IMG/VR virus record: IMGVR_UViG_3300020221_000047
Span: 1-38,453 of that record
DNA from: a virus
Taxonomy: Duplodnaviria; Caudoviricetes
Strand: one strand, 5' to 3'
DNA: 38,453 nt
Positions within the stretch are counted from its first letter, which is position 1. Each line of letters begins with the position of its first letter. A program made the translations under genes and the position numbers. A model generated the notes under the pieces. The model searched no databases and was not told the DNA's origin. It was given only the letters and a program-made list of their open reading frames with translations. Positions 1-38,453 of this stretch are shown piece after piece.

Positions 1-1956
1 GCGGGAGAAACAATCCTCGTAGACAAGGTGGTATACCTAGACGAAGACGGCATGTGGTATCTTGCCGACGCAGAGACTGTAGGGAAGTCAGAGAACGTCA
101 TTTTAGGCATCTCACGTGGCGGTGGTACAACGGGAAATGCCATAGGCGGTGGAGTTACTGTTTTTGGAGGACACACGGCTTCTAGCGCAATTTTTACTGC
201 AAATACGCACTATTATGTGTCTGATACAGACGGGGAACTTTCAGATACACCGGGGACACTAGAAGTATCTCTTGGTGTCGCAAAAACGACCACACTTATT
301 CTGCTGTATCCTCGGTATAATCAACAACTAACCGAAGCAATCCAAGACGCGTTACAAAACCCAACGTCAGGTACACCACTTTCTGCCGATAATGGTGTTG
401 TGGATGAGGCAGACACAAGCACTACACCAATAGCAAACAAGATACCACGTGCTGACGCTGATGGGAGTATTGACGGGTGGATCGGAACGTTAGGTACACT
501 TGGTGAAACATTAGCAGAGGGAGTACTTGTAAAGCCAGTTAATGTCTCTGGTTCTGCAAAGTATACACAATCACACGGACTCTATCCAAGTAAATCTGGC
601 GGTCATACCGTAGGTACGATGAGTACAGTTAACAGCACAATGGCAGATGCGATAAAAATAGAAAAAATGACAGACGAACTTGCGGTTTGTATGTTCAGGG
701 AATCTTCAACAGCACGTATCACATTCAGTGTACTGAAGATGAGCACAGCGGGTGCTATTACAGCATATGGTGGTTACGACACAGGCTTATCAGCAGTGGC
801 ATCATACGGTTTTGCTGACATAACACGTCTTACAGATACGACGTTTGTCGCGGTGTGGAATAACTCTAATGACTCACACTATTCAACTGCTGTCATTGGG
901 ACAGTAAATCCTTCTACTGGTGCCATTACATTTAATACACCAGCCCGCATTCAAACAGATACTAATAGCAACGGTGTCCAAAACGCAGTATCTCGATTGA
1001 CAGATACATCATTTGTGTACGCGTTCAGCGGAGCGTCTAGTTACGTGAAGACGTTGGTTGGGACGATATCTGGGACAACAATTACACCGCACACAATCGT
1101 CTCTTCAGGAACACAGATGCAACTGTCTGATAATGCCGCATTCAAGGACAGATTAAAAGTGGTATCACTCTCAGACACCTCATTTGTTGCTTCTTTTGTG
1201 GGGACAAGTTCAACAACGGTTAATGCGTTTGCTGGAAGTGTTGGCGTGGATGGGTATACGGTAACACTCGGCTCCGTTGTTTCGGAAACATACACACCAT
1301 TGCATGGTATAAGTATTGACAAGGTATCAACAGAAAATGCTGTAATATCCTTTGGAGTTAGTGGCGCCGTCTATGTCTTGCCTATCTCTATCTCTGGAAA
1401 CGTTGTTACAAAAGGTACTGTCCAGTCTGTATCAACACAGTCTGGGTATCTTGCACGAGTGAAAACAATAAAAGAAATAAGTCCTGATGTATATAGTATG
1501 GTATCACTGTTTCGTGTGTCTACGACATTATATATTGGTGTATTTCATCTCAATGTCGCAACAAAGACGGTAACTTCAGGTGTTTACATAACAGCAACAG
1601 CGTCAGTAACAAACGACGAATACTCTGGCGCTGATATTAGCGTCTTACAAGACAGCCAAAACCAAATGTATGGTGTTGCGGTTGGGAAAAACAGTGCTGA
1701 TTTAGTTGCATACCCTGTTACATTTTCAATGACATCAGACATAACTGACTGTGTCGGTATCACACAAGAGTCGGGTGATGAAGATGACATAATAACAATT
1801 ACAACAGACAGGAACATATCATCTGCTCATTCTGATTTAGTTGTTGGAACAAAAAAATATCTTCAACATGACGGTTCGTTAGGTGATACGGAAAGCGATG
1901 TATTGGTTGGCGTACCCTTGTCAGAAACAAAAATGTTTCTTAAGTTCGGTGCATAA
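1..1956 (+). CDS. Virion tail/receptor-binding protein with beta-propeller-like repeats (5'-truncated)
   Basis: Frame is open from base 1 (AGETILVDKVVYL...). Ser/Thr/Gly/Val-rich, with ~50-aa repeats (ITRLTDTTFVAVW, VSRLTDTSFVYAF, VVSLSDTSFVASF). Confidence 0.65.
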   Translation, partial: AGETILVDKVVYLDEDGMWYLADAETVGKSENVILGISRGGGTTGNAIGGGVTVFGGHTASSAIFTANTHYYVSDTDGELSDTPGTLEVSLGVAKTTTLILLYPRYNQQLTEAIQDALQNPTSGTPLSADNGVVDEADTSTTPIANKIPRADADGSIDGWIGTLGTLGETLAEGVLVKPVNVSGSAKYTQSHGLYPSKSGGHTVGTMSTVNSTMADAIKIEKMTDELAVCMFRESSTARITFSVLKMSTAGAITAYGGYDTGLSAVASYGFADITRLTDTTFVAVWNNSNDSHYSTAVIGTVNPSTGAITFNTPARIQTDTNSNGVQNAVSRLTDTSFVYAFSGASSYVKTLVGTISGTTITPHTIVSSGTQMQLSDNAAFKDRLKVVSLSDTSFVASFVGTSSTTVNAFAGSVGVDGYTVTLGSVVSETYTPLHGISIDKVSTENAVISFGVSGAVYVLPISISGNVVTKGTVQSVSTQSGYLARVKTIKEISPDVYSMVSLFRVSTTLYIGVFHLNVATKTVTSGVYITATASVTNDEYSGADISVLQDSQNQMYGVAVGKNSADLVAYPVTFSMTSDITDCVGITQESGDEDDIITITTDRNISSAHSDLVVGTKKYLQHDGSLGDTESDVLVGVPLSETKMFLKFGA

Positions 1957-1982
1957 CTTTATTATATATAGTAGTTAACATC

Positions 1983-3317
1983 ATGACATCACAAGACCAA
2001 GCAATTAAAGATGTGGGAACAGCGTTTAGTTCTGGAGGACAGAGCGGTCTTAGTGCTGAACAACAGGCTGCGTTTGATAAGGTTCGTATTGCGTTTTCGG
2101 ATACGAACACGCAGACAGTACAACCTTTTACAAAAACAGAAAAAGTAATCTCAAGTGATGATTTGGAAAACGTATTTACCGAGGACTCTGCAAAGATTTT
2201 AAGCATGGGGCAGAACACACAAAGTAAAACGCAAACACAGCCAGCAGAAGTAAAAACGACAACGGATACGACGGTGCAAACAACAGGAGACGCGATGACC
2301 GACCGCATGCTTGCAGAGGAAGCGAAAGAGAAAGAAAGACTTGACGCTGAAGCACAAGAGAAAATAAAAGAATACAATAATCTTTACACGACAAGCCTTG
2401 AAACACTTAGCGCAGAAACACAGTCGCTCATAAACAGTATAAACAATACCTTTGCACAAAGAATTGAAACTCAACAAAAGATAAACGCAAGAGACATAGA
2501 CGCACGAAAAGCATATGGTCTTTCGGGTGGCGGGCAATACACCCCGATTTCTTGGAACGACGCAATCACAGAACAAGAAACAAAGGCTGCCGACAAGATA
2601 AAGTCATTGGAAAGCGAACGCGACTCGCTCATCGGACAAGCAAAATCTGCTCAGCAACAAGGAGAAGCAGGGTTGTTGCGTGAAAAACTTTCTGCAATAG
2701 AAAACATAGAAAATAATATGCGTACAATCATGAATGACGTACGAGCGCAATCAAACCGCATTCTCGCACTGCAAAAAGACGTACTCAAAAAGAAAGAGGA
2801 AGAAGAAACCGCACGTGTGGCAAAAATAATGTCAGAACTTACCACGTTGTCGTCAAAGTTCGTCGATGGGTATGAGGACATGAGTGATGAAGAGAAACAC
2901 GCATACATAGAGAAGATAGCCACATCACAAGGTGTCAGTTATTCTTCAGTGTATGGCATATTTGAAAACGCACTGATTGGCAAACAAAAGAGTGCGATAC
3001 AAGCAAAGAAAGATGCGCTTGATATACAAAGCACAGAGGAACTTATCAAACAACGGCAAGCGTCCACAGCGAAGACGTGGTCAGATATTGCAAATAAAAA
3101 AGACGAGGAAGAAGAAGCAACCGCAGATCAAGAAATAGGAAAGGCAATTCTTCACTTCAAAAAACAAATATCAACGAAAGATTGGGCTGGCGTAAACCCA
3201 GACGAATATCAACAGATGTATGACTATCTCTCAAATACATACGGATACAACGCCGTTAAGAAATTGCAAGAGGCAATGGAAAACGAAGATTTATCAGTAG
3301 ACTACGATAACAAATAA
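1983..3317 (+). CDS. Putative internal virion / DNA ejection protein (coiled-coil)
   Basis: 444-aa Q/E/K/A-rich helical ORF between the tail gene and the giant protein, the usual position of podovirus-type ejection proteins. Confidence 0.5.
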   Translation: MTSQDQAIKDVGTAFSSGGQSGLSAEQQAAFDKVRIAFSDTNTQTVQPFTKTEKVISSDDLENVFTEDSAKILSMGQNTQSKTQTQPAEVKTTTDTTVQTTGDAMTDRMLAEEAKEKERLDAEAQEKIKEYNNLYTTSLETLSAETQSLINSINNTFAQRIETQQKINARDIDARKAYGLSGGGQYTPISWNDAITEQETKAADKIKSLESERDSLIGQAKSAQQQGEAGLLREKLSAIENIENNMRTIMNDVRAQSNRILALQKDVLKKKEEEETARVAKIMSELTTLSSKFVDGYEDMSDEEKHAYIEKIATSQGVSYSSVYGIFENALIGKQKSAIQAKKDALDIQSTEELIKQRQASTAKTWSDIANKKDEEEEATADQEIGKAILHFKKQISTKDWAGVNPDEYQQMYDYLSNTYGYNAVKKLQEAMENEDLSVDYDNK

Positions 3318-3322
3318 GCACC

Positions 3323-6300
3323 ATGCAAAGACCGTCATTTCTTGATGACACAGATAACAATGTGTCGCCAACCTCAAAACGCCCGTCGTTTCTTGACGGT
3401 GCAGATTACAGCGTAACACCTAAAACCGTTACTCCCACAGAGACGAAAGAAAAGAAAAACGCATGGGAACTCTTGGGGGAATTGGGAAGCAACGTAGGAA
3501 AGGTAGGCTCAAATATCGGGAAGATAATCACGACACCAGAAGGACGTGAGGATTTTGCTATGTCGCTTGAGGGTGGGGTAAAGTCTTTGACAAAAGCAAC
3601 ATATGACTACGCTGATTTGTTTTGGGGTGGTGCGTCAAAGGCATTGCAGAGCGTAGGGCTTCCGAACACGGTAGCGAGCGCAACAAAGGAGTCAGTAAGA
3701 GAAAAGTCAGACGTTGTCAATAAAGAACTCCGTGATTTTATGGAGGGGTACGAACTCGCATACAGTCCTGAATATGTAAAAAAACAAGATGAGATACGGA
3801 GGGCAGAGACGGATATACGTCTTATGGAAAATGACATCAATATGCTCAAAAAAGAGATTGACTCTTTCCCTGAAACATTTGCGACACAAAAAGAACGAGA
3901 CGAAGCAGGTAAAAAAATAAATGAATACAACAGGATGATTGAGCGATCAGAAGGACTCTTTTCAAAGATTGACACGTTGTTATCAGAAGAAAAAGGGTTT
4001 ATTGACCGTATTACAGGAGAGGGTGGAGTCCATGAGATTTCAAAGATACTCGGTATGTCTCTTCCTACGACAGCGGCGTTATATGGGGCAGGTATCGTTA
4101 CTGGTGGTTCTGTACCAGTACTGCTTGCTACGTCATACATGGCGAATGCGGGCTTTGCGTATGGGGAAGCAAAAGAATATGTTGCTAACTCTGGTATAAA
4201 CATGGACAGCCAAACGGAAGATAAACTAGGGAAAATAGCGATATTAGTAGGGGCAATGACGGCTCCACTTGACACACTGGGTTTTGAGGGTGTTATGGCG
4301 AACAAAGACTTTTTGAATATAAAAAACACACTTATAAAAAATATCGTAAGACCGATACTTGATACGGGGATTGGGGCAGTGTCAGAAGGAGGCACAGAGT
4401 TTCTGCAAGAAGTCATCAGCAATGCGTGGGCAATGACGTATGATGAACATAGAACACTTTTAGACAACACGTATGAGGCAGCGTTCGCTGGTGCGTTAAT
4501 GGGTGGCGGAGTAGCGGTTACTCAATATGCAACGGGGAGCGCACAAAAGCAACGTGCAGAGTTAGACAAATTGCGAGCGTCATGGAAACTCATCCTTGGG
4601 TCAGATACAATGTTACAAACGTATATTGCTGAAGAAGTAAAAAACGGGTCGTCAGGAAAAGACATTGTTGCCAATATACAAAAGAACGCAAAAGATATAG
4701 GGAAGACTGTTGATATACAAAAGGTTGCTGATGACGTGTCATCAGTGGTGTCTGCATGGAAAAACACGTCTGCACAAATACAACATACGATAGCGACGGA
4801 AGGAAAAAGTAAGGCAATTCTTGATGTGGTGGCAAAGGGAGAAACGACAGAGAAAGCAGAGGAAATAATAGCAATGTTATCAAAGGATGCTACACCACAA
4901 AAAGAAACAGATGTACAGATGACGGATATTGAGTCCACACTGACAAACATTCTTCCTGCAAAAAAAGAAACATCCTTGACAGAAAAAACTCCTGCGATGC
5001 TTCTTGAGGAGATTGACACCATGCGTGGTGATACAGAAGAAATAGATACCACAATCGCAGATTTGAAACAACGTATTGACGAAGCGCAAACGGGGTCGCA
5101 AGAAAAAAAGGACTTGAAAATACAGTTGTCCAACATGCAAAAACAGCGGGCTTCTTCGGACGTGGCATATCAAGAAAGGTTACAAACACACGCAAAAGAT
5201 TTTCGCACATTTGTCAAGAGTTATATACATAATACTTATGCCAATAAGGGACTGTCCAATGAAGACATTGACACAATCATAGATAGTGTTGTATCTGAAA
5301 GTGTGGGGACAAGTGAAAAAACACTTGGTGAGATTATTGATGGCATCGTAGGTGAACATAAGAAGAAAAATGTTTCTGGTGTGAAGAAGAAAGAAAAGGT
5401 TGTGGTCAAGAATGAGAAAGATGTGAAGACGAAAACGGATGGTGATACGAAAAACAAGAAGTCTAACGCTGAAGCATTGGCAATGGCAAACGACGCAAAC
5501 CAAGCAACATCTGATGCTTCATTATTACAAGAAGCTAGGAAGTATAAGAGCGCAGAGGAGTTTATAAAGGCACAGGGGACACTTGTTTATCACGGGACAG
5601 CGTCTAAATTCGAAATATTTGACCCAAAATTTAAGGGTTACTCTACTGATGCAGAAAGTGCGAAAGGAGCTTTTTGGTTTACTGACGACCCAGCTACTGC
5701 AAAGGCATATGCCATTTATGCCGCTGAAGATGCCCCAGTTCAAAGATTATTAAAACAAGCAGATGAAGCTGAAAAATTAGCACAAAAAACAGGGAAAGAA
5801 AGTGATTGGGCTAAATATGATAAGTTAATTGAAGAGTCTGAAAAACTTGCAGAATACGATGCAACATTTAAAAGAAGAGAAATGGCAAATGTAAAAGAAG
5901 CGTATGTTAAAGGTGAATTTTTAGAAATAGATGCTAAAGGAAAAACTCCGCAAGAATTATCTACTGACGATAATATAGACAGTTGGTTAAATTCTAAAAT
6001 TAAAGAAGCTATAAAGAAAAATAAGGCTGGACTAAAAATAATAAATATAGATGATGCTGTTGGTCTTTATAATAAACCATCAACTCATTATGCAGTATTT
6101 AACGCAGAACAAATAAAAACCCAATCCCAACTAACCGACATCTGGAATAAAGCTCATTCCCAACAGCAAGCCTCACCAGAGCAAGCCTTGATAGAAGAAG
6201 CCAAGAAGTATGGGAGTGCTGAGGAGTTCGTGAATGCACAACCAACTAAGATTTATCACAGCACAAGTGCCGAAAATAAGGCAACAATTTTACGAGAAGG

Positions 6301-9300
6301 TTTTAAGAAAGGCAGTGAATTACCAGAAGAAGCTTTTAGAGGTGGTGGACACGGGTCAATGCAAGATAGTATAAGCTTTGCAGACAATGTAAAAGACGCT
6401 TCCCGTTTTGGCATATCTCAAAAAAACACGCTTATTGAAGCTGAATTAAAACCAAACTCTAAAATAATAGATAGAACTGATATTGAATTTGCCGAAGAAC
6501 TTAATTACGAAATACCTAAATTATTAAAAGAAGGGGTAGACGCAGTTAGATTACCAAATACAGGAGAAGGAGAAATTGTGGTTATAAATCCAAAGGCGAT
6601 AGGCAAAATTACTAATTCTTTTGATTATAAAGGAGTTGAGGCTAAAAATCTTGATAAGCTTTTTCAATCTAAAACAAAAACCCAATCCCAACTGATCGAC
6701 ATCTGGAACGAAGCACATGACGCAAAGTTTAAGAAGAAAGATTTGTCGTCAATAAAAAGAAACATGACACCTGATCAAGCGAAGAAGTTTGTGCAGTCTG
6801 TATTCGGCGACTCAGTAGACGCACGTTCTTTACGTGGTGCTTTCTTTGGCGAAACAGACGGTATGTATTCTCCTGCGAAAGTATGGAGAAAAGCAATGGT
6901 TGAATACAAAGTCATCAACGGATTGACAGATAGACGTATTGTGTTCCATGAGGTATTTCACGCATTCCTTGAGAAAAACCTTTCCAAAGAAGAATACAAT
7001 GCTCTTATAGAAAAGACGATGAACAGTCCGCTTTTGCAAGCGTCCCTCAATACACAGTTTCCGTCATACGAAACAAAACGAGAAAAAGCAGAAGAGTGGC
7101 TTGCGGATGATTTTGCACGCTACGTAGATAGTGTCATGGGCAACGAGACCGCTGTTTATGAAAAAACAAATAAGACATTATACAAAAAACTTCTTGAAGT
7201 AATCCGTACCTTTGTAAGAAATGCAATAGGTGCCCAGAAAATATATAGCGATATTCTTTCTCGTGTGGATATGGACATGTTTAAGGATGAACTCGCTGAA
7301 ACTGGAGAGATGATATTGCGTTCGTCTGGCGTTATGGATGAGATGAAAAATGCTCGTGAAATAATAAAAGATATTCCCATGAGCGAACTTATTGGAAAAT
7401 GGAACGGATACATACAAAGCGGTAAGTCTTCTCTTTCTGGTATATTTGACCGTGTCCTTGCAATGGCGATACCACAAGCGGTTGCTGTTGAGCAAGAAAT
7501 GCAAAACACAAACCGTGTTGACTTCCTTGAAGACGTTAAAACACGTTTGAAGATTGACTTTGATGTGTATCTTGTAGACACAATCATTGCTGGTGTGAAA
7601 AACGACGCAGTAACAGGGGTAAAGAATGTGGAGGCGTGGGGTATTACACTTGATAACTCAATTGCTATCGTAAAAGACGCTGTAAAGAACACCGACAAAC
7701 ACGAAGTGGTACACCTTGTCCTTGCGAATGCGGAGAACATCCCCGTAATGAGGGAGCATGGGATTACAAAAGAAAAAATACTTACCGCGCAGGCGACAAG
7801 TGAAGGAAAAACATATAAAGACTTAACACTTTCTGAACGTGTGGAAATTGAAGAGCGTGTTGCTGAAGGGTACGAGGCGTACAAAGGAGGAAAACAATAT
7901 GCAGGTATTGTTGGCACATTTTATCGTTTACTCAAGCAAGGAATGGATGCCGTGCAAACACTTCTCGGGCATGTAGATGAAGTACAACGATTTTATGACA
8001 TCTTGGAAACTGAAACAGCGGGTGCGCAGGAGGTTGTGCGTATAAAAAACAATGGGGTGCTGTCTTCTCTTATAGAAGACAGCGTACTTGACGCGCGCGG
8101 TTCTGAACATTCTCTCCGCGATTATGACTCCGTGCGTAAAATGGATATAGTAAAAACAAAAGAAGTTGATCCGCTCATCAAGGAGGCACAAAAATATGAA
8201 ACACTGGAGGAGTATGTGCAGGAACAAAACAACACAACAAGAAGAAAAAAATTGATTAATGAAATTAAAGATATTATAGATAATAAAAAAGAAAAAGTTG
8301 ATGTTGAACAGGATATTGAAGATGAAGTAAACGACACGGTGTTTGACGCTGAAGATGCCGTTAATAGTGGGTACCTCAAAGAAGCAGATGACGAACTGCT
8401 CCCCGACGATGTTTCATATGGGTACATAGATGACGGGAAACTTATTTATGAAGACTCTGACGCTGGATACATTGTTATTAATGGCAAACAAAGTGATTAT
8501 TACGGCATTGATAATTATTTGGAAGAGTCAGGTATAACAGACAGTTTGCGTAATGATTTGCGTGATAAGTTACACAAAGAGTCATCTGATCATCAAAAAA
8601 ATATAATTGTTAATAAAAGGGTTGAACACTTAAAAAAAGAAATGCTCGCATATTCAGACGAGCAACTGTACGCTCTTAAAAATAATTTAGAAAACACAGG
8701 GTATAAAGGGAAGCCTTCAATGTCTCAAAGATACATATCTGCAAATGATGACGTTGAGTATGATATTACTATTATACAGAAGGCATCTGCACGTCACTCA
8801 AACACAGAGTATGATGAAATAAGGAAAAGCGAAGACTTTGTGAACTTTGATGGAGACGTTGAGGAATTGAAAAAAACAATAGGAAGTGATTTTTCTGTAG
8901 ATACCAGAACACTCCCCGACATCTGGAACGAAGCACATGACGCAAAGTTTAAGAAGAAAGACGACATTATAGAACGTACGCGTGAAGAGCGTGATACGGA
9001 CGTACTAGTCAATCGCACCAAAGGTGATTACAATATCGTGTCTCTGGCGATAGAAAGACTAAGTGAAAAACTAGGAAAAGCAATAGACGACTTCAAAGAA
9101 ACGCACATAGAAAAGTGGGAAATGTTAGATGAAAAAATAACTGAGTTTTATGAGGACGAAAATATAAACGATATAAAAGATATTGCGCGCAACATGACGC
9201 GATCATACGCAATTACATCAAAAGGAATGGAAAAAATAGAAATGCGTGGGCTTATTCCAAAAGAAATAACAGAAAAAGCCATTGAGTACCGAAAAACAAA

Positions 9301-12184
9301 GGCTGAACTGGTACAAACAGCAAAGATACTTTCGTCTATAAGAAAGGAGATAGCCGGCATTAAAAAAGATACGAAGAACAAAAAGCGTATATTACGAGAT
9401 GTTGAGCAACGGCTGAAAGCACGAGAAGAATATCTTGATAATAAATATCGTTTCATCGAGCAGGGTATTAGAAAAGCAAGGAAAGAAATGAGCGGTATTA
9501 TGGGCGAACGTACACGGAGACTTGCTCTTGCCAAGGAATACCATGGCATGACAGATAGACATATCGGATTACTTCGTAAAGGAAAGAGCATTCGTGATAT
9601 GACAGACGATGAGTTTGGCGAATTTGTCATGCTCGTAGACAGAGAGGGTGCTGTTATTGCAGAAAAACGAAATGCTATTATGTTACTTGAAGCAACAATC
9701 CTTGAACGTGATTTCCAAAAATGGGACAATTTGCGCCAAGTGCTTGGACTCCCCCAAAATATATCTGACATGACCGCAGTAGAAATAACCTTACTCACAA
9801 ACACACTTCGCCAGTACAAAAAAGGAGACGTGTTCTTGCCAACACGTCTCATGGAGACGCTTGGACACACGAGACTTGAGGGACTCCGTACAGAAAGAGA
9901 GATACGTGAGGACGCGTCAGAATTGTCAGGAAAAGATATTGGAATGGACAAGGGTATTAAAGAAGCACGGTATTTCAAACGGGATAATCTGTTGAGACGA
10001 GCAAGCCCGTTACTTGATGTCATCGTAGGAAAGTTTACGAAAGCAGACATAAAAAGAAAAATAAACGCACAAAAAAATATAGATATTGCAAATGAAGCGA
10101 TAAAGAAAGCGCGCGCGTCCAGAAAACGAAGCGTTCTTGAGCGTATAATCCCTACGGACAAAAAAATAAAAGAATATATGGAGGCAACAACGGAAGGAAG
10201 AACAGAGATTGCAAAAATGATGACAAAAGAAGAACTGGAAGCCGCCAAGTTATTGAGCGCGATGATGTATGAGTATTACAACAGAGGTGTCGCGCAATCC
10301 ATTAAAAGAAAGTTTAATTCTCGTTTCGTTGGCGCATACTACCACCACACACAACGTGGATTTCTTGAGGCGTTGAAAGATGACGGTTTCATCAGCGCGT
10401 TTGTGGAACTGCTTGTAAAAAACAAACACGAGCAAACGATGATGACTATTCTAAACGGGAAAACTGGAGATATTCTTCCATATGAAAAGTTTGTTGGTGC
10501 AAAACAATTTCGTTCCAACACCATGAAAGAAACGCTGAATGTGGCGCAGGCAATGGAGCGATACATATTACAAATGGAAAATGCGTTTGCACTCGATGAA
10601 ATGATACCTGAAGTTATGGCGTATACCTATGCGTTTTCTCCCAAAAAAGAAACCGAGTACGGTGTTAAAATGGACACACGGTTACAAGATTTTGTCAAGG
10701 AATATATAAACACAAAAAAGGGACGACCTGTGAAACTTGTATTTGAGCCCGGTGGATTATTCAATACAATGATTACCATGTCTGTAAAAATAGCACGCAT
10801 GATGCACCTTGGAATTAACATACCGACACAAATCGTGTCCCCCATTGGTGAAATGGTTGCAAACCTGACGAGGCTTGGAGCGAAGAAACTTGCACTAGGA
10901 GAATTGCGCATGAAAACAAAAAAGGGAAAGGTGATACTAGAGAAGTATAAAGGTATCATCGGTATGGGATTGTTTCGGTCGTTTGTAGAGACCTCAAATA
11001 CACCAAACGATGTTGCCATGCTTATTGCTTTTCCTATTTACCACGCAAGTAGTTATCACGCAACAGCACAGTTTGTTCTTGCTTCTCTCACAGAAGAAGA
11101 GTACATATCTGGTGATGTATCTCTTGAGCGTATGACGGAGATTATGCTATCCGCTGGGAAATATAGAAAAATAGAAGGTCAAGAGTCTATCAGGGGACAC
11201 TCTTCTGAAATAAATGCACTCAGTTTGTACCGAGGATGGGCTATTCCTCTTGTAAACGGCGTGTTCACAACAGCAATTGACCTTACGAAAATGATAAAAA
11301 AGGATGGTATTAACGCGTTGAAAACTCCTGAAGCGAGAGAAATGTATTATGCAATAGGTGTTGGGTTGTCAATACTTACATTGTTTGGTTCTCTATACGA
11401 TGACCTTGAAGACAAGGACGACCGTACCGTCATAGAAGATGTTATATTCAAAGCAATCCGAGAAGCAAACACGATTTACGGAGCATTTGATATAACTATG
11501 TGGACACAAAGTGCGTATTTGGACTTTATCGGAAACGTTGCGAACTCTTTATGGAGCATCATTACACTTGAGAGGAATAGCAAAGGTGATTTTGTTGGTA
11601 TGGGGAAATTGAGCAAAACACTTACGCCAAACATAATAAAACGGATACTTCCTGACGAAGAAAAACAATCAGTAAAAATGTCTGGCTCAGTAAAGAAATA
11701 TATTGAAAAAGGAAACGTAACAAAAGAGACTGTTGCAACTATTGCGGAGGAGTTGTTCGGAACATTGTATACAGAAGGAAATGAGTCATACAAGAGAAAT
11801 AAAGAAAAACAAATTATCCGTGCGGTTGCCTTGTATACGACATACGGAAGTGATGATGAGTTTGCAAATGTTCTCGTCAAGGAGTCAGATCATAATGTGA
11901 TAAAATTATATGTACTTGAACATGACACGAACGTGGCAAGGTATAAAGAAAAAATAAAAATGTTCGGTATTGTAAGTAGTATTATCAGCGAAGACTTCAA
12001 AAAACAACTCGAGTCAATACGGAATGCAAATAATGCGGATAAAGAACGTATACAAGAAATACTTACAGCAAAAGATGAAGATAAGAAAAAAGAGATATTG
12101 TCAAGTGATATCAACTTTGCGAAACGTGCGTTTCAAAAATATGGTATTATTAACAAAGACCTTTATCAGTCAATCATAGACTAA
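3323..12184 (+). CDS. Large polyvalent (probably ejected) protein with two ART-like domains and two zincin (HExxH) metallopeptidase-like domains
   Basis: 2953 aa. LVYHGT...AFWFTDDPATAKAYA...YAVFNAEQIK (ART-PolyVal-like); KIYHST...SISFAD...EGEIVV (ART-like); HEVFH...EEWLADDF and HEVVH...EERVAEGY (zincin-like). Gly/Ala-rich hydrophobic segments near the N-terminus. Confidence 0.8.
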   Translation: MQRPSFLDDTDNNVSPTSKRPSFLDGADYSVTPKTVTPTETKEKKNAWELLGELGSNVGKVGSNIGKIITTPEGREDFAMSLEGGVKSLTKATYDYADLFWGGASKALQSVGLPNTVASATKESVREKSDVVNKELRDFMEGYELAYSPEYVKKQDEIRRAETDIRLMENDINMLKKEIDSFPETFATQKERDEAGKKINEYNRMIERSEGLFSKIDTLLSEEKGFIDRITGEGGVHEISKILGMSLPTTAALYGAGIVTGGSVPVLLATSYMANAGFAYGEAKEYVANSGINMDSQTEDKLGKIAILVGAMTAPLDTLGFEGVMANKDFLNIKNTLIKNIVRPILDTGIGAVSEGGTEFLQEVISNAWAMTYDEHRTLLDNTYEAAFAGALMGGGVAVTQYATGSAQKQRAELDKLRASWKLILGSDTMLQTYIAEEVKNGSSGKDIVANIQKNAKDIGKTVDIQKVADDVSSVVSAWKNTSAQIQHTIATEGKSKAILDVVAKGETTEKAEEIIAMLSKDATPQKETDVQMTDIESTLTNILPAKKETSLTEKTPAMLLEEIDTMRGDTEEIDTTIADLKQRIDEAQTGSQEKKDLKIQLSNMQKQRASSDVAYQERLQTHAKDFRTFVKSYIHNTYANKGLSNEDIDTIIDSVVSESVGTSEKTLGEIIDGIVGEHKKKNVSGVKKKEKVVVKNEKDVKTKTDGDTKNKKSNAEALAMANDANQATSDASLLQEARKYKSAEEFIKAQGTLVYHGTASKFEIFDPKFKGYSTDAESAKGAFWFTDDPATAKAYAIYAAEDAPVQRLLKQADEAEKLAQKTGKESDWAKYDKLIEESEKLAEYDATFKRREMANVKEAYVKGEFLEIDAKGKTPQELSTDDNIDSWLNSKIKEAIKKNKAGLKIINIDDAVGLYNKPSTHYAVFNAEQIKTQSQLTDIWNKAHSQQQASPEQALIEEAKKYGSAEEFVNAQPTKIYHSTSAENKATILREGFKKGSELPEEAFRGGGHGSMQDSISFADNVKDASRFGISQKNTLIEAELKPNSKIIDRTDIEFAEELNYEIPKLLKEGVDAVRLPNTGEGEIVVINPKAIGKITNSFDYKGVEAKNLDKLFQSKTKTQSQLIDIWNEAHDAKFKKKDLSSIKRNMTPDQAKKFVQSVFGDSVDARSLRGAFFGETDGMYSPAKVWRKAMVEYKVINGLTDRRIVFHEVFHAFLEKNLSKEEYNALIEKTMNSPLLQASLNTQFPSYETKREKAEEWLADDFARYVDSVMGNETAVYEKTNKTLYKKLLEVIRTFVRNAIGAQKIYSDILSRVDMDMFKDELAETGEMILRSSGVMDEMKNAREIIKDIPMSELIGKWNGYIQSGKSSLSGIFDRVLAMAIPQAVAVEQEMQNTNRVDFLEDVKTRLKIDFDVYLVDTIIAGVKNDAVTGVKNVEAWGITLDNSIAIVKDAVKNTDKHEVVHLVLANAENIPVMREHGITKEKILTAQATSEGKTYKDLTLSERVEIEERVAEGYEAYKGGKQYAGIVGTFYRLLKQGMDAVQTLLGHVDEVQRFYDILETETAGAQEVVRIKNNGVLSSLIEDSVLDARGSEHSLRDYDSVRKMDIVKTKEVDPLIKEAQKYETLEEYVQEQNNTTRRKKLINEIKDIIDNKKEKVDVEQDIEDEVNDTVFDAEDAVNSGYLKEADDELLPDDVSYGYIDDGKLIYEDSDAGYIVINGKQSDYYGIDNYLEESGITDSLRNDLRDKLHKESSDHQKNIIVNKRVEHLKKEMLAYSDEQLYALKNNLENTGYKGKPSMSQRYISANDDVEYDITIIQKASARHSNTEYDEIRKSEDFVNFDGDVEELKKTIGSDFSVDTRTLPDIWNEAHDAKFKKKDDIIERTREERDTDVLVNRTKGDYNIVSLAIERLSEKLGKAIDDFKETHIEKWEMLDEKITEFYEDENINDIKDIARNMTRSYAITSKGMEKIEMRGLIPKEITEKAIEYRKTKAELVQTAKILSSIRKEIAGIKKDTKNKKRILRDVEQRLKAREEYLDNKYRFIEQGIRKARKEMSGIMGERTRRLALAKEYHGMTDRHIGLLRKGKSIRDMTDDEFGEFVMLVDREGAVIAEKRNAIMLLEATILERDFQKWDNLRQVLGLPQNISDMTAVEITLLTNTLRQYKKGDVFLPTRLMETLGHTRLEGLRTEREIREDASELSGKDIGMDKGIKEARYFKRDNLLRRASPLLDVIVGKFTKADIKRKINAQKNIDIANEAIKKARASRKRSVLERIIPTDKKIKEYMEATTEGRTEIAKMMTKEELEAAKLLSAMMYEYYNRGVAQSIKRKFNSRFVGAYYHHTQRGFLEALKDDGFISAFVELLVKNKHEQTMMTILNGKTGDILPYEKFVGAKQFRSNTMKETLNVAQAMERYILQMENAFALDEMIPEVMAYTYAFSPKKETEYGVKMDTRLQDFVKEYINTKKGRPVKLVFEPGGLFNTMITMSVKIARMMHLGINIPTQIVSPIGEMVANLTRLGAKKLALGELRMKTKKGKVILEKYKGIIGMGLFRSFVETSNTPNDVAMLIAFPIYHASSYHATAQFVLASLTEEEYISGDVSLERMTEIMLSAGKYRKIEGQESIRGHSSEINALSLYRGWAIPLVNGVFTTAIDLTKMIKKDGINALKTPEAREMYYAIGVGLSILTLFGSLYDDLEDKDDRTVIEDVIFKAIREANTIYGAFDITMWTQSAYLDFIGNVANSLWSIITLERNSKGDFVGMGKLSKTLTPNIIKRILPDEEKQSVKMSGSVKKYIEKGNVTKETVATIAEELFGTLYTEGNESYKRNKEKQIIRAVALYTTYGSDDEFANVLVKESDHNVIKLYVLEHDTNVARYKEKIKMFGIVSSIISEDFKKQLESIRNANNADKERIQEILTAKDEDKKKEILSSDINFAKRAFQKYGIINKDLYQSIID
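6115..6708 (+). repeat. 33-bp direct repeat pair (6115-6147 and 6676-6708, 2 mismatches) at cassette right borders
   Basis: aaaaacccaatcccaactaaccgacatctggaa vs aaaaacccaatcccaactgatcgacatctggaa; spacing 561 bp (in frame). Confidence 0.95.
6697..8961 (+). repeat. 45-bp exact direct repeat pair (6697-6741 and 8917-8961)
   Basis: cgacatctggaacgaagcacatgacgcaaagtttaagaagaaaga occurs twice, encoding DIWNEAHDAKFKKKD; spacing 2220 bp (in frame). Confidence 0.97.
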
Positions 12185-12189
12185 CTAAC

Positions 12190-13239
12190 ATGACACAAGA
12201 CACACTCACCGGCACATTTGTTGCCGAAGACGCACGCACAGATGAGGAAAAAGCACAAGATTATACTTCGGACGAGATACTCGGAGGAAGTGTTGTTTTG
12301 CCCGTGTGGCAAGAAAAAGAAAAGTTTGACTGGGATATATGGTCGCTCCGAGATCAGATAAATTCATCATCATGTGGAGGGCAGGCAGGGGCAAAGGCGA
12401 TAGAGGGATTTTATCATGTCGTCGCTTCCGCAACACCGATATATCGTCATAGGGCGAACTTCGCAGGTGAGGGTATGTGGCAACAGAACATCGGAGACAT
12501 TCTGAAAAAGATAGGTACGACAAGCGAAGCACGCATGACTTCGCAGAAGATAACAGAAGAAAAACTCAACTCATTCACACTCGCAGATATTGCGGATACG
12601 CTCAGGGATGAAAAGTACACAATAAGCGCGTATTACTTTCTCGGAAGTGGAAAAAATGCAAACATGGACGCAATCGCGCAAGCACTCGCTCTGGGACATG
12701 CGGTGATATTCCTTGTACGGACGAATGGGAATGAATGGCAAGAGGTCGTAACTTATAAAGGCGGAGACATCACGTTCTCGCATTTCGTTACGGCGGTTGG
12801 GAAACATAACTTCACTCTCTATAATGGAGAAAAGAGCGTCGTGATAGACGACTCGTGCAATGCGTTCTCCACACTGAAAAAGGATGGGCAACCGACAGGG
12901 CAACGCATTCTCACAGAGATGTTTATTCGTGAACGTGTTGCAGGGGTTATGGCTATCGTGCCGTCATTGGTAGAGGCAAAGCCAAAGCATACATTCACGA
13001 AATACCTCACGTATGGACTTCGGGTAGATAAGGACGTGGTCGCATTGCAGGACATTCTGAAACACGTAGGATACATGAGCAGAGACATACCAAGCACGGG
13101 CAACTTCTTGCAACTCACTGCGAAGGCGGTCGTTGCGTGGCAGGTTGCCAATGGTATGGATGATTTCGCCAATGCGCCGTTGTCGAGCGTGCGCGTGGGA
13201 CCGAAGTCTGTAGCATTACTCAATAAACTATATTCATAA
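12190..13239 (+). CDS. Putative endolysin: papain-like (C1-type) cysteine peptidase plus C-terminal peptidoglycan-binding domain
   Basis: DQINSSSCGGQA (Gln/Cys), SHFVTAVG (His), VIDDS; C-terminal DVVALQDIL...TGNFLQLTAKAVVAWQ...VGPKSVALLN is PG_binding_1-like; next to a holin. Confidence 0.75.
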   Translation: MTQDTLTGTFVAEDARTDEEKAQDYTSDEILGGSVVLPVWQEKEKFDWDIWSLRDQINSSSCGGQAGAKAIEGFYHVVASATPIYRHRANFAGEGMWQQNIGDILKKIGTTSEARMTSQKITEEKLNSFTLADIADTLRDEKYTISAYYFLGSGKNANMDAIAQALALGHAVIFLVRTNGNEWQEVVTYKGGDITFSHFVTAVGKHNFTLYNGEKSVVIDDSCNAFSTLKKDGQPTGQRILTEMFIRERVAGVMAIVPSLVEAKPKHTFTKYLTYGLRVDKDVVALQDILKHVGYMSRDIPSTGNFLQLTAKAVVAWQVANGMDDFANAPLSSVRVGPKSVALLNKLYS

Positions 13240-13240
13240 T

Positions 13241-13501
13241 ATGGACATCACAACTCTTAATCAACTTTTGTCCACGGACGGTGTGGCAGTATCTGTTATC
13301 GTTCTTGCTCTCACGGAATACGTGAAAAGCACGAACTACATCACAGAGAGATACATTCCACTTGTGCCAGTACTCGTTGGTATCCTTTCTGGATTGTACT
13401 TCTTCGGGCTGTCTCTTGACGGAGCCGTTGTGGGACTTCTCACTGGACTAGGAACCATGGGGATATTCAAGATTGGCAAGACAACGATTGTTGGTGCATA
13501 A
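13241..13501 (+). CDS. Holin
   Basis: 86 aa, 2-3 hydrophobic segments, RYIPLVPVLVG motif, directly after the lysin. Confidence 0.8.
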   Translation: MDITTLNQLLSTDGVAVSVIVLALTEYVKSTNYITERYIPLVPVLVGILSGLYFFGLSLDGAVVGLLTGLGTMGIFKIGKTTIVGA

Positions 13502-13553
13502 TATCCACAGGCACTAGAAAGAAGGATATTGCAATCCAACATTTTGATTTAAG

Positions 13554-13581
13554 TACGAAAGCCCCTTACGGGGCTTTCGTA
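13554..13581. terminator. Probable bidirectional intrinsic terminator
   Basis: Perfect 12-bp stem tacgaaagcccc-ttac-ggggctttcgta between convergent genes. Confidence 0.8.
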
Positions 13582-13587
13582 TATGTA

Positions 13588-13968
13588 TCACACTTCCTTT
13601 ATTTCTATGCCGTGCACCGCAAACATGAGTGCTTTTTTTATTCTATATACGTCAGTAACCTTACCTTTGACATCGATATATTCTGTATGTCCGTCTGCAT
13701 AGATAACCTCAAAATCTAGGATATATTTACAGATGTGATGTCCGTTTACTTGTATCGTAAACGAAACTTGCGGAGTCCATGAAATGACACGGTCATGTAT
13801 TGACATTGCCATTTTTTGCATATCTAATGTTTTTGCGTATATTGCTTCTTTCTTGGAGTGATATTTACGTCCGTTATATTCAGTAATAACGTTGCCGTAC
13901 TTGGATTTTCTGGCATATGTTACTCCGTGTCTGTATGTTTGTGCTTTTTCTTTTGTGTATTTCGTCAT
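13588..13968 (-). CDS. DUF1064-family PD-(D/E)XK nuclease-like protein
   Basis: SKYGN...YHSKKEA...KYILDFEVIYADGHTEYIDVKG...YRIKKALM signature. Confidence 0.85.
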   Translation of the reverse strand: MTKYTKEKAQTYRHGVTYARKSKYGNVITEYNGRKYHSKKEAIYAKTLDMQKMAMSIHDRVISWTPQVSFTIQVNGHHICKYILDFEVIYADGHTEYIDVKGKVTDVYRIKKALMFAVHGIEIKEV

Positions 13969-14071
13969 GTAGACTGTCTTGTATTGTCAGTTTATTAGCT
14001 CAAAATAGTACCGTGGTTGTATTTGAATGTAATAAACGTAGTAGTTATCGTTTTTTGTTTTTTCGCACAAC

Positions 14072-14293
14072 CTAGAGGCGAATAGACGGCTTTTTACTCT
14101 TTTTCAAACGATAAAAACGAAACTTATTGCTAAAACTTGTATATACTAACGATACGGTCGCTTTTATAATCTCTTCGTTTGCTCCGTCTTTTGAAAGCAT
14201 TGTTAATGCTTCTTTTTGGAACATGGCAAGATTTCGATCGTGATAATACTTTATACGCATGAGTGCTCCGATGTTTTTGTTGTTTTTCTTCAT
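14072..14293 (-). CDS. Small basic hypothetical protein
   Basis: ORF (MKKNNKN... start chosen) co-oriented with DUF1064, divergent from the replication operon. Confidence 0.5.
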   Translation of the reverse strand: MKKNNKNIGALMRIKYYHDRNLAMFQKEALTMLSKDGANEEIIKATVSLVYTSFSNKFRFYRLKKSKKPSIRL

Positions 14294-14480
14294 GTAAACA
14301 TGGTAACACGACACAAAACAAAAAACAACTAGTCGTTATCCACAGGTGTGGTTGTCTATGTGTTATTGAATTTGTTATTATGTTATTGCGGGCGACGGCT
14401 CGTATTATAAATAACCTTATGACCGGCAGAGGTAGCATTCTCATAAGGTGTGCTACCTCTATCGGCATCCAAAACATAAT

Positions 14481-15218
14481 ATGATGCAATACATAAAAGG
14501 AGATTTTATTACAGTCCCAAACAAGAGTGCGCTCATAGGAAAGAAACCACACCTTGTGGCTACATTCTTTTGGCTCTGCTCGTTCGCTGACGAGAACGGA
14601 GCATGTTTCCCTGCGTATAAGACAATAGCAAAATACTCAGGTATCCATAAAAGAACCGTGATACGGAATGTTGCTGAACTCGTAGAAATGGGTATGTTGA
14701 AAAAAACAGCACGTCTCAATAATGACGAAAACTCGTCAAACTACTACCAGATTCTTCTAACGGGTGTTGAAAAAACATCACCTAGTGGCACACAAACACC
14801 AGACATAGTGGTGCACAGTTGCCTAGGTAGTGGCACACAATCACCCATAACTATATCCAAAGAACTATATCCAATTGAACTATATCCACATAACTATAGC
14901 GAGCGTGTTTTTTTTGAAAAAAACCAACAGTCTTTTGAAATTTTTTGGAAAGAATATCCTAAACGAATGGCAAAATCACAAGCAATTAAAGCATGGAAAA
15001 AACTCAATCCTTCGGACGAATTGCAAAAGAAAATACTAAAAGATATACAGAAAAGAAAAAAAACTGATAGTTGGTTGAAAAACAATGGACAATTTATCCC
15101 TTACCCAGCGACATACATCAACAATGCAAGGTGGGAGGATGAAATAAAGACGACCACAAAAAATAGTAACTTTATCAATAACAGAGAGGTCTATGTGGAA
15201 GACCAAGACACTGACTAA
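14481..15218 (+). CDS. Phage replication initiator (lambda O-like; N-terminal HTH, C-terminal FEIFWKEYPK domain)
   Basis: CFPAYKTIAKYSGIHKRTVIRNVAELVEMG HTH; FWKEYPKR...IPYPATYINNARWEDE; upstream of loader and helicase. ATG at 14481 preferred over GTG at 14448. Confidence 0.85.
   Translation: MMQYIKGDFITVPNKSALIGKKPHLVATFFWLCSFADENGACFPAYKTIAKYSGIHKRTVIRNVAELVEMGMLKKTARLNNDENSSNYYQILLTGVEKTSPSGTQTPDIVVHSCLGSGTQSPITISKELYPIELYPHNYSERVFFEKNQQSFEIFWKEYPKRMAKSQAIKAWKKLNPSDELQKKILKDIQKRKKTDSWLKNNGQFIPYPATYINNARWEDEIKTTTKNSNFINNREVYVEDQDTD
14783..14898 (+). promoter_or_regulatory. Putative replication origin iterons inside the initiator gene
   Basis: tagtggcacacaa (14783), tagtggtgcacag (14806), tagtggcacacaa (14828); then aactatatcca at 14849, 14863, 14878; followed by A/T runs. 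Confidence 0.7.
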
Positions 15219-15750
15219 CATGACACCAAAACAACTTTTTGAAAATGCGTCAATAGATACATTGTCAAATGAAATACAAGAAAAAGTAAGATCAGCAAAA
15301 GAAACACGCCGTGGATTGTACATTCATGGGAAAGTTGGCGTAGGAAAAACATACATGATGCACGCAATAAAAAATTACTTCACGAAAACATATAATCGTG
15401 CATGGTTTGAAAATTATACGGAAATGGTAGCGACAATAAAAAACGAGTCTCTGTCAAATTATGGATTTTCAGAGACACTTGACAAATTAAAAAAATATGA
15501 GTATCCAGTTTTTATTGACGACATCACAACAGAGAGAGTAACCGACTTTCAAGAAGAGATTATGTACCGCATCCTCGACAGCAGGTATGACAGTGGGTAC
15601 ATTACATATCTCTCATCGAACAGAGACACCGACGCTATCACTAATGTCTTTGGTTCACGTATCACATCACGCATACTAGGCATGTGTGATAAAATGGAAA
15701 TAAAAGGAAAAGATTTACGTATGAAGGAGGCACTTGACAAAACAAAATAA
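15193..15750 (+). CDS. DnaC/IstB-like AAA+ helicase loader
   Basis: Walker A GKVGVGKT, Walker B VFIDD, ILDSRY, SSN, SRITSRI; start may be 15220. Confidence 0.9.
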   Translation: MWKTKTLTNMTPKQLFENASIDTLSNEIQEKVRSAKETRRGLYIHGKVGVGKTYMMHAIKNYFTKTYNRAWFENYTEMVATIKNESLSNYGFSETLDKLKKYEYPVFIDDITTERVTDFQEEIMYRILDSRYDSGYITYLSSNRDTDAITNVFGSRITSRILGMCDKMEIKGKDLRMKEALDKTK

Positions 15751-15764
15751 AAAAGCAAAACTAC

Positions 15765-15800
15765 TTATCCACAGGTATACAACACACATAATGGTATACT
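15765..15800 (+). promoter_or_regulatory. DnaA-box motif plus extended -10 promoter, probably leaderless dnaB transcript
   Basis: TTATCCACA 15765-15773; TGgTATACT ends at 15800, 7 nt before the ATG at 15808. Confidence 0.6.
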
Positions 15801-15807
15801 TGTAGAC

Positions 15808-17115
15808 ATGCACCAGAAGCCAAAAATAATTAGTGATGTAGAAATGGAAAAGGCATTGATTGGTTCGCTTCTCATAAAGCCAACAAACATTGTCGAGGTC
15901 GTATCCATTGTGCAGGAAAGTGATTTTTACGACAAAAAAAATGGTGCAATTTATCAGGGGTGCGTAGATATATTTTCAAAAACAAATACGATAGATATAG
16001 GATTACTTTCGAGTCATTTGAAAGAAAATAAACACCTTGAATTCGTTGGTGGTACAGTACACATCTCCGAACTCATGGAGAAAACACCGTCCGCGTCAAA
16101 TGCAGTATACTACGCGCGCATCGTGAAAGAAAAATCTGTACGTAGGTTGTTGCGAGAGACGGCAAGAAAGATATTTCACCAAGCAGAGACAGGTGAAATG
16201 GATGACATTGTAGAAACATTTACTACGATAGCGCAAACAATAACAGGACAAGAAGAAAATCCAAATACCGAAGAAATGTTTTTGGAAATAGTAAAAGAGC
16301 AAAAAGCATATGAAGAGATGCGTAAACAAGGAAGAGACCTACTCGGGTATTCAACAGGGTTTGGAACAATAGACATGATGACAGAAGGGTTGAGAAAGGG
16401 AAAGTTTTGGATTGTTGGTGGAAACCCCGGTGGCGGGAAAACAACATTTGCGTTGAATGTAATGGACACACTTATCACACAACATGTACGACCACTTTTT
16501 TTCTCTCTGGAAATGGACAAAGCGTCAATCGCCCTGCGTATCATAGGGAAACGTCTTGGACTAAACGAATGGAAAATACTTAAAGGAAAATTATCAGAGG
16601 CAGAACAGCGAGCAGTGGACGACGAAAAAAAGAGGCTACAGAAAAGCGGGATGCTTGTGTACAAAATGCAACACTCCATACATAAAATAATCACGATAGC
16701 ACGAGCTGAAATAGCCATGAAACGTGCAGACGCAATCTTCGTCGATTACGCACAAATGATTGACGGCGGAAAAAAAGATACCGTAGAGAACATGAATGAG
16801 GTGGCTCTTTCACTACAGTCTCTCGCAGGAGAATTGAATGTTCCTATTATGCTCATTTCACAATTAAACAACGAATCGAGAAAAACACACTCAGCATTCG
16901 TTTCTGGCTTCAAAGGATCGGGAACGTTCGAGCAGGCGGCAGATGTAGGGATAGTACTTCGTTCACCAGAAGAACAATCAATAAAAGAAACAACGAAAGA
17001 AGGAAGAGAAATCGAGGCACATTTCATGAAAGTGAGAAATGGTCGCACTGGAGTCGTAAAATTAGACTTCCTCGGCGATATAGGACTTTTCAGAGAATTA
17101 TTAGATTATTTTTAA
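15808..17115 (+). CDS. dnaB: Replicative DNA helicase DnaB-like
   Basis: N-terminal EKALIGSLL...DFY; Walker A GNPGGGKTT; FFSLEM; IFVDYAQM; ISQLN; GSGTFEQAADV; KVRNGRTG. Confidence 0.95.
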   Translation: MHQKPKIISDVEMEKALIGSLLIKPTNIVEVVSIVQESDFYDKKNGAIYQGCVDIFSKTNTIDIGLLSSHLKENKHLEFVGGTVHISELMEKTPSASNAVYYARIVKEKSVRRLLRETARKIFHQAETGEMDDIVETFTTIAQTITGQEENPNTEEMFLEIVKEQKAYEEMRKQGRDLLGYSTGFGTIDMMTEGLRKGKFWIVGGNPGGGKTTFALNVMDTLITQHVRPLFFSLEMDKASIALRIIGKRLGLNEWKILKGKLSEAEQRAVDDEKKRLQKSGMLVYKMQHSIHKIITIARAEIAMKRADAIFVDYAQMIDGGKKDTVENMNEVALSLQSLAGELNVPIMLISQLNNESRKTHSAFVSGFKGSGTFEQAADVGIVLRSPEEQSIKETTKEGREIEAHFMKVRNGRTGVVKLDFLGDIGLFRELLDYF

Positions 17116-17122
17116 TTTCACC

Positions 17123-17359
17123 ATGACAGATACACAACAAAAGATTTATGAGATTACTGAGGCGATTATCAGCGGACTGCAAAGAAACTGGAACGAAGAC
17201 CTTATCCCAATAGAAACACAAGAAGAGTATGACGCACTTGTGGACGAACTCGCGATATTGTCTGCGAAACATCGCCTCGAAGAGGTTATCAGAAGGACGC
17301 AAAACAATGTGATATACGATTTTGCGAATACGTCGTATAGGCGTATTTGTGAAAAATAA
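17123..17359 (+). CDS. Hypothetical protein
   Basis: 78-aa ORF tightly packed in the operon. Confidence 0.65.
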   Translation: MTDTQQKIYEITEAIISGLQRNWNEDLIPIETQEEYDALVDELAILSAKHRLEEVIRRTQNNVIYDFANTSYRRICEK

Positions 17360-17389
17360 TTACTAACGACTAACGATTTATTAACGATT

Positions 17390-18241
17390 ATGAAAATAAT
17401 TAATACAAGAGATTATCCATCCGTTCCCACAATAAACATGCTCGTGTATGGGCGAGGTGGAGTTGGAAAATCAACATTCGGCGCGACATTCCCAAGAGTA
17501 TTGTTTATTGATTTTGAAAACGGAGTTAAATATTTTAACCAGCGTGGCATCGAGGTTCCCGTAGTACAATTTCAGAACTTTCCCACACACCAAGAGCAGA
17601 TGCAAATAGTTGAGTATGCAAACGCTAATAAGTTCGATTCAATTGTCATTGACCCAATCGGTGAAGCAATGGAAAAACTAATTAAAGACCATGCAATTAT
17701 TTCTGGGCAAAAATATCGACAAAATAACGGAGACCTTACAATGGCTGGGTGGGGAAAGGTAAAAGATGAAATGCGCACATTTCTAAAATGCCTCCGTGAT
17801 ACGGGGAAGAACATGGTCATCATCGCACACACAAACTCGGTGCAGGACGGTGAAGTCATAAAAGAACGTCCTCTTGTCGCCACAAAACTCGTGGACGAAC
17901 TCATTGCAATGGTGGATATTGTAGGATACCTAGATGTGGTGAAAGACGGGGAAACATCAAAAAGAATTATTAGGTTAAATCCCGCAGACCCACGCTTTGA
18001 CGCAAAAGACCGAACGGGGGCATTGCCAGAAATTATAAAACCAGAATACGCGTGGATTACGAAACAAATCAAATCATCGCAGAATGCAAGCATCAAAAAA
18101 GAAACACCTAAAGACACAACGATAGTAACAGAGCAACCAGAAGTGGCAGATGTACCGCAAACGGAAGAAGTTGTGCAAGAAATAGAAACACAACAAGAAA
18201 ATCCGTTTGACAACGAGATAGAGGATGACATGATTGTATGA
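17390..18241 (+). CDS. AAA_24 / Sak4-like ssDNA-annealing ATPase
   Basis: LVYGRGGVGKST, LFIDFENG, IVIDP, IIAH, DIVGYL, AKDRTG; acidic tail; next to exonuclease and SSB. Confidence 0.85.
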   Translation: MKIINTRDYPSVPTINMLVYGRGGVGKSTFGATFPRVLFIDFENGVKYFNQRGIEVPVVQFQNFPTHQEQMQIVEYANANKFDSIVIDPIGEAMEKLIKDHAIISGQKYRQNNGDLTMAGWGKVKDEMRTFLKCLRDTGKNMVIIAHTNSVQDGEVIKERPLVATKLVDELIAMVDIVGYLDVVKDGETSKRIIRLNPADPRFDAKDRTGALPEIIKPEYAWITKQIKSSQNASIKKETPKDTTIVTEQPEVADVPQTEEVVQEIETQQENPFDNEIEDDMIV

Positions 18242-19095
18242 ATCCGACAACATTAGAACTGTATGGAGGTGATGTTGTTATTGAGTACCACGAAAACAGC
18301 CACCGATATTATTTAGTAAAAGAAAAAGAAGTATTATCTAAAAAGAAAATGCTTGCTGGTGCGTCGACGATTGCAGGTCTTATGGATAAAAGCAGGATGC
18401 TCATCCCGTGGGCAATACGCTCATACACAGAAAAGGTAGTATCACTTATGGGGAATGGGGTATCGTTCACGAAAGATGATGTCATGTCGATGCTTGCGAT
18501 TGGGGAAAAAGCACATGACGAAGAAAGTATGAATGGAAAAGAGATCGGAACATATCTTCACGCGTGGGCAGAAGAATACGCGAAAGACCAAAACCAAACG
18601 CAAGCATATAATCGTGTCATAAATACACTTGGTTTTCCTAGGAATGAAATTACTGATCAAGTCCATACTGTCGTAAAAGGGTTGCATAAATGGTTAGAAA
18701 ATGAAGAAGTCGAAATAGAGGAAAGCGAAGGTGTTGTATACTCCATGAAAGAAGGGTTTACCGGACGTTTTGACGCGACAATTATAAAAGATGGGAAAAG
18801 ATACCTTGTCGATTATAAGACTTCAAATGGCATTTATGACGAACATAGAGTGCAGGCATCAGCGTACTTAAAGGCGAAAGAAGAAGAAGCAAAATATATC
18901 GGTATTCCCATGATGTATCATGGAGCACTCATCGTAAGCATTGCAAAAAAAGATAAAGAAAAAGATGGTGTGATACAAAAGGCTGGTACAGTTGTCGCCG
19001 AGTATAGAAGTCGTAATGACCTTGTGAAGGATTATAAATTATTCAAATCACTTGTGGCGGTTCACAAAAGACAAAAAGAACTCGCCAAAAAATAA
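18238..19095 (+). CDS. PD-(D/E)XK family exonuclease
   Basis: GTYLH...GRFDA...LVDYKTS...QASAY motifs. Confidence 0.85.
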   Translation: MNPTTLELYGGDVVIEYHENSHRYYLVKEKEVLSKKKMLAGASTIAGLMDKSRMLIPWAIRSYTEKVVSLMGNGVSFTKDDVMSMLAIGEKAHDEESMNGKEIGTYLHAWAEEYAKDQNQTQAYNRVINTLGFPRNEITDQVHTVVKGLHKWLENEEVEIEESEGVVYSMKEGFTGRFDATIIKDGKRYLVDYKTSNGIYDEHRVQASAYLKAKEEEAKYIGIPMMYHGALIVSIAKKDKEKDGVIQKAGTVVAEYRSRNDLVKDYKLFKSLVAVHKRQKELAKK

Positions 19096-19100
19096 CTACT

Positions 19101-19571
19101 ATGGATACTAACATCGCAATTATTGTGGGTCGTCTCACGAGAGACCCAGAATTAAAAACATTACCAAACGGAGGTCATGTTGCAGACTTTTCTGTTGCTA
19201 CAGGTCGACATTGGAAAGATAAAAACACGGGAGAAAAACGAGAGGAAACAGATTTCCACAACGTCGTGGTATTTGGGGCGCAGGCAGACAGTTGTGCCCA
19301 ATATCTAAAAAAAGGACAACTAGTAAGCATAGAAGGACGTATGCAGACCAGAACATGGGAAGGAGACAACGGTGTCAAACACTATCGGACAGAAATAATT
19401 GCCTCAAATGTACATTTTGGGCCCAAACCAAACAGCGGGGGAAATCAGGATGTGCAACAGCCATATAGGCGCGAAGCGAAACAAAGCAATCCTAGGTATA
19501 CTACCGTGTCGCACGAAGAAAAAATAGAATACCCAACAGAAGATATAAACATTGAGGACATCCCTTTTTAG
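19101..19571 (+). CDS. ssb: Single-stranded DNA-binding protein
   Basis: GRLTRDPELK...IEGRMQTRTW...EDIPF C-terminus. Confidence 0.97.
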   Translation: MDTNIAIIVGRLTRDPELKTLPNGGHVADFSVATGRHWKDKNTGEKREETDFHNVVVFGAQADSCAQYLKKGQLVSIEGRMQTRTWEGDNGVKHYRTEIIASNVHFGPKPNSGGNQDVQQPYRREAKQSNPRYTTVSHEEKIEYPTEDINIEDIPF

Positions 19572-19604
19572 TACCTATCCGCAGCATAAAGAATAGCAAA
19601 AAAT

Positions 19605-20072
19605 ATGAAAATAAAATTACAATTCAACGCAACAGTTGAAAAAAAAGAAAAAACACACGTGCTCAACATCGTGCAAAAAGACACATTCAAAAAACTTCTT
19701 GCGCAAATGGAGGGTAAAAAAGTTATCTTGACAATTGATCCAGTAAAACGCACGCGCTCTCTAAACCAAAACTCATACTGGTGGGGTGTTTGCTATCCGA
19801 TACTTGCAGATGCGACAGGACACACAATTCCAGAGGTGCACGAAATATGCAAAACATTGTTTATTGTTCCAAAAACAATACAAATAGACCCAGCACTCAA
19901 AGACACACTTGACGACATACTCACCACAGCACCAGAGAGCGTAGCATACGAAAGAAGCACAACGGAACTTTCTGTGGGAGAGGGCATAGAGTATACAGAT
20001 ATGGTACGGAGACTTGCCCAAGAACTCGGTACATATATTCCCTCACCAGAAGAAGCGGGGTACACATCATGA
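19605..20072 (+). CDS. NinB/DUF1367-like recombination-associated protein
   Basis: RSLNQNSYWWG and STTELS motifs; precedes NinG-like gene. Confidence 0.6.
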   Translation: MKIKLQFNATVEKKEKTHVLNIVQKDTFKKLLAQMEGKKVILTIDPVKRTRSLNQNSYWWGVCYPILADATGHTIPEVHEICKTLFIVPKTIQIDPALKDTLDDILTTAPESVAYERSTTELSVGEGIEYTDMVRRLAQELGTYIPSPEEAGYTS

Positions 20073-20452
20073 TAAATAATCAAAAAAAAGAATTATGGGA
20101 ACTTTGCAAGGCACATACGAGAAAAAAGTATGGGACGGCATGTTTTACATGTGGTACGATATGTGGTGTATTGCACACAGGGCATTTTATCCCGTCGTCT
20201 GTGTGCGGGGCACTGCTACGGTATCACCCACACAATCTCGCAACACAATGTGAACATTGCAACATAGCACTTTCAGGGAATGTCAATATATATGAAAAAA
20301 GATTGCGAGAAAAAATAGGAGATAAGAAAGTTGATGCTCTTTTTAGACTCAAACATAAATCAGTGAAAGCAGATAGTATATTTCTCCAAACACTTATAGA
20401 CATTTACAAAAAAGGAGACGAAGAAAAGATTGTCGCGTTTTTAGAAAAATAG
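20069..20452 (+). CDS. NinG/Rap-like endonuclease
   Basis: CFTCG...HTGHFIP...LRYHPHNLATQCEHCN. Confidence 0.85.
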   Translation: MINNQKKELWELCKAHTRKKYGTACFTCGTICGVLHTGHFIPSSVCGALLRYHPHNLATQCEHCNIALSGNVNIYEKRLREKIGDKKVDALFRLKHKSVKADSIFLQTLIDIYKKGDEEKIVAFLEK

Positions 20453-20542
20453 TCCACTACGGCTTGCGTTACGGTAAAAAGAACAGATGACTTAAATTGT
20501 TTTTCTGTGGATATTACGACGGGCGGAGCATGTGGTGGAAAT

Positions 20543-20616
20543 GGGCGTATAGCTCAATTGGTTAGAGTACCGAGCTTATACCTCGGCGGTTCGGGGTTCA
20601 AGTCCCTGTGCGCCCA
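20543..20616 (+). tRNA. tRNA-Ile, anticodon UAU (CCA not encoded)
   Basis: Acceptor GGGCGTA/TGCGCCC, D arm GCTC/GAGT, anticodon stem CCGAG/CTCGG with loop CT-TAT-AC, T arm CGGGG-TTCAAGT-CCCTG, discriminator A. Confidence 0.93.
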
Positions 20617-20713
20617 CTTATCCACAGTTGCGTCATTGCAAAACTGCTAATCACATGATACGATAATCACATCGACAGAGAAACACCATAAGACACTCGC
20701 GTCGACTATCGAC

Positions 20714-20914
20714 ATGAAACTTACAACCGCAACGAAAAAATACACAGATCTAATCGGAAGCGAATATCTTGTAAAAAAAATAGACGTAAAGCATTATACA
20801 AAAAAACTGAAAACAAAAAATAATATATTACTCGCCATCGTCGTAATAAGTCTTGTAGCAATCGCAGTTTCTTTTACACTTGTGCAACATTACTTGGATT
20901 TGATTGTTGCGTAA
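20714..20914 (+). CDS. Small membrane protein
   Basis: 66 aa, basic N-terminus, one hydrophobic helix. Confidence 0.6.
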   Translation: MKLTTATKKYTDLIGSEYLVKKIDVKHYTKKLKTKNNILLAIVVISLVAIAVSFTLVQHYLDLIVA

Positions 20915-21032
20915 ATTATAATTAGAAAAAGAGATAAAAAAAGTAGAGGAAGAAATAGAGGTTCTTATAAATAATAAATAAAAAGCAAAAGAAAAATAAA
21001 AAAAATTATCCATTATCACTAACCAACACATC

Positions 21033-21278
21033 ATGACAACATTAAACGATTACAAATCCAAATGGGATGCATTATCAGAAAAGAAGAACTTAAAATGGGA
21101 TGAAGCAATGGAAGCGGTAAAGCGGGACGGATATGCACTCAAGTATGTCATAGAGCAAACACCAGAGATATGCTTAGAAGCAGTGAAGCAAGACGGGTGG
21201 GCACTCCGTTACGTATCAGAGCAAATGTTCGACATATACACAGACGACGAGATGAAGGATGGTATGGTGGTAGTGTAG
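21033..21278 (+). CDS. DUF4116-like repeat protein
   Basis: EAVKRDGYALKYV and EICLEAVKQDGWALRYV repeats. Confidence 0.8.
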   Translation: MTTLNDYKSKWDALSEKKNLKWDEAMEAVKRDGYALKYVIEQTPEICLEAVKQDGWALRYVSEQMFDIYTDDEMKDGMVVV

Positions 21279-21326
21279 GACGGCGCAAGGACGCAGGGAG
21301 GGTTCGAGCCCCTCCGCCCTATAGGA

Positions 21327-21632
21327 TTGTTCTTTACAATAAGTTTCCGATACACTCATGCACATGTAGACAATCAAATGTCTGAACGCTTACTAGGCGA
21401 AAATGTGTGCACACCCTTTTTAGGTTTCTAGTATATATCCATGGTTGCATGGTCGTGTGCATGCGTGTGTCGGCAACTTTTTGTGTTGTTCTTTACAATT
21501 ATAAACCACTTGTTGACAATTAGGTTGTCAATTAGTTGTTGGTAGACGGGGGAAATGGGGGACAAGTGTTCACCTAACTAGGAAGGAAAGGATAAAGTGT
21601 CCCCGAACGCTTCCCCGCCCGCCAACAACTAA
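21327..21632 (+). ncRNA. Candidate structured RNA region: two boxA-like motifs, each followed by a long stem
   Basis: ttgttctttacaat at 21327 and 21486; stems 21341-21366/21454-21479 and 21532-21554/21611-21632. Confidence 0.5.
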
Positions 21633-21646
21633 ACAAGGAGTAAACC

Positions 21647-21862
21647 ATGGAACTCGCATTCACGATACACGTAGGCGACAAAACGTATTCGTACTCCTCT
21701 CTCTCGTGTGAACTCTTCACAAAAGATCACACACTGAAAGACCATGTGCACGACAGAGTCGCAATGACAGAGGAAGAAGCCTTGCAGTTTCTTGTAGAAA
21801 AACACAACGCCACGAGACCCTACGGGCGAGACACAATCGGATCAAAGGAGGTATTACCATGA
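21647..21862 (+). CDS. Hypothetical protein
   Basis: 71 aa with strong SD (aaggag, 21635-21640). Confidence 0.7.
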   Translation: MELAFTIHVGDKTYSYSSLSCELFTKDHTLKDHVHDRVAMTEEEALQFLVEKHNATRPYGRDTIGSKEVLP

Positions 21863-22101
21863 ACCACGCACAACGCAGAAGCGAACAACGCAAAGGTTTT
21901 TCTAAAAAGTGGAGCAAGCACCACCGCAGACCACGTTCTCGTGGTGGTGGAAGCGAAAGCGAAAACATCTCTCTCGTTCCGGTAAATCTCCACGTTGCGT
22001 ATCACATTCTCTTTGCGAACATGCTTCCAGAAGAGATTGTAAAAGTGCTTAACGATATGTGGATACCGCGAGACTGGGAGATTGTGGCGAGGAGGAGATA
22101 G
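21859..22101 (+). CDS. Small HNH-like endonuclease
   Basis: KHHRRPRSRGG...ENISLV...HVAYH; SD aaggagg; ATGA overlap with upstream gene. Confidence 0.7.
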   Translation: MNHAQRRSEQRKGFSKKWSKHHRRPRSRGGGSESENISLVPVNLHVAYHILFANMLPEEIVKVLNDMWIPRDWEIVARRR

Positions 22102-22188
22102 GTGTGTTTGTTTACATAGGGGACTATGTGTCCCCTCTTTTATGAGGAAAAGGAGCATTACCATAACACTCGTTTTTCTCTAAAGGAC

Positions 22189-22416
22189 ATGAAAAAATTA
22201 CTTAAAAAGATTTCTGGTATTAGTATTTACTATATAAAGGATGGTGTGAGACACGATGGTGCTCATGAAAATATCTCTGGGAACGTGAATGATATCTATG
22301 GGGACGTGAGCGGTATCTCTGGGAACGTGAGCGGTATCTCTGGGAATGTCGACGGATGTGAAATCACTAACGCAGAACGAGAGAAAGGAATAGATATAGT
22401 TGAACTTATTGGATAA
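22189..22416 (+). CDS. Hypothetical protein with heptapeptide (ISGNVSG) repeats
   Basis: ORF 22126-22416, likely start 22189 (MKKLLKK). Confidence 0.65.
   Translation: MKKLLKKISGISIYYIKDGVRHDGAHENISGNVNDIYGDVSGISGNVSGISGNVDGCEITNAEREKGIDIVELIG
22273..22356 (+). repeat. 21-bp tandem repeat x4 (coding)
   Basis: Consensus atctctgggaacgtgagcggt. Confidence 0.9.
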
Positions 22417-22489
22417 TTTCGTGTGGGCGAGCAATCGTTCGCCCATTTTATCGAGAGCACGATGCTAACGTCGTTCTTTCGTAAAATGT

Positions 22490-22891
22490 ATGACCAACAA
22501 CAGAGAAATTAAGTTCAGAGCGTGGGACGGAGAGCACAAAGAGTTCGTAGTCCGCCTCACTGTACATGTGGCAACTTTGACAATAAAAGATTTGCTAGAC
22601 AAACGTAACGGAAGTTGGGACGACTATGAGTTTTCGCAATTTACTGGTTTACTCGACCGACACGGAAATGAGATTTATGAGGGGGACATTATCAGAAATT
22701 ATCGCTCACATGAAGACGTTAAAAAGCAGATTGTGGAGTGGTATCGCGGAGGATTTATGTTAAAGACACATGGCAACTTCGGACATTCTAGTATCGAGTT
22801 GTATGATGGCGATAGCGATAAACACTACGAAATCATCGGCAACATTTATGAGACCGAACACTTACTTCACTCTAATGACGACACCATATGA
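22490..22891 (+). CDS. YopX-family protein
   Basis: REIKFRAWD...QFTGLLDRHGNEIYEGDI...EIIGNIYE. Confidence 0.93.
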   Translation: MTNNREIKFRAWDGEHKEFVVRLTVHVATLTIKDLLDKRNGSWDDYEFSQFTGLLDRHGNEIYEGDIIRNYRSHEDVKKQIVEWYRGGFMLKTHGNFGHSSIELYDGDSDKHYEIIGNIYETEHLLHSNDDTI

Positions 22892-23079
22892 AAAAGAAAA
22901 AATACTTAAAACAGACATTCGAGGTAATAACTCCGCTCGATAGTGTTATTGACGATGAAACTTTGCAAAAAGAATACAAAGGAAATATAGAAAAAGTAGC
23001 GAAGTATCTTTACAAAGAAGAAGGTTTTTGGTGGGACGAGAGAATGAAACTTATTAAAGTAGAAATTATCAATCCATAA
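22888..23079 (+). CDS. Hypothetical protein
   Basis: 63 aa, ATGA overlap with YopX. Confidence 0.65.
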   Translation: MKKKKYLKQTFEVITPLDSVIDDETLQKEYKGNIEKVAKYLYKEEGFWWDERMKLIKVEIINP

Positions 23080-23093
23080 CTGTGGGACACCAT

Positions 23094-23387
23094 ATGAAAG
23101 AAAACATCACAACAAACTTAGAGTATCTGTCAAATCTATGCCTTGCAAACGGCGGTAACCACGAAGCGTATAGCGACAGAGACCTGTTCAACGCAACAGA
23201 GATATTTCAGCATGTTTTATTGGACGTACTCTATACGGAGAATTATCCTCACACAAACAAAGAAAAAATGCTAGAATTAGCAGAGACAACAGGAATGGCA
23301 ATAAGAGAACTCATACTCTCTTGCACCGATAAGGACATGCGCGAAATTGCGAAGAACTTAATAGATAACGATCCAACTCAAGCATGA
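23094..23387 (+). CDS. Hypothetical protein
   Basis: Co-oriented ORF; ATG at 23094 preferred. Confidence 0.65.
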   Translation: MKENITTNLEYLSNLCLANGGNHEAYSDRDLFNATEIFQHVLLDVLYTENYPHTNKEKMLELAETTGMAIRELILSCTDKDMREIAKNLIDNDPTQA

Positions 23388-23465
23388 ATACACAAAAACA
23401 AAACTTGATGTTACAAGTTAACTTACCACAATTGTGGGACAAAATATGAAAATACAAGTAGGACA

Positions 23466-23807
23466 ATGCCCGAAATAATGACATCCAATATGAATCTCGA
23501 CACAGATCTCGATTATCAAAGAATACACCCAAATCACTATGAAGCAGAAAATGCATTCTTAGTGAACTCCGATTATGAAGAACGAGAAATTAAACACAAC
23601 ACACCACCAACATCACTATCAATCAAAGAAAGAATACCCATGCTCCGCCAGTATCTCAATGAGCGTCCCGCTGGCTCACCACCACTCATAGATGAAGACC
23701 TTATGTTCTGGCTCGGAATGTGTGATGTGGGTGAATTGGAAAAAGCACGTTGGATGTATGAAAAAGATAACGAGAAGATACGAGCAATGAAGATTATTAC
23801 TAATTAA
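23466..23807 (+). CDS. Hypothetical protein
   Basis: 113-aa co-oriented ORF. Confidence 0.6.
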   Translation: MPEIMTSNMNLDTDLDYQRIHPNHYEAENAFLVNSDYEEREIKHNTPPTSLSIKERIPMLRQYLNERPAGSPPLIDEDLMFWLGMCDVGELEKARWMYEKDNEKIRAMKIITN

Positions 23808-23829
23808 CTGAGACCACATCTCAATAACT

Positions 23830-24168
23830 GTGGGATTGGATATGGAAATAAAATTATTTTTGGAAGAATATAAAACAAAATATGATAAAAAAACTCTAGC
23901 ATATAAAGCTGGCGAAATATGTGAAGACGGAGACATAACGAACCAACAGGTTGGTGCAGAGGAAACATTTGCTATTGGTATGCCAGTTTATGATAAAGAA
24001 GGGAAAGAGCTTGGAAAATTAAGTATCGGATTATTTGAAAATCTTAATTACAACACACCAGACTTAGACTTCAATATACCAGTATATACTTGGAGGGTTG
24101 AAGGATATAAAGGCAAAAGACAAACAATTAAAACATATTATCAGATTAACGAGTCCACAACAACATGA
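23830..24168 (+). CDS. Hypothetical protein
   Basis: 112-aa co-oriented ORF; start may be the ATG at 23842. Confidence 0.6.
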   Translation: MGLDMEIKLFLEEYKTKYDKKTLAYKAGEICEDGDITNQQVGAEETFAIGMPVYDKEGKELGKLSIGLFENLNYNTPDLDFNIPVYTWRVEGYKGKRQTIKTYYQINESTTT

Positions 24169-24335
24169 TATACCAAACAAAATACAGACAAATAAAGCAG
24201 AAAAAAGGCGAAGCGGATAACATGATAAAAGCAGGGTTCCCCAAATGCTTTGATTTGCAAACTGGCAAAGTGTCAGTACATTGCAACACTTGTATTAGAC
24301 GTTACCGAGATATGTGTGTGCGACAATCTGAATAG
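24165..24335 (+). CDS. Small Cys-containing hypothetical protein (56 aa, not in ORF track)
   Basis: ATGA overlap; MIYQTKYRQ...KCFD...HCNTC...RQSE. Confidence 0.5.
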   Translation: MIYQTKYRQIKQKKGEADNMIKAGFPKCFDLQTGKVSVHCNTCIRRYRDMCVRQSE

Positions 24336-24376
24336 TAAAGAACATAGTAACACTTTATATATCTCACAAACACATT

Positions 24377-25507
24377 ATGAATGTACTATCATTATTTGAC
24401 GGAATATCGTGCGGTCAACAAGCCCTCAAAGAACTCGGTATACCTGTCGGGAAGTATTATGCAAGCGAAATAGAAAAGCACCCAATCGCAATCACACAAC
24501 ATAATTTCCCCAACACAATACAACTTGGAGATATTACCAAGTGGCATGAGTGGGATATAGATTGGGCGAGCATAGATTTAGTGCAGGGTGGTTCTCCGTG
24601 CCAAGGGTTTAGTTTTGCAGGTAAACAATTAAACTTCAACGACCCACGAAGCAGATTATTTTTTGAGTTCGTAGATATACTCAACCACGTGAAAAAACAC
24701 AATCCGAATGTTAAGTTCCTACTGGAGAATGTTCGCATGAAAAAGGAGTACCAAGATGTGATAAGTGAGCAACTTGGAGTGAAACCAATAATGATTAACA
24801 GTGCACTTGTATCGGCGCAAAACAGAATTAGACTTTATTGGTGTAATTGGGACGTAGAACAACCAGAAGACAGAGAAATACTACTCAAAGATGTGTTGGA
24901 GAACGGCCACGCCGTAAAAGATAAGGGGCAGACTATACTTGCCACTATCTACAAAGAGAACGCAAAAAGCATGGTCAAGCGCAATAAGCTAGGGCTATGC
25001 ATCCAAGTTGGCGAAGCAGACCTTAAAGGACATGACAGCATCAAGCGGGTGTATTCACCAGACGGCAAAAACCCAACGCTCACAACAATGGGCGGAGGGC
25101 ATAGGGAACCGAAGGTGGTGTGTGGCGCATTCCGAGGTAGATACATCATAGACGGCAAGCGACAAGACGAAAAAACAAACACTCTCACGACTGTAGGTAA
25201 AGATAATGTCGTGGTGCGAGAAAAAAGTTATTGCATCGATGCGAACTACTACAAAGGAGGTAAAAAAGGTGGCACACACCAATCTTCAAAGCGGAACTAC
25301 TTACTTGATGATGGCTCTGGGTCGTTATACTGGCGCAAACTCACCCCAATAGAGTGTGAACGGTTGCAGACACTTCCTGACAATTTTTCAGCACTCGGCA
25401 ACTATGATGGGATAGTGAAAGAGGTTGCAAACAGCAACCGCTACTGCGCCATAGGAAATGGGTGGACAGTAGCGGTCATTAAACATATTTATTCAAACAT
25501 GAGATGA
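24377..25507 (+). CDS. C5-cytosine DNA methyltransferase (orphan)
   Basis: Motifs I VLSLFDG, IV GGSPCQGFS, VI LLENV, VIII QNRIRLYW, IX-X RKLTPIECERLQ/IGNGW. Confidence 0.95.
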   Translation: MNVLSLFDGISCGQQALKELGIPVGKYYASEIEKHPIAITQHNFPNTIQLGDITKWHEWDIDWASIDLVQGGSPCQGFSFAGKQLNFNDPRSRLFFEFVDILNHVKKHNPNVKFLLENVRMKKEYQDVISEQLGVKPIMINSALVSAQNRIRLYWCNWDVEQPEDREILLKDVLENGHAVKDKGQTILATIYKENAKSMVKRNKLGLCIQVGEADLKGHDSIKRVYSPDGKNPTLTTMGGGHREPKVVCGAFRGRYIIDGKRQDEKTNTLTTVGKDNVVVREKSYCIDANYYKGGKKGGTHQSSKRNYLLDDGSGSLYWRKLTPIECERLQTLPDNFSALGNYDGIVKEVANSNRYCAIGNGWTVAVIKHIYSNMR

Positions 25508-25631
25508 GGTGGGTGTTTTCATATACTCACTTTGGTACGAACAGAAGATAACGTACCGACACATGGTAGAATTGTGGGAGTGGTATCGGGCGCATGGCAT
25601 TATTCGCTAACATCTTATTGTCTCCAAACAT

Positions 25632-25982
25632 ATGACAACAAAATCAAAACTAGACCAACTCACAGACGAACTCGCCAAACTCGTTGGAAACGAGGACTTG
25701 GACGACGAAATGTTACGAGAGGCGTCCGAGGGTTTACTACCCTCATTGTCAGACGCACTGCATGAGGCAGGATACGGAGTGACATATTATAAAATATGGA
25801 GCAACGAACACAAAGGATGGTGGAGGCCAAGCCATCGTGGATACACTCCAAACCGAATGGAGGCAGGTGCATACTCAGAAACGGAGGCAAGACAAATTGT
25901 CGAGGGTGCCAACATAGGACTCAAAGATGTTCCCAACGAGGCAATGGTCGAAATAGTAGCCGACGAAGATGAAAAAATATAA
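25632..25982 (+). CDS. Hypothetical protein
   Basis: 116 aa; IWSNEHKGWWRP...GYT...AGAY motif typical of small phage proteins. Confidence 0.7.
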   Translation: MTTKSKLDQLTDELAKLVGNEDLDDEMLREASEGLLPSLSDALHEAGYGVTYYKIWSNEHKGWWRPSHRGYTPNRMEAGAYSETEARQIVEGANIGLKDVPNEAMVEIVADEDEKI

Positions 25983-26040
25983 ACGATTTCCCCGCGAGAG
26001 CGAATTGACAAAATCGTGAAAATGTTTTGCAACATAAACC

Positions 26041-26083
26041 TGTGGATAAGTATACTTGCAAAACTATTTTGCTTGTGTATACT
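26041..26083 (+). promoter_or_regulatory. DnaA box (reverse) plus sigma70-like promoter
   Basis: TGTGGATAA 26041-26049; TTGCAA 26056-26061; TATACT 26078-26083. Confidence 0.6.
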
Positions 26084-26129
26084 GTATACATACTAAGTAA
26101 CGGGTCGCGACCTACCGCGGACATACTTT

Positions 26130-26489
26130 ATGAACGTTTATTCACATGGAAACATCACGATAAAAGGAAACGAATACTCATTTTCACTTCACCGAGAACT
26201 CGAAGACGACGAAATTGATGTTGCTCGTCCATGGCTATCCATGGAAGAAGTCGCAATTATCGTGGGAATGCTCGACGAAAAAGGAATCATAGATACCTAC
26301 GAACTTTCAGTTCGTGTGAACGGTGGAGACGGAAAACTCTCAAAAGAAGAAGAAGCATACATTTTGGAAAGTGATGAACTAGAAGAAGATATTTGCAAAA
26401 AATATGAAAAAGCAAAGGAAGAAGAGGAGAAGGTAAAAGCACAAGCAGAATACGAGGCTGAACTAGAAGCGGAAAAAGAAGGAGAATAA
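26130..26489 (+). CDS. Acidic hypothetical protein
   Basis: 119 aa, very Glu-rich C-terminus. Confidence 0.7.
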   Translation: MNVYSHGNITIKGNEYSFSLHRELEDDEIDVARPWLSMEEVAIIVGMLDEKGIIDTYELSVRVNGGDGKLSKEEEAYILESDELEEDICKKYEKAKEEEEKVKAQAEYEAELEAEKEGE

Positions 26490-26514
26490 AAAAATTATAA
26501 CCAACATATACATT

Positions 26515-26958
26515 ATGAACGTTTTACCCACAGAACACCGCAAAGAAGCAATTAAGTTTGTATACGAGAACTTGTTTTTGTTCACGATAACTGCTGGTAT
26601 CCTCCTCGGCATCGTCGGTATCGTAACGGCACTCATACGCATGGTATTGCTCTTCATCGCTCTCGTTTTTACAAACAATTATACGAGAGAGATACTTGTG
26701 TTCGGTACGGTCATTCTTTTCATGAAAATAGTGAAGCCATACTATTTTTTCTCTAGTTTCTGCGATTTCCGAGAAGCGAAAGAAAGGTTTTGGAACGAGG
26801 AAGGAAAAAAAGAATTGCTCGATTTTGCGAAAAAGAACAAAAAAGAAGCACTTCTGATCGTTCTCGCAACTATCGGGATGGCGATAATCTCTCTTTTGGC
26901 TCTCGCACTCGTTTTCAAAATCTTTATGTGGAATGCCGTAGAGGTATTCACGAAATAA
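26515..26958 (+). CDS. Membrane protein (about 3 TM helices)
   Basis: 147 aa with long hydrophobic stretches. Confidence 0.7.
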   Translation: MNVLPTEHRKEAIKFVYENLFLFTITAGILLGIVGIVTALIRMVLLFIALVFTNNYTREILVFGTVILFMKIVKPYYFFSSFCDFREAKERFWNEEGKKELLDFAKKNKKEALLIVLATIGMAIISLLALALVFKIFMWNAVEVFTK

Positions 26959-26970
26959 AAGGATATAGAT

Positions 26971-27011
26971 ACAAAAAACCACCATGTTCACACACAGTGG
27001 TTTTTTGTTTT
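26971..27011. terminator. Intrinsic terminator, possibly bidirectional
   Basis: acaaaaaaccac...gtggttttttgt inverted repeat with U-tract. Confidence 0.75.
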
Positions 27012-27050
27012 ATAAGGTGTGTGATATACTGTAAGTACCAAAGATAACTT

Positions 27051-27181
27051 CTTTTCATACGCCCGCAACCACGTGTATGTTCACCGTGTAGCAAGAAAAG
27101 ACGATACAGTCTGTATGCCAGACATCGTTGCGCAGGGCATATACTGCGCCACCGTGTGCTAATTTGCGGGCAGGTGAAAGG
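27051..27181 (+). ncRNA. Candidate multibranch structured RNA upstream of small terminase
   Basis: Closing stem cttttcat-ac-gcccgcaa / ttgcgggc-ag-gtgaaagg with internal hairpins; extended -10 TGaTATACT at 27022-27030. Confidence 0.5.
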
Positions 27182-27201
27182 AAATTCATCGTACACATTT
27201 T

Positions 27202-27819
27202 ATGAAAAAAAACAGAAACAAAATAAACGCAATTGCGAAAAACGGGAAGAGAATACGCAAGGACTCACTCCTATTTGCGGAGGTTGCTCACGAAATCGCA
27301 GATATGGTTCGGGAGACGGGGTCTATCTTTTCACACCAGAAGGACGGCTTCTTGAAAGTTATGCTTACTGACGGCGACGGAAAGAAGGTTCCTGTAAATA
27401 TAAAGCACTCCACTGTACAGCATTGGTCTAAAAATAATTGTATTACAAACGATACGGGGGAAAACTTTTCTGACCTTATAGCACAAGCCAGATTAGATTT
27501 TAAGGCGAAGCGACGAGAGGCGTTGCAGGACGAGATGTTGACTCTTGCGGAACTAAATCTGCACAAGGTTCTTGCTATGAAGACGAAACTTCCGGTTATT
27601 TCGGCGAATGGGAAGATGATTACGAATGAAAAAGGGAAAGAAATAAAACGCGAGGATGCGAAACTTCTCAAAATACAAGCAGATACAGCAATGTCAATAG
27701 CGGAAAGGTTTGATTCAAGGTATCAAAAAACCGAAAAAACCGAAAATAAGCACGTAGTTTTCTCACTTTCTGCACTTCGAGCCACTGTCGAAAATAAAGA
27801 GAAAACAGACGAAGAATAA
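27202..27819 (+). CDS. Putative terminase small subunit
   Basis: 205-aa basic/helical ORF immediately upstream of TerL (positional call). Confidence 0.6.
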   Translation: MKKNRNKINAIAKNGKRIRKDSLLFAEVAHEIADMVRETGSIFSHQKDGFLKVMLTDGDGKKVPVNIKHSTVQHWSKNNCITNDTGENFSDLIAQARLDFKAKRREALQDEMLTLAELNLHKVLAMKTKLPVISANGKMITNEKGKEIKREDAKLLKIQADTAMSIAERFDSRYQKTEKTENKHVVFSLSALRATVENKEKTDEE

Positions 27820-27825
27820 ACACAC

Positions 27826-29502
27826 ATGAACACAGCCGTCAATGACAACATGGAAATAATTCACAGATGGCAGAAAGACATTTTTCTTTTTTGCGAGGAT
27901 ACGATTGGGATGTCGCCTGCCATGCCGATAAAATCGTTGCGTGGGACACCAGTATCCTATAAGGACGAGTTCGGGAACGACCAGACCACCGTTCTTTTCG
28001 ATGTGGAAGGACGTTTGGTGTACCATGACCTTTCTTTTTACACGCGGGATATGTTCGAACGGCAAGACGGAAGGTTCACCGTCTTTCGTGGAACGAGATT
28101 TACGTGGCAACAAACGGTGTTTTTAGAAGCGTATAGGCGTGGGGTAAATACATTTGGAAAAGACAGTTACGACATTGCGAGGCGTTGGATTACAGTTCGT
28201 TCGGGACATGGTACGGGCAAGACCAGCACCATCGCAATCGTGTCTCTGCATTTTCTCGTCTGTTTTTTTGGCTCGCAAATTCAAATTACAGCGAACACAG
28301 AACAGCAATTAAAGGACGTATTTATGAAGGAGGTGTCAATCTGGCACATGAAACTCCCCCATTATTTGCGCGAAAACATAGAAATACTGGATGACATTAT
28401 TCGTATAAAAGGTTCTGATGACTGGTTTCTACGTGCTCGTGTCGCACGCCCAGAAAAACCCGAGTCTCTCGCAGGTATCCACGGAAAATATGTCTTACAG
28501 CTTATCGATGAGGCATCTGGTGTCCACACAAAAGTAACAGAAATCATCAAAGGTTCGCTTACCGGAGAAAATTTCATCGTCATTTACACCAGCAACCCCA
28601 CGAGAAACGAGGGGGAGTTTTTCGACTCGCACAAAGAAGGGAGCACGTTTACTCGTCTTCATTTTTCGTCGAGGGAAAGCCCTATCGTGAATAAAACGTA
28701 TATCGAGAAGATAGAAAGCGATTACGGGAAAGAGTCAGATGAAACGAAGATCCGTATTGACGGTGATTTCGCTGGTGTCGCGAGTATGGACGACAAAGGA
28801 TGGATGCCGTTGTTCGAAAACATTACATTGTCGCTAGAAGCGCAAGATTTCCAAAAAATACGCCATGGAGTCATTGGCGTAGACCCTGCAGGGAAAGGAA
28901 GAGACACAAGCGTTATCGGAATTCGAGATGCCGTGTATCTTAAAGAGGTGCTCAATGAAAAAACATCGTCCCCGAAAGACCTTGCGAGAAAAATAGAAAC
29001 CATACGGGACGCATACGGGTGCTCGACGTCTGATGTTGGCGTGGATGGGTTCGGCATTGGGTCGGAAGTCATAGCAAACATCCGCAACAGAGCCGATGAA
29101 TTGGAAGCGACACCCAAAGCAATTCTCATGGATAAACCACGAGAAAACACAGAAGATTTTCACACATACAAAAGCGAATTGGCGTGGATGTTTCGTTTGT
29201 GGGTCGCCAAAGGGGGGATCATCATCACCAACAACCAAAACGCATGGGTACGGGAACTATCAAAGATAAAATATAAACGTGACCAAAAAGGAAGAATAAT
29301 GCTTATGCCAAAGGAAACATTCAAAAAAGAACATGGATTTAGTCCTGACAGATTCGACATGGCATGTCTCACATTCTTCAAAGAGGACGGAGAACGTCCT
29401 GTTCACTTGACGAGAGAACAGTTGCAGAAAAAAGAAACAATGGAGTGGCTTGCACGTGTACAAAGAAACACCCAGAAGAATGATAATTTTAGTTCGATGT
29501 AG
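27826..29502 (+). CDS. terL: Terminase large subunit
   Basis: VRSGHGTGKT (Walker A), LIDEASG (Walker B), SNPTR, GVDPAGKGRD and SPDRFD (RNase H-like nuclease). Confidence 0.95.
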   Translation: MNTAVNDNMEIIHRWQKDIFLFCEDTIGMSPAMPIKSLRGTPVSYKDEFGNDQTTVLFDVEGRLVYHDLSFYTRDMFERQDGRFTVFRGTRFTWQQTVFLEAYRRGVNTFGKDSYDIARRWITVRSGHGTGKTSTIAIVSLHFLVCFFGSQIQITANTEQQLKDVFMKEVSIWHMKLPHYLRENIEILDDIIRIKGSDDWFLRARVARPEKPESLAGIHGKYVLQLIDEASGVHTKVTEIIKGSLTGENFIVIYTSNPTRNEGEFFDSHKEGSTFTRLHFSSRESPIVNKTYIEKIESDYGKESDETKIRIDGDFAGVASMDDKGWMPLFENITLSLEAQDFQKIRHGVIGVDPAGKGRDTSVIGIRDAVYLKEVLNEKTSSPKDLARKIETIRDAYGCSTSDVGVDGFGIGSEVIANIRNRADELEATPKAILMDKPRENTEDFHTYKSELAWMFRLWVAKGGIIITNNQNAWVRELSKIKYKRDQKGRIMLMPKETFKKEHGFSPDRFDMACLTFFKEDGERPVHLTREQLQKKETMEWLARVQRNTQKNDNFSSM

Positions 29503-29610
29503 AAACACAAAAGCCCCATAAAACTGTTGGAAAAATGGGGCTTCCGTGCAAAGAGAATAGTTTCTCTTCTTCCTTTTATGGTATCACAACATAAAAAGAA
29601 TGCAAGGAGG

Positions 29611-29659
29611 TTATCCACAGGTGGTATATACTTGCACTTTCTTTCACACCTACTATAAT
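29611..29659 (+). promoter_or_regulatory. DnaA box plus sigma70-like promoter
   Basis: TTATCCACA 29611-29619; TTGCAC 29632-29637; TATAAT 29654-29659. Confidence 0.6.
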
Positions 29660-30028
29660 AATCACAGTACAAATGCGAGTCCAACTCGGGAGTATGACTG
29701 TAAAACTACCTTCCGCAAAACACAAGGAGCATTCAGGTATTCGTGCGAAATCACGGGAAAACTGTTGTAAACTCAGTCCGTGACTTGGAACGAGTGTCGG
29801 AATGTTCTAAAGGAGAAAAAAGAGAAGCGAGATGTCGCGACGTACTTCTATCTTCATAGCACATATACACTAAATCGTCTGACTGTAATAGATACTTTTA
29901 TCCCTTTCACTACGATTGCTTCAGGAATATCTCTTTCCTAAGGTAAAAGTTTAGAGTTTATCTAAGTATTAGTGAAAGGAATAAAGATATTTATTCGTAA
30001 CGAGCGCAAAAACTTTTTTTTATTTTTT

Positions 30029-31993
30029 ATGCAAAAAAAGGAAACACAAAAAACACTCATAGACGTATACGGCTCCGAAGAAGAAGCACAATACGCCCAA
30101 ACACTCATTCAGCAAATAGACGACGACCTTCAAAAAAGAGAACAGTCTTCGCTTGTTTTTAATGGGCTTCCCTATACAACCGCATACGAATACAACATAA
30201 AGAAGTCCATAAACTACGCACCACCTAAAACGAAAGAAGACAGGGAGGTGTCTATTGGTCTTGTCCATGAAAAGATTATTGGCTTTGCCGCAATGTTCTT
30301 GAAGTACGGCTTTAAGCGTGTCGTTAAATGCTACGAAGATGGAAAAATTGTAAACGGCATGGGAAAGATATACGAACTAGGCATAGAACATTCTCTCAAG
30401 GCTGAAGAATTTGATAGGAAGATAGCCCTTATTTTCTGGGAGGTCTTTTCGCAAGGTAACGCATTTGTGTTTGAGGACTGGGAAGTAAAGACATTTAAAA
30501 ACAAGAAAGCATTCCGTGTCGATCCGAAAACGAAGAAAAAAGAACTAGTTACACCAAGCAACATGGATTATTCGTTGGAGTTTTTGGAAGGACTTACATA
30601 CCAAGAAGGCGAAATGTCGCAACATAGGATGGCGGTATCACGTCTTCTTGATGGCCGTTCCGTCATCTTTGGCAATCCAGAGATAACTGACGTGCAAGAC
30701 CAGCCACGCATTACACTTGAGTTTGAATACAGCAAGGCTGACGCAAAAAAGATTTTTGGCACACTTTCTCGTTTTAAAAGTGTGCCCACAACGACAGAAG
30801 ACATCACGACAATCGTAGGAGAGAAAGTAACGCTCTTTGACGTAAGCCGTCTAGAAAAGCCAGAAGAAACGTATATTGCGCACCTTACACTCAACAAAGA
30901 AGAAAATACGTTTAACTGGTTCCTCAATGGCGTCATGTTGTTGCCCTCAAACACGTCCATGACGCTGTTTTATCCTAGGGGGAACTACCCACTATCAAAT
31001 ATACCCGCAGAACGTCTCACAGGGTCAATTTACGCCCGTTCCGTGCCAGCAAAAACGAAGTTCAATGCAGATTTCTTAGACTGGTCGCTCAAAATGCTCG
31101 CAAACAAGTTCCAACAAGGTATAGAGCCTGCAATTCTTACAAACGGGAAATACACACTGACCAGAGACATTTTCAAAGGCGGGCAAGTAACCCATGGTGT
31201 AAAACGAGAACACTATGAGAAAGCCGACCCCGACAACAGAGGAATTACACAATCGGAGTTTTCTTTTGTCCAATCTCTCAAAGAAATTGTAGAAAGCCAG
31301 ACACTAAACTCCACAAGTACGGGCGAGTTGTCAAGTGGTAATACCGCATTTGAGATTGCCAAAGTAGACCAAGCACAATTAGAAAAACTTGGGTATCTTC
31401 TTGACGGTATCGTATACGGTTTTCACCAAATGGCGTTGCGGAGAGCAGAGACGATAGAGAGCAAGTACACCACGCAAAGAGATGTAACCATTGTAGACGG
31501 AAAGGAAATACCTATGTATCAAAACTTCTCGGTAAACCTTGGTGGTGTGGAACACGTAGTAGACTTTGATAGCAAAGTCGGGTCTGAAACATACGACGTG
31601 GAGGGTAAAAGAAACGAACTTTTTAAGAGAGCGTTTGACGACAGGAAGAGTGGTCATCCAACAAAATACTTTCTTGCAAATCCAGAAGAAATACGCAAAG
31701 GAAAAACGTATATCACAGTGGACATATATCCAGAGCGTATCAAGGATAGCCAATTACGCCTTATCGAAATGTGGAATGACTTCAAACAGCGTTTGGCATT
31801 CTTCGGGCAAGACAACAACATAGAAGAAATGAAAAAAGAATACATTGAGACTTCCGGTAAGCCAGACACAATCTTCACATCAGGGACAGAGAAAAAAATA
31901 AACTCTATGCTTGGGCAAGAGGCAGGGACGGACATGGGTACACTAGGTAAACCAACCGTTAAAACAGCGCAAGCGCAACCACACACACTATGA
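30029..31993 (+). CDS. Portal protein
   Basis: ~650-aa ORF after TerL; IYARSVP and TAFEI motifs resemble podovirus-type portals; ATG at 30029 preferred over 29972. Confidence 0.75.
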   Translation: MQKKETQKTLIDVYGSEEEAQYAQTLIQQIDDDLQKREQSSLVFNGLPYTTAYEYNIKKSINYAPPKTKEDREVSIGLVHEKIIGFAAMFLKYGFKRVVKCYEDGKIVNGMGKIYELGIEHSLKAEEFDRKIALIFWEVFSQGNAFVFEDWEVKTFKNKKAFRVDPKTKKKELVTPSNMDYSLEFLEGLTYQEGEMSQHRMAVSRLLDGRSVIFGNPEITDVQDQPRITLEFEYSKADAKKIFGTLSRFKSVPTTTEDITTIVGEKVTLFDVSRLEKPEETYIAHLTLNKEENTFNWFLNGVMLLPSNTSMTLFYPRGNYPLSNIPAERLTGSIYARSVPAKTKFNADFLDWSLKMLANKFQQGIEPAILTNGKYTLTRDIFKGGQVTHGVKREHYEKADPDNRGITQSEFSFVQSLKEIVESQTLNSTSTGELSSGNTAFEIAKVDQAQLEKLGYLLDGIVYGFHQMALRRAETIESKYTTQRDVTIVDGKEIPMYQNFSVNLGGVEHVVDFDSKVGSETYDVEGKRNELFKRAFDDRKSGHPTKYFLANPEEIRKGKTYITVDIYPERIKDSQLRLIEMWNDFKQRLAFFGQDNNIEEMKKEYIETSGKPDTIFTSGTEKKINSMLGQEAGTDMGTLGKPTVKTAQAQPHTL

Positions 31994-32316
31994 GTACACT
32001 ATCCGATTACCTTTTAAAGCGAGAATTAGTATTGAAGCCGTCTCACGTAGACGCCGATGATATTTTGGATGAAGATACACTTCTTACATCGGTATCCGAC
32101 GTATGGATTTCACACCGTGAAATTATTACGAAAGTGATACAGCAACGTGTCAATGCAATAGCGAAACATCTCGTCAACGAAGCGATACCAGAAGAAGTGA
32201 TAGTGTTACGGCAGTCTTTGGTAGAGTTATCTGCGATACTTGACGATTTTCAGAGATACGCAGATGAAAAAGAACGGCGCACAAAGAAAGAAGGCGTGCA
32301 ACAATCAAGTTTATAA
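31990..32316 (+). CDS. Hypothetical head-module protein
   Basis: 108-aa helical ORF overlapping the portal stop (ATGA). Confidence 0.7.
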   Translation: MSTLSDYLLKRELVLKPSHVDADDILDEDTLLTSVSDVWISHREIITKVIQQRVNAIAKHLVNEAIPEEVIVLRQSLVELSAILDDFQRYADEKERRTKKEGVQQSSL

Positions 32317-32340
32317 GTTATTCATAATCATTATATCCAT

Positions 32341-33114
32341 ATGGAAGAACAACCAATTGTTCCTGCAGAGGAACGCAATCCTTTTGGTGAGACAATCACA
32401 AAAGAAACAAACGTAGAAGAAGTCAAGACAGAAGAGCCAAAGAAGGAGTATACTCCTATTCCGGAAGACCATCCTGTCATTGTGTCCCTGAAAAAGGACA
32501 TTGACACCGTAAAAAACACGTACGGCAACAATCTTTCGGGGCAACGAAAGATTATTGACGAGTTGAATGCAACGATTAAATCACTCAAAGAAGGAAAGAA
32601 AGAGGAAGTAGAGGAAGGTCTTTACAAGAAAGAAGACATAATGTGGAGCAAAGATCTCACAAAAGAAGAAAGGGATAACATGACAGACAATGAAATCCGC
32701 CAAATGGACGAAATTGCCTCAATGAAAGTAGCCCAAAACAAAATGTTTAAGGACATGAAGAACGAAGTAAAAGTTCTTACTCCCGAACCACTTGATATAA
32801 ACAAGATTGTTCGTGAAAAAGCACTTGAATTATCCAAGAAAGATGAGATTGAAGACGAAATTGTTGCGAATAAAATCATAGAGTCATACAACAACCTCAA
32901 GTTCGACACCACGGGGCTTTCGGCACAAGATGTCATACAACGTGTTGTATTGTCCGCAAAAAGCGTACCAGAATACACTCCTGCTAAAGAGAATAGTGTA
33001 GTAACACCAAGTTCTCCCGTGAAGAACGAAACAGACAAAAAAGACCCATTTGGTGTCGACAAAATTGTTGAGGAAACACACAGCAAGGGAAGTATTGGCG
33101 TAACCGCGCTTTAA
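32341..33114 (+). CDS. Putative capsid scaffolding protein
   Basis: Acidic, charged, helical 257-aa ORF between portal and capsid genes. Confidence 0.55.
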   Translation: MEEQPIVPAEERNPFGETITKETNVEEVKTEEPKKEYTPIPEDHPVIVSLKKDIDTVKNTYGNNLSGQRKIIDELNATIKSLKEGKKEEVEEGLYKKEDIMWSKDLTKEERDNMTDNEIRQMDEIASMKVAQNKMFKDMKNEVKVLTPEPLDINKIVREKALELSKKDEIEDEIVANKIIESYNNLKFDTTGLSAQDVIQRVVLSAKSVPEYTPAKENSVVTPSSPVKNETDKKDPFGVDKIVEETHSKGSIGVTAL

Positions 33115-33138
33115 TTTATTCATTTATCCTTTATCTTT

Positions 33139-33762
33139 ATGAAAACAAAAAACGCACCTGAATTAGTTCCAGTAAGCGATACTGACATTGCTTCCGATGA
33201 AATAGAAAAAGATACGATAGACCCCGTGCAATCAATTTCTGAACGGCTGTCGAGCAAAGCAAGTGATATAAAAGAAACGGGAGTAAAAGAACAAGAGACA
33301 AAAGGGTTTGACGTAACGAGTCTTTCTCCTGAACAAATCCGTCAACTTCGTGCGGTACTCGCAAGTACTCCTGATCGCATAGACAAAAAAGATGCGCAAC
33401 CAATCATGACACTGCGCCGTGTAGATGGTAAATATATCGTTGAACACAAGAACGCAGTGCTCCGTCTCGTGCAAGATAGCGAACAAAAACGTGATGTACA
33501 ACGGCACTTTATGAAGATACGTTTTGACGGCGAAGAAGACTTTGTGGAAGTTCCTCTTGACGAGTTTATGATGTACGAACGTGTGCGTTGTACGTGTACG
33601 GACATAAAAACCGACGTAAAAGAGAGCCATATAGGCGAAACGATGAGCAAAGAAACAGGAAGAATGGTAGAAATGGTAGCGAAAAACACAATCTATTCAT
33701 TGACGCTTCTTACACCTGAGGGCAAAACAATAGTGGTGAACGGAGATAATGTAAACAAATAA
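33139..33762 (+). CDS. Hypothetical protein
   Basis: 207-aa co-oriented ORF. Confidence 0.7.
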   Translation: MKTKNAPELVPVSDTDIASDEIEKDTIDPVQSISERLSSKASDIKETGVKEQETKGFDVTSLSPEQIRQLRAVLASTPDRIDKKDAQPIMTLRRVDGKYIVEHKNAVLRLVQDSEQKRDVQRHFMKIRFDGEEDFVEVPLDEFMMYERVRCTCTDIKTDVKESHIGETMSKETGRMVEMVAKNTIYSLTLLTPEGKTIVVNGDNVNK

Positions 33763-33764
33763 TT

Positions 33765-34277
33765 ATGGACGAGAAACGACGAACAGAGATATATGCCATA
33801 GTGTCTCATTTTCAAAAAACACCTAACCCAGAACAAAAGGTTATAGACGCATACTGCACCCGCATGAAGTATGAGACGATTATTGCTGGAGAACTGCAAG
33901 ACTATGCTGTACAAGTGGCGTATGATAATCTCATAGCGACACTTATTCCAGAGATAGTCAAGATACTTTCATCCATAAAACACGCACCAGAGTTTGCCCC
34001 AGAACACGTGCGAAAGAATGTCGCTGAAAACAACGAGCGTGTTCGTATAGAAATAATCGCCTTGTTTGAAAAACATGCGATAGAATACGTCCACCTAGAA
34101 CTTGTCCGTGAAGAACTGAAAAATGTTTTTTCAAGTGTGATAGGCATAGCGGCGCAAACATGCTCAAATAAATCCTTGGAAGCGATACTGGACATTGCAA
34201 AGAAAAAGTTTGGGGGACATATCACCACACAAGATGTTGCGGGATACTTTGACTCCGTACTTAAAAAAAAGAAGTAA
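33765..34277 (+). CDS. Hypothetical protein
   Basis: 170-aa co-oriented ORF. Confidence 0.7.
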   Translation: MDEKRRTEIYAIVSHFQKTPNPEQKVIDAYCTRMKYETIIAGELQDYAVQVAYDNLIATLIPEIVKILSSIKHAPEFAPEHVRKNVAENNERVRIEIIALFEKHAIEYVHLELVREELKNVFSSVIGIAAQTCSNKSLEAILDIAKKKFGGHITTQDVAGYFDSVLKKKK

Positions 34278-34314
34278 TCCACAGGTTGCATTGTGGCAAC
34301 AATCGATGTATAGT
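34275..34314 (+). promoter_or_regulatory. DnaA-box-like motif plus sigma70-like promoter
   Basis: TAATCCACA 34275-34283; TTGCAT 34286-34291; 17-bp spacer; TATAGT 34309-34314. Confidence 0.65.
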
Positions 34315-34320
34315 TAAAAA

Positions 34321-34550
34321 GTCAGGTAATGAGACAGTGTGAGACTGGCGAAAGCAGTAATCCTCATTATCCTCCTTGACAATTTGCCCACGAAAAGAAA
34401 TGAGCAATCATGGGTCATCTTTTCAACCTCTAAACAGTCCGAGATTGCACCTCGGTCATACCCTTACGGGGAGATAGCAGGAGGCACATTCATTCGATTG
34501 TGTTCTCTTGTTGCAAAAAACAAAACACGCCGAATGACGGCGTGTTTTTG
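34321..34550 (+). ncRNA. Candidate ~230-nt structured RNA/leader upstream of the capsid operon
   Basis: Consecutive hairpins with GAAA and GCAA tetraloops and a possible pseudoknot, bounded by a promoter and a terminator. Confidence 0.55.
34522..34550 (+). terminator. Intrinsic terminator/attenuator
   Basis: aaaacacgccg-aatga-cggcgtgttttt. Confidence 0.75.
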
Positions 34551-34581
34551 CATGTCGATTATTATTAAACAATTTTTCGTT

Positions 34582-35379
34582 ATGATTAAGCATTCTAGCG
34601 ATACGGAAGTCAAGATACTTCCCTATACTGCTCCCGCTTCCACTGCGTTTGACTTTAACGACGTTGTGTGTCTTAACACAAGCGGCCAATTGGCAAAAGC
34701 AACGAGCGAGACACCTTGTTCGGAAATCATAGGGCTTATCCAGTGTGATATTCTCTCTACTGATGCCAATTATGCGTCTACAAAGACAGTTCCTGTCTTG
34801 GTAGCAACGGAAGTCGATGAGTTTGACGCAGACGTTTCAACGGGAACAGCAGTATCAACAATGGTCGGTAAACGTGTCGATCTTGATGATGAAGATAGTG
34901 TCAATGTAAACGGAGCAACACAAAAAGTGTTCGGGATTACAAAGATTATCTCCACGTCAAAGGTGCGCGGTAAGTTTGTGAATTCAGGAGACAAAATGCG
35001 TCTCGTGTCATATCAGGAAACTATCACCCGTGCATCATTCACTGATGGCGGTTCGACAGCGGGAACCTATGACCTCAAAACGTCAATTCCCGCAGGTGCC
35101 GTGTTTGAACGCTCACTTGTTAGTGGTGTTACTGGTTTTATTGGAGATACAAGTGCTGTCCTCACTATTGGAGACGGAACTAATGTAGACCGTTATAACA
35201 CGGGAACACCGTCAGTATTTACAACCGCAGCCGCTGGCGTAGACGCAGGTATTCCCTCGGGAACACTCTTCCATTCCGCAACCAAGACTCCGAGGTTGAC
35301 CGTTACATCTGATTCTGACTTCACAGCAGTATCAGCAGGAGCCCTCACGGTAACACTCTTCTGGTACGAAGCAGAGTAA
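34582..35379 (+). CDS. Putative capsid decoration/cement protein
   Basis: Start at MIKHSSD (34582); beta-rich two-part protein (IPAGAV motif in the second half) directly before the MCP. Confidence 0.55.
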   Translation: MIKHSSDTEVKILPYTAPASTAFDFNDVVCLNTSGQLAKATSETPCSEIIGLIQCDILSTDANYASTKTVPVLVATEVDEFDADVSTGTAVSTMVGKRVDLDDEDSVNVNGATQKVFGITKIISTSKVRGKFVNSGDKMRLVSYQETITRASFTDGGSTAGTYDLKTSIPAGAVFERSLVSGVTGFIGDTSAVLTIGDGTNVDRYNTGTPSVFTTAAAGVDAGIPSGTLFHSATKTPRLTVTSDSDFTAVSAGALTVTLFWYEAE

Positions 35380-35407
35380 TTTATTCATTTAATCAACCAT
35401 ACTATCT

Positions 35408-36415
35408 ATGTTAGTTAGTACAATGAGTATTCCCGCAATCGACTCACTCATCCAAAAGTCTTTCGTAAAAGGACTTGAACGTGAAGCGAGCGATATTCGC
35501 AAAATCTTCCATTCAAAAAAGGGAGACATCGCGAAGAGCGCGGAACGCATTGACGAAATAGACCGCGAGCATTTTGCAGAGCAGAAACTCGAAGGACAGT
35601 CGTCAGCGCAACGTGGTATCGCAACTGGGTACCACAAAGAAATCAGCCCGAAAACAATCTCCGTTTCGCGAATTGTTTCTGGTGAAGCGTACAAACGTCT
35701 TGAAGCGCATGGACTTTCAAGTTATGCGTCTCAAACGGCTGAATACCTTATTGACAAGATTGAATTGGACATGCACAACTTCCTCGGATACGGTGCAAGC
35801 ACTTCATATGTCGATAACGGTGGTTTCACCGTAAACCTTACGGTAGGAGACGGTAAAGCGTTGTTTGACGCAACACATACCTTAAAACACTCTCCGCTTA
35901 CATACTCGAACATCCTCACTGGTGCTCCGTCGCTTAGTGAAAGTTCTCTTGATCTTGCGTCAGATTACTTCGAGTACAACGTGTTGAGCAATTACGGTAT
36001 CCCCGAACCGATGACACCGAACGCTATCATCACAAGCCGAAAGGCGGTCATGGTAAACCGTGTCGCACGTATCCTCGGGTCGTTGTCTCCGCAATCGATA
36101 GAAGGAACCGCAAACGCAAACTCTGGCGTGGTGAACGTAAACAAGAACAAATACGAACACCGCCTTGCTGTTTCGTTTGACGTTGATGCAAACGGTATGA
36201 CAGACGCAACGAAGTCGTTTTACTGGTTCGTGGCTGCCTTGAACAGCAATCCTGCGAAGAGTCTCCAAGCGTATTACTACTCTTGGCTCTCTCCAATGGC
36301 TGCGCCTGTTGAAGTAAACCAAGACAAGTGGACACTTTCATTTACTGGTCGTGCTATGTATAACCTTGGCGCACTCTCCGGTAAAGGTATTTGTGTATCG
36401 TTAGCAACGTCCTAG
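35408..36415 (+). CDS. Major capsid protein (Mu gpT-like, HK97 fold)
   Basis: 335 aa; GDGKALFDATH motif, LSESSL, MTPNAII, YWFV; head-module position. Confidence 0.85.
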   Translation: MLVSTMSIPAIDSLIQKSFVKGLEREASDIRKIFHSKKGDIAKSAERIDEIDREHFAEQKLEGQSSAQRGIATGYHKEISPKTISVSRIVSGEAYKRLEAHGLSSYASQTAEYLIDKIELDMHNFLGYGASTSYVDNGGFTVNLTVGDGKALFDATHTLKHSPLTYSNILTGAPSLSESSLDLASDYFEYNVLSNYGIPEPMTPNAIITSRKAVMVNRVARILGSLSPQSIEGTANANSGVVNVNKNKYEHRLAVSFDVDANGMTDATKSFYWFVAALNSNPAKSLQAYYYSWLSPMAAPVEVNQDKWTLSFTGRAMYNLGALSGKGICVSLATS

Positions 36416-36418
36416 TCG

Positions 36419-36455
36419 GATATTCACCCAGCCCTCTCGGGTTGGGATGAGTATC
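36419..36455 (+). terminator. Long hairpin after the MCP (terminator or mRNA stabiliser)
   Basis: gatattca-cccagccc-tctc-gggttggg-a-tgagtatc. Confidence 0.55.
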
Positions 36456-36486
36456 GGAATTATTATTATTTATTTAGCATACAACT

Positions 36487-36888
36487 ATGCGTACAGTATC
36501 ACCACAAGATGTAATTTTAGACGAAGCATCAGCAAACGGAGCAAGCAAGCCAGTCTTTGTAAAGGATAGTCGTCATATCGTCATAGAAGTCGTCATGACA
36601 GGGTTTACGGGGACACTCAAGTTTTTGGGAGCACAAAAAGATACCGCGGATGGTATTGACTTTAGTGCATCTGCAAGCCTTGCAAACCCCATTGCATATA
36701 TAGAAACCATTGACACGCAAAATACAACAACACCTATTACGGGGAACACAGGTATCACAGGAAGTGGTACGACAAGTGTCCTTTTCCTTGAAGTGAATAA
36801 AAACATGCTGACGTGGATAGGAGCAATCATATCAGGGTATTCCGCAGGTACGGTTACCGTAAAAGTTAGCCACGCAAACGACAACTAA
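36487..36888 (+). CDS. Putative virion structural protein
   Basis: 133-aa beta-rich ORF after the MCP. Confidence 0.6.
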   Translation: MRTVSPQDVILDEASANGASKPVFVKDSRHIVIEVVMTGFTGTLKFLGAQKDTADGIDFSASASLANPIAYIETIDTQNTTTPITGNTGITGSGTTSVLFLEVNKNMLTWIGAIISGYSAGTVTVKVSHANDN

Positions 36889-36890
36889 CT

Positions 36891-37745
36891 ATGTCTGACA
36901 TCATCGAGGAATTACAATCTGAACAAGAATTGCTTGTGCAGTCAATCAACACGCTTAAATCTGAACAAGAATTGCTTGTGCAGTCAATAGAAGCGACACG
37001 CGCAAACAAGGAGAGCATAGAGCGTGAAACAAATGACGCCATTGAGGCGATGCGTGTAAATCTCGCGTCTCAGAAGGAAGTATACGACACAGAAGTTGCG
37101 TATTTGACATCTCGTTTAGTGAATGCCCGCGCTGAACATGAAAAATCAATACAAGTACTGTCTGATGCATACAATGCAATGTCTACAAAAAACGAAGGCA
37201 TGGGAGCAGATATAGAACGAAAGAAAGATGAAGAAGTATCGCTCACGGTAAAAATAAAGAAACTCAAGGACGATAAAGAGACATTGCAGACTGATCTTGA
37301 TCAAGCCAAAGAAACCATATCATCAAAGCAGGATGATATAAAAAAACTTGACGCTATCATCAGCGAAAAAGAAGCACAGTATAAGGATGTTGTCTCAATC
37401 ATTGATACCGCGAACGAACGTATCGCACACATGAAAGCCGAATACGAACAAGTGCAATCGAAACTTCGTGAGTCTGCGGAACGTGTGGAAACGTTAGATA
37501 ACAGACTTCTTGTGTCAAGTGATATAGAACATGATATTGACTTACTCAACGAAACAAAACAATCTCTTGTTGAGGAAATAGAAATGCTTAAACGCGCTTC
37601 TGACGGATTACAAGAAGAACGGAAGGTGTTCGAAAGCAAAGTATTTGCATTTCAGGAACGTATTGCGAAACTTCGTGCTTCACAGGACACGATACGTGCA
37701 TATTATGAACGTGCTGGTATTGCATATACACACATTGATTTTTAA
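36891..37745 (+). CDS. Long coiled-coil protein
   Basis: 284 aa of heptad-like E/K/Q/L sequence. Confidence 0.7.
   Translation: MSDIIEELQSEQELLVQSINTLKSEQELLVQSIEATRANKESIERETNDAIEAMRVNLASQKEVYDTEVAYLTSRLVNARAEHEKSIQVLSDAYNAMSTKNEGMGADIERKKDEEVSLTVKIKKLKDDKETLQTDLDQAKETISSKQDDIKKLDAIISEKEAQYKDVVSIIDTANERIAHMKAEYEQVQSKLRESAERVETLDNRLLVSSDIEHDIDLLNETKQSLVEEIEMLKRASDGLQEERKVFESKVFAFQERIAKLRASQDTIRAYYERAGIAYTHIDF
36916..36988 (+). repeat. 31-bp exact repeat with 42-bp period (two heptads)
   Basis: aatctgaacaagaattgcttgtgcagtcaat at 36916 and 36958 (SEQELLVQSI x2). Confidence 0.95.
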
Positions 37746-37750
37746 TTACC

Positions 37751-38453
37751 ATGTCTTTAGAGATACCAAAATTATGGACACTGGAGAAATGCTCCGAATA
37801 TATAACACCTGCAAATGCTGGTGGTCTACATGTGCGCATAAAGGGTACAAACAGGTATCTAAACTTCAATGACATAAACGGAGAACTTGGATATGGCATT
37901 CGCGATAACGCAGGAGACATTGAAGTAAAACACTCTGGTGGCTCGTGGGCAAAGGTTGGGATAGGTGGAGGCGGCATGTCAATCGGTGGCACTATCACCT
38001 CCGCGACTCAAGGCTCGCTCCTCTTCGCGGGGGCTTCTGGTGTCCTCGCGCAGGACAATGCGAACCTCTTCTGGGACGATACGAACAATCGCCTCTCTCT
38101 TGGTGCTGGGGCTTCTCCTTTGGCACGCTTGCACATAAACGGAGGCACAGGCTCTCTCTCCACCGGGCTTGTGTTCGGCGACGGGGATACGGGCTTGTAT
38201 GAGGCAAGTGATGACGTGCTCCGGCTCCAGACTGCTGGGGCGGATAGGGTCGCGTTTGACTCCACAGGTATGACGCTCTCGCAGAGCATGTATCTGGGGA
38301 ATACCACCTACGCCTCGCAATTCGGTATCATCTACAAAGACTCTGACCGCTTTATCCATAACTTCAATTATGGCAATAACGGGACGGTAACGACGGAGGG
38401 GCAAAACACCTTCCTCGGTATCAATGCAGGGAACTTCACGATGGGGTCTACGG
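37751..38453 (+). CDS. Tail fibre-like protein (3'-truncated, not in ORF track)
   Basis: Open from ATG 37751 to the window end: MSLEIPKLW...GSLLFAGASGVLAQDNANLFWDDTNNRLSLG...ARLHING...NTFLGINAGNFTMGS. Confidence 0.8.
   Translation, partial: MSLEIPKLWTLEKCSEYITPANAGGLHVRIKGTNRYLNFNDINGELGYGIRDNAGDIEVKHSGGSWAKVGIGGGGMSIGGTITSATQGSLLFAGASGVLAQDNANLFWDDTNNRLSLGAGASPLARLHINGGTGSLSTGLVFGDGDTGLYEASDDVLRLQTAGADRVAFDSTGMTLSQSMYLGNTTYASQFGIIYKDSDRFIHNFNYGNNGTVTTEGQNTFLGINAGNFTMGST

What the first reader, a model, noticed from the sequence alone, without database searches (positions are those of the whole stretch)
5522..8961. Candidate swappable effector-cassette system: three unrelated payloads enclosed by the same motif pair in a giant virion protein
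Seen: three segments open with L[LI]xEAxKYx[ST]xEE[FY]xxxQ (LLQEARKYKSAEEFIKAQ 5522; LIEEAKKYGSAEEFVNAQ 6188; LIKEAQKYETLEEYVQEQ 8174). Each closes with LxDIWN[KE]AH (ending 6157, 6718, 8938). The interiors show no obvious similarity, and the first two look more AT-rich and GCT-codon-rich than the rest of the gene. Known: phage polyvalent proteins carry ART and zincin domains and are thought to be delivered with the DNA. Inference: the two motifs form one discontinuous helical 'socket' domain, or processing signals, that lets effectors be plugged in and swapped. This would be a polymorphic-toxin-like arsenal internal to an ejection protein. I do not know of a description of this motif pair.
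Basis: partly seen in the sequence, partly recalled or inferred. Interest (0 to 1): 0.88.

Follow-up and report, generated by a model that had tools for sequence, protein, structure and literature searches.

The report
Plug-in enzyme sockets in phage proteins
In many uncultured phages, giant proteins that are likely injected into the host carry enzyme modules enclosed by one conserved pair of short motifs, and near-identical phages differ by which module sits between them; the pair is predicted to fold into a small three-helix clasp, and its DNA likely serves as matching arms for swapping modules by recombination.

Summary
Confirmed and extended. The three motif pairs lie where stated in a 2,953-aa phage protein. 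The pair is strictly ordered in other phages (opener, 8-311 aa payload, closer), and a junction profile finds 2,191 protein clusters. Of 358 non-redundant payloads, 57-69% are ADP-ribosyltransferase (ART)-like; the rest include ParB-like, GNAT, nucleotidyltransferase, zincin and an 8-residue empty form. Correction: payloads 1 and 2 are both ART-fold; only payload 3 is unrelated. Swapping is seen directly: contigs 99.2-99.8% identical to this gene carry other payloads in slots 1-2, joined in frame inside the motifs, and a second phage group shows the same. The motifs keep otherwise rare codons at silent sites. AlphaFold folds the empty cassette into three helices (pLDDT 90, pTM 0.62). Best reading: a dual-coded socket, clasp in protein and recombination arms in DNA. 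Virion delivery, cleavage, catalysis and the recombinase are inferred. My searches found no description of the motifs in print. This scan noted a similar helix pair before in a crAss-like phage (e1-5752454); I could not tell whether it is the same pair.

The parts
3323..12184 (+). Giant (2,953 aa) polyvalent-type phage protein, likely an ejected virion protein; the scaffold for the cassettes
   Evidence: ORF; ART-PolyVal hit; followed by a peptidoglycan-binding protein and a holin-like ORF; packaging is inferred
5468..5509 (+). Left breakpoints of variant alleles: after 5468 (L171) or 5509 (L172) the gene continues in frame into the second half of another opener
5522..5575 (+). Opener 1 (helices 1-2 of the clasp; G-rich DNA arm)
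5576..6115 (+). Payload A: ART-PolyVal domain with a helical insert; an 89%-identical copy sits in another scaffold (P0028)
6116..6157 (+). Closer 1 (helix 3 of the clasp; C-rich DNA arm)
6188..6241 (+). Opener 2
6242..6676 (+). Payload B: divergent ART-fold domain, no Pfam hit
6677..6718 (+). Closer 2; the right breakpoint of allele L171 lies inside it
6697..6741 (+). 45-nt exact direct repeat, copy 1 (right half of the closer plus HDAKFKKK)
   Evidence: a separate 45-nt unitig at about twice the flanking depth in runs X1, X8 and X9
6947..6961 (+). HExxH motif of zincin-like domain 1 (outside the cassettes)
   Evidence: sequence; no Pfam peptidase hit
7700..7714 (+). HExxH motif of zincin-like domain 2 (outside the cassettes)
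   Evidence: sequence; no Pfam peptidase hit
8174..8227 (+). Opener 3 (more diverged)
8228..8911 (+). Payload of cassette 3: acidic (53 D/E against 30 K/R in 224 aa), not ART-like, no relative found; same payload in L171
8912..8938 (+). Closer 3 (right half only)
8917..8961 (+). 45-nt exact direct repeat, copy 2
17390..20452 (+). Candidate recombination module: AAA_24 P-loop protein, PD-(D/E)XK nuclease, SSB, and NinG further on; its link to the cassettes is inferred
   Evidence: Pfam and NCBIfam hits; that AAA_24 is Sak4-like and NinG is Rap is recalled, not from a call

Best explanation
The motif pair marks a swappable cassette whose two ends are predicted to fold together into a small three-helix clasp, and whose conserved DNA likely acts as a pair of homology arms for exchanging the enclosed module between phages. 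Shown: the pair is ordered; it encloses several unrelated folds or almost nothing; payloads differ between phages whose gene is otherwise over 99% identical, with in-frame joints inside the motifs; and the 30-35 nt cores keep rare codons at silent sites. Predicted: opener helices 1-2 pack on closer helix 3, so the payload enters and leaves the chain at one point and can be replaced or stacked in tandem without disturbing the scaffold. Inferred: during co-infection or prophage encounter a phage single-strand-annealing recombinase (here likely the AAA_24/SSB/nuclease module) crosses over within the arms. Repeated exchange would keep the arms uniform and build tandem arrays and repeats such as the 45-nt duplicate. 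Inferred: the protein is ejected with the DNA; its payloads, mostly NAD-using ART-fold enzymes, would modify host or defence targets early in infection; and the zincin-like domains might release them. The clasp probably began as the terminal helices of one ART domain.
For: Order: 71 of 112 distinct openers have a closer within 400 aa downstream, 33 are cut off by the locus end and 8 have none by score. All 12 upstream closers lie within 60 aa (tandem joints). 37 of 43 closers found independently have an opener upstream. In the top 150 profile hits, opener-to-closer occurs 261 times, opener-opener 7 times and closer-closer 9 times. Payloads: 358 non-redundant in 107 BLAST clusters; 203 ART-PolyVal-like, 44 more probably ART-fold, 30 ParB-like, 81 other; GNAT and nucleotidyltransferase above the Pfam cut-off. 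Swaps: L171 replaces 5469-6678 by 547 nt of another payload, with flanks 99.2% and 99.8% identical; L172 has two other payloads after 5509. The same branch points appear in public-run contigs. L014/L034 against L148: flanks 100% identical over 120 nt, payload 34%, mismatches starting inside the opener and ending inside the closer. Silent sites: for example Ser TCC 104 of 113 against 8% expected, Glu GAG 171 of 185 against 31%; GC3 0.52 and 0.58 in the arms against 0.23 in payloads; weaker bias at the payload's own YHGT motif. Fold: empty cassette pLDDT 90, pTM 0.62, helices 2-6, 12-18 and 25-40; in cassette 2 the end helices score 95 and 97. Half-motifs break at many positions, as homology-driven exchange predicts. 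Phage annealing proteins tolerate diverged substrates (PMC3945230 abstract; PMC5928155 passages, 12% divergence).
Against: I saw no coordinates or contacts, so packing of opener on closer rests on confidence scores. The left joints of L171 and L172 have no upstream homology and remove helix 1, so simple arm-to-arm crossover does not explain them and the full clasp is not always needed. Both land at the same base, and 4 of 10 right-half openers start exactly at EEF. The G-rich/C-rich asymmetry of the arms is unexplained. Silent-site scores are not corrected for relatedness, and the closer matrix was trained on the loci it was tested on. Slot 3 did not vary in L171. No experiment shows recombination, delivery, cleavage or catalysis, and the H-Y-D triad of ART-PolyVal is not cleanly kept in payloads A and B.
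Confidence: 0.68

Rival explanations
1. The arms are recognition sites of a site-specific recombinase, nickase or transposase acting on imperfect inverted repeats, so the cassettes are true mobile elements.
For: Strong silent-site conservation of rare codons. Opener and reverse-complemented closer share a GAGTT core. Left joints of L171 and L172 fall at the same base. In the three right-joint comparisons the last mismatch is in the same closer codon.
Against: Half-motifs break at many positions. Opener-closer pairing is no better than composition-matched controls (199 of 3000 synonymous recodings and 898 of 3000 shuffles as stable), and no compensatory changes appear. No integrase or transposase hit among the window ORFs scanned, but the genome is about 78% complete.
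Confidence: 0.13
2. The clasp is kept for its own biochemical job (zincin cleavage tag, packaging or unfolding signal, or a cap that keeps the payload inactive), and DNA uniformity is a by-product of recent spread.
For: Strong amino-acid conservation of the helix cores. Two HExxH domains flank the cassettes. Iyer et al. propose MPTase processing of polyvalent proteins (PMC5512222, section 33). An empty cassette exists. The cassette block ends within 15 aa of the C-terminus in 48 of 147 proteins.
Against: Does not explain rare codons held across loci of 29-52% GC. Alleles lacking helix 1 are abundant in several runs. No cleavage data.
Confidence: 0.12
3. The motifs are just the terminal helices of one ART lineage, and non-ART interiors are rare accidents.
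For: 57-69% of payloads are ART-like. All four sequenced slot 1-2 payloads of this phage group (A, B, C, D) are ART-fold.
Against: 111 of 358 payloads are ParB-like or other, with GNAT and nucleotidyltransferase above cut-off. The motifs lie outside the profile match. The empty form is predicted to fold. This may describe the origin, not the present state.
Confidence: 0.06
4. The alleles are assembly chimeras made at the repeated motifs.
For: All data are metagenome contigs; the motifs are repeats; no raw or long reads were laid.
Against: Left joints lie in non-repeated sequence and recur in runs X8, X10 and X13, with a 533-nt unitig holding 71 nt of backbone at depth 14. Payloads A and B have no long cover in those runs, while the backbone is covered. 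All joints are in frame.
Confidence: 0.01

Closest known systems
Polyvalent proteins of phages (Iyer et al. 2017, PMC5512222; read: abstract, sections 9, 29, 32, 33 and passages; supplements not seen)
   Same: Giant multi-enzyme protein with ART-PolyVal and zincin-like domains in a late-gene setting. The paper raises recombinational variability for one kinase-bearing system.
   Different: No enclosing motif pair or split domain appears in the parts I read ('linker' and 'inserted' occur 0 times). Its 40 LPD alignments are in supplements I could not see, but no Pfam LPD model hit the cassettes.
ART-PolyVal (PF18760)
   Same: Payload A is a member (44.4 bits, cut-off 31.2); 35 of 114 payloads hit it, 21 above cut-off.
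   Different: The motifs lie outside the match and also enclose non-ART domains.
Polymorphic toxin systems (Zhang et al. 2012, PMC3482391; search listing only)
   Same: Effector diversity by recombination of cassettes into a conserved carrier.
   Different: Here cassettes are bounded on both sides, are often internal, and stack in tandem. No immunity gene or orphan cassette array was seen in the window.
MARTX toxins (PMC5555677, PMC6315884; search listing only)
   Same: A giant delivered protein with an internal block of effector domains that varies by gene exchange.
   Different: Bacterial toxin for eukaryotic cells; no sequence comparison was made. An analogy only.
Relaxed homologous recombination by phage annealing proteins (PMC3945230 abstract; PMC5928155 passages); T4 gp38 modular adhesins (PMC3157838, listing only)
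   Same: Exchange of modules at short conserved borders.
   Different: Here the border is shared by over 2,000 protein clusters across 44 scaffold groups and is predicted to double as a split protein domain.
phi24B gp47 (bioRxiv 10.64898/2026.04.10.717836; passages)
   Same: A 2,811-aa polyvalent protein found in virions by proteomics and proposed to be an ejection protein; supports the delivery inference.
   Different: No motif match among 50,697 GenBank phage records.

Membership tests
Phage polyvalent proteins | Large protein combining disparate enzymatic domains | tested here: met
   2,953 aa; two ART-fold domains, two HExxH domains, one unknown
Phage polyvalent proteins | Zincin-like MPTase domain | tested here: inconclusive
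   Two HExxH motifs in the sequence; no profile hit
Phage polyvalent proteins | Gene among late/virion genes | tested here: inconclusive
   Followed by a PG-binding protein and a holin-like ORF; upstream genes have no family hit
Phage polyvalent proteins | Packaged in the virion and delivered with the DNA | not testable with these tools
   Inference from context and from phi24B gp47
ART-PolyVal (PF18760) | Profile score above cut-off, payload A | tested here: met
   44.4 bits against 31.2
ART-PolyVal (PF18760) | Profile score above cut-off, payloads B and 3 | tested here: not met
   No hit; B is ART-fold by other tests; payload 3 is not
ART-PolyVal (PF18760) | Motif pair is part of the profile | tested here: not met
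   Match covers residues 21-200 of the 212-aa cassette, profile positions 8-132 of 140
ART-PolyVal (PF18760) | H-Y-D active-site triad | tested here: inconclusive
   H present in A and B; the strand-2 and strand-5 positions vary in alignment A5; activity untested
Polymorphic toxin systems | Variable toxin at the C-terminus | tested here: not met
   Cassettes are internal here; the block is C-terminal in only 48 of 147 proteins
Polymorphic toxin systems | Cognate immunity gene and orphan cassettes | tested here: inconclusive
   None recognised in the window; the motif matrices hit only this gene; genome incomplete
Integron cassettes (attC) | Single-strand hairpin site with paired arms | tested here: not met
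   Pairing not above controls, no compensation; attC features recalled
Integron cassettes (attC) | Tyrosine recombinase nearby | tested here: inconclusive
   No hit in the ORFs scanned; genome about 78% complete
Inteins | Cys/Ser start, His-Asn end and a splicing domain | tested here: not met
   Absent in the sequence; the empty cassette is 41 aa; intein features recalled
Known small helical domains | Clasp matches a solved or viral fold | tested here: inconclusive

The most novel reading that the evidence does not exclude
A phage-wide plug-and-socket standard. One 40-residue split domain, frozen at both protein and DNA level and shared by thousands of unrelated ejection proteins of uncultured (likely CPR-infecting) phages, lets any domain captured between the arms move between scaffolds as a ready-folded effector, possibly through a dedicated site-recognising enzyme. 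The roughly 80 unassigned payload types would then be a pre-sorted library of new anti-host and anti-defence proteins.
Probability: 0.35. Interest if true: 0.9.

Novelty: new variant of a known kind. Interest (0 to 1): 0.78.

Why it matters
How polyvalent proteins gain and lose their domains has been an open inference. This gives a concrete, testable unit with borders at base resolution and allele swaps caught within over-99%-identical phages. The motif pair is also a search handle: it delimits candidate early-infection effectors without prior domain knowledge (2,191 clusters; 81 of 358 sampled payloads outside the ART and ParB groups). If the clasp folds as predicted, it is a minimal natural insertion scaffold.

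Tried and rejected
Opener and closer as separate 30-aa chains: no answer, score 0.27 under the 0.32 mark, controls not folded; not used as evidence. Fold searches with the empty-clasp model: best Z 3.6, none at 5 or more among 48,161 chains; no viral match at E 0.001 or better; uninformative for so small a helical unit. Hairpin or attC-like pairing of the arms: more stable than usage-weighted recoding (126 of 137) but not above uniform recoding or shuffles (p about 0.07 and 0.2-0.3), and no covariation; rejected. Internal ribosome-binding site plus GTG start in the opener: by eye only about 4 of the phage's own 31 starts show a purine-rich SD-like run; weak and not pursued. Chi-like hotspot: arm 7-mers are not enriched elsewhere (ratios 0.79-1.36 over 3.0 Mb); rejected. 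Single crossover base: half-motifs break at many positions. Relatives of payload 3: none in two protein searches or the Atlas; weak evidence of absence. Scaffold C-terminus in IMG/VR: no relative. GenBank phages: no match. tRNA or Rfam family in the 159-nt insert of payload D: none. Literature: motif strings 0 papers; concept searches found no description.
Full report
Observation. ORF 3323-12184 encodes 2,953 aa. The three openers and closers are at the stated places. Cassettes 1 and 2 are poorer in GC at third positions than the backbone and richer in GCT; cassette 3 is intermediate. Closers 2 and 3 share an exact 45-nt repeat, and closers 1 and 2 share 47 nt at 87%. Two HExxH domains lie between cassettes 2 and 3. 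The window is a phage record, about 78% complete, with terminase, helicase, methylase, a PG-binding protein and a holin-like ORF.

Payloads in the window. Payload A is ART-PolyVal, and the match stops short of both motifs. Payload B has no Pfam hit and no BLAST similarity to A. It scores E 9e-17 against an HMM of 162 other payloads built without it or its BLAST relatives (reversed control E 0.015). Its model (pLDDT 85, pTM 0.77) matches MbcT, tankyrase, Tpt1 and viral ART-PolyVal models, and the Atlas puts it beside ART-PolyVal clusters at 0.90. Payload 3 is acidic, is not ART-like, and has no relative in three searches. So two of the three payloads share a fold.

The pair elsewhere. Of 112 distinct openers, 71 have a closer 10-232 aa downstream, 33 are cut off by the locus end, and 8 have none by score. 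By eye, 4 of those 8 have a variant closer, 2 have it in another frame and 2 stop early. All 12 upstream closers are tandem joints. Of 43 closers, 37 have an opener upstream; of the 6 misses, 3 are degenerate, 2 are cut off and 1 has none. Of 864 ORFs without an opener, 7 hold a closer: 5 are seeds and 2 are the frameshifted ones. The closer matrix was trained on these loci, so the first count is partly circular; the reversed-sequence null is 0-1 hits. A profile of 16 tandem joints finds 2,191 clusters at E 0.001 or better among 1.84 billion. In the top 150, which are biased to tandem arrays, the order is nearly strict. With cassettes masked, 147 proteins fall into 44 scaffold groups. In GTDB the opener occurs in 37 contigs, all from metagenome bins, 16 of them in named Patescibacteria bins; these may be misbinned phage contigs. 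The phage's start codons mostly lack SD motifs. A CPR-type host is a lead, not a result. No match was found in 50,697 GenBank phages.

Payload census. 374 payloads reduce to 358 at 90% identity, 8-311 aa, median 126, in 107 BLAST clusters. HMM sorting gives 203 in the ART-PolyVal-like group, 40 in a second group that aligns to it weakly (HHalign 55%, E 1e-4), 4 in a third weak group, 30 ParB-like and 81 other. Pfam on 114 payloads: 35 ART-PolyVal hits (21 above cut-off), 2 GNAT and 1 nucleotidyltransferase above cut-off, and weak ParB and PRTase hits. Further GNAT hits and a zincin hit fall inside cassettes of 30 scanned proteins. L108 holds an empty cassette with 8 residues between the motifs.

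Swapping seen directly. Contig L171 matches the window at 99.2% up to 5468 and 99.8% from 6679, with one other payload (D, 547 nt) in place of cassettes 1-2. L172 matches to 5509 and then carries payloads C and D. C and D are also ART-fold, yet no pair among A-D is similar by BLAST. D is identical over 366 nt in both contigs while its opener DNA differs. Public-run contigs show the same branch points in X8, X10 and X13, and the window allele in X1, which may be the window's source. In X9 and X13, further forms branch at the end of D, including a 159-nt skip and entry into another opener half. These runs are contigs, not raw reads, and may share samples with L171 and L172. Among 137 cassettes with DNA, two more same-scaffold, different-payload cases appear: L014/L034 against L148, and L146 against L169 (left side only). 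Conversely, payload A sits at 89% identity in P0028, whose scaffold matches only weakly at the N-terminus (26%) and not at the C-terminus. Slot 3 is unchanged in L171.

DNA level. Across 191 openers and 155 closers the cores use fixed, often rare codons compared with each protein's own usage (z up to 33, not corrected for kinship). The payload YHGT motif shows a weaker bias, and arm GC3 is more than twice that of payloads. Hairpin, Chi-like and internal-start explanations were tested and dropped. Half-motifs break at many positions (16 left-half and 10 right-half openers, 7 and 26 closers), which fits homology- or microhomology-driven exchange. The identical landing point of the L171 and L172 left joints keeps a site-specific step open.

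Structure. With 60 paired sequences AlphaFold2 folds the empty cassette as three helices in all five models (pLDDT 81-90, best pTM 0.62). In full cassette 2 the same helices score 95 and 97. I saw no coordinates, so the clasp is a prediction.

Mechanism. Shown: ordered pair, varied payloads, allele swaps with joints in the motifs, DNA-level conservation. Predicted: split three-helix clasp. Inferred: exchange by a phage annealing recombinase using the arms (module at 17390-20452; precedent in the PMC3945230 abstract and PMC5928155 passages; the AAA_24-Sak4 link is recalled); ejection with the DNA (PMC5512222 sections 32-33; phi24B gp47 passages); payload action on host targets and possible release by the zincin-like domains.

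Novelty. The carrier is a polyvalent protein, and recombinational variation was suggested for that class. The split, dual-coded socket and its spread are not described in the papers my searches reached; the Iyer supplements were not seen. This scan has earlier notes of module swapping at joints in other phage polyproteins, one with a bracketing helix pair; sequence look-ups found no look-alike window. Verdict: real, a new variant of a known kind, interest 0.78.

Noticed in passing
window 483-1977 against L172: L172 matches the upstream gene only over 1-482 (97.7%) and again from 1978, so the rest of this tail-fibre-like gene is replaced in an otherwise 99%-identical phage.
   Followed up: no
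L171 9277-9435 (payload D): A GC-rich 159-nt in-frame insert that on the opposite strand holds several tRNA T-arm-like hairpins and a D-arm-like stretch (resemblance recalled). ARAGORN and Rfam find nothing; three alternative continuations branch at its start.
   Followed up: partly
window 14308-14347, 15737-15776, 26035-26074 (reverse); 23073, 23425, 23821: A recurring TTATCCACAGG-type word between genes (DnaA-box-like, recalled) and a related word three times; possibly a phage promoter or operator.
   Followed up: no
window, 31 gene starts: Start codons are mostly preceded by A/C-rich, G-poor sequence with no SD motif, suggesting an SD-independent host; the closer's DNA has a similar A/C-rich look.
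   Followed up: partly
window 22272-22349 and 36916-36988: 21-nt tandem repeat (3-4 copies) in a small ORF; exact 31-nt duplicate at 42-nt spacing in a coiled-coil ORF.
   Followed up: no
window 29887-29995: 26-nt inverted repeat (85%) just upstream of and overlapping the start of the 673-aa ORF after the terminase.
   Followed up: no
L170 6651-6683 (window 2044/2045): A second assembly of this phage has a 33-nt reversed copy of window 13182-13214 inserted here; probably an assembly artefact.
   Followed up: no
L172, L142, P0014, P0094: A variant opener, DP(K/T)NF(K/N)(S/T)A(E/D)(E/D), replaces helix 1 in several proteins.
   Followed up: partly
L010, L055, L071, L103: Cassettes broken by a frameshift or an early stop after the opener; decaying copies or sequencing errors.
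   Followed up: no
L036/L132: Three tandem cassettes whose 134-nt joints are 96% identical, suggesting recent unequal crossing-over.
   Followed up: partly
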